This document shows, one piece after another, positions 1 to 64,000 of a stretch of DNA of 64,000 nucleotides; position 1 is the stretch's first letter, and each line of letters begins with the position of its first letter. Where the stretch lies: contig JAZRIR010000008.1 of the NCBI GenBank assembly GCA_045645365.1, forward strand, positions 8,912-72,911. The letters run 5' to 3'. The translations under genes were made by a program, and so were the position numbers. Under the pieces are notes generated by a model. It saw only the letters and a program-made list of their open reading frames with translations. It was not told where the DNA came from and made no database searches. The stretch comes from Clostridia bacterium. Lineage in GTDB: Bacteria; Bacillota; Clostridia; UBA1381.

Positions 1-1611
1 CTCATTGACTATGTTAACAATGTACTTGTTCCTGTTAACCAGTTCAAGGGTATGCAGCTTCCTGTTTCAACATTCGAACCTTATGTTACAGGTGAAGTTC
101 CTCTCGGTTCATCAGCATTCGAAAAGAGAGGTATTGCTATAGATGTTCCTGTATGGAATCCTGATGTCTGCTTGCAGTGCGGATTGTGTTCTTATGTATG
201 TCCACACGGATGTATCAGACCTGTTGTATTGACAGAAGAAGAAAAGAACAATGCTCCTGAAGGAACAAAATATATAGGTATGAAGCAGATGGACGGCTTG
301 TACTTTGCTATCGCTGTATCAGTTCTTGACTGTACAGGTTGTGGTTCATGTGCTAATGTATGTCCTGAAGTTAAGGGTAACAAGGCACTTTCTATGCAGC
401 CATTGGATACTCAGCTTGATGTTCAGGCATCATTCGATTATGGTATCAAGCTTGATACAAAGCCATCAGTATTTGATAAGTTTAAAATCAGCACAGTTAA
501 GGGTTCACAGTTTAGAGTTCCTTATCTTGAATTCTCAGGCGCTTGCGCAGGCTGTGGTGAAACTCCTTATGCTAAGCTTGTAACACAGTTGTTCGGTGAC
601 AGAATGTATATTGCTAACGCAACAGGTTGTTCATCAATCTGGGGTGGTTCTGCTCCTTCAACACCATACACAACAAACAAGGAAGGAAGAGGTCCTGCTT
701 GGGCTAACTCATTGTTTGAAGATAACGCTGAATACGGCTACGGTATGTATTTAGGTCAGAAGGCTCTAAGAGATACAAACATTTCTAAGCTTGAAAAAAT
801 TGCAGAACAGGCTCCTGAAACAAAGCCTGCTATTGAAAAGTTCCTTGAAACAAAAGAACTTGGATTTGAAAATAAGGTTGCAACTGATGAATTGTTAAAG
901 GCCATTGCTAATGTAAATTCACAGGAAGCAAAAGATGTTTTGGCTGATAAGGAATTCCTTGCTAAGAAGTCTGTTTGGATATTCGGTGGTGACGGTTGGG
1001 CATACGATATCGGCTTCGGCGGTGTTGACCACGTATTGGCATCAGGCGAAGATGTAAACATTATGGTATTCGATACTGAAGTTTACTCAAATACAGGCGG
1101 TCAGTCTTCAAAGTCAACTCCTACAGGTGCTATAGCTCAGTTCGCAGCTGCAGGTAAGGTTGTTAAGAAGAAAGACTTGGCAGCAATCGCTATGAGTTAT
1201 GGCTATGTATATGTAGCTCAGATTGCTCAGGGTGCTGATTATAACCAGTGCTTGAAGGCTATGCTTGAAGCTGAAAGCTACAATGGTCCTTCATTGATTA
1301 TTGCTTATGCTCCATGTATCAACCACGGTATTAAGGGCGGTATGAGCATTGCTCAGACAGAAGAAAAGAAAGCAGTTGAAGCTGGTTACTGGCACTTGTT
1401 CAGATATGACCCAAGACTTGCTTTGGAAGGAAAGAATCCATTCCAACTTGATTCAAAAGAACCAAAGGCAAGCTACGAAGACTTCATCATGGGTGAAGTT
1501 CGTTACAACTCACTTGCTCGTTCAAACCCTGAAAGAGCTAAGGAATTGTTCGAAAAGGCTGCTGCTGATGCAAAGGCTAAGTATGAACATTTGGTTGAAT
1601 TGGCTAAATAA
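1..1611 (+). CDS. nifJ: pyruvate:ferredoxin (flavodoxin) oxidoreductase, C-terminal part; the 5' end lies outside the window
   Basis: Frame 1 is open from base 1, upstream of the listed Met at 52. Two 4Fe-4S motifs (CLQCGLCSYVCP, CTGCGSCANVCP) are followed by the ThDP-binding GGDGWAYDIGFGG...NTGGQ block and a conserved C-terminal GYWHLFRYDP. This is typical of single-chain PFOR. Confidence 0.93.
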   Translation, partial: LIDYVNNVLVPVNQFKGMQLPVSTFEPYVTGEVPLGSSAFEKRGIAIDVPVWNPDVCLQCGLCSYVCPHGCIRPVVLTEEEKNNAPEGTKYIGMKQMDGLYFAIAVSVLDCTGCGSCANVCPEVKGNKALSMQPLDTQLDVQASFDYGIKLDTKPSVFDKFKISTVKGSQFRVPYLEFSGACAGCGETPYAKLVTQLFGDRMYIANATGCSSIWGGSAPSTPYTTNKEGRGPAWANSLFEDNAEYGYGMYLGQKALRDTNISKLEKIAEQAPETKPAIEKFLETKELGFENKVATDELLKAIANVNSQEAKDVLADKEFLAKKSVWIFGGDGWAYDIGFGGVDHVLASGEDVNIMVFDTEVYSNTGGQSSKSTPTGAIAQFAAAGKVVKKKDLAAIAMSYGYVYVAQIAQGADYNQCLKAMLEAESYNGPSLIIAYAPCINHGIKGGMSIAQTEEKKAVEAGYWHLFRYDPRLALEGKNPFQLDSKEPKASYEDFIMGEVRYNSLARSNPERAKELFEKAAADAKAKYEHLVELAK

Positions 1612-1625
1612 TTATTTTCTAAATT

Positions 1626-1659
1626 GGTACGCTTAAAATTTTAAGCGTACCTTTTTTTG
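1626..1659 (+). terminator. rho-independent terminator after PFOR
   Basis: Perfect palindrome ggtacgcttaaaa/ttttaagcgtacc followed by a T7 run. Confidence 0.8.
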
Positions 1660-1750
1660 TTCTTAAATTATCTAAAAGTGTTATAAATCTGATTTTTTAG
1701 AATATAAATATAGCAAACGCGTTATAGAAAAAATAAGGAGGACAAAGAAA

Positions 1751-3229
1751 GTGGCAGAATATAACATTTATCAGGATATTGCAGAACGCAGCGGGGGAGA
1801 TATTTATATAGGGGTGGTTGGACCTGTGAGAACAGGGAAATCGACATTTATTAAGAAGTTTATGAATGAGTTGGTTATCCCTAATATCTCAAATCAATAT
1901 CAGGCTGAACGCACCCGTGACGAGCTCCCGCAATCGGCGGCGGGAAGAACAATTATGACTACAGAGCCAAAATTCATACCAAATGAGGCAATTAATATAA
2001 ATCTTGGGGATAATGCCAAGTTAAAGGTCAGAATGATAGATTGTGTAGGATATGTGGTTGACGGCTCTTTAGGTCACATTGAAGAGGATGGGCCAAGAAT
2101 GGTTAACACACCGTGGCAGGAAGAGGCGATTCCCTTTGAAAAAGCAGCTGAAATTGGTACAAAAAAGGTTATTTGCGAACATTCAACAATCGGACTTGTG
2201 GTGACCACAGACGGAAGTATATGTGAAATTGACAGACAGGACTATGTTGATGCTGAAAATCGTGTTATTAATGAGTTAAAGGAAATAGACAAACCGTTTG
2301 TAATTCTTTTAAACAGTACAAATCCTGAGTCTGAATATGCAAAAAATCTTGCACACGAACTGGAAAGAAAACATATGGTTCCTGTTGTTTTAGTAAACTG
2401 TGAGGAGCTTGATGCCGATGATATAAACAGAATAATAGAAACTGTTTTGTTTGAATTCCCTGTTTGTGAAATAAGAGTTAAGGTTCCAGGCTGGTTTAAG
2501 ACACTTGACAAGAGTCATTGGATTTCGGGTTCAGTTTATGAATACATTAACAAAGCGATGACCGATATTTACAGAATACGTGATTCAAAATGTTTTTGTG
2601 ATGTTATAAATGAATGTGAATATATCGATGATGTACGAATTGAAGCTATGGATTTGGGACAGGGAAAGGTGTATGTTGAATTAAAACCACAGGGTTCACT
2701 TTTTTATAAAGTAATCGGAGAGATTACAGGTCTTGAAATTTGCGATGAGAGAAAACTTGTCGATGTTATGACGGAACTATCCGAAATGAAGAAGGAATAC
2801 CAAAAAATTGAATACGCCCTGAATGAAGTTTATGAAAAGGGATATGGAATAGTTTCCCCAAGTCTTGAAGAACTTACCCTGCAAGAGCCTAAGATAATAA
2901 AGCAAGGTGGAAAATTTGGCGTAAAGCTGAAGGCATCAGCACCAAGTATTCATATGATAAGAGCAGATATCGAAACAGAAGTGAGTCCTATAGTTGGAAC
3001 GGAAAAGCAGTCTGAGGAATTGTTGCAGTATATTCTTTCGGATTTTGAGGGTGATCCGTCAAAAATATGGGAAACAAATATATTCGGCAAATCGTTGTAT
3101 GAGCTTGTTAATGACGGATTACACACAAAACTGTCAAAAATGCCTGATGAATCACGAATGAAGATTAAGGAAACTCTTTCGAGAATAATTAATGAGGGCA
3201 GTGGTGGTCTGATTTGTATAATTCTATAA
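1751..3229 (+). CDS. spoIVA: stage IV sporulation protein A (spore coat basement-layer ATPase)
   Basis: 492 aa with a GTG start after the AAGGAGG RBS. The N-terminus YNIYQDIAERSGGDIYIGVVGPVRTGKSTFIKKFM (Walker A) and the length are characteristic of SpoIVA. Confidence 0.95.
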   Translation: MAEYNIYQDIAERSGGDIYIGVVGPVRTGKSTFIKKFMNELVIPNISNQYQAERTRDELPQSAAGRTIMTTEPKFIPNEAININLGDNAKLKVRMIDCVGYVVDGSLGHIEEDGPRMVNTPWQEEAIPFEKAAEIGTKKVICEHSTIGLVVTTDGSICEIDRQDYVDAENRVINELKEIDKPFVILLNSTNPESEYAKNLAHELERKHMVPVVLVNCEELDADDINRIIETVLFEFPVCEIRVKVPGWFKTLDKSHWISGSVYEYINKAMTDIYRIRDSKCFCDVINECEYIDDVRIEAMDLGQGKVYVELKPQGSLFYKVIGEITGLEICDERKLVDVMTELSEMKKEYQKIEYALNEVYEKGYGIVSPSLEELTLQEPKIIKQGGKFGVKLKASAPSIHMIRADIETEVSPIVGTEKQSEELLQYILSDFEGDPSKIWETNIFGKSLYELVNDGLHTKLSKMPDESRMKIKETLSRIINEGSGGLICIIL

Positions 3230-3906
3230 AGAAAATAATTGTTATGGCACTATGTGTTTTTACTGTCTGCGGTTGTTCGTCGAATAAGGTGAAGCTCCAG
3301 ACAGAAAATAGTAATTATGAAACTGAAAATGAAATTATTTATATTGAGATACCTGAGTTTAAAGGTTTAGGAAATAAGGAATTCGATGACGAAATAAGCA
3401 GTAATTATGAAAATTATTCAAAGGATTTATTGAATTCCTTTATAAAGAATTCAGAGGAACAGGCAGAGAATCGGGCAGGGAAGAGCAAGCTCGAGGTGAA
3501 ACAAGAGGAAAAGTATAATAAAAACGGGTTATATTCGCTCATAAGTGAAATTTACGAATATACAGAAGGTACATACGGAGTTTCAAGAAGAAGAATTTTA
3601 AATGTTGATATAGAAAATTCCAAAGTGTTGCTTTTGGAGGATTTATTTAATGATGACAAATATATTGATATGTTAAATTCTAAGCTCGAGAAACTCTCTG
3701 AGGATTCAATGTATTCTGATTTATGGGAAAAGCCTGTTATAAATGAAGAACAAAATGAATATTTTTATTTTGATGATAAAGGTCTTGTTATTTTCTATCC
3801 ACCTTATGAATTGTCATATTATGCAAGAGGTTTTGTTGAATTCACAATTCCTTATTCCGAGCTTTACGGTTATTTAAAACCAGAATATTCTGTTCTTTAC
3901 AGATAA
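3214..3906 (+). CDS. lipoprotein, DUF3298/PdaC-RsiV-like C-terminal domain (tentative)
   Basis: Signal peptide with a lipobox (ALCVFTVCGCSS). The C-terminus (LVIFYPPYELSYYARGFVEFTIPYSEL) resembles the DUF3298 fold family. An alternative start is at 3244. Confidence 0.6.
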   Translation: MYNSIKKIIVMALCVFTVCGCSSNKVKLQTENSNYETENEIIYIEIPEFKGLGNKEFDDEISSNYENYSKDLLNSFIKNSEEQAENRAGKSKLEVKQEEKYNKNGLYSLISEIYEYTEGTYGVSRRRILNVDIENSKVLLLEDLFNDDKYIDMLNSKLEKLSEDSMYSDLWEKPVINEEQNEYFYFDDKGLVIFYPPYELSYYARGFVEFTIPYSELYGYLKPEYSVLYR

Positions 3907-3907
3907 C

Positions 3908-3946
3908 AAAAATCCTGTCTGAATGACATCAGACAGGATTTTTTTG
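3908..3946 (+). terminator. rho-independent terminator
   Basis: Stem aatcctgtctga / tcagacaggatt followed by a T-run. Confidence 0.8.
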
Positions 3947-4011
3947 CTTTTAGGGTTGCAATTTCATTTGATATAAGATAAAATATACTTTGATTGCGAG
4001 GATTTGATATT

Positions 4012-4191
4012 ATGAAAAAAACTAATTGTGAAACATGTGTGTATTATGAATATGATGAGGAATACGAGTGCTACACATGTTTGATGAATCTCGATGAAGA
4101 TGAAATGTACAGATTTATTAAAAATTCATTTGATAACTGCCCATATTACAAATGTGGTGATGAATATACAATAGTGAAAAAACAGATTTGA
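4012..4191 (+). CDS. small cysteine-rich protein (CxxC...CxxC), function unknown
   Basis: GAGGA RBS 9 nt upstream of the ATG at 4012. The product is 59 aa with CETC...CYTC...C...C spacing. It abuts the MATE gene. Confidence 0.5.
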   Translation: MKKTNCETCVYYEYDEEYECYTCLMNLDEDEMYRFIKNSFDNCPYYKCGDEYTIVKKQI

Positions 4192-4205
4192 GAAGGATGA
4201 ATGTA

Positions 4206-5555
4206 ATGAATAATAAAAATTCTGACATATTAAATGGGTCTATATTCAAGAACCTGTTATTATTTACAATTCCTATTATATTGACAGGAGTTTTTCAACT
4301 CTTTTATAATGCGGCGGATGTAATTGTTGTTGGAAGATATGCAGGGAGCGATTCGCTTGCGGCAGTTGGTTCAACATCTTCGATAACTCATCTTTTCATA
4401 AATTTGTTTATAGGTTTATCGGGAGGTACATCAGTTTGTGTTGCGCAGTTTGTAGGCGGAAAAGAAAAAGAAAATCTTGAAAGAACTGTGCATACATCAA
4501 TGGCGATTGCATTTATCGGCGGTATAATAATGATGATTTTAGGTGTTCTTTTTTCTGGAAAAGTGTTAGGCCTTATGAAGACACCCGAAAACATTATTGC
4601 TGAAGCAACATTATATATGAGAATAATTTTTTTGGGGCTTCCGGTAAATCTTATTTATAATTTCGGAGCCGCTGTTTTAAGAGCGGAGGGAGATACAAAA
4701 TCACCATTGATTTATCTGACAATTTCGGGAATTATCAATATAGTGTTAAATCTCATATTTGTTATTTTATTTAAAATGAAAGCAGAAGGTGTGGGACTGG
4801 CTACAATTATTTCTCAGTTTATTTCCGCATTTTTGATTGTTAGACATTTGATGAGACTTGATAGTGACTGTAAACTGATAATAAAAAATATCAAAATACA
4901 TAAAAATATGCTTTTAAGAATTTTGAAAATAGGTGTCCCTGCGGGTATTCAGGGTATGATATTCTCGATTTCAAATGTATTGATACAGTCTTCAATTAAT
5001 TCATTCGGCTCTATTGTTGTTGCAGGAAACTCTGCAGCATCAAATCTTGAAGGCTTTGCATATACGGCTATGAATTCAATGTACCAGTCTGTGGTGACAT
5101 TTGTAGGTCAACATATGGGTGCAAAGAAATTTTCAAGAATAAAAAAGATTATAAAAACAGGATGTTTACAGGTATTTTTGATTGGTGTAATATTTAGCGG
5201 ATTTTTGCTCTTGTTTGCCCATCCGCTATTAAATCTTTATGCTCCTGGTGATGAGGCTGTAATAGCCGCAGGAATTGACAGATTTTGGGTAATTCTTTCT
5301 TTGTATTTTCTGTGCGGAATAATGGAGGTTGCAGTCGGAGGCTCAAGGGGTATGGGAGAATCATTTAAACCAATGATTGTTTCAATAGTTGGGGTATGTG
5401 GCATCAGAATTTTATGGATTTATACCATATTTGAATATTTCAAAACCCCGTTTTCAGTTTATATATCCTATCCCGTTTCGTGGTTTATAACAGGATTTTT
5501 TCAGATAGTTATATGTATGAGGGTTTTAAGAAAACAATTAAAAAACTGTTCGTGA
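4206..5555 (+). CDS. MATE family efflux transporter
   Basis: About 450 aa with 12 predicted TM segments. The N-terminal FKNLLLFTIPIILTGVFQLFYNAADVIVVGR is a typical MATE/NorM signature. The start is ambiguous (4188, 4197 or 4206). Confidence 0.9.
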   Translation: MNNKNSDILNGSIFKNLLLFTIPIILTGVFQLFYNAADVIVVGRYAGSDSLAAVGSTSSITHLFINLFIGLSGGTSVCVAQFVGGKEKENLERTVHTSMAIAFIGGIIMMILGVLFSGKVLGLMKTPENIIAEATLYMRIIFLGLPVNLIYNFGAAVLRAEGDTKSPLIYLTISGIINIVLNLIFVILFKMKAEGVGLATIISQFISAFLIVRHLMRLDSDCKLIIKNIKIHKNMLLRILKIGVPAGIQGMIFSISNVLIQSSINSFGSIVVAGNSAASNLEGFAYTAMNSMYQSVVTFVGQHMGAKKFSRIKKIIKTGCLQVFLIGVIFSGFLLLFAHPLLNLYAPGDEAVIAAGIDRFWVILSLYFLCGIMEVAVGGSRGMGESFKPMIVSIVGVCGIRILWIYTIFEYFKTPFSVYISYPVSWFITGFFQIVICMRVLRKQLKNCS

Positions 5556-5570
5556 GAACAGTTTTTTTTG
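5541..5570 (+). terminator. rho-independent terminator overlapping the MATE stop codon
   Basis: ctgttc-gtga-gaacag hairpin followed by T8. Confidence 0.75.
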
Positions 5571-5629
5571 TATATTAATTTGTGATGGTGAAAAGATAAC
5601 TAAAATATGTCTAATTTTTAAAAATTATA

Positions 5630-5658
5630 TGTACAATTTAGTAAAAATGTGATATAAT
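5630..5658 (+). promoter_or_regulatory. candidate sigma-A promoter of the V-ATPase operon
   Basis: TGTACA, a 17 nt spacer, then TGaTATAAT (extended -10), about 40 nt upstream of the RBS/ATG at 5700. Confidence 0.4.
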
Positions 5659-5699
5659 ACAAAATATGTATATTTTTAACATCTAAAAGGAGGTTAATT

Positions 5700-6014
5700 A
5701 TGGCACAGGAAGCAGTTTTAGCTATAAAAAAGGCTGAAAATGATGCTAAGATAATAATTGAAAATGCTGAAAAAGAAGCTCATGAAATTGTCAAAAATGC
5801 GGAAATTTCTGCGGTACAAAAGATTGATGAATTAAAAATCTCATTAAAGGCTGATTATGAAAATGCGGTTTTGGTAGCTTGGGATAATTCGAATGCTATA
5901 AAAAAGGAAAACCTTTTAAAAAATGAGCAAAACGCTGAGGATTTAGAGAAAAAACTTCTGAGTAATAAGGAAAAGGCTATTAATGAGGTGCTTAAAAAAG
6001 TGATTGAAGCTTAA
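5700..6014 (+). CDS. V-type ATPase small peripheral-stalk subunit (G/H-like)
   Basis: 104 aa, A/E/K-rich and predicted coiled coil. It is the first gene of the V-ATPase operon, as in other Firmicutes ntp operons. Confidence 0.6.
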   Translation: MAQEAVLAIKKAENDAKIIIENAEKEAHEIVKNAEISAVQKIDELKISLKADYENAVLVAWDNSNAIKKENLLKNEQNAEDLEKKLLSNKEKAINEVLKKVIEA

Positions 6015-6043
6015 AACTTATTCAATCGAAAAGGGGTGATAAA

Positions 6044-8011
6044 TTGGCTATTCTGGAAATGAACAAAATTTTCATTTACGGACTTAACGATAGAAGAAAA
6101 GAAGTTCTTGAATTTTTGCATCAGAGTGAAATTGTTGAAATATCAGATTTTGATGCTGAAGAAAACGGATTAGGTCGCAGAGAAACCGAAAAAAATATTT
6201 CCTCATTTATGCAGTTTATTGCATCAGCAGAGAGGGCTTTAAATATTCTTAACAGTTATCTGCCTGAAAAACAGGGAATGTTTTCCAAAAGAATAGAGGC
6301 AGGTCTTGACAAATACAGTATGAATTCGGATGAAGTCAATGTTGTTAATAAGCACATTTATGACATTATTTCTTCGGAAAAGGAAATTAAAAATAATATT
6401 GATAATATAGGAAAAATCAACTTAAAATTATCACAGATAATGCCTTATATGAATCTTGATATTCCTATGAATTTTAAAGGAACAAAAACAACAAAGGCTA
6501 TTGTGGGTGTAATAGGAGGAGAATGGAGTGAAGAGCGTTTTATAAACGCCATGAATGATGCAGAAGTTGGTGCATATCATTTTGAGATTTTAAGCTCCTC
6601 CAAGCAGCAGACCTGCTTATGGGTAATATACCCTAAAGAGAATTCTGAAAGTGTTGAAAATGCTTTGAGGGTAATTGGTTTTGGTGAACCGTCTTTTAGC
6701 CTATCTCACAGGAATACCGAAGAAAAGTATAAAAAGCTTTCAGAGGATAAAGAAAAGCTGTTATCAGAAAATGAAGAATTGGTTGAGAAGATTAAAGAAT
6801 TCGCCGAATACAGACAGGAAATAGAGCTTTTTTACGACCATCTTGTTATGAGAAAGGAAAAATATGAAGCATTATCAAGAGTAGGTGTAACAGATAATGT
6901 GTTCATAATTTCAGGATTTGTTCCCGTTAAATTCTCAAAAAAGCTTGAAGATGAATTGTGCGAAAAATTTGATGTTACTGTAGAGATTTTAAAAGCGGAT
7001 AAGGAAGAAGCACCTGTTGCTTTTTCAAATAATGAATTTGTCTCGCCTGTTGAGGGAATAACTTCGGACTACAGTATGCCGTCGGCAAATGATATTGACC
7101 CTAACCCTGTTATGTCGGTATTTTATTATCTTTTCTTCGGAATGATGTTCTCCGATGCGGGCTACGGGTTATTGATGATGATAGTTTGCGGTATTTTGGG
7201 ATTTGGAAAGGTTTTGGAAAAGGGTAAGAGAAGAGCGTATAAAATGTTTTTCTACTGCGGAGTTTCAACAACTTTCTGGGGAATTATGTACGGGAGCTTT
7301 TTTGGTGATATGATTGATACTGTTGCTTCAAAATTTTTAAACAGTTCCTTCAGATTAACGCCCATTCTTTTAAATCCTACACAAAAGCCGCTTGAACTGT
7401 TAATTATAAGTGTGGCTTTTGGAATGATACACATTCTTGCGGCACTGGTAATAAAATTCTATATGCAATGGCGAAACGGAGACAAAGCTGACGCTGTATG
7501 TGATACAGGATTTTGGATTTTGGCATTATTAGGAATAAGCTTGTTTGCTGCGGGCTTAGGACTTGGAATAGGCGGTCTTGATACTGTAGGGCTTGTGATT
7601 GCGATTGCAGGTTTTGGAGGTATTTTGATTACAGGCGGAAGAAAGAGCAATAACATAATCGGAAAAATGTTTGGCGGTGTATTGAGTCTATACGATATAA
7701 CAAGCTATGTTGGTGATGTTTTGTCATATTCAAGACTTATGGCGTTGGGGCTTGCAACGGGAGTTATAGCATCTGTTATAAATGTACTTGGCTCGCTTGG
7801 CGGTGCAAGTGTGGTAGGTGTTATTGCCTATATTTTAATATCGATTTTCGGTCATGCTCTTAACTTTGCAATTAACTGTCTTGGTGCTTATGTACACACA
7901 AACAGATTGCAGTATGTTGAGTTTTATCAGAAATTTTATGAGGGCGGGGGTAAGAGGTTTAAGCCGTTCTCAATGAATACAAAATATTTTAATTTTTCAA
8001 AAAATAAATAA
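6044..8011 (+). CDS. ntpI: V-type ATP synthase subunit I (membrane a-subunit)
   Basis: 655 aa with a soluble N-terminal half and a multi-TM C-terminal half. It carries the conserved LSYSRLMALGLA motif with the essential Arg. Confidence 0.9.
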   Translation: MAILEMNKIFIYGLNDRRKEVLEFLHQSEIVEISDFDAEENGLGRRETEKNISSFMQFIASAERALNILNSYLPEKQGMFSKRIEAGLDKYSMNSDEVNVVNKHIYDIISSEKEIKNNIDNIGKINLKLSQIMPYMNLDIPMNFKGTKTTKAIVGVIGGEWSEERFINAMNDAEVGAYHFEILSSSKQQTCLWVIYPKENSESVENALRVIGFGEPSFSLSHRNTEEKYKKLSEDKEKLLSENEELVEKIKEFAEYRQEIELFYDHLVMRKEKYEALSRVGVTDNVFIISGFVPVKFSKKLEDELCEKFDVTVEILKADKEEAPVAFSNNEFVSPVEGITSDYSMPSANDIDPNPVMSVFYYLFFGMMFSDAGYGLLMMIVCGILGFGKVLEKGKRRAYKMFFYCGVSTTFWGIMYGSFFGDMIDTVASKFLNSSFRLTPILLNPTQKPLELLIISVAFGMIHILAALVIKFYMQWRNGDKADAVCDTGFWILALLGISLFAAGLGLGIGGLDTVGLVIAIAGFGGILITGGRKSNNIIGKMFGGVLSLYDITSYVGDVLSYSRLMALGLATGVIASVINVLGSLGGASVVGVIAYILISIFGHALNFAINCLGAYVHTNRLQYVEFYQKFYEGGGKRFKPFSMNTKYFNFSKNK

Positions 8012-8024
8012 AAGAAAGAGGTAA

Positions 8025-8495
<471 letters not shown>

Positions 8496-8534
8496 TTTGA
8501 CAACTAATAATTTTAATCAGAAAGGATTGATATT

Positions 8535-9122
8535 GTGGGCGGTTTGGAAAAAATAACTGAACATATAATTAATAATGCTCAAAAATCTGCCGATGAAATT
8601 ATTGCGAACGCAAATCAAAAGGCTGATGAAATAAAAAAATCAGCTGAAGAAAAATGTAAAAAGCTAATATTAGAAAATGATTTGAATATTAAAACTGAAT
8701 GTGAAAAAATAAAGCAAATGGCAGAAGCGGAAAAAAGACAAAATGAAAGACAGTCTGTTCTTGACACTAAAAACAGAGTAATTAAGGAAATTATTAAGAG
8801 TGCAAAAGAAAAAATTTTTAATATGCAAAAGGCTGAATATAGAGAGTTTATAAAAACAATACTTAAAAATTCTATAACGGGCGAAAAGGGAGAAATTCTT
8901 TTTGCCGAGGCCGATACAGATTTAGTTGATGCTGAATTTAAATCTGATTGCAATAAAATTACAAATGGAATGTTGGAATTTTCAGACGAAATTGCACCGA
9001 TTGAAAAAGGGTTTATTATAAGATACGGAAAAATCGAACAAAATTGTTCAATAAATAGCATTATTGAAGATAAGTATAATGAACTTACAGATTTGGTAAA
9101 TAGTTGCATAACTGAAGGTTAA
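8535..9122 (+). CDS. ntpE: V-type ATP synthase subunit E
   Basis: 195 aa with a long charged N-terminal helix and a globular C-terminus. It sits in the conserved position after subunit K. Confidence 0.8.
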   Translation: MGGLEKITEHIINNAQKSADEIIANANQKADEIKKSAEEKCKKLILENDLNIKTECEKIKQMAEAEKRQNERQSVLDTKNRVIKEIIKSAKEKIFNMQKAEYREFIKTILKNSITGEKGEILFAEADTDLVDAEFKSDCNKITNGMLEFSDEIAPIEKGFIIRYGKIEQNCSINSIIEDKYNELTDLVNSCITEG

Positions 9123-9133
9123 GGAGTGATTAT

Positions 9134-10102
9134 ATGCATGAAACTGAATATGCTTATGCGGTTGCATATATGAAAACCCTTGAAAATAAGATGCTTTCTC
9201 AAAGTGAGATTGAGTCTTTAATTGTGGCAAATGATGTCAAATCAGCAATAAGAATATTAACCGATAAAGGCTTTGGGAAAAACTCTAAAACTTATTATAA
9301 TGCTGATGAACTTTTAAAGGATGAGCTTGAGAAGATATGGGATGAGGCTAAAAATGCCTGTCCTGAGGAATCTCCATTAGATATAATCTTATATAAAAAT
9401 GATTTTCATAATCTTAAGACAATCCTAAAGGCGTCTGTATATGGAGTTATGTGGGAAAATCTTATGATAAGACCGTGTACCGTAGAGCCTCAGAGAATTG
9501 ATGATGCTATAAAATCGTCTGATTTTGAAAGTTTACCAGAATTTATCCGCAATGTTTTGAAAAATGGATACGAGCTTATTACAACAACAGGTGACGGTCA
9601 GCTTTTTGAAATTTACGTTGATAAGTCCCAGTTAACTGTGATGAAGGAATATGCCGATTTATCAAAGAGTGAATTTCTAAAGGAATGGGTAAAAATAGAA
9701 ATTCTTATTGCAAATATGAAAATTCTAGCAAGATGTGTCGGCAGAAACAGGGAATTTATTGAAAATGCAGTTATTCCAATTAAGGATGTTAATATCGAGA
9801 AACTGATTGATGCAGCACTTATAAGCAGTCAGGAATTAGCTGAAGCTTTTTCGAGAATTGGATATTCGAAAGCAGCAGATGCTCTTATGGTAAATTTTGC
9901 GGAATTTGAAAAGTGGTGCGATAACTATAAAATAAACTTTATCAAAAAAGCAAAAAATAAATTTTTTGGTTTTGAGCCTATTATGGCATTTTTGATTGGA
10001 AAAGAGTATGAATTGCAGACCTTGAGGATCATTCTTTCGGGAAAGCAAAATGATATTAGTGTTGATATTATAAGGGAAAGGCTGCGTGAGCTTTATGTAT
10101 AA
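9134..10102 (+). CDS. ntpC: V-type ATP synthase subunit C (d-type)
   Basis: 322 aa, all-helical, in the conserved operon position between E and F. Confidence 0.8.
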   Translation: MHETEYAYAVAYMKTLENKMLSQSEIESLIVANDVKSAIRILTDKGFGKNSKTYYNADELLKDELEKIWDEAKNACPEESPLDIILYKNDFHNLKTILKASVYGVMWENLMIRPCTVEPQRIDDAIKSSDFESLPEFIRNVLKNGYELITTTGDGQLFEIYVDKSQLTVMKEYADLSKSEFLKEWVKIEILIANMKILARCVGRNREFIENAVIPIKDVNIEKLIDAALISSQELAEAFSRIGYSKAADALMVNFAEFEKWCDNYKINFIKKAKNKFFGFEPIMAFLIGKEYELQTLRIILSGKQNDISVDIIRERLRELYV

Positions 10103-10415
10103 GATTGGTGTCGTTGGTGATTATGACAGTATATGCGGCTTTGGTGCTCTTGGATTAGACACATATCCTGCAAATGATATTGAAGAAGCTGAACAGATTT
10201 TAAAAAAGATTAGTCAAGGTGACTACGGTATTATATATATTGTTGAGGATTATATCGAAAAAATGCCGCAAATATTTGAGAAGTATCAGGAAAAACAGGT
10301 GCCTGCTATCATTCCAATTCCGTCGTGTAAGGGTTCTACAGGGTTTGGTATCGGAAATGTTAAAAAGTATGTTGAACAGGCAGTCGGCTCTGATATAATT
10401 TTTAATGAAGAATAA
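10095..10415 (+). CDS. V-type ATP synthase subunit F
   Basis: About 106 aa, starting [20 protein letters not shown]..., which is typical of subunit F. The ATG at 10095 overlaps the stop of subunit C. Confidence 0.85.
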
Positions 10416-10435
10416 ATGCAGAAAGGAATTCTATA

Positions 10436-12208
10436 ATGGGAAGTAATGGTGTAATTAAAAAGGTTTCAGGACCTTTGGTTATTGCAAGTAATATGTTTGA
10501 TGCCAATATGTATGATGTGGTAAGAGTCAGTAAGCACGGTCTTATTGGAGAAATAATCGAAATGCATGGAGATTTAGCATCTATTCAGGTTTATGAAGAA
10601 ACTTCAGGCTTAGGTCCGGGTGAAGAAGTGGTTTCTACAGGAAGTCCATTGAGTGTTGAATTAGGACCTGGGTTGATTAAGAGTATATACGACGGAATTC
10701 AAAGGCCTCTTAATAAGATTATGGAACAGGTTGGAACAAATCTTCAAAGAGGAGTTAATGTTCCCGCTTTGGATAGAGATACTAAATGGGATTTCGTGCC
10801 TTTATTAAAGGCAGGTGAGAAAGTGTCGGGAGGTATGATATTGGGTACCGTTCAGGAAACTGATGTTGTAACTCATAAGATAATGGTACCACCTAATGTA
10901 AAAGGTGAATTGACAGAGCTTAATCAAGGAAAATATACAGTAACAGAATGTATAGGCAAGGTTAAGGATGATAAGGGTAATATAACGGAATTGACTCTTA
11001 TGCAAAAATGGCCTGTTCGTGTGGGAAGACCTTATAAGGAAAAACTCTCACCTGATATTCCATTGGTAACAGGTCAAAGAGTTATTGATACATTGTTCCC
11101 GATTGCAAAGGGCGGTGTAGGAACAGTTCCGGGGCCTTTCGGAAGCGGTAAGACAGTTGTTCAGCATCAACTTGCAAAATGGGCAGATGCGGATATAGTT
11201 GTTTATATTGGTTGTGGTGAAAGAGGAAATGAAATGACAGATGTTCTTAATGAATTTCCTGAAATTCACGACCCAAGAACAGGTGAAACTCTGATGGAAA
11301 GAACAGTACTTATCGCAAACACATCAGATATGCCTGTTGCGGCAAGAGAAGCCTCTATTTATACAGGTATAACTATAGCTGAATATTTCAGAGATATGGG
11401 ATACAGTGTTGTTTTATTGGCAGACTCTACATCAAGATGGGCAGAGGCATTAAGAGAAATGTCGGGCCGTCTTGAAGAAATGCCTGGTGAGGAAGGCTAC
11501 CCTGCTTACCTTGGAAGCCGTCTTGCAGGATTTTATGAAAGAGCAGGAAGAGTTATATCAATAGGTGATGACAAAAGAGAGGGAGCTTTAAGTATTGTCG
11601 GTGCAGTTTCACCACAGGGCGGGGATATATCAGAACCTGTATCTCAAGCTACCTTGAGAATTGTTAAAGTATTCTGGGGACTTGATTCTAATCTCGCATA
11701 CAAAAGACATTTCCCTGCAATTAACTGGTTAAAGAGCTATTCGTTATATATTGATATGATGGCTGATTGGTACAGCGAAAATGTTGATGAGGACTGGGTG
11801 GCCCTAAGACATAGAATTATGGGACTTTTGCAGGATGAAGCAGAGCTTGATGAAATTGTTAAGATGGTTGGTATGGATGCTTTGAATTCATATGATAAAA
11901 TTAAGCTTGAGGCTGCAAGATCTATCAGAGAAGATTTCTTGCATCAGGACGCATTCCATGAGATTGACACATATGCTTCGCTAAAGAAACAGTATATTAT
12001 GATGAAGCTTGTTATGGATTATTATGATTTATCAACTGCTGCACTCTCTAATGGGGTTGGAGCGCAAAAGCTTATGGATATGCCTGTTAGAGAAAGAATA
12101 GGAAGGATTAAATATGTTCCTGAAGAAAGAGTTGCAGATGAATATACATCTGTTCTGGATGAACTCAAGCACAGTATTAATGAGCTGAAAGCTGTCTTGG
12201 AAGATTAA
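10436..12208 (+). CDS. ntpA: V-type ATP synthase catalytic subunit A
   Basis: 590 aa with Walker [10 protein letters not shown] and the conserved [27 protein letters not shown] block. Confidence 0.97.
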
Positions 12209-12215
12209 GAAAGGA

Positions 12216-13595
12216 TTGATTGTATTGCCTAAAGAATATCGTACTATACAAGAGGTTTCGGGGCCTCTTATGCTTATAAAGGATGTTGATGATGTAACCT
12301 ATAACGAGCTTGGAGAAATAGAGCTTGCAAACGGTGAAAAAAGAAGATGCCGTGTTCTTGAGATTGACGGAAGTAATGCACTTGTTCAGTTATTTGAAAA
12401 CAGTGCAGGAATTAACCTGTCAAACAGTAAGGTTCGTTTTTTAGGACATGGAATTGAGCTTGGTGTTTCGGAAGATATGCTTGGCAGAGTATTTGACGGA
12501 CTGGGACACGCAAAAGACGGAAAATCCGATATAATTCCCGAGAAGAGGATGGATGTTAACGGTGTTCCGATGAACCCTGCAGCAAGAAATTATCCTGAAG
12601 AATTTATTCAGACGGGTGTTTCTGCAATCGACGGACTTAACACATTGGTAAGAGGACAAAAATTACCTATCTTCTCCGGCTCAGGCTTACCACACGCAAA
12701 TCTTGCAGCACAAATTGCAAGACAGGCAAAGGTTTTGGGTGATAATGAGAAGTTTGCGGTTGTTTTTGCGGCTATTGGTATCACATTTGAAGAAGCTAAC
12801 TTCTTTGTTGAAGATTTCAAGAAAACGGGAGCTATGGAGAGAACAGTTCTCTTTATAAATCTTGCAAATGACCCTGCCATTGAGCGTATTGCAACACCTA
12901 AAATGGCTTTGACAGCGGCTGAATATCTTGCATTTGATTTGGGAATGCATGTGCTTGTTATAATGACAGATATTACAAACTATGCCGATGCGTTGAGAGA
13001 AGTATCTGCAGCAAGAAAGGAAGTTCCTGGAAGAAGAGGATACCCGGGTTATATGTACACTGACCTTGCAACAATGTATGAAAGAGCTGGAAGACTAAAG
13101 GGTAAGGACGGAAGTATTACCCTGATACCTATTCTCACTATGCCTGAAGATGACAAGACCCATCCTATTCCTGACCTGACAGGATACATTACAGAGGGAC
13201 AGATAATTTTAAGCCGTGAGTTGTACAGAAAGAATATTGCTCCCCCTATTGATGTTTTGCCGTCCCTTTCAAGACTTAAAGATAAAGGTATTGGAAAAGG
13301 GAAGACAAGAGAAGACCATGCAAACACAATGAACCAGTTGTTTGCTGCATATGCAAGGGGTAAGGAAGCAAAAGAACTTATGGTTATTCTTGGTGATGCG
13401 GCTTTATCTGAGGTTGATAAGCTTTATGCCAAATTTGCGGATGAATTTGAAAAAGAATATGTATCACAGGGTTATAATACCGACAGAACTATTGAAGAAA
13501 CACTCACAATCGGGTGGAAACTTCTTTCCATACTTCCAAGAGCCGAGCTAAAGAGAATAAAGGACGAATATTTAGACCTTTATTATGGCAAGTGA
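12216..13595 (+). CDS. ntpB: V-type ATP synthase subunit B
   Basis: 459 aa with the conserved [32 protein letters not shown] block. It has a non-ATG start, and the exact start codon is uncertain. Confidence 0.96.
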
Positions 13596-13605
13596 GGTGA
13601 GGTAA

Positions 13606-14256
13606 GTGGCACAGTTAAATGTTAATCCTACCCGTATGGAACTTACAAGACTCAAAAAAAGTCTCGCCACTGCAACAAGAGGCCATAAGCTTTTGAAGGA
13701 TAAGAGAGATGAGCTTATGAGACAGTTTCTTGATATTGTCAAAGAAAACAAAAGACTAAGAGAAAGTGTTGAAAAAAAGCTTGAAGAGGCTAATAAATAT
13801 ATGGCTGTAGCAGGTTCTGTAATGCAAAAGGAAGCTCTTGTTTCGGCTCTTATGATGCCAAAACAGGGTGTTAACTTAAAACTTGGTACAAAAAATATTA
13901 TGAGTGTTGATATTCCTACTTATGAAATAAAAACTAAAACAGCGTCGGGCAGTGATATATTTTCATACGGATTTGTTAATACAAGCGGTGACCTTGATAA
14001 AGCAATTTCACTTTTTTCAGAAAGCTTAGAGGATATGCTAAGGCTTGCTGAATATGAAAAATCAGCACAGTTATTGGCATCTGAAATTGAAAAAACAAGA
14101 AGAAGAGTTAATGCTTTGGAATATGTTATGATTCCAAATTATCAGGATACTATTAAGTATATTTCTATGAAGCTTGATGAGATGGAGAGAAGTAATAATA
14201 CAAGGTTGTTGAAAATAAAAGATATGATGATTGAGAGAAATCTGAAACAAAAATAA
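13606..14256 (+). CDS. ntpD: V-type ATP synthase subunit D (central stalk)
   Basis: 216 aa with a GTG start. The N-terminus NVNPTRMELTRLKKSLATATRGHKLLKDKRDEL is the subunit D signature. Confidence 0.93.
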   Translation: MAQLNVNPTRMELTRLKKSLATATRGHKLLKDKRDELMRQFLDIVKENKRLRESVEKKLEEANKYMAVAGSVMQKEALVSALMMPKQGVNLKLGTKNIMSVDIPTYEIKTKTASGSDIFSYGFVNTSGDLDKAISLFSESLEDMLRLAEYEKSAQLLASEIEKTRRRVNALEYVMIPNYQDTIKYISMKLDEMERSNNTRLLKIKDMMIERNLKQK

Positions 14257-14296
14257 AAAATTGCGGTATCTTCATTACGATACCGCAGTTTTTTTG
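14257..14296 (+). terminator. rho-independent terminator of the V-ATPase operon
   Basis: tgcggtatc / gataccgca hairpin followed by a T7 run. Confidence 0.8.
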
Positions 14297-14400
14297 GAAA
14301 AAATTAAAAAAAAGATTATAAAAAATTCATAAAATCAGAATGTTATTAATGATAATAATTGTAATGATAAACACTATGTATGAAAAAAGCTGTTCTAAAT

Positions 14401-14429
14401 TTGACAAATTGTTATGTATGATATAAAAT
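14401..14429 (+). promoter_or_regulatory. candidate sigma-A promoter of glgA
   Basis: TTGACA (14401-14406), then TGaTATAAA / TAAAAT at 15-17 nt spacing, about 65 nt upstream of the glgA ATG. Confidence 0.45.
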
Positions 14430-14493
14430 ATAAAGTAGAAATTTTCTTAAAAGCTATTACAAATATCATTTTATTTGAAAGGATAGGTGTATT

Positions 14494-16035
14494 ATGAATA
14501 TACTTTATGTTAGTTCAGAAGCTGCTCCGTTTGCAAAAACCGGAGGATTGGGAGATGTGGCAGGTTCGTTGCCGATTGCTCTTAACAAAAAGGGAGCAGA
14601 TGCAAGAGTAATGCTCCCGCTTTACAGATGTATGGATGAAAAATATAAAGAAAAACTGGAGTATATAAACCATATTTATATTGATATGGGTTGGAGAAAA
14701 CAATATTGCGGTGTATTTAAATTAGTCCACGAGGGATGCACATTTTATTTTGTTGATAATGAGTTTTATTTTAATGGAGATAAGCCTTATGATTATATCC
14801 ATTTAGATTGCGAAAAGTTTATTTTCTTTTCAAAAGCAGTTTTATCACTTTTACCGACAATAGACTTTAGGCCTGATGTAATCAACTGTAATGATTGGCA
14901 GACTGCAGCAATTCCTGTATTTTTAGATACATTTTTAGATAATCCTTTTTATCAGGGAATTAAGACTGTTATGTCAATTCATAACCTAAAGTATCAGGGC
15001 AGATGGGACATTAACAAGGTAAGAGATTTTATGGGTATCAGTGACTATTACTTTACGAGTGATAAGCTTGAATATTATGATGATGCCAATCTTTTAAAGG
15101 GCGGTCTTGCTTATGCAACTAAGATTTCAACTGTATCGGAAAGCTATGCAGAAGAAATTAAGACAGATGCATACGGCGAGGGCTTGCAGGGCTTAATAAG
15201 TGCAAGAAGTAATGATTTGGTGGGAATTGTAAACGGAATTTCATATACCGAATGGAATCCTGCAAAGGACGAAATGATTTTTGAAAATTTCAATAAGGTT
15301 AATGTGTTCAAAAAGAAAAAGGAAAATAAAACAAAGCTACAGGAAATGCTAAATCTTCCTGTTGATGAGAATATTTTTATGGTAGGTATAGTTTCAAGAC
15401 TTACTGACCAAAAGGGATTTGACCTTGTTGCATCTGCATTAGATGAGATGTGCAAGGGGGGAATGCAGATAGTAATTTTGGGTACAGGTGATGAAAAGTA
15501 TGAAAATCTGTTCAGACATTATGCATGGCAGTATCCTGATAAGGTTTCTGCAAATATCTGCTTCTCAAATGATTTGTCGCATAAGGTATATGCAGCATGT
15601 GACGCTTTTCTGATGCCGTCAGCGTTTGAGCCTTGCGGATTGTCACAAATTATAAGTATGAGATATGCGACATTGCCGATAGTTCGTGAAACTGGAGGAC
15701 TTAGAGATACAGTTGTTCCTTGTAATGAATTTACAGGAGAGGGAACAGGCTTTTCGTTTGCAAATTATAACTCCCATGATATGCTTCATATACTCAAGTA
15801 TGCAATGGAGATATTCTATACCAACAAAACTCTTTGGAATGGTATGATGAAAAATGCTATGAGCACAGATTTTTCATGGGATATTTCAGCAGATAAGTAT
15901 TTGGGAATGTATAGTGAGATAACAGGAATTCCTGCTCCGAAAAAGGAGAAGAAAGCGCCTGCAAAGAAAGAAAAAACTACAGAAAAAAAGACTGTTAAAA
16001 AGACAACTAAAACTGTTAAGAAAACAGGTAAGTAA
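14494..16035 (+). CDS. glgA: glycogen (starch) synthase, with a Lys-rich C-terminal tail
   Basis: The N-terminus MNILYVSSEAAPFAKTGGLGDVAGSLP (KTGGL motif) and the GT5/GT1 core identify GlgA. The last 34 or so residues are PAPKKEKKAPAKKEKTTEKKTVKKTTKTVKKTGK. Confidence 0.93.
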   Translation: MNILYVSSEAAPFAKTGGLGDVAGSLPIALNKKGADARVMLPLYRCMDEKYKEKLEYINHIYIDMGWRKQYCGVFKLVHEGCTFYFVDNEFYFNGDKPYDYIHLDCEKFIFFSKAVLSLLPTIDFRPDVINCNDWQTAAIPVFLDTFLDNPFYQGIKTVMSIHNLKYQGRWDINKVRDFMGISDYYFTSDKLEYYDDANLLKGGLAYATKISTVSESYAEEIKTDAYGEGLQGLISARSNDLVGIVNGISYTEWNPAKDEMIFENFNKVNVFKKKKENKTKLQEMLNLPVDENIFMVGIVSRLTDQKGFDLVASALDEMCKGGMQIVILGTGDEKYENLFRHYAWQYPDKVSANICFSNDLSHKVYAACDAFLMPSAFEPCGLSQIISMRYATLPIVRETGGLRDTVVPCNEFTGEGTGFSFANYNSHDMLHILKYAMEIFYTNKTLWNGMMKNAMSTDFSWDISADKYLGMYSEITGIPAPKKEKKAPAKKEKTTEKKTVKKTTKTVKKTGK

Positions 16036-16065
16036 TTATATTGTGCAGAAAGGTTTGTAGATGTA

Positions 16066-18525
16066 ATGGAAAAAAAAGTAAAGCTTACCGCTAAAGAGGA
16101 AGCATTGAAAAACGAAATTATTGGAAAGGTGTCAAGACATTTTGGTAAGACTATGGATGATGCCACTCCTAAAATGGTATATACTGCTTGTGCGCTGACA
16201 GCGCGTGACCAGATAATGACTAAATGGGCAAAATCACACAAGCAGGTAAAAGAAGAGGGTTCAAAAAAGCTTTATTATCTTTCTTTTGAGTTCTTAATGG
16301 GAAGGCTTTTGACAACTAATGTATTAAATCTTATGCAGACAAAGACATATACTAATGCCTTAAAGGCTTTGGGATATGATGTTAATGAAATTGCAGAGCT
16401 TGAAAATGATGCTGGACTCGGAAACGGAGGACTTGGAAGACTTGCTGCCTGCTTTATTGATTCTTTGACAACCCTTGATTTGCCTGCATACGGATGTACC
16501 ATAAGATATGAGTACGGACTTTTTAAACAAAAAATTGTTGACGGATACCAGATAGAGCTTCCTGATTCGTGGCTCGAGGACGGAAATGCATGGGAAATTC
16601 CAAGACCGGAAGAAACTGTTGAGGTAAAATTCGGAGGACAGGTGCATACTGACTGGCATGAGGGAAGATTTTACTGCAGATATGAGAATGAGCGCACAAT
16701 CCTTGCAATGCCTTATGATGTACCGCTTGTTGGATATGATTCAAAAATTGTTAATAAGCTAAGACTTTGGTCTGCAAAATCTCCTGACCATATGAATATG
16801 AAAGAGTTTAATAGTGGAAACTATGTGCGTGCTGTTGAGGAAAAACAGTTGGCAGAGGTTATTTCCAAGGTACTATATCCTGAGGATAATCACACAGAAG
16901 GTAAAGAATTGAGATTAAAACAGCAATATTTTTTGGTTTCTGCTACAATTCAATGGATTTTGAGAGAGTTTGAGACAAGATATGGTTATGACTGGAAGAA
17001 ACTGCCTGAAAAGGCTGCAATTCATATTAACGATACACATCCTACTCTTGCTATTCCTGAGTTGATGAGAATTCTTCTTGATGACAAGGGACTCTCATGG
17101 GATGATGCCTGGGAAATAACAAGCAAGGTATTTGCATATACTAATCATACTGTTATGAGTGAAGCGTTGGAAAAATGGCCATTGGATATGTTTAAGAGAG
17201 TACTTCCTAGAATTTCTATGATAGTTGAGGAAATGAACAGAAGACTTATGGAATATCTTGAGGTTGTATATCCTAATGACCCTGCAAAACATAAGTATAT
17301 GGCAATTATCGCTGATAACAGAGTATATATGGCAAATATATGTCTTGCAAGCTGTTTTGCTGTAAACGGAGTTTCAGGACTTCATACAAAAATTCTTACG
17401 TCCGACATATTTGCTGATTATTACAGACTCAGTAAGGATAGCTTCTATGCAATTACAAATGGAATTACATTCAGAAGATGGATTGCAAATTGTAATCCTG
17501 AGCTTGCTGCGCTTATTTCATCAAAGATAGGTAAAACATGGATAAGAAATTATGATGAGCTATCAAAGCTTAAGGAGTTTGCAAAAGATAAGGAATTTTG
17601 TGATGAATTCTATAAGATTAAGCAAAAAAATAAGAAAAGGCTTGCAGAGTATATTAAGGAGCATAATGGAATTGATGTCGATGTTAATTCAATTTTCGAT
17701 GTTCAGTCAAAGAGATTGCATGAATATAAGCGTCAGCTTATGAATGTTCTGCACATTATGGCAGAGTATAATGCCCTTTTGGAAAATCCTGATATGGATT
17801 ATTATCCAAAGACATATATCTTCGGTGCTAAGGCAGCTCCGGGATATGCAAGGGCAAAGCTTATAATAAAACTTATTAATAATGTTGCCGATAAAGTCAA
17901 TAATGACGATAGAATAAAGGGTAAATTAAAGGTTGTTTTCCTTGAAAATTATGGCGTTTCAATAGCTGAAAAGTTGATTGTTGCAGCGGATATATCTGAA
18001 CAGATTTCAACTGCAGGTAAGGAAGCATCAGGTACAGGAAATATGAAATTTATGTTAAACGGTGCACTTACAATCGGTACTCTTGACGGAGCGAATGTTG
18101 AAATGCTTGAACAGGTTGGAGAGGATAACATCTTCATCTTCGGTCTTAAGGCTGATGAGGTTGATGCAAGACTTAAATATAATAATTCCGATGAGGTCAA
18201 AGATATTTATTCAACAAATGAAAAGCTCCGTAAGGTTATTGACCAACTTGTAAACGGTGAATTCTCAAATGGAAATTCACAAATGTTTAAGGATTTGTAT
18301 CAGACATTATTGTTCGGTGATTACGGAAACCCTGATGTTTATATGGTACTTCGTGACTTTGAAGAATACTGCAATATGCAGGAAAAATTGTCAAAGCTTT
18401 ACCAGGACAGAGATAGTTGGGTATCTAAGGCTGTTATGAATACAGCTTGCTCAGGATATTTCTCAAGTGACAGAACAATTAAAGAGTATAATGACAATAT
18501 CTGGCATTTAAAGCCAATTAAGTAA
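16066..18525 (+). CDS. glgP: glycogen/maltodextrin phosphorylase
   Basis: 819 aa with the GLGNGGLGRLAACF motif and the pyridoxal-phosphate site EASGTGNMKFMLNGALTIGTLDGANVE. Confidence 0.96.
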   Translation: MEKKVKLTAKEEALKNEIIGKVSRHFGKTMDDATPKMVYTACALTARDQIMTKWAKSHKQVKEEGSKKLYYLSFEFLMGRLLTTNVLNLMQTKTYTNALKALGYDVNEIAELENDAGLGNGGLGRLAACFIDSLTTLDLPAYGCTIRYEYGLFKQKIVDGYQIELPDSWLEDGNAWEIPRPEETVEVKFGGQVHTDWHEGRFYCRYENERTILAMPYDVPLVGYDSKIVNKLRLWSAKSPDHMNMKEFNSGNYVRAVEEKQLAEVISKVLYPEDNHTEGKELRLKQQYFLVSATIQWILREFETRYGYDWKKLPEKAAIHINDTHPTLAIPELMRILLDDKGLSWDDAWEITSKVFAYTNHTVMSEALEKWPLDMFKRVLPRISMIVEEMNRRLMEYLEVVYPNDPAKHKYMAIIADNRVYMANICLASCFAVNGVSGLHTKILTSDIFADYYRLSKDSFYAITNGITFRRWIANCNPELAALISSKIGKTWIRNYDELSKLKEFAKDKEFCDEFYKIKQKNKKRLAEYIKEHNGIDVDVNSIFDVQSKRLHEYKRQLMNVLHIMAEYNALLENPDMDYYPKTYIFGAKAAPGYARAKLIIKLINNVADKVNNDDRIKGKLKVVFLENYGVSIAEKLIVAADISEQISTAGKEASGTGNMKFMLNGALTIGTLDGANVEMLEQVGEDNIFIFGLKADEVDARLKYNNSDEVKDIYSTNEKLRKVIDQLVNGEFSNGNSQMFKDLYQTLLFGDYGNPDVYMVLRDFEEYCNMQEKLSKLYQDRDSWVSKAVMNTACSGYFSSDRTIKEYNDNIWHLKPIK

Positions 18526-18580
18526 TAATTATAAATCCCCCGCATATGCAGGGGATTTAATATAACTGGAGTGGGAATTA

Positions 18581-20497
18581 ATGAAAATTGAACATAATTC
18601 GCAAATGGAAATTTACCGATTTCCCTTTGGCGCAGTGATAAGGGGAACTAAAGTAAGGCTCCGTCTTGGAATAGCTGACGGGGGTATTCCGAATTCTGTA
18701 AAGGTTCACTATCGTTTTAAAGATGAGATTTATTTTGCTAATATGTTTTATATATTCGAAGTCTGCGGATTTTGTATGTATGAGGCTGAAATCGTTATGC
18801 CTGACAGAGTCGGAAACCTTTGGTACTATTTTGAAATAGTGACAGGAGATGGTAGAGTTTTTTATGCAAATAACAAAGAAAGGCTTGGCGGACGTGGGGA
18901 AGAATATATGAATGAGCCCGATAGTCTGTACCAGATAACCGTTTATTCCCCTGACTATAAAACTCCTGAATGGTTCAGGGAAAGTGTTGTTTATCAGATT
19001 TTTCCAGACAGATTTGCCAACGGTAATGAAAATGGTGAATTTTTAGGTGAAAGAAATGATATAATCAAAAGAAATTGGGGGGAAATGCCTTTTCATAAAG
19101 CAGAACAGTTTGGTGGAGAATATCTTGCAAATGACTTTTTTGGCGGAAATTTAAAGGGTATTACGAAAAACCTTAACTACCTTGCTGAGCTTGGTGTAGG
19201 AGCTATATACCTAAATCCAATATTCAAAGCATATTCAAACCATAAATATGATACGGGTAATTATAAAGAAATTGACCCGTCATTTGGTGAGCTTAAAGAT
19301 TTTAAGGAACTGTGTCAAAAGGCAGAGGAACTTGGTATAAGATTGATTTTAGACGGTGTGTTCAATCATACAGGCAGTAATAGTTTGTACTTTAACAAAA
19401 GCGGCGAATATGCCGGAGTTGGAGCATATCAATCTCAGAATTCAAAGTATTATGATTGGTATAACTTCAGAAACTGGCCTGACGATTATGATTCATGGTG
19501 GGGAATGAAAACTCTGCCGAATGTAAATGAAAATTCAGAGGATTATCAGAATTATATTTTGAAAGATGAGGATGCAGTTGTTAAACACTGGATTAAAAAC
19601 GGAAGCTACGGCTGGAGATTGGATGTTGTAGATGAACTTCCGGGATTTTTCGTGAAAGAAATCAGGAAAGCGGTTAAAAGTGTTGATGAGGATGCCGTTA
19701 TTATCGGTGAAGTCTGGGAGGATGCATCAAATAAATGCAGTTATGGAGAAACAAGAGAATATTTTCTCGGAGGCGAGCTTGATTCGGTTATGAATTATCC
19801 TTTGCGTTCTGCATTGATTGATTTTGCGAAAAAAAATATTGATGCAAAGGAATTTGACAGGCGAATAATGAGCCTTAAGGAAAATTATCCTGCTCCTGCA
19901 TATTATTCGTTACTAAATTTCTTGTCCAGCCACGATGTTGAAAGGATAATAACTGCGGTGAGTTCTGCACCTGATAAAGCCTGTGTTAATAAGGATTTTA
20001 TGGCTCGGTTCACTCTTTCGGATGAAGAGTATGGAAAAGCGGTAAAAAAGGTAAAACAAATAATAGTAATGCTTATGCTTATGCCTGGAGTTCCGTGCAT
20101 TTATTATGGTGACGAAATAGGTATGCAAGGCTATGGCGATCCGTTTTGCAGACAGTGTTTTGATTGGGATAATAAGAATATCGACCTTAAGGTATGGTAT
20201 TCAATGGCTGTTGCGTTAAGGAAAAGTTCTCCGGCATTTTCTAAAGGTGAATTTGAAAATGTATATAAAGTTAACAACGGCTATGGGTTTATGAGAAGCT
20301 ATAAAGACGATATTCATATCGTTCTTACAAACTTCTCCGACAATAATGAATGCTTCAGGCTTGACCTTGCAAGATTTGGTGTGCGGGAATTAGAACTTGA
20401 AAACGGTCTTTTTAAAGAATTTTATAATTCTGGGGATGGAATATACTATATCCAGATGTCAGGATGTGAAGTAAAAGTCTTTAAGTGCAGAAAGTAG
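18581..20497 (+). CDS. GH13 alpha-glycosidase (neopullulanase/cyclomaltodextrinase-like)
   Basis: The four GH13 regions are present: DGVFNHTG, GWRLDVVDEL, GEVWED, FLSSHDVER. It has an N-terminal extension domain and no signal peptide. Confidence 0.85.
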   Translation: MKIEHNSQMEIYRFPFGAVIRGTKVRLRLGIADGGIPNSVKVHYRFKDEIYFANMFYIFEVCGFCMYEAEIVMPDRVGNLWYYFEIVTGDGRVFYANNKERLGGRGEEYMNEPDSLYQITVYSPDYKTPEWFRESVVYQIFPDRFANGNENGEFLGERNDIIKRNWGEMPFHKAEQFGGEYLANDFFGGNLKGITKNLNYLAELGVGAIYLNPIFKAYSNHKYDTGNYKEIDPSFGELKDFKELCQKAEELGIRLILDGVFNHTGSNSLYFNKSGEYAGVGAYQSQNSKYYDWYNFRNWPDDYDSWWGMKTLPNVNENSEDYQNYILKDEDAVVKHWIKNGSYGWRLDVVDELPGFFVKEIRKAVKSVDEDAVIIGEVWEDASNKCSYGETREYFLGGELDSVMNYPLRSALIDFAKKNIDAKEFDRRIMSLKENYPAPAYYSLLNFLSSHDVERIITAVSSAPDKACVNKDFMARFTLSDEEYGKAVKKVKQIIVMLMLMPGVPCIYYGDEIGMQGYGDPFCRQCFDWDNKNIDLKVWYSMAVALRKSSPAFSKGEFENVYKVNNGYGFMRSYKDDIHIVLTNFSDNNECFRLDLARFGVRELELENGLFKEFYNSGDGIYYIQMSGCEVKVFKCRK

Positions 20498-20640
20498 AGT
20501 ATAGCATAACACAATATATTGTGTAAAATTTGCAACAATGTTACAAAAATTATACAAATTGTGCAATTCTATTGAATTTTATTTTAGTATATGTTATAGT
20601 TATAATGTAAAGTTAGAAATAAACGAGAGGAATGATTTTC

Positions 20641-22443
20641 ATGAAGAAATTTTTTGGATTTTTGCTTGCGACATCTGTTGCATTGAGTTCTTTTTCTGCG
20701 TTAGCTGCAGGAGAAAGCGCATTTAAAGATATATCTGATGCGAAATATGCATGGGCAAAACCTTATATCGAAGAAATGGCAAAAGGCGGATATATCGCCG
20801 GATATGAGGATAATACATATAGACCCGATAATATGGTAACAAAATTGGAAACTATTGTTCTTTTCTCAAGAGCAATGGGGGCAAAGAAGTCAACAAATGC
20901 TGATGCAGTTGAGCTCGCTCTTGATAAGTATTCAAAGGTTATAGATAAAGCTAATTTGAATTTTGGTGAAGAAGAAGTAGCATATATGCTGTATAGAGGT
21001 GCATTGACAGAAGAAGATGTTACACTTTATCTTGCTGACGGAAAAGCATCATTGGCAATGTCAAGACAGGAAGCTGCTGCTATAATCACAAAGGCTATGT
21101 GTGCAGATGAAGCTGCAAAAGCAGAGCTTTTGATAGATATGGACTATACAGATGCAAAATCTATTGATTCAGATTATGCACAGTATGTATTTTATGTTAG
21201 TGAAAATGGAATAATGAATGGTATGGACGACGGCTCATTCGGACCTGAGGCAAATGTTTTAAGAAGCCAGATTGCAGCAATGCTTTACCGTACTGTTGAC
21301 AAAATGAATTTATACATTGAAACGGTTTTAGTTCCTGAAATTGATGCGAAGGTAAACAACATCACAATTCTTGACGAACAGAACGAATCAATTAAAATTG
21401 GTTATGAAGATACAACAAAATTCTTCTCAGCCGGAGAAGAGATTGCTGATACTGAATTTGTAAACAGCTCAAGAGCAATGCTTACATATATCAATAATGC
21501 ATTGGTATTTGTTGATATGTATGACAGAGTTGTTGATGAGACTGTTAAGGGAGTATATCAGGGTGCGTTTGTTGAAGACGAAATTACAACCATAACATTC
21601 AAGCCAAGCAATCAGACAAAGGCTGTTGAATATGAAGCACTAAACGGAGCACAGGTGATTAATCAGGATGGTTCCTTGGTTAGCTTTAAGAATATTGCTG
21701 CAGGAAGCTATGTTGAACTTGAATTGACTAATGATAAGGTTGTTAAGCTTACTCAGCTTAAAACAAACAGCTATATTCCTGGAGCGATTGTTGCAAACTT
21801 AAGTATTGAAGATGATTTGTACTTGACAATTTCACACGAGGATGAAGAGTATGACGGTATGGTATTTAGACTTGGTGATGAAATTTTAGTTTACAAAAAT
21901 GATGATATACAGGATTTGTCAAAGATTTATAAGGGTGACAAAATTGATATAACAATGGAATATGGCGAAATCACAAAGATTAAAGCTTATTCTAATACTA
22001 AGACATATCAGGGAACAATCGCTGAAATAGTTTATTCTTCCGAGCCTATAGTTAAAATTAAATCTGGCGGAGAAATCATTGAATTTGGTGTAACTCCTGA
22101 TGTAAAGGTCAAGGTTAATGGAGAGGCTGCAACATTGTATGAACTAAGAGTTGGTGATTCTGTTAAGGCTACTGCTGAAAGTGATACGATCTTGTCAATA
22201 GAAACAACAGCAGTTACAGGTGCAGGCAGCAGTATAAGCGGTATAGTTGAGGTTGTTAATGCTTCTAAGGGATTTATTAAGGTAAACGGTGAAACTATTT
22301 TCTGCAAAGATACAACAACAAAGGTTGTTACTGCAAGCGGAGAAGATAAGGTTATTAAAAATCTTTTGGAGGGACAAACTGTTTCTGTAAGAGGTATAAT
22401 TCAAAACGGTGCATATACAGCAACTTTGATTATAATTGAATAA
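20641..22443 (+). CDS. secreted SLH-domain cell-wall protein
   Basis: Signal peptide MKKFFGFLLATSVALSSFSALA, followed by SLH-type repeats (FKDISDAKYAWAKPYIEEMAKGGYIAGYEDNTYRPDNMVTKLE; a second copy near DYTDAKSIDSDYAQYVFYVSENGIMNG). Confidence 0.8.
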   Translation: MKKFFGFLLATSVALSSFSALAAGESAFKDISDAKYAWAKPYIEEMAKGGYIAGYEDNTYRPDNMVTKLETIVLFSRAMGAKKSTNADAVELALDKYSKVIDKANLNFGEEEVAYMLYRGALTEEDVTLYLADGKASLAMSRQEAAAIITKAMCADEAAKAELLIDMDYTDAKSIDSDYAQYVFYVSENGIMNGMDDGSFGPEANVLRSQIAAMLYRTVDKMNLYIETVLVPEIDAKVNNITILDEQNESIKIGYEDTTKFFSAGEEIADTEFVNSSRAMLTYINNALVFVDMYDRVVDETVKGVYQGAFVEDEITTITFKPSNQTKAVEYEALNGAQVINQDGSLVSFKNIAAGSYVELELTNDKVVKLTQLKTNSYIPGAIVANLSIEDDLYLTISHEDEEYDGMVFRLGDEILVYKNDDIQDLSKIYKGDKIDITMEYGEITKIKAYSNTKTYQGTIAEIVYSSEPIVKIKSGGEIIEFGVTPDVKVKVNGEAATLYELRVGDSVKATAESDTILSIETTAVTGAGSSISGIVEVVNASKGFIKVNGETIFCKDTTTKVVTASGEDKVIKNLLEGQTVSVRGIIQNGAYTATLIIIE

Positions 22444-22459
22444 TATACTTTGTTTTATA

Positions 22460-22490
22460 GGGGTTGCATTGATTTTGTGCAACCCCTTTG
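22460..22490 (+). terminator. terminator hairpin after the SLH gene
   Basis: ggggttgca / tgcaacccc stem followed by a short T-run. Confidence 0.65.
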
Positions 22491-22512
22491 ATTGTTGATT
22501 GGAGTTTTATTG

Positions 22513-23643
22513 ATGAAAAAAAGAAAATTAAACGGACAGTTTTTGACATTCTTACTAATAGTATTATTGTTGATAATTTATAAGTCTATTGATAATTTAT
22601 CTGCTGTAGGAAGTTTTTTTGGGAATATCTTCGATGCGGTGAAACCATTTGTTGCAGGTTTTTTAATTGCATATATACTGAATTTGCCTTGTAAAAATAT
22701 TGAAGGGCTTTTAAATAAAACAAAGTTTAAAATTATTAATAAAAACAGTAAGGGAATAAGTATTTTTATTGTGTATATTCTGGCTTTGATAATTATTACT
22801 ATCAGTGTGAGAATAATTGTTCCTGCAATATACGAAAACTGCCTTGATTTATATAAGAATGCTCCCTTATATATGGATAAGATTGTTTCATATATAAACG
22901 GATGGCTTGGTAGATTTGATTATAACATTATTTCTCTTGACTCAATAAAGACAGCAATACTTAAATATATAAAAAACATTGATGTTACAGAGTTTTCAAA
23001 ATATGCCCAAGGTGTTATCAATCTTACATCAGGTTTGATGAACACTTTTATAGCTATTATTGCTTCAATTTATATGCTAATTGATTCTGACAGAATAAAA
23101 GGTTTATTAAAATATATTTTTGCAGCATTTACATCTAAAGAGACATCTGAAAAGGTGAGTGATTTCTTCAAAAGAGTTAACGATATTTTTTCAAAGTATA
23201 TATACTGTAAACTCATTGAAGCAGTTATTGTCGGAGTGATTTCGACATTAATTCTGTTTATATTTAAGGTTAAATATGCTGTAATGCTTGGTTTTTTGAT
23301 AGGATTTTTGAATTTAATCCCTTATTTCGGTTCAATTATTTCATCGATATTTGTAGTTTTGATTACATTGGTTACAGGCGGTATTTTACAAGCACTATGG
23401 ATTGCAGTTGCTCTGTTGATATTGGAGCAGATTGATGGAAACTTTATTGGCCCTAAAATTATGAATAATATGCTCGAAATTCGTCCGCTTTGGGTAATAT
23501 TTGCAGTAACGGTTTTCGGGAAACTTTTTGGGGTTGTTGGTATGTTATTCTCTGTTCCTGTGTTCGTTGTTCTTAAAATGATTACAAAGGAATTTGTTAT
23601 TTCAAAAAGAGAGAGAAAAAAGGCTTTAGAGAATAAAGATTAA
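22513..23643 (+). CDS. AI-2E family (PerM/UPF0118) transporter
   Basis: About 376 aa and multi-TM. The C-terminal LIPYFGSII...EQIDGNFIGPKIM block is typical of the family. Confidence 0.85.
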   Translation: MKKRKLNGQFLTFLLIVLLLIIYKSIDNLSAVGSFFGNIFDAVKPFVAGFLIAYILNLPCKNIEGLLNKTKFKIINKNSKGISIFIVYILALIIITISVRIIVPAIYENCLDLYKNAPLYMDKIVSYINGWLGRFDYNIISLDSIKTAILKYIKNIDVTEFSKYAQGVINLTSGLMNTFIAIIASIYMLIDSDRIKGLLKYIFAAFTSKETSEKVSDFFKRVNDIFSKYIYCKLIEAVIVGVISTLILFIFKVKYAVMLGFLIGFLNLIPYFGSIISSIFVVLITLVTGGILQALWIAVALLILEQIDGNFIGPKIMNNMLEIRPLWVIFAVTVFGKLFGVVGMLFSVPVFVVLKMITKEFVISKRERKKALENKD

Positions 23644-23663
23644 TTTTTTGGAGGCTACAGTAT

Positions 23664-24881
23664 ATGAGAATTGCTGTAATAGGCGGTGGAGCATCCGGGA
23701 TTATGTCAGCAATTTCGGCTGCACGGAACAATGCCGAGGTTACAATATATGAGCGATGTGAAAGAATTGGAAGAAAAATTCTTGCAACAGGTAACGGTAG
23801 ATGTAATTATACAAACATAAATGCAGGAGTATTGAATTATCACGGCAAAAATCCACGCTTTATTGAAAATTCGATAAACAGCTTTTGGGTAAATGAAACA
23901 AAAGACTTTTTTGCTGAGTTAGGTATGCTTACCAAGGTTGAGGAAAATGGAAAAGCTTATCCTTACAGTCTGCAGGCATCGGCAGTATTGGATGTTTTAC
24001 GATATGAGCTTGAGAGATTAGGTGTTAAAATAGTAACAGAGTTTGAGGTAAAAGAAATATTCAAAAAGAATTCGGAATTTGTAATCAAATCATATGATGG
24101 TCAAACTGCAATTAGTGATAAGGTTATAGTTTCTACAGGAGGCAAAGCAAGTCCATCGCTTGGCTCTAATGGGAGCGGATATAAAATTGCAGAGGATTTT
24201 GGTCATAAGATTACAAAGCTATATCCGTCACTCGTCCAGATTAAAACTGATACAAATATTATAAAAGCACTAAAAGGTATTAAGCTTGATGCAAATGTCG
24301 AAATATTTGCAGGCAACAAAAAGGAAAAAGCATTCGGTGAAATTCTTTTTACCGATTACGGTCTCTCAGGTCCTGTAATATTTAATATTTCAAGAATTTG
24401 CACAGAAGCTGGTAATAAGCAAATATCACTTGATATTCTTCCTGAAATCAACCATAATGACCTATACGATATTCTAAGAGAAAGAAGAACACAAAAAAGA
24501 AATCTTGAAACTTTTTTTGTTGGAATGATAAATAAAAAGGTGGGAATGGCTGTTATGAAATATGCCGGTGTTCTTCCGTATTCAAGAACATCAGATACCA
24601 TTTCTGATAAGGAATTGAAAAGATTAGTTGATGCTCTTAAAAATTTCAGGTTAGAGGTTACGGGAACAATGTCATGGAATAATGCTCAGGTGACAGCAGG
24701 CGGTATAGTGACTGATGACATAAATCCGTCAACAATGGAATCAAAGTTTATAAATGGTCTTTATTTTACAGGTGAAATTCTTGATATTGACGGTGATTGC
24801 GGAGGATATAATCTGCAGTGGGCATGGTCAAGCGGATATATTGCAGGTAAAGAGGCCTCAAAGGAGAGTTGTAATGCTTAA
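23664..24881 (+). CDS. HI0933/BaiN-family FAD flavoprotein
   Basis: Rossmann motif IAVIGGGASGIMSA, and the C-terminal FTGEILDIDGDCGGYNLQWAWSSG characteristic of HI0933-like proteins. Confidence 0.8.
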   Translation: MRIAVIGGGASGIMSAISAARNNAEVTIYERCERIGRKILATGNGRCNYTNINAGVLNYHGKNPRFIENSINSFWVNETKDFFAELGMLTKVEENGKAYPYSLQASAVLDVLRYELERLGVKIVTEFEVKEIFKKNSEFVIKSYDGQTAISDKVIVSTGGKASPSLGSNGSGYKIAEDFGHKITKLYPSLVQIKTDTNIIKALKGIKLDANVEIFAGNKKEKAFGEILFTDYGLSGPVIFNISRICTEAGNKQISLDILPEINHNDLYDILRERRTQKRNLETFFVGMINKKVGMAVMKYAGVLPYSRTSDTISDKELKRLVDALKNFRLEVTGTMSWNNAQVTAGGIVTDDINPSTMESKFINGLYFTGEILDIDGDCGGYNLQWAWSSGYIAGKEASKESCNA

Positions 24882-26442
24882 AATAAGCAATATAAGACTG
24901 GAAATTGATGAAGAACTTACCAAAGATACAATTTCAAAAAAGAATCAAATAAAAAAAGAGGATATTTTAAATTTCAAATTATATAAAAAATCGGTTGATG
25001 CAAGAAAAAAGAATGATATTCATTATACTTGTGCAGTTTTGGTGGAATTAAAAAACGAAAAGAAATATCTTTCATATAACAATGTTTCTGTATATAAAAA
25101 ATTTAATATCAATATTCCAAATATAAGTGTTGATCTTAGACCGATAGTTGTAGGATGCGGACCTGCAGGATTATTTGCTGCCTTGTACCTGTCTTATGCG
25201 GGATTAAAACCACTCTTAATTGAACGCGGTGCAAATGTTGATAAAAGAATAGAGTCCGTTAAGAATTTCTGGGAAAATGGTGTATTTGACAAAAAAACTA
25301 ATGTTCAGTTCGGAGAGGGCGGAGCTGGTACATTTTCGGACGGCAAACTCACAACAGGTGTGAATGATGAGAGAATGGATTTTATAAAGGAAGAACTGGT
25401 TAAATTTGGAGCACCTGAAGAAATACTCTATATATCTAAACCTCATATTGGCACTGATAAGCTCTGTACAACTGTAAAAAATATCAGAAATGAGATAATA
25501 AGGTTAGGCGGTACCGTTTTATTTGAAACACAATTAATTGATATTATTTCGGATAACGGCAAATTAACTGCTATTGAGGTTAAAAATGACGGAGTAGTTA
25601 AAACAATTAACTGCCAGGAATTAATACTTGCAATAGGACACAGTGCAAGAGATACATTTCTAATGCTTAAAAATAAAAATATCAAAATGCAGAGAAAGAC
25701 ATTTTCAATCGGAGGAAGAATTGAACATTTGCAATCTGATATAGGATATTCACAGTATGGTGAGCTATATAAAAAACTTTCACCCGCAGACTATAAGCTT
25801 TCCATTAAAACCAAGGACGGAAGAGGGGTATATACTTTTTGTATGTGTCCGGGAGGTATGGTTGTTGCATCCACATCTGATGAGGGGTGTGTTGTAACTA
25901 ACGGTATGAGTTATTTTTCCCGTGATGGTGTTAATGCGAACAGTGCACTTTTAGTTACTGTAAATCCTGAGGATATTGAGGGTGATGATGTTCTTGGTGG
26001 CGTGTATTTACAAAAATCGATAGAAGAAAAAGCCTTTTTAGTAGGAGGGAAAAATTATTTTGCACCTGTACAGAGGGTTGGTGATTTTCTCTTGGATATA
26101 CCAAGCGAAAGCTTTGGTAAGGTAAAGCCAACATACTTACCCGGTACTGTTTTTGCAGAAATCAAGGATATACTTCCTGAATTTATTGTTAATTCGATGA
26201 AAGAAGCTATTGTGCTGCTTGATAAAAAGCTAAAAGGTTTTGCAGATGAAGATGCAATAATAACAGTTCCTGAAACAAGGAGCTCATCTCCTGTTCGTAT
26301 AGTAAGAGATAAAGACACATTAGAGTGTGAAATATCAGGGATTTTCCCTTGCGGAGAGGGAGCAGGTTATGCAGGAGGAATTATGTCTGCAGCATTGGAC
26401 GGTATTCGCTGTGCACAGAGTCTGATTTCAAAATACACTTGA
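24874..26442 (+). CDS. FAD-dependent protein (COG2509-like dehydrogenase)
   Basis: I moved the start to the ATG at 24874 (RBS AAGGAGAG, 8-nt overlap with the upstream stop). Motifs seen: VVGCGPAGLFAAL, FCMCPGG, PCGEGAGYAGGI. Confidence 0.8.
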   Translation: MLKISNIRLEIDEELTKDTISKKNQIKKEDILNFKLYKKSVDARKKNDIHYTCAVLVELKNEKKYLSYNNVSVYKKFNINIPNISVDLRPIVVGCGPAGLFAALYLSYAGLKPLLIERGANVDKRIESVKNFWENGVFDKKTNVQFGEGGAGTFSDGKLTTGVNDERMDFIKEELVKFGAPEEILYISKPHIGTDKLCTTVKNIRNEIIRLGGTVLFETQLIDIISDNGKLTAIEVKNDGVVKTINCQELILAIGHSARDTFLMLKNKNIKMQRKTFSIGGRIEHLQSDIGYSQYGELYKKLSPADYKLSIKTKDGRGVYTFCMCPGGMVVASTSDEGCVVTNGMSYFSRDGVNANSALLVTVNPEDIEGDDVLGGVYLQKSIEEKAFLVGGKNYFAPVQRVGDFLLDIPSESFGKVKPTYLPGTVFAEIKDILPEFIVNSMKEAIVLLDKKLKGFADEDAIITVPETRSSSPVRIVRDKDTLECEISGIFPCGEGAGYAGGIMSAALDGIRCAQSLISKYT

Positions 26443-26496
26443 TTTTTTTGTCGATTTATGATAAGTTATATGTAGTAATATTTAGGAGGAAATACG

Positions 26497-26928
26497 ATGA
26501 AAAAATTACTTTCACTTTTATTGACTGCGGTAATTATTTTATCATCTATGTTAGTTATGGCACAAAAGGATGTTACAGTTATAAAAGACGGAGAAGAACT
26601 ATTATTTGATGTTAATCCGTATATTGATGTTGATGTAACAATGGTGCCTATGAGAGCAATATTTGAATCTGTTGGTGCCAAGGTTAGCTGGGATAATGAT
26701 ACAAGAACAGTTATATCGGTATATCAGGTGGGAGAAGAAAATAGAAATTTAATTCTTCAGGTTGGAACTGATTATGCATTTTTAAATGGTGAAAAAATCA
26801 CCATGGATAAAACTGCAGTAATAGTTGGTGACAGAACATTTATTCCATTAAGAGCAGTTGTTGAGACATTAGGACATAATGTCTTATGGGACCCTGATAC
26901 ATACACAGTTACAATTACTACTAAATAA
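26497..26928 (+). CDS. secreted copper-amine-oxidase N-terminal (stalk) domain protein
   Basis: It has a signal peptide. MVPMRAIFESVGAKVSWD and FIPLRAVVETLGHNVLWDPDTYTVTI are the two halves of the Cu_amine_oxidN1-type fold. Confidence 0.7.
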   Translation: MKKLLSLLLTAVIILSSMLVMAQKDVTVIKDGEELLFDVNPYIDVDVTMVPMRAIFESVGAKVSWDNDTRTVISVYQVGEENRNLILQVGTDYAFLNGEKITMDKTAVIVGDRTFIPLRAVVETLGHNVLWDPDTYTVTITTK

Positions 26929-26933
26929 TTTTT

Positions 26934-26960
26934 GGGCGGTTTTTTAACCGCCCATTGTTG
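26934..26960 (+). terminator. terminator hairpin
   Basis: gggcggtt / aaccgccc stem. Confidence 0.6.
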
Positions 26961-26974
26961 CAGAAAGGCTTGAA

Positions 26975-27994
26975 ATGAAAAGAAATTATTGGTTTTACAT
27001 TTTGGTTTTTGTGCTTATTGCACTGGTTGCTTTTTCCGTATTAAAAAACCAACAGATGGAGTACAATACACATATAGAGGGGGTTATGGATACCACTTCT
27101 GATATAACTGTTATTACTGGAGATGACGGTACAAAAATCATTAGTGATATAACAGATTTACTGTATAAGTATGACAAAATGTTCTCCCATACAAATGAAA
27201 ATAGTGATATATATAAGCTTAACAATTTTGAAGATGCCGAAATTTCTTGGGAAACCTACGATATTATAAAAAGATGTAGAGATTTTTATAATGATACAAA
27301 GGGTTCTTACGATATTACTGTAGGGACGGTGGCTGAATTATGGAATGAAACCTTCAAAACAGGTAAATTACCAGATTTTGAAGTATTAAGGTCTTGTGTC
27401 GAAAATGTTTCATATGAATCTCTAAAATTTACAGATAAAAAAGTTAAAATAACACAAAAAAATCAAAAAATCATTCTCGGTTCTGTTGTTAAAGGATATT
27501 TGACGGACATTATAAAGGAATATCTTGATGCTTCTAATGTAGATGATGCACTCATAAATCTTGGAGGAAATATATACGCAAGAGGCAAAAACAAGAATAA
27601 CAATTTATGGAATATAGGTGTTCAAGACCCTGTCAATGAAAATGAGCTATTGATGACGGTAAAGGTCAATGACAAGTTTGTTGTTACATCGGGTAATTAC
27701 ATAAGATGTGCGGATATTGATTCTGTAAGATACCATCATATTATAGACGCAAAAACAGGCTACCCTGTGTGGAATGAATTAAATAGTGTAACTATTATTT
27801 CAGATAGTGGATTTGTTGCCGATGCACTAAGCACCTCATGCTATATAATTGGATATGAAGAAAGCAAAAAGCTGTTGGAAAAGTACGATGTATATGCAGT
27901 ATTTGCAACAAATGAGAATAAGGTATTTTACTCTAAAGAGCTTGAAAATTTTATCGAAAAAATTAATAATAACTACGAATATATTCCATTTTAA
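26975..27994 (+). CDS. apbE: FAD:protein FMN transferase (ApbE family)
   Basis: 339 aa with an N-terminal membrane anchor. Motifs MDT...SDIYKLN..., GSVVKGY and HHIIDAKTGYP are typical of ApbE. Confidence 0.85.
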   Translation: MKRNYWFYILVFVLIALVAFSVLKNQQMEYNTHIEGVMDTTSDITVITGDDGTKIISDITDLLYKYDKMFSHTNENSDIYKLNNFEDAEISWETYDIIKRCRDFYNDTKGSYDITVGTVAELWNETFKTGKLPDFEVLRSCVENVSYESLKFTDKKVKITQKNQKIILGSVVKGYLTDIIKEYLDASNVDDALINLGGNIYARGKNKNNNLWNIGVQDPVNENELLMTVKVNDKFVVTSGNYIRCADIDSVRYHHIIDAKTGYPVWNELNSVTIISDSGFVADALSTSCYIIGYEESKKLLEKYDVYAVFATNENKVFYSKELENFIEKINNNYEYIPF

Positions 27995-28017
27995 TATAAA
28001 TAATGACAATTTTTTTT

Positions 28018-28071
28018 CCTTTGTCGGATTGTGGCATACGATTGCCTTAATTCGACAAAGGATTTTTTTTA
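28018..28071 (+). terminator. rho-independent terminator after apbE; its stem arms carry Spo0A-box-like sequences
   Basis: cctttgtcg (28018-28026) pairs with cgacaaagg (28053-28061), followed by T8. Confidence 0.75.
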
Positions 28072-28115
28072 TTGATTATATAAATAGATAATGTATAAAC
28101 AAAGGAGGAATTACT

Positions 28116-28451
28116 ATGGAAATAACATTGTTGTGTGAGAGAAGGACTGTAGTTGTCAAAATTCAGAGTGACCTTGACCACCATTTAGCAGTACAAATAA
28201 GAAGAGCGGTTGATGCAAAGATTAAAAGCTCCAATGCAATCAATATTATTTTTGATTTCAATATGGTAGATTTTATGGATAGTTCTGGAATAGGTATGTT
28301 AATGGGTAGATATAAAATGACAAGTATTCTTGGAGGAAAGGTAGTTGTTTTTGGAGTGAAAAAGCACATAAAGAGAATAATTGATATGTCGGGAATAGAT
28401 AAGATTATTAATATATGCGACACTTACGAAAATTCGCTTAAATTGATATAG
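28116..28451 (+). CDS. spoIIAA: anti-sigma-F factor antagonist (STAS domain)
   Basis: 111 aa with the phosphorylatable-Ser motif DFMDSSGIGMLMGR. It is the first gene of the spoIIA operon. Confidence 0.93.
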   Translation: MEITLLCERRTVVVKIQSDLDHHLAVQIRRAVDAKIKSSNAINIIFDFNMVDFMDSSGIGMLMGRYKMTSILGGKVVVFGVKKHIKRIIDMSGIDKIINICDTYENSLKLI

Positions 28452-28475
28452 TACTAAAGAAAGGATAAAATTGAA

Positions 28476-28901
28476 ATGGAAAATATAATGAAATTAGAAT
28501 TTGCAAATAAATCCTGTAACGAAAATCTTGCAAGATTGGCAGCTGCAGCCTTTGTGACACCGCTTGACCCCACCTGTGAGGAATTATCGGAAATAAAAAC
28601 AGCAATATCAGAAGCCGTGACAAATGCAATTATACACGGCTATGAGGACAGTATCGGAATGGTGAGGCTTGATGGAAGGATATACGGCAATATTGTTGAA
28701 TTTACAATAAGTGACAAGGGATGCGGTATTCAGGATGTTTCAAAGGCAATGGAACCTCTTTATACTGGTAAACCTGAGCTTGAGCGTTCAGGTCTTGGAT
28801 TTACTATTATGGAAAGCTTTATGGATAAAATTGAAGTAAAGAGTACGTTGGGAATAGGTACAGTAGTTAAAATGAAAAAGGTTATTAAAAATGACAGATA
28901 A
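28476..28901 (+). CDS. spoIIAB: anti-sigma-F factor (Ser kinase)
   Basis: 141 aa, GHKL-type, with EAVTNAIIHGY, DKGCGI and RSGLGFTIM. Confidence 0.94.
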   Translation: MENIMKLEFANKSCNENLARLAAAAFVTPLDPTCEELSEIKTAISEAVTNAIIHGYEDSIGMVRLDGRIYGNIVEFTISDKGCGIQDVSKAMEPLYTGKPELERSGLGFTIMESFMDKIEVKSTLGIGTVVKMKKVIKNDR

Positions 28902-29595
28902 TTTAACTTTACTAAAGAATTTACATAACGGAAATCAGGAATCGGAAAACGAACTGATAAAAAATAATATAGGACTTGTTGCCGGAATAGCAAGACGTTT
29001 TTATTCAAGTGGTTATGACAGTGAGGAGTTAATACAGATAGGATGTATGGGGCTCATTAAAGCCATTAGAAGATTTAATTTTGACTTTAATGTTCAGTTC
29101 TCCACGTACGCTGTTCCGTTGATTATAGGTGAAATAAAAAGATTTATAAGAGATGATGGCATAATAAAGGTCAGTAGGACTCATAAGGTTAATGCAATTA
29201 AAGCCAATATTGCAAAGGAAAAATTGCAACAAAAGTTAAAAAGAACTCCTACCATTTCTGAAATTGCAAGTGAAGCTTCTCTAACGGAAGAGGAAATCAT
29301 TGAGGCGATGGATGCAACCAATCCCCCCGAATCAATTCATCAAAGCTATGATGATAAAAATGAGTTGATTGATAAAATAGGTGTGGTTGAGGAAGAAGGA
29401 AAAATTATTAACAGAGTTTTGGTGAAAGAGGCGTTGAATATCTTAAATACCAGAGAGAAAAAGATTGTTGTAATGCGTTATTTTTACCAAAAAACTCAAA
29501 CAGAGATTTCAAAGGTCATAGGTGTTTCACAAGTTCAAGTATCCAGACTTGAAAAGGGAGCACTTATAAAAATGCATAAGTTTCTTGAAAGTTAA
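28891..29595 (+). CDS. sigF: sporulation sigma factor F
   Basis: 234 aa with sigma-70 regions 2-4 (FSTYAVPLIIGEIKRFIRDD; QTEISKVIGVSQVQVSRLEK). It sits immediately after spoIIAB. Confidence 0.94.
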   Translation: MTDNLTLLKNLHNGNQESENELIKNNIGLVAGIARRFYSSGYDSEELIQIGCMGLIKAIRRFNFDFNVQFSTYAVPLIIGEIKRFIRDDGIIKVSRTHKVNAIKANIAKEKLQQKLKRTPTISEIASEASLTEEEIIEAMDATNPPESIHQSYDDKNELIDKIGVVEEEGKIINRVLVKEALNILNTREKKIVVMRYFYQKTQTEISKVIGVSQVQVSRLEKGALIKMHKFLES

Positions 29596-29623
29596 AACAG
29601 TGTCGGAAAATTCCGACACTGTT
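29596..29623. terminator. bidirectional terminator between sigF (+) and the cotJC-type gene remnant (-)
   Basis: 12-bp perfect stem aacagtgtcgga / tccgacactgtt with A/T runs on both sides. Confidence 0.8.
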
Positions 29624-29626
29624 TAT

Positions 29627-29701
29627 TTATTTCTTATTGCCCATAAAGAACTTGTTTTTCTCGCACATTTTAGCCTGTAAATTGTTTAACGCTTCACCGA
29701 A
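29627..29701 (-). pseudogene. cotJC: cotJC-type Mn-catalase gene, C-terminal fragment (FGEALNNLQAKMCEKNKFFMGNKK*)
   Basis: The minus-strand translation continues exactly where the 43323-43656 fragment breaks (…VVHFQRFGEA|LNNLQ…). My recollection of B. subtilis CotJC ends …MRFREAVEILKEERDKKKIF. Confidence 0.85.
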
Positions 29702-29720
29702 GCTACTGTTTCAAACAAAC

Positions 29721-29755
29721 ACAGCCAAAGCCTGTTAAATTCAGGATTTGGCTGT
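29721..29755 (-). terminator. terminator of the minus-strand ATPase/Toprim operon
   Basis: acagccaaa / tttggctgt stem, followed on the minus strand by a T-rich tract, 40 nt downstream of the stop at 29795. Confidence 0.65.
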
Positions 29756-29794
29756 ATTGTATCTTTAAAATTTTGTGATTAAAATATAATGACT

Positions 29795-31039
29795 TTATAC
29801 GACACTGATGGGAATTTTTGCTCCCCATTGGTAGCATAATTCTGCTATCTCATTCCAATACTGCTGGAATTCTGGTGATAAGTTGTTTATAATGTCGAGA
29901 ATTTTGACTTCGGTTTCTTCTAATTCATAAATTTCTTTTTCAAGCGTTTCACTTGAATTTTCTAGATTTTTTATTAATTCTTTTTTTTGGTTTATATCAC
30001 TCTGTATTTCATTATTAAGGATTTTTTTATGAAATTTGGTAAAGGTGTTTCTTACCCCCGATAACAATCTTTGTTTTGGATTAGATTGTGTTGATGTACA
30101 AAATTCCTCTAAAACGGCAGCTAAAGTAGTACCACGTAAATACTTTGGAATTGAAGCGGTCAGATTGATTAAATCTTCAACAGTAAAATCTTCGGTTAAC
30201 AAATCATTTAACTGATTTCTTATATATTTTTTAACTTGGACATCATCAATTTTCAATCCACTCTTTATGTCACCATACAAATATGTTTCTTTACTCTGGT
30301 TGAATATATCTACTAGAATTGAATAGTGCTTTTTTTGGCTCGATTCTGTTTCCAAATAGTAATATATATAAGGAGGTATGAGATTCTCTCTTTCTCTAAC
30401 ATTCAGAATATGCATAGTTGTTACGTGCTCTCTAAAATATTTTTCATGAATATTCTCTAGTTCTAGTGCTGTTTTCCCTAAATTTGAACATTCGTTGACT
30501 TTATCGCTATCAGCTATAACCAAGCAAGGACTAGAATTAGATTCTAGATTTTCCAAATAAGTTTCGCTTATGTTTATTCCGCCGCCATTTATGTTTTCAA
30601 AACCTAATTCCCAGCTTAGGTTTTTTTGATTCATTATGAATTTAGTGAGAGAAGCATAAAACTTGCAATCTGATAAATCTTCACAAATTAATTTGGTTTT
30701 TTGGAGATTTGCAGAATCACTAAGAAATTTTATAGGAACATCGTAGATGTTTTTTGTTGTAGACGATAAAAGTATTTTGTCGTTGTTGCTCATAACTCTT
30801 ATATATGTATTAAAATTTTTTTTGATAGCTCCATATTGTGTGATTTTTGAAGCTAATTTTTTGAAGATTCTTTTGTTATATGAATCTAGTTGTTTGATTT
30901 TAGACAATTTTCTAAATAGATTTCTAGAAGCATAAACTATGTGCCTATTATTTATTGCACATTCCGCAATGTTTTGTAATGCTCTAATCGTCAAATCGTT
31001 TATTTCGTCTAGTATATTATCATCTAAAACTATAAGCAT
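29795..31039 (-). CDS. Toprim/DUF4435-like (OLD-type) putative nuclease partner of the upstream ATPase, with a C-terminal coiled coil
   Basis: 414 aa. Motifs in the order of OLD/DUF4435 Toprim domains: LICEDLSDCKFY (Glu motif), CLVIADSDK (DxD), HILNVRERENLIP (the …ENyl motif). It starts 6 nt after the ATPase stop. Confidence 0.5.
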   Translation of the reverse strand: MLIVLDDNILDEINDLTIRALQNIAECAINNRHIVYASRNLFRKLSKIKQLDSYNKRIFKKLASKITQYGAIKKNFNTYIRVMSNNDKILLSSTTKNIYDVPIKFLSDSANLQKTKLICEDLSDCKFYASLTKFIMNQKNLSWELGFENINGGGINISETYLENLESNSSPCLVIADSDKVNECSNLGKTALELENIHEKYFREHVTTMHILNVRERENLIPPYIYYYLETESSQKKHYSILVDIFNQSKETYLYGDIKSGLKIDDVQVKKYIRNQLNDLLTEDFTVEDLINLTASIPKYLRGTTLAAVLEEFCTSTQSNPKQRLLSGVRNTFTKFHKKILNNEIQSDINQKKELIKNLENSSETLEKEIYELEETEVKILDIINNLSPEFQQYWNEIAELCYQWGAKIPISVV

Positions 31040-31045
31040 TAAATA

Positions 31046-32638
31046 TTATGCCTCCTCAAAAAAGTCAATTGGCCATTCTTCCAAATAACCATCTTTATTA
31101 AACGCAACGTGTCTAATACAGCTTTCAAGACCTGTTGGTTGTTCAATCAACAACACATTTATACTATCTGGGCTTATATTCTTACTTTCAATCTGAAATC
31201 CAATTTGATTGATAATAGTTTCACTATGTGTTTCCAAAAAGAATTTTATATTTTTGTTGTGGGAAATGACATTCAATATTACCTTTAATAACTGTACTTG
31301 CATTTTAGGATGTAGATGCAATTCTGGCTGTTCAATAACAATTTGTACTTCATCTGAATTTTTTTTGTGTATATTTTTCCATAGAATTAATATTATTGGG
31401 AGGATTTGGGAATAACCAAATCCTGCATCTGCAATATTCGTTTCTATGTTATCATTAAGTAGTTTTACTGATACATGTTCTTCTATTATCTTTGTAGTAA
31501 TTTCAAAGCCAAAATTGTCATGTAGCCAATTGTTAAATTGAGAGAGTTCTTTTCGGCTCATACTCTGTAATATCATAGGAACGTTTTCGCCTCTAGCATC
31601 TACTTCTTGTATATTTAAACCTTGCCTTCGATAATACCGTTCAGCTGTTGCTCTAACAGGTGCAATATATTTAACGTTTTTGAAATAATTAGATAAATAA
31701 GCGTTGCAAGCATCAATTACATCTGGCATTAAAGTTTTAATGATATAAATAGATATTTGTTCTTTATGTAGTTTTATTTCTTCTAATATATCAGATATTG
31801 TTTTTTTGTTTAATTTTTTATAATTAGTAACGTCAAAAATCAAACTTATACCCTGATGTTTAGCTTTTGATAAGAAAGCTTCGATATTCTTATATTTTAG
31901 CTCAAAATTTAATTCATTTTTTAACAAGTACTCATATGTAGATATTGCATAAAAATGATTTTCGTCGGGCACCTTGCATCTATCGAAAACTTTTATAAGC
32001 AATGATATCAACTCATCTTTTAGTAAAGTTTTTTCAAGAGATTTCTCATAGTTAATCAATGCTCGCATCAGTAAATAAACAAATTCGTTATTATCTGAGT
32101 TTATTTTGGGAATAATATTACCAAATTCATCATCGTTTCCAATTTTAAATTTTTTAGTATATTTGTTATTAATATTTAAAACTGCAAAATTTGTGTTTCT
32201 ATTAAAAGCAATTTCGGTTTCAACGCCAAACACATTAATATATATCTTCTTTATTTCGTCTTTTTCGATATATATTTTTATTTTCATTTTCACACTTGCC
32301 TTTTCATTAGGCTTTATCATAAAAGGAAGAAAACCATATGCTAATTCTTTGTCAAAGTAATTTATGGTTGTACTAAAATCAAATGAAAAGCATATGGTAT
32401 CAGAATCAGGTTGAAATTTTGATTTGCTTTCATTATATCCTCCAAAATCGACATATCTACCATACCATAATATAGGTTCGGATAGCTTGGTTTCCAATGT
32501 TTGTTTGAATAGAGGGAAAACTCTCGCTAAAGTGCTTTTACCGCTACTGTTTTTTCCAACTGCAATTGTTAATGGTTTTAGTTCAATTTCACCAGTGTTT
32601 TTAAAGCATCTTAAGTTTTCAAGTTGTATTTTATCCAT
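31046..32638 (-). CDS. ABC-type (AAA_15/AAA_21-like) ATPase with a DUF3696-like C-terminus
   Basis: 530 aa with Walker A GKNSSGKST, ABC-signature/Walker B IVIEQPELHLHP, and H-loop ETHSE. The long insertion between Walker A and B is typical of OLD/AriA/GajA-class ATPases. Confidence 0.8.
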   Translation of the reverse strand: MDKIQLENLRCFKNTGEIELKPLTIAVGKNSSGKSTLARVFPLFKQTLETKLSEPILWYGRYVDFGGYNESKSKFQPDSDTICFSFDFSTTINYFDKELAYGFLPFMIKPNEKASVKMKIKIYIEKDEIKKIYINVFGVETEIAFNRNTNFAVLNINNKYTKKFKIGNDDEFGNIIPKINSDNNEFVYLLMRALINYEKSLEKTLLKDELISLLIKVFDRCKVPDENHFYAISTYEYLLKNELNFELKYKNIEAFLSKAKHQGISLIFDVTNYKKLNKKTISDILEEIKLHKEQISIYIIKTLMPDVIDACNAYLSNYFKNVKYIAPVRATAERYYRRQGLNIQEVDARGENVPMILQSMSRKELSQFNNWLHDNFGFEITTKIIEEHVSVKLLNDNIETNIADAGFGYSQILPIILILWKNIHKKNSDEVQIVIEQPELHLHPKMQVQLLKVILNVISHNKNIKFFLETHSETIINQIGFQIESKNISPDSINVLLIEQPTGLESCIRHVAFNKDGYLEEWPIDFFEEA

Positions 32639-32824
32639 AAAACAACCTCCTTGATTTTACAGCATTATATCACAAAATTCCTGAATTTTCAATATAATAT
32701 TAGAAAAATATTAATATTGTTTGTATAAATCCAATATTCTAATTATATATTATTTCTTTGAGTATGTATATAACATATTCCCGGCTTAACCGGCACATAG
32801 AAAAATGAAAGTGAGGATTTTTTA

Positions 32825-33937
32825 ATGAAAACAAACGAAAAAATAGTGTGCTCTGTATGTGGGATAGTCATAACAGAGGGAACAACAAAAAGCTTTGATG
32901 GTCAGAAAATGTGTGAGCATTGTTTTGATGAAAGGACAACAACTTGCGATAATTGCGGGGACAGAATATGGGGAGATAATGCAGAGGGCGATTCTAATTA
33001 TACATTATGCTCTCATTGTTACGAGTATAGTTATACAACTTGCGAGGAGTGCGGTAGGCTCATACACAATGAAGATGCTTTGTATGAAGATGGTGAGGAT
33101 TATCCTTATTGCAGAGATTGCTTTGAAAAGCTGAATGACAATTCAATAAAAAATTACAGTTATAAGCCTGAGCCGATTTTTTATGGCTCAGGCAATTTAT
33201 TTTATGGGGTTGAATTGGAAATAGACAAAGGCGGTGAAGATAACTTAAATGCACAAAAATTGATTGATATTGCAAATGAAAATGATGAAAGAATTTACTG
33301 TAAGCACGATGGCTCCATTAATAATGGATTTGAGATAGTGTCTCACCCCATGAGCCTTGAATATCACATCAATAATATGAATTGGCTTGATGTATTTGAA
33401 AAGGCTACTCAAATGGATTACCGCTCCCATAATACCTCTACTTGCGGTCTGCATATTCATTGTTCTCGCTCCGCTTTTGGAAAGGATTATGATGAACAGG
33501 AAAAGACTATCGGCAGAGTTGTATTCTTCGTTGAAAGACATTGGAATGAACTTGTTAAGTTTTCAAGACGCACACCTGAAAAACTTAACCACTGGGCAGC
33601 TAAATATGCGACCATATCCAATACAACAGAAGAAACTTATAAAAAGGCAAAGGATAAGCGTATGGGAAGATACGTAGCTGTTAATCTTGAAAATTATAAC
33701 ACAATAGAGTTTCGCTTGTTCAGAGGTACTCTCCGCTATAAAACATTTATTGCAACCTTACAGCTAGTTGATGAAATCTGCTACCAAGCAATTAATCTGT
33801 CGGATAAGGAAATGGAAGAATTGTCTTGGTCTGACTTTGTATCAAATATACTACCGAAAAAGTTTGAGCTTATAGAATACTTGAAATCAAAAAGGCTCTA
33901 TGTAAATGATGCCGTAATAGAAAGCGAGGAAATGTAA
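32825..33937 (+). CDS. amidoligase (glutamine-synthetase-like COOH-NH2 ligase, Amidoligase_2 family) with N-terminal multi-CxxC zinc ribbons
   Basis: 370 aa. The N-terminus has six CxxC pairs (CSVC…CEHC…CDNC…CSHC…CEEC…CRDC). The core has YGVELEI, HDGSINNGFEIVSHP, CGLHIHCS and IEFRLFRGT, as I recall for the amidoligase family described by Iyer et al. 2009. Confidence 0.75.
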   Translation: MKTNEKIVCSVCGIVITEGTTKSFDGQKMCEHCFDERTTTCDNCGDRIWGDNAEGDSNYTLCSHCYEYSYTTCEECGRLIHNEDALYEDGEDYPYCRDCFEKLNDNSIKNYSYKPEPIFYGSGNLFYGVELEIDKGGEDNLNAQKLIDIANENDERIYCKHDGSINNGFEIVSHPMSLEYHINNMNWLDVFEKATQMDYRSHNTSTCGLHIHCSRSAFGKDYDEQEKTIGRVVFFVERHWNELVKFSRRTPEKLNHWAAKYATISNTTEETYKKAKDKRMGRYVAVNLENYNTIEFRLFRGTLRYKTFIATLQLVDEICYQAINLSDKEMEELSWSDFVSNILPKKFELIEYLKSKRLYVNDAVIESEEM

Positions 33938-34846
33938 ATGTGTTGCTTATTTGGATTTTATAATTATAGCGGTCAGCCTATTAAGAATTTAAGTCATTTA
34001 ACAAATGCTCTCGCAGAGGAAGCAACGGTGAGAGGTACAGATGCAACGGGAATTGCCTATAACCATAAAGGTAAGCTTACTATACATAAAGAACCGAAAG
34101 CTGCTTTTCAGATTAATTTTAAGCATCCTGATGATATTGTTTCCGTTACAGGTCATACAAGGCATTCTACGCAAGGAAATAAAAACAAGAATTATAACAA
34201 TCACCCTTTTTCAGGACACTGCAAAAATATTAATTTTGCACTTGCACACAACGGTGTTTTAACCAACGATTCTAAACTGCGAAAGGAACTGCGATTACCT
34301 AATACAAAAATAGAAACCGACAGTTTTATTGCAGTTCAGCTTATCGAAAAGAATAAGATACTTAATAGCGAGAGTATAAAATTTATGTCGGAAAAGATAC
34401 GTGGAAGCTTCGCATTTTCGATTCTTGATAGCAACAACACTTTATGGCTTGTTCGTGGCGATAGTCCGCTATCACTTATACATATTCCGAGATACAAATT
34501 ATATGTATATGCTTCAACAGAAGAAATTCTTTATAAAGCATTAGTTGGGACAAAGCTTTTTGCAGAAATAAAGAAAGGAGCTTTTGAGGAACTTGAAATA
34601 AACTCCGGTGATATTTTTAATATATTAACTGACGGAACTATCGTTAATGATAAGTTTGATTATACAGACTATAGCTATTTCGGTCATTGCCAATGGTGGA
34701 ACTATAACACATCAAAAAAGAGTTACATTGATGATTTGAAATCTGTTGCTGCTTATCAGGGATATTCACCTGATGATGTGGATGCGTTACTACAAAATGG
34801 TTTTACTCCCGAAGAGGTTGAGGAATATCTGTATTGTATAGAATAA
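33938..34846 (+). CDS. class II (Ntn) glutamine amidotransferase-like protein
   Basis: 302 aa. It begins MCCLFGF… (Cys2 is the Ntn nucleophile), then has GTDATGIA, GHTRHSTQG and LAHNGVL motifs. The ATG abuts the amidoligase stop, which suggests translational coupling. Confidence 0.75.
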   Translation: MCCLFGFYNYSGQPIKNLSHLTNALAEEATVRGTDATGIAYNHKGKLTIHKEPKAAFQINFKHPDDIVSVTGHTRHSTQGNKNKNYNNHPFSGHCKNINFALAHNGVLTNDSKLRKELRLPNTKIETDSFIAVQLIEKNKILNSESIKFMSEKIRGSFAFSILDSNNTLWLVRGDSPLSLIHIPRYKLYVYASTEEILYKALVGTKLFAEIKKGAFEELEINSGDIFNILTDGTIVNDKFDYTDYSYFGHCQWWNYNTSKKSYIDDLKSVAAYQGYSPDDVDALLQNGFTPEEVEEYLYCIE

Positions 34847-34931
34847 TCGGAATTTTATAAGGAAGAATACAATGCATTATGCGTTTTACAATACATAGAA
34901 AAATGTATATAATTGTTTAAAAACGCAGGGG

Positions 34932-35192
34932 GTGGTTGCAATTGGTGTAGATGAGATTAATGCTTTAAATGAAGTATATAAAGAGATGGTTGACCTAATA
35001 GGCTATGACAATACTATGATACTTTATACATACTACAAAGGTCAGCAAATTACTTTCCCGATAAAGCTTTTTAAATCTGAATGTGTATGTGAAATGATTA
35101 AAAAGCAATATGATGGAACAAACGCAAAAAAATTAGCAAGAACTTATGGTTATTCAGAACGTTGGATAAAGGAATTGTTAAGAAATAAATAA
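34932..35192 (+). CDS. Mor-like small HTH transcription activator (tentative)
   Basis: 86 aa. …GQQITFPIKLF…YDGTNAKKLARTYGYSERWIKELL resembles the phage Mu Mor family. The start codon is uncertain. Confidence 0.45.
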   Translation: MVAIGVDEINALNEVYKEMVDLIGYDNTMILYTYYKGQQITFPIKLFKSECVCEMIKKQYDGTNAKKLARTYGYSERWIKELLRNK

Positions 35193-35234
35193 AATCGAAT
35201 ATTTCTGACAAAACAGTTAAAGGAGAAATTATCA

Positions 35235-35417
35235 ATGATAATTATAATAGCTTATTTAGCATTAGGCTATTGGGCAACAGGAAAGGTTGTTTACGCAAAT
35301 AAAGTTGTATTTTATACCGGATATACGTTTTTTATAAGAAAAGTTATGTGGGCTTTTTTCTTAGGATGGTTACTTATTCCAATAGCTATTTTAAAATTAC
35401 TTTTCGGAAAAAGATAA
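35235..35417 (+). CDS. small two-TM membrane protein
   Basis: 60 aa with two hydrophobic helices and a GGAG RBS upstream. Confidence 0.4.
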   Translation: MIIIIAYLALGYWATGKVVYANKVVFYTGYTFFIRKVMWAFFLGWLLIPIAILKLLFGKR

Positions 35418-35461
35418 AATTAACAAAATCAATTAAGAGCAAATAAGAAGGAGATATTAAA

Positions 35462-35848
35462 ATGGGAATTTTTGAAAATTTAAGTGACAGAGCGGTAGAA
35501 AAATTTGCAAAGAAAGAAACAATACGTGTTCCTTATGAACAAATTGTTGAACTTGTAAAGGAGGAATTTATAGCCGATGCAAATGATGAATTTTTACAAA
35601 AAGTTCTTAAGACCTCTAAAGGTGGAAATTTCTTCACAAGTAAGAAACTTGAATCAGCATCAGGGAGATATCTTTTGCATGTAGGAAATTTGCAAAGAGG
35701 AATAATTTTCGGAAAACGTAAATGTGTATGGATACAAGACAATGAAACGAATAAATTTTATCAGCTTGATAAAGACAGGTATTGGAAAAAGTTTTATAAA
35801 TCTACCGATGCAGCTATTAAGATGGAAAAAATCAATCGAAGCAGATAA
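35462..35848 (+). CDS. hypothetical protein
   Basis: 128 aa with a strong RBS (AGGAGA). I recognised no motif. Confidence 0.5.
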   Translation: MGIFENLSDRAVEKFAKKETIRVPYEQIVELVKEEFIADANDEFLQKVLKTSKGGNFFTSKKLESASGRYLLHVGNLQRGIIFGKRKCVWIQDNETNKFYQLDKDRYWKKFYKSTDAAIKMEKINRSR

Positions 35849-35914
35849 TCTAAAGCACTCCTTAAAGGTACACCTTTAGGAACAGTGAAAATTTAATAAA
35901 AACAAGACAAAAAA

Positions 35915-35981
35915 AGCGTGTATAAAGGTTCAGATGCAGTATAGGGATATGTCCCTATATTGACCGAGGTTTATACACGCT
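35915..35981. repeat. nested inverted repeats immediately upstream of the resolvase gene
   Basis: The outer 12-bp perfect inverted repeat is agcgtgtataaa (35915-35926) / tttatacacgct (35970-35981). It encloses an inner inverted repeat, tataggga (35940-35947) / tccctata (35952-35959). Confidence 0.7.
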
Positions 35982-36000
35982 TATATTTTGGGAGGTAGAT

Positions 36001-36594
36001 ATGAATAATAAGATTTTTTATTATGCACGAGTATCAAGCCGAGAACAAAATCTTGACAGACAGATTGAAGCTTTTAAAAAGCTCGGTGCAGATGAACGTG
36101 AAATTATATGTGATAAGGAAAGCGGAAAGGACTTTAACAGAAGCGGTTATCAGGCGCTTAAAAACACAATGCTTCGCAGTGGTGATACGTTGATTGTAAA
36201 ATCTCTTGACCGCCTTTCGAGGAATAAGAGTGATATAAAAACCGAGCTTCAATATTTTAAGGATAATAATATCCGTTTAAAAGTCATTGACCTGCCTACA
36301 ACGATGATTGATTTGCCCGAAGGACAGGAATGGGTGTTTGATATGGTTAATAACATCCTGATTGAAGTGCTTGGAACAATCGCAGAACAGGAACGGCAGA
36401 CTATTCGCAAACGGCAACGAGAAGGTATAGAGGCTGCTAAAGCAAAAGGTAAACATCTCGGCAGACCGAAGACTGTAAAGTCCGACAATTGGGATGAAGT
36501 TGTATCAGATTGGAAACGTGGAAACATAACAGCACGCCAAGCATACACAATGCTTGACGTTTCAAAATCCGTTTTTTATAGACTTGTTAAGTAA
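36001..36594 (+). CDS. small serine recombinase (resolvase/invertase)
   Basis: 197 aa with the catalytic motif YYARVSSREQNLDRQ, SLDRLSRN, and a C-terminal HTH. Confidence 0.9.
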   Translation: MNNKIFYYARVSSREQNLDRQIEAFKKLGADEREIICDKESGKDFNRSGYQALKNTMLRSGDTLIVKSLDRLSRNKSDIKTELQYFKDNNIRLKVIDLPTTMIDLPEGQEWVFDMVNNILIEVLGTIAEQERQTIRKRQREGIEAAKAKGKHLGRPKTVKSDNWDEVVSDWKRGNITARQAYTMLDVSKSVFYRLVK

Positions 36595-36784
36595 ACAGAA
36601 ATAATCATTAGAAGCTGATGTCATGTTTTGTTTTGTTGACTTATGCTAAAATTGAGAGTATAATTAGTATGGTATAAATGTGTAATTTCATTTCACGGTA
36701 ATCTCTTTTAGTCATTCGCACATCATGAAAGAGAAAAACTAATTGCTATTTGTGCTGGTACGGAGCAGCAGAATGGAGATTAAT

Positions 36785-38032
36785 ATGAAAATAGAAATTA
36801 AAAAAGAATTTAATATCCTTTCAAGAAAACAATTTGACGTAATGGTTGAAAAATTAAAAAGAGAAAAATCAAATGAAATAAGTAATACAAGCATAGAATA
36901 TATAAAAGAGCAAATCAAAAAGATATTTAAAGAATGTTGTATAGCTGCAAAGATTGCTTTCTCAGTTGAACAAACTAATGAAATAATAAATTTGATATTA
37001 TTAACTTACATTGATTTAATTATTGAAAATGATAAAAGTACATTTGAATCTATATTTCAATATGTTAGAAATATAGAACCCGAGAATTCCGATATTATAA
37101 ATGAAATAACAAAAAAATTAAAATACGGAATAAACAATTACAAATTGAATGTTTCAATATATAATCAATATGCAAAAACGAATGATTTTTTGTATTCACG
37201 TGGTAAATATCATACAAATCACGAAAGAGATAAAAAAGTTTTTAGCACAAGAATCCCTCATAATTTAATTAAGTTGGAATTTGCTGAAGCATTTTCTAAT
37301 GGATGTCTACTAATATATGAATTGATGTACAAAAACAAAAATCCATTTACAACAACACATAGAGATAAAAATAATATATTATTTTCTGCATATCAAAATT
37401 TGTGTTGCTATATGGATGAAATATGTAAATGCAGCACATCAAAAGAAATAGTATTAAAAAATGTATTTTTTTGGAAGTTTGAAAAAACATATAGGTTTGT
37501 TTTCATTTCAATTTTAGCAAAGTATATTTTTGAACAGAATATAGAAGCGTCAGCATTAAAACTACCAAAGTTATTATATAATTACTATTTTCCGTATCAT
37601 TTTAAGGATGATAACACCGGTGTTTTTTGCGGTTCGCCTATTATTTCATATTATGAGGAAATAATTAAATACTCATTTGAAACAAAAAATACTGTTTTAG
37701 ATGTTGAAGCTCTTGAAATACAAAGAGAAATGATGGCATATACATTATCAATACTTTGTGTGTTATTTCCTCCAACCGAAACAAGGTCACATAAATTATT
37801 TTATAATAGAGAAACAAATAAATTTGATTTTGATGCTGTTGGGGATTTCTTGATTAAAGACTGCAAAATACCAGTATTATTATCAGAATATAAGGAGCTT
37901 ATTGAGGAAAATATTAATAATAATTTATATGTAAAGACTATCCAAGAGCTTTTACTAAATAATGATGTTGTTGAACAAAAAATATTGAGTAATTCAGCAA
38001 AGAAAATGAAAAGCTTTAAAAAAACAAATTAA
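36785..38032 (+). CDS. hypothetical protein (415 aa), no recognisable domain
   Basis: Long ORF with a GGAGA RBS before the ATG at 36785 and its own terminator. Asn/Lys/Ile-rich. Confidence 0.6.
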   Translation: MKIEIKKEFNILSRKQFDVMVEKLKREKSNEISNTSIEYIKEQIKKIFKECCIAAKIAFSVEQTNEIINLILLTYIDLIIENDKSTFESIFQYVRNIEPENSDIINEITKKLKYGINNYKLNVSIYNQYAKTNDFLYSRGKYHTNHERDKKVFSTRIPHNLIKLEFAEAFSNGCLLIYELMYKNKNPFTTTHRDKNNILFSAYQNLCCYMDEICKCSTSKEIVLKNVFFWKFEKTYRFVFISILAKYIFEQNIEASALKLPKLLYNYYFPYHFKDDNTGVFCGSPIISYYEEIIKYSFETKNTVLDVEALEIQREMMAYTLSILCVLFPPTETRSHKLFYNRETNKFDFDAVGDFLIKDCKIPVLLSEYKELIEENINNNLYVKTIQELLLNNDVVEQKILSNSAKKMKSFKKTN

Positions 38033-38043
38033 TAAACAATTAA

Positions 38044-38085
38044 ATCAGACTGTCTCGCATAAAGCCGGGACAGTCTGATTTTTAT
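38044..38085 (+). terminator. rho-independent terminator
   Basis: atcagactgtc / gacagtctgat stem followed by T5. Confidence 0.8.
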
Positions 38086-38319
38086 ATATTTCAAAGAATA
38101 AAAATACCCAAAAACCATTGAAAACACAAGGTTTTTTCAATGCACATTTTACCTCCTGTTTTTTTATCCATTATATGCTATAGTTGATACATAATACTTT
38201 TAGGAGGTTTTCTATATGAAATAAAAAAAATAAAACTTGTACGGAAATTTTGTATTGGATTATATTAGGACAATACACAGAAAAAATGTATAACACAGTA
38301 TTTTTAGGAGGGAATCTAT

Positions 38320-40134
38320 ATGTCATATGATTCATATTATCATTCGATTTGGAACCACGACGCAGAAACGGAAAGTACACTGCAAGTTTCAATTGGTGTA
38401 AAGCCTAGGCTTAATACACAATCTATTGATACAGAAGAAAATGTTAAATTATTTGAAATTGACGAAAAGATAAGATATATATCGGAATACTTTGCATCTA
38501 ATCACCTAATTCCACCAGGACATGTTGATTTGTTGCAATGTGGTACCGGTAAAGGTAAGACTTATAGAACCACAAAAGGATTTTTGAATGAAGCACGGAG
38601 GTGTAATTACAATATAATGCTAATTCTGCCAAGGAATATGATAGTACAACAAGTTTTGTCAGAGATGTTGTCTAAAGAAGTTAGTTTTAGTTTTGATAAT
38701 GGTGTGTATCATATAGATAATCTGACTATATGCACTTATCAAAAACTCTATAATGAACTTAAAAAGAAAAAACACATAGACAATACAATTTTTGGCAGAG
38801 AATATCGTGCGGTCATATTTGACGAATCGCATGTAATATTAGAAGACTCGTTATTTTCTGAAGCAGCAAATTTTATACTTGATGAAATGTTTGACTTTTT
38901 TAGAACTAAAGTTTCGTATTATTTCTTATCGGCAACAATGAAGTATGTTGAAAGAATAATTTATGAAACAGCTTGCGAAAAGCTAAAAAAAGTTAGTCAA
39001 ACTTATATGGGTGTTACAACAAAGAACCCGCCATTTTTTAGAAAATTTGTATTTCCTAACACCTATGAGAAATATAATGTCACTTATTTAGATACTGAAA
39101 ATGAAATAGTAAAATTGTATAATGAATTACCTGACAGTCGAAAACTATTAATTTTTGTATCATCAAAACAAATGGGAGAAAGATTATCATCATTAATGCC
39201 TGATTCAGTTTTCTTGTTTGCGGAAAATGATGATGAAAAGCTGTCAGATGAAGCACAGCTACAGTATTCAAAGATTAAGGAGTTATCATCATTTGATTGT
39301 AAAGCTTTAATTACCACTAAATTGCTTGATGCCGGAGTTAATTTCAAAATGAAAGACTTACGGGATATAGTAATTAATATTGAAGGCGGTGAAGATGAAT
39401 TCATTCAAATTGTCGGCAGGAGGAGGGCAATAGATGATGCTATGATAAACCTACATATTATGAAAATGGATTCTGATTACTTCAGGAAGAGAAGGTTTAA
39501 CTGTATTCAAAAATTAAATGCTATAAGTGATATTAAGAGATGTAATAAATGCATGAAGCAAAATAGAATTTATGCTGAAAGATTTAATATAGAAATAAAA
39601 CTATCTGGGTGTAAAACCTGCTATAAAAATGCGAAGAAAAAGTATTATTTAGAACCCAAAAATTATATGTTAATACAAGGCTTATTTACTGTTGATGGAC
39701 AAAATGTTGTAATCAATAAAATGGCTGAAGCAAAACTTAAACTAATGGTTGATTTTTATGATAGCATTCTTGATGATTTCAATACCGTTGGCGAACAAGC
39801 ATATATTATTAGACAATTGTCATGGCTTGGACTTGAAAATACATACAGCGAGTCGAATTATTTTTCAAAGGAGAGTATTCCTGTACAACTTATGGACTTA
39901 TCAAATATGCTTGAAGAATACCAGGAAAAAGAAATGAATGATGAGCTGCAGGCAGATTTTAGGCAGGAATTTCAAGAAATTGCAATTAAACTAAAGCTAT
40001 ACTCAAAAAGGAGTGAGAATAACATAGGACTAAACAAGATTAATCAAATTATAGAAGAAGCAAAATTATCATATAAAGTTGAATCACAAAGTACAAACAA
40101 CGGGACTGCTTGGAAGGTAATAAAGAAACTTTGA
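38320..40134 (+). CDS. SF2 (DExH-type) helicase-family protein
   Basis: 604 aa with motif I LLQCGTGKGKTY, motif II VIFDESH, motif III-like LSATM, TTKLLDAGVNF, and motif VI QIVGRRRA. A CxxC…CxxC cluster follows the core. Confidence 0.75.
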   Translation: MSYDSYYHSIWNHDAETESTLQVSIGVKPRLNTQSIDTEENVKLFEIDEKIRYISEYFASNHLIPPGHVDLLQCGTGKGKTYRTTKGFLNEARRCNYNIMLILPRNMIVQQVLSEMLSKEVSFSFDNGVYHIDNLTICTYQKLYNELKKKKHIDNTIFGREYRAVIFDESHVILEDSLFSEAANFILDEMFDFFRTKVSYYFLSATMKYVERIIYETACEKLKKVSQTYMGVTTKNPPFFRKFVFPNTYEKYNVTYLDTENEIVKLYNELPDSRKLLIFVSSKQMGERLSSLMPDSVFLFAENDDEKLSDEAQLQYSKIKELSSFDCKALITTKLLDAGVNFKMKDLRDIVINIEGGEDEFIQIVGRRRAIDDAMINLHIMKMDSDYFRKRRFNCIQKLNAISDIKRCNKCMKQNRIYAERFNIEIKLSGCKTCYKNAKKKYYLEPKNYMLIQGLFTVDGQNVVINKMAEAKLKLMVDFYDSILDDFNTVGEQAYIIRQLSWLGLENTYSESNYFSKESIPVQLMDLSNMLEEYQEKEMNDELQADFRQEFQEIAIKLKLYSKRSENNIGLNKINQIIEEAKLSYKVESQSTNNGTAWKVIKKL

Positions 40135-40154
40135 TAAAAAAGGAAGTGATTCCA

Positions 40155-40811
40155 ATGAAAAAAAGCATATTAAAATTTGATAGGGTTTCGGGAAACACCT
40201 ATCACACTATTATCAAAAATAATCACGGACGAAAGATATATTTAAGAGTTAATCGTTTTGATGAAACAATTACAATTTGCGATTGTTTCTATATTGACAG
40301 ACCAATGAGGAATGGCAACAGAGCCATTCCTCAAAAGTGGACAACCATTAAATGTAATTTTAATAGTCTAATTGATGTGTTGACAGGTGAGTTGGATAAG
40401 CATTTTTACGGAGTTGAGTTTTCTGAAAAGGAAACCAATACATCAGCAGAAGAATATATAACGCACTGTTTGAAGAGTAGTAAAAAATTTAGATTTCTGA
40501 TACTAGTTGACTGTGATGGTGTTTTGAAAACAAGGTTAAAAAACAGGGTGCACCGAACTATCTATCTTGAAATTAAACAAAACGTGGATAAAGGTCTGAT
40601 AAAGAATTGTCACTATTGCGATAGGAGCTATAAGCAAAACAATCGGGCTGTAACGCCTTTCGACTTAAAAACCATATACTTTGACTACAGCACGAAAAAG
40701 GTGCTTGAAATTATAAATAACGAGCTTAATTGCGATTTCACAGATGTTGTTGTTACAAGTGATACATTTAACTTCGTGGAAAGTAATATCCCTATATGCG
40801 GTTCGATATAA
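40155..40811 (+). CDS. hypothetical protein made of two tandem copies of an uncharacterised domain of about 85-90 aa
   Basis: Self-alignment by eye: GRKIYLRVNRFDETITICDCFYIDRPMRNGNRAIPQKWTTIKCNFNSLIDVLTGELDKHF matches HRTIYLEIKQNVDKGLIKNCHYCDRSYKQNNRAVTPFDLKTIYFDYSTKKVLEIINNELNCDF. RBS AGGAAG precedes the ATG at 40155. Confidence 0.6.
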   Translation: MKKSILKFDRVSGNTYHTIIKNNHGRKIYLRVNRFDETITICDCFYIDRPMRNGNRAIPQKWTTIKCNFNSLIDVLTGELDKHFYGVEFSEKETNTSAEEYITHCLKSSKKFRFLILVDCDGVLKTRLKNRVHRTIYLEIKQNVDKGLIKNCHYCDRSYKQNNRAVTPFDLKTIYFDYSTKKVLEIINNELNCDFTDVVVTSDTFNFVESNIPICGSI

Positions 40812-40855
40812 GTACAGGCTTATGTTGCATAAAATAAAAAGGAGGTTGATGTGTT

Positions 40856-40987
40856 ATGTCAGAATACACAGATATAAAAAACAATACATACATGATAACT
40901 AATACTGTGCTATTAACCGAAGAGGAAAGAGAACAGGCTGAAAATGAAATAGTTGAGGAATTATATAAGATTTTCGCACGAAAGTAA
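40856..40987 (+). CDS. possible 43-aa acidic protein directly upstream of the LSR gene
   Basis: GGAGG RBS 10 nt before the ATG. Product: MSEYTDIKNNTYMITNTVLLTEEEREQAENEIVEELYKIFARK. It is below the ORF-track size cutoff. Confidence 0.35.
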   Translation: MSEYTDIKNNTYMITNTVLLTEEEREQAENEIVEELYKIFARK

Positions 40988-41022
40988 AAAAATAAAAATT
41001 GGAGCAAAGGAGGTGAAATCGT

Positions 41023-42543
41023 ATGTCTATTGCTCTTTATGCAAGAAAGTCCATAGAACGTGAAAACAGTATTTCATGCGAAACGCAGCTTGAATATTGT
41101 AAATCTATGATAAAGCCTGATGAACAGGCGGAAAAAATCGTTACATTTGTTGACAATGGATTTTCGGGCGGTAATGTTGACCGTGACGGATTTCAGAAAA
41201 TGATGCGTCAGGTCGAGCGTGGGAAAATAAGCAAAATTATTGTTTACCGACTTGACAGAATAAGCAGAAGCTTATCAGATTTCGTTAATATTTTGAATAC
41301 ACTAAAAAAGTACAATGTAAAATTTATAAGCTCGCAGGAATTGTTTGATACATCAAGTCCTTATGGTGAAATGATTGTCAAAATACTTATGATTTTTGCA
41401 GAATTTGAAAGGCAAAGTATTATTGAAAGAGTAACGCAGGCTTATGCCCACAGGAGCGAAATGGGCTTTTATATGGGCGGTAGAAGACCGTACGGTTTCA
41501 CCTTGACAGATACAATTATTCACAATATTAAGACAAAAATGTTCTCTCCTATAGTGGAAGAAATTGAACAGCTAAAATATATATTTGAAGCATACTCAGT
41601 TCCGGGAATAACACTTCGAAGACTTATGGATAATCTTATTGATAATGGTATTCTTCCTACTGTCGGAAGTTGGTCAACAGGAAAACTATCTACAATTCTG
41701 AAAAATCCAATTTATGTTAAAGCAGATAATGATGTGTATGAGTATCTCTTAAAACATAATACAAATATTATAAGCGATATTTCAGAATTTGACGGAGTAC
41801 ACGGACTGCAGATTTATGGTAAAACAAAACATTCCGCAGATGATTGGTCAGATATGAAAGCTGTGGTTATGTCCCACGAAGGTATTATAAATTCTGATGT
41901 TTGGATTAACTGTCAGAAAAAGCTTGCAAAAAACAAGCAGATAGGAAATGCTATAAGCAATACAACAAGCTGGCTTGGTGGTAAAATTGTATGTAAAAAC
42001 TGCAGACGGACAATGACGGTTACAAAGGGTGGTAAACGTAAAGACGGCTCTCAAACAAGATATTTTAGTTGTACAGGAAAATCCCATAATCGCATCTGCA
42101 AAGGCACAAGTAAGCCTGTATATGCTGATAGTTTGGAGGATATGGTTTACGAGCTTGTTTCCGAGAAGCTTGAAACATTAAGAAGTTGTCGCAAAAAAAT
42201 ATCAACAGACAATTCTAATCAGATAAATCTTCTCAAAAACCGTATCAGTGAAATAAAAAAGGCACAGGAAAAGCTTGTAAACCTACTGATGAATGACACT
42301 ATTGAAGCAGATATGATTAATCTTCTAAATGAAAAAGCAAAAAAGCTTGCAGAAGAAAAAGCTGATATTCTTTCTAAAATTGATGCTCTTGAAAACGAAG
42401 AAAGTGAAATAATAAGTGCCATCAATTTATCAAAGAAATGGAGAACAGCAAACTATGAGGAGCGAAAGGCTGTATGCAATATATTGATACATAAAATACT
42501 GATAGATGAATCAGGAAATTGCGAAGTCGTATGGAATATATAA
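41023..42543 (+). CDS. large serine recombinase (integrase of element A)
   Basis: 506 aa with the resolvase catalytic domain (IALYARKSIERENSISCETQ, YRLDRISRS), a recombinase domain, a Cys-rich zinc ribbon (CKNC…CTGKSHNRIC) and a C-terminal coiled coil. Confidence 0.92.
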   Translation: MSIALYARKSIERENSISCETQLEYCKSMIKPDEQAEKIVTFVDNGFSGGNVDRDGFQKMMRQVERGKISKIIVYRLDRISRSLSDFVNILNTLKKYNVKFISSQELFDTSSPYGEMIVKILMIFAEFERQSIIERVTQAYAHRSEMGFYMGGRRPYGFTLTDTIIHNIKTKMFSPIVEEIEQLKYIFEAYSVPGITLRRLMDNLIDNGILPTVGSWSTGKLSTILKNPIYVKADNDVYEYLLKHNTNIISDISEFDGVHGLQIYGKTKHSADDWSDMKAVVMSHEGIINSDVWINCQKKLAKNKQIGNAISNTTSWLGGKIVCKNCRRTMTVTKGGKRKDGSQTRYFSCTGKSHNRICKGTSKPVYADSLEDMVYELVSEKLETLRSCRKKISTDNSNQINLLKNRISEIKKAQEKLVNLLMNDTIEADMINLLNEKAKKLAEEKADILSKIDALENEESEIISAINLSKKWRTANYEERKAVCNILIHKILIDESGNCEVVWNI

Positions 42544-42545
42544 CA

Positions 42546-42583
42546 AAAATCTGCTAATCTATTGATTTAAAGCAGATTTTTTG
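42546..42583 (+). terminator. rho-independent terminator after the LSR gene
   Basis: aaatctgct / agcagattt stem followed by a T-run. Confidence 0.75.
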
Positions 42584-42622
42584 TTATAATATAAAAAAAG
42601 AGAGTTGAAAGGAGCGGAATTT

Positions 42623-42925
42623 ATGTCGGATAAGATTTATACAGTAGATGATATTAAAATGGTTTTACACCCTATTTTTAGTGGTTATAGCGTAAAAAAA
42701 GCTATTCTTTTCGGTTCGTATGTAAAAGGAATGGCGAACTCAAGAAGCGATATAGATTTGCTTCTTGATAGCGGTTTAAGAGGTTTGAGTTTTGTTGGTC
42801 TTATTGAGGATATTCGCACAGCACTTGATAAAGAAGTAGATGTTTTTGATGTTTCACACATTGTACCACAATCCCGAATATCGTCAGAAATTTTAAAAGA
42901 CGGGGTAACAATCTATGAAGAATAA
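42623..42925 (+). CDS. minimal nucleotidyltransferase (MNT/MntA-type antitoxin)
   Basis: About 100 aa with the pol-beta-type motif GSYVKGMANSRSDIDLLLD. Confidence 0.85.
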   Translation: MSDKIYTVDDIKMVLHPIFSGYSVKKAILFGSYVKGMANSRSDIDLLLDSGLRGLSFVGLIEDIRTALDKEVDVFDVSHIVPQSRISSEILKDGVTIYEE

Positions 42926-43247
42926 AATTATAATTGAAAAAATACTCAAATATATTCAAAAAGTTTTATCCTATGTTGAAGGAGCAGACTACGATAGCTT
43001 TGTCGAAAATACAATGCTTGTTGAAGCCTGTGTTTTTAATCTCGGACAAATAGGTGAACTTGCAAACAAAATTGACAAAGAGTTTGAGGAACAATATAAT
43101 CAAATTCCGTGGAGAGTATTATACGGATTAAGAAATAAAATAGTTCACGATTATGAGGGTGTTAATTTAACTCTTATATGGGAAATACTCGAAACTGATT
43201 TGTCTGAGCTTAATAGCCAATTAGATGAATTATATAATAAAATTTAG
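42915..43247 (+). CDS. HEPN (DUF86/HepT-type) toxin
   Basis: 110 aa with the Rx4H motif LRNKIVHDY. It overlaps the MNT gene by 11 nt. Confidence 0.85.
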   Translation: MKNKIIIEKILKYIQKVLSYVEGADYDSFVENTMLVEACVFNLGQIGELANKIDKEFEEQYNQIPWRVLYGLRNKIVHDYEGVNLTLIWEILETDLSELNSQLDELYNKI

Positions 43248-43280
43248 GTGCTGGAAATTTAATTTCAGCACCTTTGATAT
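43246..43280 (+). terminator. terminator hairpin at the right end of element A
   Basis: ggtgctggaaatt / aatttcagcacc stem followed by a T-rich tract. Confidence 0.65.
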
Positions 43281-43322
43281 TTATAGAAAATCTGTTTGAA
43301 TTAGTCAGTTTTGCTTCACCAA

Positions 43323-43656
43323 ATCTCTGGAAATGCACAACCTCTCGTTGTCTTAAGAATTTAATGACTTCATTTACATCAGGGTCATCTGAAAGTCTTA
43401 AGATGTTGTCATAGACAGCTCGTGCTTTTTGCTCTGCAGCGAGATTTTCATAGAGATTAGTAAGCGGGTCGCCTGTTACAGCTATCGATGCTGCGTTAAA
43501 AGGAGTTCCCTGTGCGTTTTGTGGGAATACACTTGCGCCGTTGTCTGCGTAATATTCCGCACTCTTCATATTCAGCCATTCTTTTGGTGTTGCACCGTCT
43601 GCTAGTTGCTGAACTAGTGTTCCGACCATTTCAAGATGCCCGAGTTCCTCAGTTCC
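43323..43656 (-). pseudogene. cotJC: cotJC-type Mn-catalase gene, central fragment
   Basis: Minus-strand translation: GTEELGHLEMVGTLVQQL…TGDPLTNLYENLAAEQKARAVYDNILRLSDDPDVNEVIKFLRQREVVHFQRFGEA. This is collinear with my recollection of CotJC (…TDIGTEEFAHLEM…KGDPIADLYEDIAAEEKARATY…SDDPDLNDSLRFLREREIVH…). The listed ORF 43210-43629 is this fragment read through into element A. Confidence 0.9.
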
Positions 43657-43925
43657 TGTGTTCTATACTATTTTGCTCTGTTAAAAATTTTTAAAAATTT
43701 TATTTTCAGCAATAGCACAGAAAAGCCCTATTTTGAAAAATATTTTTGAAAAAAGTTTTATATTGGACATAAATTTAAACAGTGTGTGTTAATTAATAAT
43801 AGAGAATGCTATATATACTAGTTTAAAATATTGATACTACTAAATAATTGATAACAACCTTAAAGCATACGGGGATTATGCCCTTACGGTATTTTTGAAG
43901 GGTGGGTGGTTGGGTTGTACCTTTG

Positions 43926-44717
43926 CTAAATTTCATTTATCTCTAATATATTGTCATAAGGTATAATTGCATCAGGTTTCAAGTAAGCAAATATTTCCCC
44001 ACAAGCACAATCTGATATTACAGACAATGACATATCAATCAGATTTTCAGCAATAGTCTTTCCTTCATTAGGGAAACTATATTCTGCAAAATCACTTATT
44101 TTAGCATAAAATTTTATTCCATATCCTTTACAAGATTTATACCATTTTCGAGATAAATCAGTTTTCAGTAGTTCATCTATATTATACAATATTTCAGGAC
44201 GTAGATGAACACATCCCAAATAATCATTTATATCTTCAATATAAAAGAAACAACTAACTTGATTGTCGTAATAAATTTTTCTTGCAATATGAGTGACTGG
44301 ATTATCTGCTCTATAATTTACATATTCTATATTATATTCGTTTCCGTTTGCTATCATTGATTTTTTCTCTATATTAAAATTAATGCCAAAAGTATTCAAA
44401 AAATTATTTAATGGCGTATTATGAGATAGCGCAAATTGTAAATCTCTTAAACCAAATTTTTTTATTGATTGGCATTGGTCAAAATTAGATGTGTAATGAA
44501 TAGCACATAACAAGACGTTTTTAGTATCTAAATCTTCTAATTGGATATTAAAAGTTCTACATAAATTATTAACATTCACTTTTGTTGCATCGGTACAAAA
44601 GTCAGTTTGTATAATATTGTCATTGATAAACTCAATAATATTTTCTTTTGAAATCCCTGTAAATTGAGATAAAAATTCTAATGCGTTGTCTTTATTTGCT
44701 ATATCAAAGTATATCAT
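43926..44717 (-). CDS. hypothetical protein (263 aa)
   Basis: Long ORF with an AAGGTGA RBS. It is the last gene of the minus-strand cluster. I recognised no motif. Confidence 0.55.
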   Translation of the reverse strand: MIYFDIANKDNALEFLSQFTGISKENIIEFINDNIIQTDFCTDATKVNVNNLCRTFNIQLEDLDTKNVLLCAIHYTSNFDQCQSIKKFGLRDLQFALSHNTPLNNFLNTFGINFNIEKKSMIANGNEYNIEYVNYRADNPVTHIARKIYYDNQVSCFFYIEDINDYLGCVHLRPEILYNIDELLKTDLSRKWYKSCKGYGIKFYAKISDFAEYSFPNEGKTIAENLIDMSLSVISDCACGEIFAYLKPDAIIPYDNILEINEI

Positions 44718-44740
44718 AATGTCACCTTATTAAATAAATC

Positions 44741-44784
44741 TGACACCAAAGACTCGTCTATTATAAGGCGAGTTTTTGGTGTCA
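44741..44784 (-). other. 16-bp stem-loop between the DUF2752 gene and the 263-aa gene
   Basis: tgacaccaaagactcg / cgagtttttggtgtca, with one G-U pair and a 12-nt loop. No clear U-tract follows on the minus strand. Confidence 0.6.
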
Positions 44785-44794
44785 TCAATATCCA

Positions 44795-45136
44795 TTAGCT
44801 TTTATTCTTTCTAATTTTTTTCATAACAATAATTAGCACATCAATACTGATTAAACAAAGAATAAAAAGAACAACAACTATATACTTATTACTTTGAAAG
44901 GCAGAAACAAAGTCAAAATGCAACAAATAATTTATTGCTGTTCTCATTCCACAAAAAATACAAGAATAATCTTCGTTGTCACACAAAAATCTAAACGGAG
45001 CAAAGAATTGTATAAACATTCCATTAGCAAAAAAAACTATATATACGATAATTCTTATTTCCTCAAATAGTGTGATGTTGTAATTATTGCATTTTTTCAC
45101 AATCTTTAACTCCTGAAACAAACTTTGTCCCAGCAA
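44795..45136 (-). CDS. DUF2752-like small membrane protein
   Basis: A TM helix followed by C…CIFCGMRTAINYLLHFDFVSAFQSN, matching the CxxCGxTR…A…N signature as I recall it for DUF2752. The start is uncertain, because the listed start overlaps the upstream gene by 53 nt. Confidence 0.55.
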   Translation of the reverse strand: MLGQSLFQELKIVKKCNNYNITLFEEIRIIVYIVFFANGMFIQFFAPFRFLCDNEDYSCIFCGMRTAINYLLHFDFVSAFQSNKYIVVVLFILCLISIDVLIIVMKKIRKNKS

Positions 45137-45626
45137 TTATTTGTAAAATGCCTGGAACAAATAAAATAATACCTAACCCACAAGTTGCAACAATACCTGC
45201 TGCACAAGTAAAGAAAAGGATGGAAATAGCCACAATTGAACCAATTAAATAGATATAAGATAGTGTTTTCTTAGTTTTAATATTTTTTGTGAAAAATAAA
45301 ACTAATCCTATTATAAAAACAGCAATACCAATTAAAACTGCAATAAACAATCCTTGTGAAGACACATCAGCGCCTACACTAATGCTTAGACCTCCATCAT
45401 TTGTTTCTTCACTTTGTGAAAGGGTATCTACTATGTAGCTGCTTATAGCCAAAAGAAAAGGCACACAAAACGCAATAATATTTAACAAATGAGCAGAAAA
45501 CATTTTTTTCTTGCCGTTGTCGTTTGCAATAGTGGTCTCCTTATGTAACACATAACCGCAATTTATACACGATTGAGCTTGGTCAGATATTTCTTTTCCG
45601 CATTCAGGACAATTAATCAAAGCCAT
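45084..45626 (-). CDS. zinc-ribbon membrane protein
   Basis: 180 aa with an N-terminal zinc ribbon (CPECGKEISDQAQSCINCG) followed by four hydrophobic helices. Confidence 0.65.
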   Translation of the reverse strand: MALINCPECGKEISDQAQSCINCGYVLHKETTIANDNGKKKMFSAHLLNIIAFCVPFLLAISSYIVDTLSQSEETNDGGLSISVGADVSSQGLFIAVLIGIAVFIIGLVLFFTKNIKTKKTLSYIYLIGSIVAISILFFTCAAGIVATCGLGIILFVPGILQIIAGTKFVSGVKDCEKMQ

Positions 45627-45759
45627 AATTTTACACTCCTATCAAAATTATATAATCATTATATCACAAACTAACATAATAGTCAATTATTGTGGGAAAA
45701 TTTAGAATTTTATGTCGAAAGTTTACTATTATATAATTTAAAATATTTATGTCATGGGC

Positions 45760-45788
45760 GTTGACTATAGTATTTAATGGAGGTATAA
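45760..45788 (+). promoter_or_regulatory. near-consensus sigma-A promoter
   Basis: TTGACT (45760-45765), a 17-nt spacer, then TATAAT (45783-45788). Confidence 0.65.
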
Positions 45789-45794
45789 TATATA

Positions 45795-45989
45795 TAAGCA
45801 AGTTATATGGGTATATGATTTGCTTGGTTTTATGGTATATAGTGCAACGGCACGGCTTGAATTATTATTTAAGTTGGTGGCGGTGGCGGTGGTTTTCTTT
45901 TGCAGGTGCTAAAGAGATTAAATAATGAATAGAGCAATAGCCAGTATTGGCTTTAAGTGTCGTTACAAATGGTAACGGCACTTTTTTTG
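45795..45989 (+). ncRNA. transcription unit of about 190 nt: either a terminated leader or small RNA, or a 32-aa peptide mini-gene (45814-45912)
   Basis: It lies between the promoter above and an intrinsic terminator (gtgtcgttac / gtaacggcac, 45957-45981, plus T7). It contains the ORF MICLVLWYISATARLELLFKLVAVAVVFFCRC. The next gene's RBS follows the terminator. Confidence 0.4.
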
Positions 45990-46021
45990 TGTAGAAATAT
46001 TTTTATAAGGGGGTAACGGAT

Positions 46022-46528
46022 ATGTTACATAGTAGTTATTTTAATAGTGTTTGGAAAAAGAACAAGGGTGTTAAGGACGTTAGGTTTAAATTTGCAACGG
46101 TGGCGGTATTTGTCAGAAGGGTACTTGATAAAATGGGGTTATTTAGTTGTGCTGATGTTGAGAAAGATATTACGTGTGCTATGAAACAAGACTTTGATGA
46201 GTTTGATATTACAGTTGATAAGAAAAATGCACAAGTAGTATTAGAGGCAGATATTTGGGGTATTGGTACACTTGATAACGAAAGAAGAAAAGCACAGGTG
46301 CTTAAACGTATAAATGAGTATAACCAACACCTGCAGTTCGGGTATTGTATGCTGATAGATAGCAGGGTTATATATCGTATTAGAGAGAGCATCTATCTGG
46401 GTGCTGATGATGCGGAAGATTTAGCAGTAGCAGAAAGGCTAATCAGACGCTTTGAAATGGATGTCAAGTATGTTGATGATAAAATCTTTGACAGAGCAGT
46501 TGACAATCTCAATACCTTGACTAAATGA
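46022..46528 (+). CDS. hypothetical protein (168 aa)
   Basis: ORF with a GGGGG RBS. I recognised no confident motif. Confidence 0.5.
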   Translation: MLHSSYFNSVWKKNKGVKDVRFKFATVAVFVRRVLDKMGLFSCADVEKDITCAMKQDFDEFDITVDKKNAQVVLEADIWGIGTLDNERRKAQVLKRINEYNQHLQFGYCMLIDSRVIYRIRESIYLGADDAEDLAVAERLIRRFEMDVKYVDDKIFDRAVDNLNTLTK

Positions 46529-46741
46529 GATAGAAAAAGTGTCATCAGCAGGCGTTGCAAAAATGGGTATCTGGTTTCAACCAGATACAAAAATTGTGTT
46601 TTGAGCCATTTGAAATATGGAATTCATCGGCACAGAATAGGTTGAGTATATAAAAGTGTTACGTTATAAAATTTCAAAATTTTAGATTTTTAGGTGTAGT
46701 CAAAAAATCAGACTTTACAGGACAGAAAGGCGGTTGATTAG

Positions 46742-47278
46742 ATGAAATTTGCATATATGCTTGAAAATACAAATCGTACATACAAGATTGATAATCAGCC
46801 GCTTATGGCTGAAATTGTCAGGAATGATATTCCAGAAGAAAAGATTTACATAGATGCAGTTGGAGACGGTAAAAGACCAGAGTTTAATTTGTTGCTGAAT
46901 GACATTCAGGGTGGAGACATCCTTTACATTCGTAGCATCGGAGATTTATCGGATACAACAGGCGCTATTTTATATATATTAAGTAGTTTGGGTGAAATGG
47001 GTATTGTTGTCAGGTCGGTATGTGAGCCACAGTATGAGTACGGCAATCTCGTTATTCTTGGGTATGGGGTTAAGGTTGTCAGGGAGCTTTCAGAGAAGAA
47101 AAGAAAGTTGGGTATCTTACAGGCGGCATCTGCTGGCAAGATGGGGAGAAAAATTGATGAAGATACCAGAGATATGGTTGTCAGGCTGAAAAATTCGGGG
47201 TTTACGGTGGAAGAAATCACAAATCTGTGTAATATAAGCCGTAGCACCTATTACAGATATGTAAAAAATGCAGATTAA
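46742..47278 (+). CDS. resolvase-like protein lacking the catalytic serine (probably inactive; HTH retained)
   Basis: 178 aa. FAYMLENTNR stands where resolvases have Y-x-R-V-S-[ST]-x-x-Q, and SIGDLSD replaces DRLxR. The RPEFNLLL…GGDIL framework and the C-terminal HTH (ISRSTYYRYV) are retained. Confidence 0.6.
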   Translation: MKFAYMLENTNRTYKIDNQPLMAEIVRNDIPEEKIYIDAVGDGKRPEFNLLLNDIQGGDILYIRSIGDLSDTTGAILYILSSLGEMGIVVRSVCEPQYEYGNLVILGYGVKVVRELSEKKRKLGILQAASAGKMGRKIDEDTRDMVVRLKNSGFTVEEITNLCNISRSTYYRYVKNAD

Positions 47279-47572
47279 TTCAACCTTATTTATCTTTTGT
47301 CGTTAAATAGTGGTATCAGAAAATTAAGATTAAAGAAATCTGCAAATATTTTATTTTGACATCAAGAAAATGTTGAAATTACGCCATTTTGAGATTTTAA
47401 AATTTTCATCGTAATTTTGTGTTGAGATGACAAGGTTTTTATAAATTTTAATAAAATTTATGGTTAAGAGAGTTAAAAAAGAGAGTTCATATATTTTAAG
47501 TTATGGGTACACCAATCCTATACAGGTAACTTACAGGCTTGGATGTATTCATTAAATGTGTTCATAAGGTAG

Positions 47573-48172
47573 GTGTTAGATATGGAATACGGATACGTTC
47601 GTGTGTCAAGTAAAAGTCAGGCAGAAAATAATTCTCTGGCAGAGCAAGAGCAGACTATATTAGAAAAGTATCCTTCGGCAGAGATATACAGAGAAGTTTA
47701 TACTGCTGCAAAGGACTTTAATAATAGACAGGTGTTTAATGACCTAATTGACAGGTTGACAGATGGGAATTGTTTGATAGTTTGCAAGATGGATAGATTT
47801 TGCCGTAATGTGCGCGAAGGACTTAATATTATAGATGCCCTTTTATCAAAGGGCGTTACGGTGCATATTCTTAATCTGGGTGTTATTGATAATTCGCCTA
47901 TTGGCAGATTGTTATATACTGTTCTGCTTGCGTTTGCAGAGTTTGAAAGAAATATGATTGTAGAACGCACCAAAGCAGGCAGAGAGTTGGCAAGACAAAA
48001 GGATGGTTACACAGAAGGCAGACCAAAGAAATATAGCAAGACACAATTAAGTCTGGCTATGCAGTTGTTGGAAAATCACTCATACAAACAAGTTTCATCG
48101 ATGACAGGTATCTCAAAGAGCACACTACAAAGAGAAAAGAAAAGGACAGTTGACGAAAATAATAGGACATAA
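47573..48172 (+). CDS. small serine recombinase (resolvase/invertase)
   Basis: Motifs [20 protein letters not shown] and KMDRFCRN, plus a C-terminal HTH (ISKSTLQR). The likely true start is the ATG at 47582. Confidence 0.88.
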
Positions 48173-48284
48173 ATTAAAAAATTTTAACTAAAATCTCAAA
48201 AAATTTACTGATGAGAACAAAACGGACTAAAATGCACACAGTTACCTTAATTTAAGTATCAATTCGTAAGGGAGGGTACTTAAA

Positions 48285-48503
48285 ATGGGTAGTGCATTAA
48301 GACAACCTGATAGCGCATATACATCTATTGGTGGTGTTATGCCTATGGGTAATAAAGTTAATGTTGTTCTTTCAGATAAAGAGAAAGAGAACTTAAATCA
48401 TAGTCTTAAATCTTCTGTATATAAAGAATTATATAAAAAGTCTCTTATTACAGATAGAGAGTTAAGATTATTGTTAGAAAAAGCGCCTAAATTTTTAAAT
48501 TAG
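48285..48503 (+). CDS. small hypothetical protein upstream of the LSR gene
   Basis: 72 aa with a GGGAGGG RBS. A GC-rich stem-loop follows (ggagtggt/accactcc, 48517-48549). Confidence 0.45.
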   Translation: MGSALRQPDSAYTSIGGVMPMGNKVNVVLSDKEKENLNHSLKSSVYKELYKKSLITDRELRLLLEKAPKFLN

Positions 48504-48587
48504 GGGCTGAGATATCGGAGTGGTTGCGTTATAATACAGTGACCACTCCACAATACAAAAAGAAAAATTAGTTAGGAGAAGAGATTT

Positions 48588-50270
48588 ATGATTGATTTGA
48601 AAAATTTAAGTATTAGTAATGTAGTAGAAGTTAGTCCTTTTAATGTATTAAATGATGCAAAAGTGTTGCGCGCAGCAGCCTATGCAAGAATCAGTACAGA
48701 TAAGGATGACCAAGCCAATTCCTTTGAAAGTCAAGTTAAGTATTTTACAGAATTTATAGAAAAACAAGATAATTGGCAGTTGGTTAAGATATATAGTGAT
48801 GAAGGTATTTCGGGAACGTCAACTAAAAATCGTGTGGGTTTTAACTCAATGATTGATGATGTAATGGCAGGTAAAATTGATTTTATTATAACAAAAGAAG
48901 TTTCACGTTTTGCAAGAAATACAGTTGATACATTGCAGGTAACAAGGGACCTAAAAGAAAAGGGTGTTGGGGTTTACTTTATGCTTGATAATATCAATAC
49001 TTTGGACAAAGATGGCGAACTGCGCTTGACGCTTATGGCATCTCTCGCACAAGAAGAAAGTAGAAAGACATCTGAACGTGTTAAGTGGGGGCAGAAAAGA
49101 CAGATGGAAAAAGGTGTTGTCTTTGGTCGTAGCCTGCTTGGGTATAAGGTGGTTGAAGGTAAGTTATATCTGGTTGAAGATGAAGCAGAAATTGTGAGAA
49201 AAATATTTCACAAATATCTTGTTGAAGGTAAAGGTACTCATATAATAGCAAGAGAACTTAAAGAAGAAGGCATCAAGCCTTATGACCCTGATGGGCGTGC
49301 GAAATATAAGAATGATTGGTCAAACACACAGATTTTGCGTGTTCTTCACAATGAGAAATATGTTGGAGATTTGGTGCAAAAAAAGACTTGGACACAAAAC
49401 TTTTTAGACCACAAGAAAAGGTATAACAGGGATAACGAAGAGATGGTTAGAATTGAAAACCATCATCCAGAGATAGCGATTATCTCAAGAGAAATGTGGG
49501 ATGCCACGCAGGCAGAGTTACAACGCCGTACTACAACAGCGGAACAGAAGTCCAAACATAGCAATCGCTATTGGGCATCTGGTAAGATTTTCTGTGGTGT
49601 ATGTGGTGAGCGCTTTGTTAACAAAATCAAGAAAACAAGTGCAGGAACATCAAGGGCTTGGAATTGTATGAACCATATCAAACCACACGCCTTTCGTGAA
49701 GTAGAATGTTCTATGTCGGAGTGGGCAAGTGATAGGAGTATGAAGAATATTGTCCTTTATATTCTTAATATGTTAGTTGAGAACAGAAATGAACTCAAAG
49801 CAGAGATTGTAAAAGAGATTTCACAGTTAAATCTTGAAGAAAAGGTAAAGACAACAGATGACATACAGGACAAGATTGATAGATTAGAGCAGAAAAAATT
49901 AAAGTTGCTTGATATTAGATTGGCAGAAGAAATCTCAAAGGAAGATTTTAAGAAAAAGAATACACAAATTGAAACAGAGATTTCAAATTTACAGGTACAA
50001 TTAGAAGAAATCAGAGAACTTGCTACAACAAAACAACGTCAGCAAGACAGAATGGATGGTATCATTAAAGAGATTGATAGAGTGTTGCAGTTAGATAGTG
50101 AAGATTTGGATGAACTGTTGGGTACAGTTACACAGAGTATCACAGTTTATGAAGGTCATACAGTTGTGGTAAGACTTAAGGATGTTCCATTTAATTTCAA
50201 GGTGGTTTATAAGTCAACAGGTAAGTTAGATACATATAGGACAGAGATTTTAAGTCTTGAAGTGGTATAA
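48588..50270 (+). CDS. large serine recombinase (integrase of element B)
   Basis: 560 aa with AAAYARISTDKDDQANSFESQ (catalytic Ser), KEVSRFARN, a recombinase domain, a zinc ribbon (CGVCG…CMNH) and a long C-terminal coiled coil. Confidence 0.93.
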   Translation: MIDLKNLSISNVVEVSPFNVLNDAKVLRAAAYARISTDKDDQANSFESQVKYFTEFIEKQDNWQLVKIYSDEGISGTSTKNRVGFNSMIDDVMAGKIDFIITKEVSRFARNTVDTLQVTRDLKEKGVGVYFMLDNINTLDKDGELRLTLMASLAQEESRKTSERVKWGQKRQMEKGVVFGRSLLGYKVVEGKLYLVEDEAEIVRKIFHKYLVEGKGTHIIARELKEEGIKPYDPDGRAKYKNDWSNTQILRVLHNEKYVGDLVQKKTWTQNFLDHKKRYNRDNEEMVRIENHHPEIAIISREMWDATQAELQRRTTTAEQKSKHSNRYWASGKIFCGVCGERFVNKIKKTSAGTSRAWNCMNHIKPHAFREVECSMSEWASDRSMKNIVLYILNMLVENRNELKAEIVKEISQLNLEEKVKTTDDIQDKIDRLEQKKLKLLDIRLAEEISKEDFKKKNTQIETEISNLQVQLEEIRELATTKQRQQDRMDGIIKEIDRVLQLDSEDLDELLGTVTQSITVYEGHTVVVRLKDVPFNFKVVYKSTGKLDTYRTEILSLEVV

Positions 50271-50345
50271 AGAAAATGGCAAAGCATACTGATTTCAGTA
50301 GGCTTTGCCTATTCTGGTATAAAGGGGCAAAATCATCGCGGATAG

Positions 50346-50507
50346 ACCAATATCGGTTAGCAATCCCTTTGAAATATCATCAGGCATCATATATCTTTGA
50401 GAAAGGTATCTTAATGATGCACCTAATTCGCCGTGAGGACCACCGTACCAAAATGTTTGAGTATAGAAAAAATGGTAACTATTTATTCTTAAAAAACTTA
50501 ATATTTG
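50346..50507 (-). pseudogene. cotJC: cotJC-type Mn-catalase gene, N-proximal fragment (no start codon present)
   Basis: Minus-strand translation: …YGGPHGELGASLRYLSQRYMMPDDISKGLLTDIG. This matches my recollection of CotJC …QYGGADGELAAALRYLNQRYTIPDKVIGLLTDIG. Similarity fades upstream of about 50450, and no Met or RBS precedes it. Confidence 0.85.
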
Positions 50508-50518
50508 CTAGTATCGAA

Positions 50519-50552
50519 AGGTAGTTGTTATGTGAAAACAACTACCTTTTTT
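50519..50552 (+). terminator. rho-independent terminator-like hairpin where the 5' end of the catalase gene would be expected
   Basis: aggtagttgtt / aacaactacct stem followed by T6. Confidence 0.6.
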
Positions 50553-50586
50553 CTATGCAAAAACTCAAACACAAGGAGGTACAAAA

Positions 50587-51453
50587 ATGAGATTACAATT
50601 TGAATATTTTTACGGAAACGAAGCGGAAGATTTTACATTCTACCGCATACCGAAGAAAATCATAACATCGCCACAATTTAAAGATGTATCATACGGAGCT
50701 AAAATGCTTTACGGACTTTTGTTTGACCGTGTTGGTCTTTCTATAATGAACAGTTGGTTTGATGAAGAAAATCGTGCATACATCATTTTCTCCATTCAGG
50801 AGATTATGGATTTAATATATTGCAGTAAGCCAACCGCCATTAAGCTTATGTCCGAGCTTGAAGATGCCGGACTTATTGAAAGGCAAAAACGTGGTCGTGG
50901 TCTTACAGATTATATCTATGTTAAAAAGGTTGTGGATAATGAAAAAGTGGTAAAGAAAATTGACCACAAGGAGTTAAAAGAATTTACTTCTGATGGTAAA
51001 GAAACTGAACCTCAAGAGGTTAAAGATTTTAACCCTAATAATACTAATATAAATAATAATTACTTTAATGATATCTACACCAACCCTCCACCCAAAAGTC
51101 GAGCAGATTACGAGGAAATTATCAAAGAAAATATTGAATACGATATTTTGAAGCTTGATTTTAAAGGTGAATGGTTGGACAACATCATAGAACTTATGCT
51201 TGATGTTGTTTGTTCTGACAGTAATACGGTAAGGGTTAACCAAACAAATATTCCGATAGAACAGGTTCGTAAAAGGTATCTGCAAATAGGTGATATGCAT
51301 ATAAGATATCTTGATGATTTCGTCAGGAAGAATGATTATGTGATACATAATTTCAGAAATTTCTATATTTCAGCGATATACAATGCTCCTTTAATGATAG
51401 ATGCGTTTTATGACAAGTGGGTTAAAGAAGATATAGAAAGAGGTGCAATATAA
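50587..51453 (+). CDS. replication initiator protein, RepA_N family
   Basis: The N-terminus FTFYRIPKKIITSPQFKDVSYGAKMLYGLLFDRVGLSIMNSWFDEENRAYIIFSIQEIMDLI…LEDAGLIERQKRG is the characteristic RepA_N winged-helix region. Confidence 0.85.
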   Translation: MRLQFEYFYGNEAEDFTFYRIPKKIITSPQFKDVSYGAKMLYGLLFDRVGLSIMNSWFDEENRAYIIFSIQEIMDLIYCSKPTAIKLMSELEDAGLIERQKRGRGLTDYIYVKKVVDNEKVVKKIDHKELKEFTSDGKETEPQEVKDFNPNNTNINNNYFNDIYTNPPPKSRADYEEIIKENIEYDILKLDFKGEWLDNIIELMLDVVCSDSNTVRVNQTNIPIEQVRKRYLQIGDMHIRYLDDFVRKNDYVIHNFRNFYISAIYNAPLMIDAFYDKWVKEDIERGAI

Positions 51454-52349
51454 TGAGTGTAAATAACATCGGCTTAAAAAGCTACGAAGATTTATTCAAG
51501 GATGACAAAGGTAGAAAAACAGAAGAAATTATCCCTATGGACATCAAAGAATTAAAACCTTATGCAGAGCAACCCTTTAAAGTGCTGCTCGATAGCAGTA
51601 TGGACGAGCTTTGCGATAGCATAGCACAAAGCGGTGTTTTATCACCGATTATTACAAGACCACATCCCGAAGGTGGTTATGAGATTTTGTCAGGTCATCG
51701 TCGTGTGAAAGCTTGCGAACTTTTAAAAATCGAAGAAGTCCCGGTAGTTGTTAAAGAACTTGATGATGATACTGCTGCAATTCTTCTTGTCGATAGTAAT
51801 CTTCAAAGAGAAAATATACTGCCAAGCGAAAAGGCATTTGCTTACAAATTGAAGCTCGAAGCAATGAAACATCAAGGCAAATCCACTTTGTCCCAAATTG
51901 GGACGAAGTTAAGAAGCGACGAGGAACTTGCCCTTCAAGTTGGTGAAAGTAGAAATCAAGTTCAACGCTACATTAGACTCACAAACCTCATTGATCCTCT
52001 TCTTGATTTAGTTGATAAAAACGAAATGGCAATGAGTGCAGGTGTCGAGCTTTCATATCTTGGTACAAAGCATCAGGCAGAAATCAATAAAGTCATTGAG
52101 AGTGAATCTCCGCCATCAATCGCACAAGCAGTAAAACTTCGTAAATGTGCTGAAGAAGGTAATCTCGATGATAAAATGATAGAGCGTATTCTATCGACAG
52201 AAAAAGAAGAAAAAGTAAAACTTGTAATTTACGAGGACAAGCTCCGCAGATACTTTCCAAAGAACTACACAAAAGAACAAATTGAAGATACGGTTATGAA
52301 ACTGATTCAGAAGTGGCACAAAAATCGAGAAAAAGAAAATGAACGCTGA
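51453..52349 (+). CDS. ParB/Spo0J-like N-terminal-domain protein
   Basis: 298 aa with the ParB box ILSGHRRVKA and an HTH region. Its ATG overlaps the repA stop. Confidence 0.85.
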   Translation: MSVNNIGLKSYEDLFKDDKGRKTEEIIPMDIKELKPYAEQPFKVLLDSSMDELCDSIAQSGVLSPIITRPHPEGGYEILSGHRRVKACELLKIEEVPVVVKELDDDTAAILLVDSNLQRENILPSEKAFAYKLKLEAMKHQGKSTLSQIGTKLRSDEELALQVGESRNQVQRYIRLTNLIDPLLDLVDKNEMAMSAGVELSYLGTKHQAEINKVIESESPPSIAQAVKLRKCAEEGNLDDKMIERILSTEKEEKVKLVIYEDKLRRYFPKNYTKEQIEDTVMKLIQKWHKNREKENER

Positions 52350-52408
52350 TAATTTTTTGAAAGTTAATGACAGCCACGATAAAATAATGTCGAAAGGAGT
52401 CGAAACAA

Positions 52409-52774
52409 ATGAACATTACTTACAGAAATGAAGGTAACATTTTAATCCCTAACTTAACAGTTCCAAAGTCACCCGAAAAGCCAATCGGTTCTTATGGCAG
52501 AATGAGAAAGATTTTTCTTAAAAATTATCATCCCGGTATATATTCCGCTATGATGATAAAAGGAACACTTTTAAACCATCTTGCAGAAGTAGATGAAACT
52601 TGCCATAAGCAATACATTGAACGAGTAAAAGTTATGGCTGAATCACAAGGCGTAACCGAAGAACTCAAAAAGACTGACCGTTACAAATGGACTAGGCTTA
52701 TGAATAATATTGGTCAATGCGTGAAAGAACAAATTATTCGTGAGTTTGTATATGCCGAGGAGGTGTCAAAATGA
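52409..52774 (+). CDS. tnpV: TnpV-family protein
   Basis: 121 aa. MNITYRNEGNILIPNLTVP…GSYGRMRKIFLKNYHPGIYSAMMIKGTLLNHLAEVDE resembles TnpV of Tn4451-type elements. Confidence 0.7.
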   Translation: MNITYRNEGNILIPNLTVPKSPEKPIGSYGRMRKIFLKNYHPGIYSAMMIKGTLLNHLAEVDETCHKQYIERVKVMAESQGVTEELKKTDRYKWTRLMNNIGQCVKEQIIREFVYAEEVSK

Positions 52775-53058
52775 ACTTTATCGAAGAACTCTACTACGGC
52801 AACATCAATCCAAACGAGAAACGCTACGACGGACATACCGATTACGCAAAAGCAATGAGAAAATTCTGCAATAACGAAAATGAACTGAATAAAATGCTTA
52901 AAGGTAAACCTCTTCATCTTCTGAACGACCTTATCAATGCAAGTGATGAAGTAATTGCTATAACAAGCATCGAAAACTTTAAAATAGGTTTCCGTCTCGG
53001 CGTGCAGATGATATGCGATAGCCTGATCTGTGATGATAGTATATTTAAAGATTTGTAG
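52771..53058 (+). CDS. small conserved element protein (DUF6809-like)
   Basis: 95 aa. The N-terminus MNFIEELYYGNINPNE and the C-terminal FKIGFRLGVQM are typical of a family common in clostridial mobile elements. I name the family from memory. Confidence 0.5.
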   Translation: MNFIEELYYGNINPNEKRYDGHTDYAKAMRKFCNNENELNKMLKGKPLHLLNDLINASDEVIAITSIENFKIGFRLGVQMICDSLICDDSIFKDL

Positions 53059-53067
53059 GAGGTGCTT

Positions 53068-53631
53068 ATGAAAAAGCTTATTGTTTTGTTCTTGAGTTTG
53101 TTTATGATTTCAACATCAGTAAATGCTGCAGAGATACCGCCGGAATCACTTCCGTCAAATGCAACCTTTGATTGTATGGAATATACCGAATCACTTATAT
53201 CGGATATTCTTGATAAAGTTCAAAACGGTCTTGGATTTTCAGATGCACAAGCTGAAGCAAGACGAAGATTCTTTGCTCTCGTAGTCAGCGGTCAGTCAAA
53301 CGGATATAGTTTTTCACAGTTAAGTGAGATTGCAAGTAATGCAATCTTTCAATATCGGGATATGTACCTGCGACCTGAATTTTATGTGCAGAATGAAGAG
53401 AAAGTGCGGAGGCTGATATCGGATGTGCTCGAAGAATATAAGCTCAGAAGAATCGATTATAATGAAGCAAAGAAACGAGCCTACGAAAAGATATATAAGT
53501 CGGTTGATACAAGCTTTGACTACGACAGAGAATTTGTAAAGGATACTTGCTACCGGAATATTCCGTCAGTTGATAATAGCCTATTTACAATCGCACGAAA
53601 GTTAATATTAGCGGAGAGAACACCAGTCTAA
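53068..53631 (+). CDS. secreted hypothetical protein
   Basis: Signal peptide MKKLIVLFLSLFMISTSVNA, with an AGGAGG RBS. Confidence 0.6.
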   Translation: MKKLIVLFLSLFMISTSVNAAEIPPESLPSNATFDCMEYTESLISDILDKVQNGLGFSDAQAEARRRFFALVVSGQSNGYSFSQLSEIASNAIFQYRDMYLRPEFYVQNEEKVRRLISDVLEEYKLRRIDYNEAKKRAYEKIYKSVDTSFDYDREFVKDTCYRNIPSVDNSLFTIARKLILAERTPV

Positions 53632-53648
53632 CGATGGGTGTTCTTTTC
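53617..53648 (+). terminator. rho-independent terminator
   Basis: agaacacc / ggtgttct stem followed by a T-run. Confidence 0.65.
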
Positions 53649-53680
53649 AGTTTTAAGAAGGAATAAAAGCAATTGTTTTA

Positions 53681-53804
53681 TGCATTAGCAAGCACGGCAT
53701 TTGGTCCCCCACAAAACAACAAATGCGTAACTTGCATTCGCAAGCACGGCATTTGTCTTGACCAAAAGCCAATGATAATTTGTTTTAGCAAGCACGGAAA
53801 TTTG
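53681..53804 (+). repeat. three direct repeats of about 24 nt (TGCATTaGCAAGCACGGCATTTG-like), spaced about 50 nt apart
   Basis: The copies start at 53681, 53733 and 53781: tgcattagcaagcacggcatttgg, tgcattcgcaagcacggcatttgt, tgttttagcaagcacggaaatttga. Confidence 0.8.
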
Positions 53805-53911
53805 ACGCCAAATTATCCCTTGTTAGTGGCTACGCCCCTAATACCCCAATTTAAAATCAGAAATGATGACACAAAAATTTCGTAATAGAAGTAATTATTT
53901 TCTCAAAACTA

Positions 53912-53965
53912 TTGACAAAATACTTCTGTGGGAGTATAATGTATATGTATAACTCTACAGAAGTA
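53912..53965 (+). promoter_or_regulatory. perfect-consensus sigma-A promoter with a flanking 9-bp inverted repeat (candidate operator)
   Basis: TTGACA (53912-53917), a 17-nt spacer, then TATAAT (53935-53940). The inverted repeat tacttctgt (53921-53929) / acagaagta (53957-53965) brackets the -10 and the likely +1. Confidence 0.65.
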
Positions 53966-53979
53966 CGAGGAGTGTAACT

Positions 53980-54657
53980 ATGAGTAAATTAACAATATAT
54001 CACGGCTCGCCCGAAATCATTGAAAAGCCACAATTTGGTAAGGGGAAAACCTATAACGATTACGGCAGAGGTTTTTACTGCACAGAACACATTGAACTGG
54101 CAAAAGAATGGGCTTGTACCGAAGATGTAGACGGCTTTGTAAATAAATATGAGATTGAGTTATCAAACCTTAAAGTATTAAATCTTTCATCAGATGAATA
54201 TACCATTTTGCATTGGCTTGCAATTTTGATGAAAAATAGAAAGGTTCGTCTTTCAACCCCAGTTATGAAACGTGGTCGTGAATGGCTTATTGAACATTTT
54301 ATGCCTGACACAGAAGGCTACGATGCAATTATTGGATACCGTGCTGACGATTCTTATTTCTCATTTGCGAGAGCCTTTGTTAATAACGAAATTTCGCTTA
54401 ATCAGTTATCTTATGCTATGCGACTCGGCAAACTTGGAGAACAGGTTGTTTTGAAGAGTAAAAAAGCATTTGAAGAGATTAAGTATGTTTCGTATGAAGT
54501 TTGCGACAACACAATCTACTATGCAAAACGTAAAGCAAGAGATGACGAAGCAAGAGAAGCATTTAATGCAGAACTTGAAAAAGAAGATTTAAACGGTTTA
54601 TTTATGAGAGATATTATTCGTGAGGAGGTAACACCTGATGATGCGCGCTTACGATGA
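53980..54657 (+). CDS. DUF3990-family protein
   Basis: 225 aa. The N-terminus LTIYHGSPEIIEKPQFGKGKTYNDYGRGFYCTE contains the conserved GFY motif that I recall for DUF3990. Confidence 0.7.
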   Translation: MSKLTIYHGSPEIIEKPQFGKGKTYNDYGRGFYCTEHIELAKEWACTEDVDGFVNKYEIELSNLKVLNLSSDEYTILHWLAILMKNRKVRLSTPVMKRGREWLIEHFMPDTEGYDAIIGYRADDSYFSFARAFVNNEISLNQLSYAMRLGKLGEQVVLKSKKAFEEIKYVSYEVCDNTIYYAKRKARDDEAREAFNAELEKEDLNGLFMRDIIREEVTPDDARLR

Positions 54658-55282
54658 ACAATATTTAGATGATGCAATGCGAAATCTTGGCGAGGCTGCA
54701 GATTATGCTGTGAACGCCTGCAAGATTAGTTTACAGAAATTCTTTGATTTGTTTGTTACAACGGGTTTCGCTACACAGTTTGGAAACGGTGTACCAAAAA
54801 TTATTTCGGGATTATCAGGAACAGAGCTTGTTCACGAAATTGTTGTAAAATCAGGTATTGAACATGACCTCCCGGAAGTGCAGACTGAATATGATTGTTC
54901 CCCTGAATATTGGTGCGGATGGATTGTAGCTTATTATCAATGGAGCACTGGCAGAACTTTTAAAGATATCTTTCAAAATGTATCGGCAAAAGAAATTGAA
55001 AAGCTTTATCCAACACTCCACGAAGCACACGAAGATAAATTTGTTGATGTCGTAAATTCTATAATTGAGAGAAAAACTACAACAACAAAATTGCAGGAAC
55101 TTCGTAAAAACATCGGCTATTCCCAAAGAGAACTTGCCGAGAAATCAGGAGTAAATTTGAGAACTTTGCAACAGTATGAACTGAAAGCAAAGGATATAAA
55201 TAAAGCAGCAACAACCACTCTTCTTGCACTTTCCAAAACGCTTGGATGCAAGATTGAAGATTTGTTGGAAAATATGCAATAG
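54638..55282 (+). CDS. XRE-family HTH protein with an uncharacterised N-terminal domain (usual partner of DUF3990)
   Basis: 214 aa with a C-terminal HTH, LRKNIGYSQRELAEKSGVNLRTLQQYELKAKDINKAATTTLLALSKTLGCKIEDLL. It overlaps the upstream gene by 20 nt. Confidence 0.75.
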   Translation: MMRAYDEQYLDDAMRNLGEAADYAVNACKISLQKFFDLFVTTGFATQFGNGVPKIISGLSGTELVHEIVVKSGIEHDLPEVQTEYDCSPEYWCGWIVAYYQWSTGRTFKDIFQNVSAKEIEKLYPTLHEAHEDKFVDVVNSIIERKTTTTKLQELRKNIGYSQRELAEKSGVNLRTLQQYELKAKDINKAATTTLLALSKTLGCKIEDLLENMQ

Positions 55283-55297
55283 AAAGGAGCGTAATCT

Positions 55298-57826
55298 ATG
55301 AAAGCAAAAGAAGCTAAAGCTCGCTTAAAAATAAATAAACTTCTCGAAGCTGCAGGTTGGCGCTTTTTTGATGACGAGAACGGAGCTGCAAATATTCAAG
55401 TTGAACCTAATGTAAAAATGACAAAAACTCAGGTTGATGCATTTGGTGATAATTTTGATACAGTCAAAAATGGATTTATAGATTTTCTGTTGCTTGACAA
55501 TAACGGAAAGCCTTTTGTTGTGCTTGAAGCAAAGTCAGAAGATAAAGACCCACTTGTTGGAAAAGAGCAAGCAAGAGAATATGCAAAATCTTTGTATGTT
55601 AAATATGTTATCTTGTCAAATGGTAATCAACATTATTTTTGGAACATTACAAAGGGCAATCCTCAAATTATAACGGCATTCCCTAGCTATGAGAGTTTAA
55701 GAGACAGTAAAGCTTTTAATGCTAATCCTTCAAGATTATACAACGAAGAAATTAAAAGCGATTACATAGCAGTTGTAAAGAACTCTAATTATGCAGAAGC
55801 ACCTGAATATAAAAATGAACAAACAAGACAGAAATTTATCTTTGATACTGGACTGCGTTTTTTAAGACCATATCAAGTTAATACATTAAAAGCATTACAA
55901 GCATCAGTTAAAGCAGGAAATCAGCGTTTCTTGTTTGAAATGGCAACAGGAACAGGAAAAACACTTACTTCCGCTGCTGTTATCAGGTTGTTTTTGAGGA
56001 GTGGAAATGCTAATAGAGTTTTGTTCCTTGTAGATAGAATTGAGCTTGAAAATCAAGCAAAGAAAAACTTCCAAAATTACCTTACACCCGATTATCAAAC
56101 TGTTATTTTCAAAGAGAATACAGATGATTGGCGTAAAGCTGAAATAGTCGTGTCAACAGTACAGACGCTTGTTGCGAATAATAAATACAAGAAGTTTTTC
56201 AAGCCTACTGACTTTTCATTGATTATTGCAGACGAAAGTCACCGTTCAATCAATGGTAACAGTAGAGCTGTATTTGAGTATTTCTTAGGATACAAATTAG
56301 GTCTTACAGCTACCCCAAAAGATTACATAAAGAATGTTGATGTTGAAAAACTGAAAACTACTGACCCAAGAGCATGGGAAAAGAGGCAACTCCTTGATAG
56401 TTATAAGACCTTTGGCTGTGAAAGCGGAGAACCAACATTCAGATACTCATTACTTGACGGAGTTCGTGATGGATATTTGATCAATCCTACAGTTGTTGAT
56501 GCAAGAACTGAGATTACAACCGAACTACTTGCAGAAGAAGGTTATGCCGTTGTAACAACTGGAGACGAGCAAGATGAAGAACAAGAAGAAACTTTCTTTG
56601 CAAGAGATTTTGAACGCAAGTTCTTTTCGGAAACTACTAACAAAGTATTTGTGAAAACGTTTATGGATAATGCTTTGAGAGACCCGCTATCGGGTGAGAT
56701 TGGCAAAGGCATTATTTTCTGTGTTAGTCGTAGACATGCATCTAAAATTACACAATTACTTAATGAATATGCTGATAAAATGTTCCCTGACAGATATTGT
56801 TCTGACTTTGCAATGCAAATAACTTCTGATGTTATGAACGCACAAACTTATACTACGAATTTTCAAAACAACAACTTAAGTGGAACAACTACATTTTTGG
56901 ATGGGTATAAATCTTCAAAAACAAGGATATGCGTCACTGTTGGCATGATGACAACGGGATATGACTGTGAAGATTTGCTTAACATCGGTTTATTTAGACC
57001 TATTTTTTCTCCTACTGATTTCATTCAGATAAAAGGTAGAGGAACAAGAAAAGCAACCTTTGTATATAAAGAAAAGGTAAATGGAGCCATTGAAGAGCAC
57101 AAGGAAGAAAAAACAACATTTAAGCTGTTTGATTTCTTTGGTAATTGTGAATACTTTGAAGAAAAATTTGATTACGATGAAATCATAAAATTGCCACGTG
57201 CTCAGTCATCAGGTGGAATCCCCGGTGATCCACCTCCGCAGACAGAAGACTATGAGAATTTTAACCCTGACCCATTAGCTTCCATGACCGAAACTAAAAT
57301 AGGTCTTGAAGGCATGAAGATCGACAGAATGTTCTTTGATAAATTCGAAGAAACGGTTAAAGATGATCCGGTTGCTAAAGAACAGTACGAACAAGGTAAT
57401 TATCAGGCTGTTATTACTTATATTGATGAAAATATAATGAACAAACCTAACGAATATTATACTTGGGATAAACTCCGAAGGGCAATCGGAAGCGACAGAC
57501 GAATTACTGCAAGAGAAATTATTGATAAGATATTTGGCGTGTTGCCGTTCTTCAAGAGCAAGAAGGAACTTGTCGAGGATGAATTTGAATCATTTATGCT
57601 CACAAGAACAGTCCCACAGGAAAAATATTGGGATATAAAACAATTCTTTGAAACTTACATAACCGATAAAGATGTAAGACGAGCTATTGAAGATGGTGAG
57701 TATCAGCTTTTAGGTACAGAAGTCAGCACATATACGATGTCTGATTTAAAAAGACTTGGCAAAGAGTCTATGCTCAGTATTGTTGATTATGTCAATGATA
57801 ATGTAAATGTTTCAAGGTTTATGTAG
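55298..57826 (+). CDS. hsdR: type I restriction enzyme R subunit (HsdR-like: PD-(D/E)xK nuclease plus SF2 motor)
   Basis: 842 aa. The N-terminus is KINKLLEAAGWRF…IDFLLLDNNGKPFVVLEAKSEDK (D…E-x-K nuclease). Helicase motifs are EMATGTGKT, IIADESHR, GLTATP and QIKGRGTR, followed by a helical C-terminal domain. Confidence 0.85.
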   Translation: MKAKEAKARLKINKLLEAAGWRFFDDENGAANIQVEPNVKMTKTQVDAFGDNFDTVKNGFIDFLLLDNNGKPFVVLEAKSEDKDPLVGKEQAREYAKSLYVKYVILSNGNQHYFWNITKGNPQIITAFPSYESLRDSKAFNANPSRLYNEEIKSDYIAVVKNSNYAEAPEYKNEQTRQKFIFDTGLRFLRPYQVNTLKALQASVKAGNQRFLFEMATGTGKTLTSAAVIRLFLRSGNANRVLFLVDRIELENQAKKNFQNYLTPDYQTVIFKENTDDWRKAEIVVSTVQTLVANNKYKKFFKPTDFSLIIADESHRSINGNSRAVFEYFLGYKLGLTATPKDYIKNVDVEKLKTTDPRAWEKRQLLDSYKTFGCESGEPTFRYSLLDGVRDGYLINPTVVDARTEITTELLAEEGYAVVTTGDEQDEEQEETFFARDFERKFFSETTNKVFVKTFMDNALRDPLSGEIGKGIIFCVSRRHASKITQLLNEYADKMFPDRYCSDFAMQITSDVMNAQTYTTNFQNNNLSGTTTFLDGYKSSKTRICVTVGMMTTGYDCEDLLNIGLFRPIFSPTDFIQIKGRGTRKATFVYKEKVNGAIEEHKEEKTTFKLFDFFGNCEYFEEKFDYDEIIKLPRAQSSGGIPGDPPPQTEDYENFNPDPLASMTETKIGLEGMKIDRMFFDKFEETVKDDPVAKEQYEQGNYQAVITYIDENIMNKPNEYYTWDKLRRAIGSDRRITAREIIDKIFGVLPFFKSKKELVEDEFESFMLTRTVPQEKYWDIKQFFETYITDKDVRRAIEDGEYQLLGTEVSTYTMSDLKRLGKESMLSIVDYVNDNVNVSRFM

Positions 57827-57836
57827 GAGGCTAATT

Positions 57837-60329
57837 ATGTTAAATTTTGATATTAAACGTAAAATAAATACTTTGCGTGACATATTGGTCGGTAAAGTAC
57901 CTGATCCTAAGGCTCAGGTAGAACAAATTACTATTGCAATGATTTATAAGTTTATGGATGATATGGATATAGAAGCAATGGAATTTGGTGGAGAACGTGT
58001 ATTCTTTAAGGAAGAATATGAGAAATACGCTTGGTCTAACCTTATGAGCTCTGAAAACAGCGGGCAACAAAGAGCTTTAGTTTATGCAGAAGGCATTGAT
58101 AAAATGTCTATGAACCCTCATATTCCGCAACTATTTAGAGACATTTTTAGAGGTGCATATATACCATATAGAGACCCTGAAACTCTCAATATGTTTTTAA
58201 AGGAAATCGGTGAATTTTCTTATGATAACAGTGAGGATTTGGGAAATGCTTTTGAATATTTGCTTATGATTATGGGAAGCCAAGGAGATGCAGGACAATT
58301 CAGAACTCCGAGACATATTATCGACATGATGGTTGAGATAGTAAATCCCAAAAAGAATGATACAGTTCTTGATCCGGCGTGTGGTACAGCTGGCTTTTTG
58401 ATAAGTGCATACAAGCATATATTAAAAACAAATGTAGATGAAAATGGTAAGTCTACATTGACTTCTGACGACAAAAAGCGTTTAACAGATAACTTTGCGG
58501 GATATGATATTTCTCCTGATATGGTAAGATTGGCACGTGTAAATATGTATTTACATCGTTTCACAAAACCTCAAATTAGTGAGTATGATACTTTGTCAAG
58601 CGATGAAAAATGGGATGAGAATTACGATGTAATTCTTGCAAATCCCCCATTTATGACACCAAAGGGTGGTATAATACCACACAACAGATACAGAGTAAAA
58701 GCTAAACGTGCAGAAGTGTTGTTTGTCGATTATATTGCAGAACATTTGAATCCAACAGGAAAAGCGGCTATCATTGTTCCTGAAGGTATTGTTTTTCAGT
58801 CAGCTACAGCATACAAAGAATTAAGAAAGTATCTTGTAGATGATGGTTTGCTATATGCAGTAATTTCTTTGCCTGCAGGTGTATTTAATCCTTACAGTGG
58901 TGTAAAAACAAGTATTTTATTAATTGATAAGCCATTAGCAAGAATGCGTGATGACATTCTCTTTGTGAAAATGAATCACGATGGTTTTGATCTCGGTGCA
59001 CAACGCAGAGAAATAAAGCAGAATGATATTCCTGATATTATTAACGCTGTAAAGGCATATCAAAACGGTGAAGAAATCAACAATACTTCACTTGTTACAT
59101 TAGCAGATAAGAAAGATATTGCTAAACGAGATTATATCTTGATTGGAGAAAAATATAAGAAAATTAGTATTAGCGATAATATTTATCCAATGATTAAAAT
59201 AGGAGATGTATGCAATATCGTTACAGGATATGCATTTAAAAGTTCAGAGCTGAAAGATGAACCGGAACAAGGAGATTTTCCTGTTATTAAAATTGGGAAT
59301 TTAATGAATAAATCTGTACTTGATTTAAGTAGTGTGCAATTTTATCCATTTAGTGAAGTGTTAAGGAAATACATTGTTAATAAAAATGATATTTTATTAG
59401 CAATGACAGGAGCTACTGTTGGTAAGGTTTCTATTGCTCAGGAGAACAATCTGTTATTAAATCAACGTGTAGCAAAGATCACTCCTGATGAAAAGCATAT
59501 ACTTAACAAATTCCTTAAAATAATAATGTTTTCAGATGTTTTCTACAATTACTGTCAAAACAATGCAGGTGGAGGAGCACAAGGCAATATCTCACCGAAT
59601 GGAATTGCTAATTTCACCTTTCCATTACCTCCTCTTTCTATTCAACAAGAAATAGTTGAAGAAATAGAAAGCTATCAAAAGATTATTGATGGAGCCAAGC
59701 AAATTGTTACTAACTACAAACCGATAATAAATGTTGATTCTGACTGGGAATTAACAACAATAGGAAATATATGCATACTGAACCCAGTTAAATCAGAAGT
59801 TAAGGATCTTGCTGACGATACACTAGTATCTTTTGTTCCAATGTCAGATATTAGCGAAACAGATATGTTGTTTACACCACAAAATATTACAACATTATCT
59901 GAGGCTTACAATGGATATACGTATTTTAGAGATGAAGATGTATTACTTGCAAAAGTTACTCCTTGCTTTGAAAATGGCAAATCTGGTATAGCAAGGGACT
60001 TGTGCAACGGAATTGGCTTTGGATCAAGTGAATTTTATGTATTGAGACCAGATGAAACAAAAGTTTTGCCTGAAATTATTTATTATACTATTAATAGTGA
60101 TCGTTTTATCAATAACGGAAAAGAACATATGACTGGTACAGGTGGGTTACGAAGGCTTACAAAAGATTATGTTTTGAATGCACAAATTGCCGTTCCCTCG
60201 ATAGAAATACAAAAACGCATAGTTGATAGTATAAATGCTGAAATGAATATTGTTGAACAAAACAAACGTCTAATAGAAATCTTTGAACAGAAAATTTCAA
60301 ATAAAATCTCCGAGGTTTGGGGGGATTGA
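57837..60329 (+). CDS. fused type I methyltransferase and specificity subunit (HsdM-HsdS in one polypeptide)
   Basis: About 830 aa. It has SAM motif I VLDPACGTAGFL and catalytic NPPF. Two target-recognition domains follow, each ending in the HsdS conserved helix (PLPPLSIQQEIVEEIES and AVPSIEIQKRIVDSINAE). RBS AGGAGG precedes the ATG at 57837. Confidence 0.85.
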   Translation: MLNFDIKRKINTLRDILVGKVPDPKAQVEQITIAMIYKFMDDMDIEAMEFGGERVFFKEEYEKYAWSNLMSSENSGQQRALVYAEGIDKMSMNPHIPQLFRDIFRGAYIPYRDPETLNMFLKEIGEFSYDNSEDLGNAFEYLLMIMGSQGDAGQFRTPRHIIDMMVEIVNPKKNDTVLDPACGTAGFLISAYKHILKTNVDENGKSTLTSDDKKRLTDNFAGYDISPDMVRLARVNMYLHRFTKPQISEYDTLSSDEKWDENYDVILANPPFMTPKGGIIPHNRYRVKAKRAEVLFVDYIAEHLNPTGKAAIIVPEGIVFQSATAYKELRKYLVDDGLLYAVISLPAGVFNPYSGVKTSILLIDKPLARMRDDILFVKMNHDGFDLGAQRREIKQNDIPDIINAVKAYQNGEEINNTSLVTLADKKDIAKRDYILIGEKYKKISISDNIYPMIKIGDVCNIVTGYAFKSSELKDEPEQGDFPVIKIGNLMNKSVLDLSSVQFYPFSEVLRKYIVNKNDILLAMTGATVGKVSIAQENNLLLNQRVAKITPDEKHILNKFLKIIMFSDVFYNYCQNNAGGGAQGNISPNGIANFTFPLPPLSIQQEIVEEIESYQKIIDGAKQIVTNYKPIINVDSDWELTTIGNICILNPVKSEVKDLADDTLVSFVPMSDISETDMLFTPQNITTLSEAYNGYTYFRDEDVLLAKVTPCFENGKSGIARDLCNGIGFGSSEFYVLRPDETKVLPEIIYYTINSDRFINNGKEHMTGTGGLRRLTKDYVLNAQIAVPSIEIQKRIVDSINAEMNIVEQNKRLIEIFEQKISNKISEVWGD

Positions 60330-60330
60330 T

Positions 60331-61515
60331 ATGAACAACATTGAAGTTGGCAAAGAATATGTTTCAAAGGTGCTTAAAAAAGTAGGGAATCTACCATTGA
60401 GTTCATTAAAGGACTATAATATAAAAGATGAACTTCCTGAACAAATTCATGAAATTAACAAGTTTCTACCTCAGGCGTTTCAAGATGAAAGTGAAAAAAA
60501 GTATATTGAAGCCTTGTATCTTGCACTTGAAACAAGCTACAAAAATGGACTTTATCAATTTGCCTATGTACAATATCATATGTTATTTATGACATCTATC
60601 TATTTTGTGTTGCTTAAAATTTATAAGCTGCACAAAGAAGAAATGGACAAGGCAATTTACTACTTGCTTAAAGAGCGAAAAAACGAATTCTATAACGAAG
60701 AAAACACAAAAAGCGGAGAACTTTATTTTGGTAGCTTTGCAATTATTGGTGAAAGTGATGTTTTTATGCTGTTGCGAGTGATTGGTCTTAGTGATTCGAT
60801 TTTAGGGGAGCTTAAAAAGTTAGTTAAATCACGAAATGGCTATGCACACGCAAATGGTCGATTGCTTTTAACTTCAAATGAATTATTTTTGAAAGAAATT
60901 CAAAAGTACAATGATAAAACTATGCAGGTGTTTGACTTGTTAAAAGATGACATCACGAAATTGTATATAGATACAATAACAGATGTTGAATTTTATGACC
61001 CTGAAGTAAGAGCTTATTATGATCCTGATGAGCAAATAATACAAGAATTTATCAATTCGTACTCAATAACTCAAACAGAGCTTAATTGGTTGCGGAAAAT
61101 TAAAACTAATGATTTTAAAACTTATGATGGTTACGAGCATATCAAAGATTTACATATTGCACTTTGTCATTATTATGACTGTTTAGCGGATACTGATGAG
61201 AATTATTCTCCGATTAAAGATGCTTATTTGCTTTACAAATACAGGGATAATGCAGAAGAGTTTATCGAAAAAGAACTTGGTATAAACGGCTATGAATGTG
61301 TTAAACATGGCGGAGAGTTTCCGTTGTATGAATGCCCTGAATGCGGTGAAGAACAATTAGCTCATGATGCTGAAAATGGAAAATTTCATTGTTTTCATTG
61401 CAATGAGGACTATACTTCCGAAACACTAACCTTTTGCACTCGTTGTGGTTCGTTAACAAGCAAAAACGAAATGGATATATGCAAAAATTGTATTGACGAT
61501 ATGATGGAAGATTGA
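60331..61515 (+). CDS. HEPN-motif protein (RNxxAH) with a C-terminal zinc ribbon, translationally coupled to the RM genes
   Basis: 394 aa. The ATG lies 1 nt after the hsdMS stop (tgaTatg). Motifs: LVKSRNGYAHANG (Rx4H); C-terminal CPECGEEQ…CFHC…CTRCG…CKNC. Confidence 0.6.
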   Translation: MNNIEVGKEYVSKVLKKVGNLPLSSLKDYNIKDELPEQIHEINKFLPQAFQDESEKKYIEALYLALETSYKNGLYQFAYVQYHMLFMTSIYFVLLKIYKLHKEEMDKAIYYLLKERKNEFYNEENTKSGELYFGSFAIIGESDVFMLLRVIGLSDSILGELKKLVKSRNGYAHANGRLLLTSNELFLKEIQKYNDKTMQVFDLLKDDITKLYIDTITDVEFYDPEVRAYYDPDEQIIQEFINSYSITQTELNWLRKIKTNDFKTYDGYEHIKDLHIALCHYYDCLADTDENYSPIKDAYLLYKYRDNAEEFIEKELGINGYECVKHGGEFPLYECPECGEEQLAHDAENGKFHCFHCNEDYTSETLTFCTRCGSLTSKNEMDICKNCIDDMMED

Positions 61516-61650
61516 TAATTTTTAAAGTCGAATGTCGGAAAGCGATTTATAGTGTTAAGTGGGCGGACAATGTACCATTCTCGCCTATGCGATTGCGCGT
61601 ATTAATTCGTTAACGCCGATAATATAAAAGAAGAAACTTGATTTAACCTT

Positions 61651-63195
61651 ATGAGTAATTGGAGTTTTCTTATGAAAGATAATAAGTATATTAACCCTTT
61701 TTCTGAAAATAGCGAAAATCTTGCTAAAGAATTTGATAGCGCAGCAATGAGCAAAGATACGCAGAAAATAGAAAGAATAATAAAAAAAGCTATGTTTCTT
61801 GTGAAAACTGAAGACAACGCTTCTAAGGCTGCTATCTTCTATTCTTTAGGAACTGCATTTGGAGATTTACAAAGTATAGCAAAATCAGTTGATGAGGAAC
61901 TTATCAAGAAACAATTATATTACTTTAGAAAAAGTTTAAAGATTATCGAAAGTGATGAACTAAATAAGACCGAATATACACCATATGTTTTAACACAGAA
62001 AATACTCTTATATACAAATTATGCTAATGTTTTGGATGTATGTGGGAGAAAAATTGCAGCAATCGTATATCTAAAAAAGGCTATTGAAATTCATAACGAT
62101 TTTGGAATGGCTCTTGGGAATTTAGGAAGAATCTATCAACGTTATGGCGAACTTGATTTTGATGAAGGGCGTCAGGAGGAATTCCATTATTTTGCATGCC
62201 AGAAGCTATACGAGGCATGTGAAAGTAATGATCCAAATACACATATTAAGGCAAAAAAATATTTTAAAAAGATGTTAGAGAAGTATCCCCAAGACTTTAT
62301 AGACGATGCGCTTGAAGGGAAAATGATATTTAATAAATATTCTTATCCCGATCCTGATGAATTATCATACAGAAGTTGCTGTTTACAAAAAGGGTTGTTT
62401 TTAAATCCTGCAAACGATTTGCCTGTTTTGGAACTTGCTTTTGCAGGAGATACAATTCAATTGCCTAAAATGATAGTAAAAGTTCATGATAAACCTATAT
62501 TCCATGGAATGTTTTCCCAATTAAAACAAGAATACATTTATGCTCGAAATTTATATTATGAGGCTTTAAATTCGAATGGCGAAGTTCATTTTGCAGACAA
62601 GGAAACATACATAGTGTCTTACACTGATTATACTCAATACTGTATAAGAGTTGAAAAACTTAAAACATCATTTAAAACACTATATGGAATGTTTGATAAA
62701 ATCGCATTTTTCATTGAGCATTATTTCTGTATTGGTATTAAAGAGCGAGATGTTAATTTTAAAACTATATGGAGAAAATCTGCTGGATATGGTAAAAATG
62801 AGTATTTATACGCAAATCCTCTTAATCCAAAAAACAATATCTCGCTATATGCACTATATTGGATTAGCAAAGATTTTTTTGAAAAGTTTGAAGATTCACC
62901 AAATCCGGAACTTGCGAGAATCAGTGATATCAGAAATGCATTAGAGCATAAGTATGTGAAAGTTACAAGTAGTTTTTTTAATGCTGCTGAAGAATGGGAA
63001 GACGGTTTGGCTCTATATGTAAGTGAGAATGAATTATACGATGTTACTTTAGAATTGCTAAAAATTTTGAGAGAAGCAATTCTATGTTTGGCTTTCTGTG
63101 TAAATATTGAGGAAATCCCGAAAAGAGAAGATGCCAAAGGTAAGTTAATATTGCCAATGTCACTAATGGATTTTGAAGATGAATGGAAAGTTTAA
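61651..63195 (+). CDS. TPR-like N-terminal domain plus C-terminal HEPN (LA2681-like) protein
   Basis: 514 aa. The N-terminal half is helical-repeat (TPR-like). The C-terminal half has ISDIRNALEHKY (Rx4H). A better SD (GGAG) precedes the alternative ATG at 61672. Confidence 0.6.
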   Translation: MSNWSFLMKDNKYINPFSENSENLAKEFDSAAMSKDTQKIERIIKKAMFLVKTEDNASKAAIFYSLGTAFGDLQSIAKSVDEELIKKQLYYFRKSLKIIESDELNKTEYTPYVLTQKILLYTNYANVLDVCGRKIAAIVYLKKAIEIHNDFGMALGNLGRIYQRYGELDFDEGRQEEFHYFACQKLYEACESNDPNTHIKAKKYFKKMLEKYPQDFIDDALEGKMIFNKYSYPDPDELSYRSCCLQKGLFLNPANDLPVLELAFAGDTIQLPKMIVKVHDKPIFHGMFSQLKQEYIYARNLYYEALNSNGEVHFADKETYIVSYTDYTQYCIRVEKLKTSFKTLYGMFDKIAFFIEHYFCIGIKERDVNFKTIWRKSAGYGKNEYLYANPLNPKNNISLYALYWISKDFFEKFEDSPNPELARISDIRNALEHKYVKVTSSFFNAAEEWEDGLALYVSENELYDVTLELLKILREAILCLAFCVNIEEIPKREDAKGKLILPMSLMDFEDEWKV

Positions 63196-63208
63196 TAGGA
63201 TGTGTTTT

Positions 63209-63703
63209 ATGGGAAAAATATTACATGAAAATTCAGAGAAAATCTTAAAATGCAACGTAGAGATCCTTTTTGCCAATTTAAGTGATGCAATCAAAAAGTA
63301 TGTTGACGATGGCAAGTGGATGGGCGAACTAAAATACATAAATGCTTACTTGTCAGCAACTATACATGCAATTGTTTGTTATATTGATAAGCTTATAGAA
63401 GTTGGGCGTATGCAAGAAACTGAAACAGTGCAAGCATTAAAATATGTAAACAATCTTCAAAAACATAATCCAAACTTTGTAAGCATAACAAAACGAACAG
63501 GTGGGTTCGTTTTTCCTATATCATTTCCATTTTCGTGTGAAATGTATGATGTTGTATGGTCTGAATGCATTGGTCTAAAAACAAAAAAGCCACAGCAAAA
63601 AGAGTCATATGAAAAATTATTTCAAGATAAAAAAATTCTTGATATATTAGATGTAATTGTTAAAAAACTACTAAATGATAGTATAGATAAAAACTTGGAC
63701 TAA
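63209..63703 (+). CDS. hypothetical protein (about 164 aa), co-oriented with and abutting the TPR-HEPN gene
   Basis: ORF with an AGGA 9 nt upstream of the ATG at 63209. I recognised no motif. Confidence 0.5.
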   Translation: MGKILHENSEKILKCNVEILFANLSDAIKKYVDDGKWMGELKYINAYLSATIHAIVCYIDKLIEVGRMQETETVQALKYVNNLQKHNPNFVSITKRTGGFVFPISFPFSCEMYDVVWSECIGLKTKKPQQKESYEKLFQDKKILDILDVIVKKLLNDSIDKNLD

Positions 63704-63778
63704 ATTTGTACTGTTTTTGAATTGCAATTGATTGTTAAGGTATGTTACAATGTAAAATGTAAAGAGTATATACAAACG

Positions 63779-63811
63779 GCGGCTGACGAATGTCAGTCGC
63801 TTTTGTGTTTT
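63779..63811 (+). terminator. rho-independent terminator closing the HEPN gene block
   Basis: gcggctgac / gtcagtcgc stem with one G-U pair and loop gaat, followed by ttttgtgtttt. A second hairpin plus T9 follows at about 63813-63848. Confidence 0.75.
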
Positions 63812-64000
63812 AAGGATCGGTTTATGCCGGTCTTTTTTTTATGCCATAAATCTAGTGAATGTCACATTTTCTCGGACGATTTTTCAAAGAAATTTCAAAA
63901 AAAGGGGTTGAAAAATGGCCCTTTTTTCTGTTGGTATATGAGGGGTGTTTTTTTGAACTGTTGGAGAAATAGCAATTTGTGTCGAACGATTTTTTAAAGT

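Follow-up and report, generated by a model that had tools for sequence, protein, structure and literature searches.

HEPN-domain genes behind a type I restriction-modification operon in a Clostridia mobile element: one defence system or separate modules?

Three genes follow each other closely on one strand behind the type I restriction-modification (RM) operon of a Clostridia bacterium, and the locus raises the question of whether they form, together with that operon, a single multi-layer defence system, or whether their neighbourhood has another origin. The window, i.e., the whole stretch of DNA analysed here (64,000 nucleotides), had received a first-pass annotation in which two different HEPN-motif proteins (hereafter ORF1 and ORF2) and a small protein (ORF3) were described as appended to the RM genes; all three open reading frames are indeed present where that annotation had placed them.

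The gene run and its mobile-element setting

The gene run to which ORF1, ORF2 and ORF3 belong lies entirely on the forward strand (+) and downstream of a promoter-like site (TTGACA-17-TATAAT, 53912..53940, +; 12/12), which is a consensus match only and a possible operon start. It ends with two terminator-like hairpins (63778..63835, +) that are conserved in a related locus, L082. The first two genes (53980..55282, +) encode a DUF3990 protein and a protein combining an uncharacterised N-terminal domain with HTH_3, which PADLOC reports as the candidate pair PDC-M42A/B. They represent the conserved left flank of a variable cargo slot, since they share 88% DNA identity with positions 1-1338 of L082 and are also found in another related locus, L092, the right flank being made of the terminators and a serine or tyrosine recombinase.

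The hsdR-like restriction subunit (55298..57826, +; 842 aa) associates an HSDR_N_2 nuclease with a ResIII helicase and is 96% identical at the protein level to its counterpart in L092. It precedes a fused HsdM-HsdS protein (57837..60329, +), composed of an N6_Mtase domain (residues 143-452) and two Methylase_S target-recognition domains. The hsdMS reading frame opens at 57807, and its homologues begin with MLNFD (57837), while the stretch 59172-59622 corresponds to a swapped target-recognition region. HSDR_N_2 with ResIII on the one hand, and a single 840-aa protein uniting N6_Mtase and two Methylase_S stretches on the other hand, are the attributes of a type I RM locus, and PADLOC labels the genes REase_I, MTase_I and Specificity_I. 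Because they stay below the NCBIfam equivalog cutoffs, they represent a divergent type I subtype. As for ORF1, ORF2 and ORF3, they match no family of PADLOC-DB 2.0 at E <= 1.

The element carries recombinases, RepA_N and ParB, and the recurrent neighbours of the genes under study are defence genes (SIR2, AbiTii, AbiEii, SLFN and Mrr). Scans of viral contigs for ORF1 and ORF3 found none, PHROGs yielded nothing useful and a megablast of the island against plasmids returned no match. In our interpretation, a gut Clostridia bacterium harbours here an integrative element, conjugative or mobilisable, and the region occupies the distal end of its slot for defence cargo.

ORF1 and the restriction cassette

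ORF1 (60331..61515, +) encodes a protein of 394 aa in which a HEPN domain is accompanied by a conserved middle domain and, at the C-terminus, by a double zinc ribbon. As reported at first pass, it starts 1 nt past the hsdMS stop (60329) and contains SRNGYAHANG and four CxxC pairs (C335/338, C354/357, C369/372 and C384/387). Its Shine-Dalgarno sequence (GGGGGG) sits within the 3' end of hsdMS, and its translation appears to be coupled to that of the methylase-specificity gene. The motif RNxYAHANG (R168/H173) has the Rx4-6H form of the HEPN superfamily (R168-N-G-Y-A-H173), and residues R168, N169, H173, A174, N175 and G176 are invariant across 88 homologues. In Pfam, ORF1 matches HEPN_MAE_28990 (PF18737; E = 4.8e-6) through a partial alignment to the C-terminal half of the profile, with 27.4 bits for a cutoff of 26.8, i.e., only 0.6 bits over it.

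The AF2 model (pLDDT 89) is all-helical plus the zinc ribbons, with helices at residues 75-100, 102-120, 155-172 and 183-202, and an insert at 121-151. RNGYA closes helix 155-172, and H173 begins the loop leading to helix 183-202. In this prediction, the motif would occupy the canonical position of the HEPN fold, as defined in PMC3710099, and the doubt raised at first pass, that the Rx4H motif might lie outside a HEPN core, is answered for ORF1, in which it falls within the predicted core. The best, though weak, fold matches are solved HEPN proteins (2hsb, HepT and Csm6), the top Foldseek match being 2hsb with a probability of 0.90 but an E-value of 0.36 (other HEPN matches: E > 0.7). Searched by sequence, relatives of solved structure amounted to zinc-ribbon and TPR matches only for ORF1, ORF2 and ORF3; moreover, Pfam, NCBIfam and PADLOC scans detected no ATPase domain in ORF1, and the ORF1 protein encoded in the window returned no record when looked up. 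Altogether, ORF1 is predicted to adopt the HEPN fold, and its Rx4H catalytic motif is intact, from which we infer an RNase activity. The assignment of both larger proteins to the HEPN families is supported, through the motif, its predicted position and a marginal match to PF18737 for ORF1, and through the Pfam profile HEPN_LA2681 for ORF2 (see below).

Among Clostridia, a relative of ORF1 (46-76% identity) follows hsdR (~845 aa) and a fused hsdMS in 7/7 independent contexts, the basis for such a constant partnership being loci found through ORF1 itself and two plasmid lineages. Five of the seven hsdMS-ORF1 junctions range from -4 to +2 nt, one measures 33 nt and one is interrupted by an AbiTii gene (L104), while a Shine-Dalgarno-like purine run precedes every ORF1 start codon. 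The genes located 3' of ORF1 vary with the context (SIR2_2, DUF3800-like, SLFN/AlbA_2, helicase and unknowns). On a Paracoccus plasmid, a relative only 26% identical to ORF1 keeps RNDTAHANG, its gene and the hsdMS homologue overlapping by 4 nt; it has lost the zinc ribbons and matches PF18735 (E = 0.003). On E. coli IncF plasmids, an SMC_N/AAA_21 ATPase is found in the slot after the equivalent R + MS pair, as would fit a third-gene position open to exchange between accessory effectors. ORF1 distances follow R and M distances weakly (r = 0.49 and 0.44, computed from non-independent pairs), and ORF1 evolves faster than both (mean identity of 55% vs 78%). The coupling of ORF1 to a fused M-S restriction system, as advanced at first pass, is therefore borne out by synteny in the seven Clostridia contexts and on the Paracoccus plasmid, and it is hsdR, fused hsdM-S and ORF1, not the trio, that gene order designates as the conserved unit.

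So tight a linkage, along with the apparent translational coupling and the presence of a zinc ribbon, might suggest that ORF1 is a non-catalytic or structural RM subunit (e.g., a zinc-ribbon DNA/RNA-binding or assembly factor for restriction or methylation) rather than an abortive RNase, all the more so as some HEPN domains are non-catalytic binders (PMC3710099) and as the slot is taken, in the E. coli variant, by an ATPase instead of a nuclease. We nevertheless regard this explanation as unlikely, because R-N-x-x-A-H is invariant in the 88 homologues and retained by the Paracoccus relative, which is devoid of zinc ribbons. Furthermore, the second ribbon is absent in some members of the family (P0117 and P0118), the whole C-terminal region is missing in another one (P0120), and a subunit of this kind fits poorly with the faster evolution of ORF1.

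Still less probable is that ORF1 and/or ORF2 are addiction (post-segregational killing) toxins stabilising the RM cassette or the element. HEPN toxins are common in toxin-antitoxin modules (PMC3710099), and the mobile element that carries the genes does encode recombinases, RepA_N and ParB. However, the adjacent and co-occurring minimal nucleotidyltransferase (MNT) that characterises HEPN-MNT toxin-antitoxin pairs accompanies neither ORF1 nor ORF2 + ORF3, no other antitoxin-like gene is adjacent, the neighbours are consistently defence genes, and the ORF1 family did not turn up in the viral contigs scanned. We retain, for ORF1, the reading of a putative RNase attached to a restriction cassette.

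ORF2, ORF3 and the co-occurrence of the three families

ORF2 (61672..63195, +) is a TPR protein with an LA2681-type HEPN domain (R421-x4-H426). The 514 aa given at first pass correspond to an existing reading from an alternative start (61651), but the start at 61672, which yields 507 aa, is better supported, since GGAG lies 7 nt upstream of it and the closest homologues have 507 aa. Its identification as an LA2681-like HEPN protein with TPRs is confirmed by DIRNALEHKY, by the TPR region (E = 1e-25 for the family profile against consensus TPR proteins, approximately residues 84-203) and by the match to HEPN_LA2681 (PF18733; E = 5e-58, profile positions 2-204 of 204), while R421 and H426 are invariant in 27 homologues. 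Its relatives (57-95% identity) sit behind hsdM-hsdS-Ymh, behind Mrr and a ResIII/Eco57I enzyme, or behind hsdRMS and an AAA ATPase pair, so that the close Clostridia relatives are linked to RM. ORF2 is a stand-alone protein of known architecture, which recurs as the terminal defence gene of islands headed by different RM systems.

ORF3 (63209..63703, +) begins 13 nt past ORF2 and encodes a predicted helical protein of 164 aa, a length consistent both with the first-pass estimate and with its homologues (163-166 aa). It belongs to a family without a Pfam entry, characterised by the motif ANNxLKH. Across 83 diverse members, K85 and H86 do not vary and N82 hardly does, and in the AF2 model the third long helix ends with the motif. 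A Pfam scan of these 83 members of the superfamily assigned them to no family, and ORF3 itself has no nucleotidyltransferase or other Pfam match; a further profile match, P0296 (1449 aa), was discarded as a low-complexity repeat artefact. An 85%-identical ORF3 sits behind an unrelated DUF3800 gene, relatives at about 50% identity stand alone among conjugation genes, and distant members are found in conjugative elements, flanked by the genes for the coupling protein and the relaxase/primase. The first-pass suggestion of an immunity or regulatory partner did not survive, as ORF3 is absent from 80 genome loci of LA2681 relatives and from the six loci (L116-L121) of a 95%-identical ORF2, and the role of antitoxin was rejected on the same lack of co-occurrence with ORF2.

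One could also imagine that ORF3 is a degenerate HEPN-like domain (N-N-x-L-K-H for R-N-x-x-x-H) modulating HEPN RNases, or an anti-defence factor of conjugative elements. The conserved residues and their location at a helix end agree with the former, as does the best local hhalign alignment, in which the ORF3 motif falls on the IRNALEH of LA2681, and HepT and HEPN-MNT structures do appear among the weak matches of the PDB fold search; the position of distant members among conjugation genes would fit the latter. Yet, this alignment has a probability of 4.5% (E = 0.009), no PDB fold match is significant, the 83 members remain without a Pfam family, and ORF3 shows no conserved linkage to any HEPN gene. 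Both variants together are accordingly given little credit, and homology among the three proteins was rejected, hhalign yielding nothing significant between them; besides the alignment of ORF3 with ORF2, its best result was ORF1 against ORF2 (E = 0.13). The distribution of its relatives rather presents ORF3 as a small mobile-element protein and a chance neighbour of ORF2.

As regards co-occurrence of the three families, the first 115 loci featured ORF2 relatives alone in 80 cases, ORF1 alone in 17 and ORF3 alone in 15; ORF2 and ORF3 were adjacent in two (L082 and L083), and ORF1 and ORF2 were associated in none. Over 121 loci, no other one combines relatives of ORF1 and ORF2, ORF3 is missing from 86/88 other loci of the ORF2 family, and the 95%-identical ORF2 has neither ORF1 nor ORF3 as a neighbour. 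DNA comparisons reveal a mosaic: the segment 55251-61404 (hsdR, fused hsdMS and ORF1) matches L092 with 83-91% identity, 61805-64000 (ORF2 and ORF3) matches L082, and 63195-63809, a separate module made of ORF3 and the first terminator, matches L108 and thus recurs after an unrelated DUF3800 gene. The breakpoints fall between genes, notably at the intergenic junction (61516..61671) that separates the RM-ORF1 cassette, where homology to L092 ends at 61404, from the ORF2 module, where homology to L082 starts at 61805. A regulatory RNA in this gap was considered and rejected, the gap having no Rfam match and nothing unusual in its folding (z = -0.77).

Both the co-occurrence check and the mosaic speak against the three-gene unit put forward at first pass, and the trio was rejected as one system. 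Even though all genes share one strand, bounded by a strong promoter-like site at one end and by terminators at the other, with ORF3 shortly after ORF2 and this adjacency recurring in L082 and L083, a single system in which the HEPN RNases cooperate and ORF3 serves as their immunity or regulatory partner is very improbable in view of these distributions, of the breakpoints between genes and of the sequencing runs, none of the RNA runs holding the region and the DNA runs holding at most 26% of its words. The trio is better described, from gene order and DNA comparison, as three modules that a mobile element carries in its defence cargo and that have been exchanged independently of one another; they are neighbours because cargo contents have been swapped between sister elements.

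Proposed function and relation to known systems

The explanation that we favour, and consider probable, associates three independently assorting modules with a cassette of hsdR, hsdMS and ORF1 acting in a PrrC/EcoprrI-like manner. The RM complex would attack unmodified incoming DNA, while ORF1 would either be kept inactive by this complex or sense its state; if restriction were inhibited or overwhelmed, ORF1 would cut RNA (tRNA, rRNA or mRNA), translation would stop and the infection would be aborted. For ORF2, the TPR half is presumed to be sensing or autoinhibitory, and the HEPN half would be the RNase effector. A PrrC-like second line of defence is our best reading of the coupling between ORF1 and RM, with RNase activity, latency, trigger and abortive outcome all presumed. 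A more tentative extension, to which we would not give even odds, is that R, fused M-S and ORF1 form an obligate unit across phyla, in which ORF1, an ATPase-less zinc-ribbon HEPN RNase, might guard the restriction complex or be one of its physical subunits, and would be set free once anti-restriction proteins of a phage put that complex out of action. The third-gene slot would be interchangeable, as enterobacterial IncF plasmids have an ABC-type ATPase (TrlF) there. If true, this would amount to a general and modular "RM-guard" architecture, directly testable in E. coli.

To our knowledge, RM-linked HEPN genes have been predicted to act as a PrrC-like second line since 2013, and almost none beyond PrrC has been tested. 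According to the present analysis, the trio is a neighbourhood due to chance, whereas hsdR, fused hsdMS and the zinc-ribbon HEPN gene form a conserved unit, which occurs in Clostridia and on an alphaproteobacterial plasmid. E. coli IncF plasmids commonly carry a sister form of this unit, in which an ATPase takes the third place. The unit offers a compact and experimentally tractable case for how a restriction complex could keep an RNase latent without a PrrC-type ABC ATPase. The analysis also indicates that, in these gut mobile elements, defence modules are reshuffled within the cargo slot, the exchanges taking place at gene boundaries.

Regarding known systems, PrrC is a HEPN-family RNase whose gene is inserted into a type I RM operon or adjoins it and which is thought to be held latent via the RM proteins and to step in as a second line once restriction has been neutralised; the view of RM-linked HEPN proteins as a second defence line was itself published by extension from PrrC (PMC3710099). 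ORF1 resembles PrrC/EcoprrI (type Ic) by its Rx4H motif and its linkage to a type I RM locus. It differs from PrrC/RloC in that PrrC has a regulatory N-terminal ABC ATPase, whereas ORF1 has none and possesses instead a double zinc ribbon together with a helical middle domain; because of this missing ATPase, the latency mechanism of PrrC is not transferable to ORF1. The RM partner is different too, with a fused M-S and a short R (842 aa), and ORF1 comes after the S part, not between hsd genes. The best profile matches of the HEPN core of ORF1, albeit marginal and partial, are MAE_28990 (PF18737) and RiboL-PSP (PF18735). MAE_28990 is described in operons with DNA methylase genes (context: ParB nuclease and methylase), while the context of ORF1 is hsdR and fused hsdMS, and its zinc-ribbon tail and middle domain are outside those families. 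ORF2 has the same architecture as the LA2681-like HEPN-TPR proteins (PF18733), including the TPR fusion, without any difference from the entry in Table 1 of Anantharaman et al. (2013), to which we add the regular last-gene position of its relatives in RM-headed islands of Clostridia mobile elements. Finally, the setting is that of the restriction-linked ORFs and defence islands in ICE cargo slots, with the same variable cassettes between conserved flanks beside a recombinase; this pattern is a general one and does not define a particular system.

Gene order and mosaic structure of the region

According to the ORF list of the window, seven genes run on the forward strand from DUF3990 to ORF3: a DUF3990 protein (53980–54657), an HTH_3-domain protein (54638–55282), hsdR (55298–57826), a fused hsdM-S gene (hsdMS; its ORF opens at 57807, with a likely start at 57837, and ends at 60329), ORF1 for the zinc-ribbon HEPN-motif protein (60331–61515, 394 aa), ORF2 for the TPR-fused HEPN-motif protein (61651 or 61672 to 63195) and ORF3 for a small third protein (63209–63703, 164 aa). 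A sigma-70 consensus (TTGACA-17-TATAAT, 12/12 match) lies ahead of the DUF3990/HTH_3 pair at 53912–53940, and two terminator-like hairpins are found at 63778–63835. The ORF1 start lies 1 nt past the hsdMS stop and is preceded by a GGGGGG Shine-Dalgarno sequence; for ORF2, GGAG stands 7 nt before the start at 61672, and its nearest homologues have a length of 507 aa; the 164-aa reading of ORF3 agrees with the lengths of its homologues (163–166 aa). The ORF list and a sequence check thus recovered the three ORFs of the first-pass annotation, along with SRNGYAHANG and four CxxC pairs in ORF1 and DIRNALEHKY in ORF2. The DUF3990 and HTH_3 proteins correspond to PDC-M42A/B, a candidate defence pair of PADLOC (E 6e-46 and 9e-8, respectively); 0/3 of ORF1, ORF2 and ORF3 match a PADLOC defence model.

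The suggestion that ORF1, ORF2 and ORF3 form one system did not hold. We collected 80 genome loci for the ORF2 family and 10 metagenome loci for the ORF3 family, plus the contexts of seven ORF1-family proteins, four ORF3-family proteins and the closest ORF2 relative, and examined co-occurrence by a six-frame profile search of the first 115 loci. The ORF2 family occurs alone in 80 loci, the ORF1 family alone in 17 and the ORF3 family alone in 15; ORF2 and ORF3 are found together in two (L082 and L083), ORF1 and ORF2 in no other locus, and none of the three families in one (L115, an E. coli IncF plasmid). Moreover, P0121, a 95%-identical copy of ORF2, has an ORF1 or ORF3 neighbour in 0/6 places. 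Finally, the DNA of the window is itself a mosaic: 53939–55276 and 61805–64000 match the sister element L082 at 83–88% identity, 55251–61404 (hsdR, hsdMS, ORF1) matches the sister element L092 at 83–91% except for 59172–59622, and 63195–63809 (ORF3 and the first terminator) matches L108 at 85%. Between DUF3990-HTH and ORF2-ORF3, L082 carries Mrr, two unknowns and a 1377-aa ResIII/Eco57I enzyme in place of hsdR-hsdMS-ORF1; a serine recombinase and chromosomal genes come after ORF3. L092, from which ORF2 and ORF3 are both absent, reads DUF3990-HTH-Mrr-unknown-hsdR-hsdMS-ORF1, a 249-aa unknown, DUF6809, Flg_new and a serine recombinase. The trio is therefore a neighbourhood, not a system.

Upstream in the window lie serine recombinases, RepA_N, ParB and an amidoligase/GATase pair. 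Taken with the mosaic, these genes identify the region as a recombinase-proximal defence-cargo slot of an integrative mobile element, the modules of which are swapped at gene boundaries. The cargo slots of L082 and L092 are both headed by the same DUF3990-HTH_3 pair. The backbone genes at 32825–52349 (amidoligase_2 and GATase, RepA_N/DUF6017, ParB and two large serine recombinases at 41023–42543 and 48588–50270) suggest nested or tandem integrative elements. Public sequencing runs, all from ruminant or other gut metagenomes, contain at most 26% of the 31-mers of the region, which fits a rare recombinant.

ORF1 and the restriction-modification cassette

ORF1 matches Pfam HEPN_MAE_28990 just above the gathering cutoff (27.4 bits against 26.8, E 4.8e-6) over the C-terminal half of the profile, and it has weak Pfam zinc-ribbon matches. 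None of 88 homologues departs from R168, N169, H173, A174, N175 or G176, and the CxxC cysteines vary little if at all. In the AF2 model computed from this alignment (pLDDT 89.1, pTM 0.78), RNGYA forms the C-terminal end of helix 155–172, H173 opens the loop to helix 183–202, and a short insert (121–151) separates helix 102–120 from helix 155–172; the Rx4H motif is thus placed within a predicted HEPN core, and this test, set in the first-pass annotation, did not refute it. A Foldseek search of the model against the PDB gave no significant match, and the top-ranked small-domain matches, themselves non-significant, are HEPN proteins (2hsb, prob 0.90; HepT/SO_3166; Csm6). Considering the marginal Pfam score, the motif conservation and the predicted structure together, we regard ORF1 as a probable divergent HEPN protein, with a conserved middle domain (about residues 217–325) and a C-terminal double zinc ribbon in addition. 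The middle domain includes IKDLHxALxHYY (residues 271–282, window 61141–61176), a second conserved histidine motif that hhalign puts on the LA2681 catalytic motif (E 0.13) and whose region may be a degenerate second HEPN-like unit.

In 7/7 independent contexts (the window, L092, L095, L098, L102, L104 and L106), an ORF1-family gene (46–76% identity) comes after hsdR (about 845 aa) and a fused hsdM-S. The hsdMS-ORF1 junctions measure +1, +1, −4, +2, −4 and +33 nt in six of them, and in L104 an AbiTii gene sits between hsdMS and the ORF1 relative. A Shine-Dalgarno-like purine run precedes the ORF1 start codon in all seven contexts and lies within the 3′ end of hsdMS in the five tight junctions. 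The gene after ORF1 never repeats (249-aa unknown, SIR2_2, 437-aa DUF3800-like, DUF4886, SF1 helicase, SLFN/AlbA_2). Mean identity between contexts is 78% for R and M against 55% for ORF1, and ORF1 distances correlate modestly with those of R and M (r 0.49 and 0.44). For loci found mostly via ORF1, these gene orders show that the third gene of this RM subtype is constant and, judging by the junctions, translationally coupled, and that it encodes a predicted HEPN-type protein whose catalytic signature is intact. DNA similarity to L092 is missing from a single stretch of the cassette (59172–59622), which belongs to the specificity portion of the fused M-S protein and resembles the outcome of a swap of target-recognition domains.

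A tblastn search against plasmids added two lineages with this RM subtype, the remaining matches being ordinary hsdM genes (about 31% identity). On Paracoccus zhejiangensis pPZ02, a helicase is accompanied by a fused MS whose M part is 56% identical and, overlapping MS by 4 nt, by a 246-aa protein that is 26% identical to ORF1 and keeps ERNDTAHANG but lacks the zinc ribbons; IKDLHxALxHYY is also retained in this relative. The other lineage comprises more than 50 IncF plasmids of E. coli and Salmonella: behind R and MS (53% identical), the slot held here by ORF1 contains a 951-aa "TrlF family AAA-like ATPase" bearing SMC_N/AAA_21 signatures, which shows that this slot can alternatively hold an ABC-type ATPase. 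The IncF locus lies between finO and repA (4406–11954 in L115, NZ_CP116482.1).

The ORF2 and ORF3 families

ORF2 matches Pfam HEPN_LA2681 across the whole profile (E 5e-58, residues 276–487), and the ORF2-family profile matches consensus TPR proteins over about residues 84–203 (E 1e-25), which bears out its proposed identity as an LA2681-type HEPN protein with a TPR half. R421 and H426 are invariant in 27 homologues, at identities down to 45%. Most simply, ORF2 would be a self-contained sensor-effector (TPR plus HEPN). Within a Clostridia clade, it is repeatedly the last gene of RM-headed islands: hsdM-hsdS-Ymh(HEPN)-480 aa-ORF2 (L003, L004, L006, L007 and L014), Mrr and the ResIII/Eco57I enzyme before ORF2 (L082), or AbiEii-hsdRMS-AAA ATPase pair-ORF2 (L116). 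Across the family as a whole, neighbours are heterogeneous: RM enzymes make up about 10/74 of the immediate upstream genes, and the downstream genes follow no pattern. In the five loci of the first type (1783–8768 in L003), the hsdM-hsdS pair is type I, and the 480–496 aa protein between the Ymh HEPN and TPR-LA2681 proteins has a weak nucleoside 2-deoxyribosyltransferase-like match. A stack of two HEPN proteins behind RM genes thus recurs with different partners, and is not a fixed pair. L116 (392–8983) encodes an hsdR with an N-terminal fusion to DUF4145 (a HEPN family), then hsdM, hsdS, an AAA_15/AAA_21 ATPase with a 243-aa gene, the 95%-identical ORF2, DUF6809, Flg_new, Xis and a tyrosine integrase.

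ORF3 has zero matches in Pfam, NCBIfam, PADLOC and PHROGs. It is nevertheless a real protein family: it has 26 close relatives, and an exhaustive profile search retrieved 127 clusters at 50% identity, nearly all stand-alone proteins of 150–170 aa. Of 83 members, 0 match a Pfam family. Its AF2 model (pLDDT 80) has three long and two short helices as well as a beta-hairpin whose loop is of low confidence, and its sole significant fold match is BFVD A0A6G5YNV6, an unnamed 177-aa viral (phage) protein (prob 1.00, TM 0.59, 20% identity). Only K85 and H86 are invariant in the superfamily (N82, P103, W117 and Y134 nearly so), within a consensus ANNxLKH (residues 78–86) located at the end of the predicted third helix (72–86), a HEPN-like position. 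The best local hhalign alignment sets ANNxLKH on the LA2681 IRNALEH (probability 4.5%), and we treat the HEPN-like reading as a lead only. In conjugative elements, relatives at about 50% identity hold a fixed place, with the coupling-protein gene on one side and the primase/relaxase genes on the other, and an 85%-identical copy follows DUF3800, itself behind a classical hsdRMS. The 329-aa P0270 combines an ORF3-like domain with an HTH region at its C-terminus, a hint that the family may be regulatory.

Relation to known systems

That HEPN proteins tied to RM systems act as a second layer of defence is an established prediction, with at least 16 HEPN clades linked to RM (PMC3710099), and Anantharaman et al. 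list LA2681 with exactly the architecture of ORF2, which is thus already described. Our literature search found no description of the cassette of R, fused M-S and ATPase-less zinc-ribbon HEPN protein, for which there is no PADLOC model either, or of its ATPase-bearing IncF counterpart; among the papers searched, none names PF18737 or PF18733, and the phrase TPR-HEPN appears in none.

PMC3710099 also describes PrrC/EcoprrI (a HEPN anticodon nuclease and its type Ic RM system), in which the RNase is kept latent by the RM complex and set free once restriction is lost. By analogy, we infer that ORF1 could be an RNase that the HsdR/HsdMS complex restrains, or one that signals the state of this complex: if restriction were blocked or swamped, ORF1 would cut RNA and the infection would be aborted. 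The zinc ribbons, dispensable in some ORF1 lineages, could bind nucleic acid or the RM proteins. In contrast to PrrC, which has an ABC ATPase, ORF1 is devoid of one, and is therefore not a member of the PrrC family.
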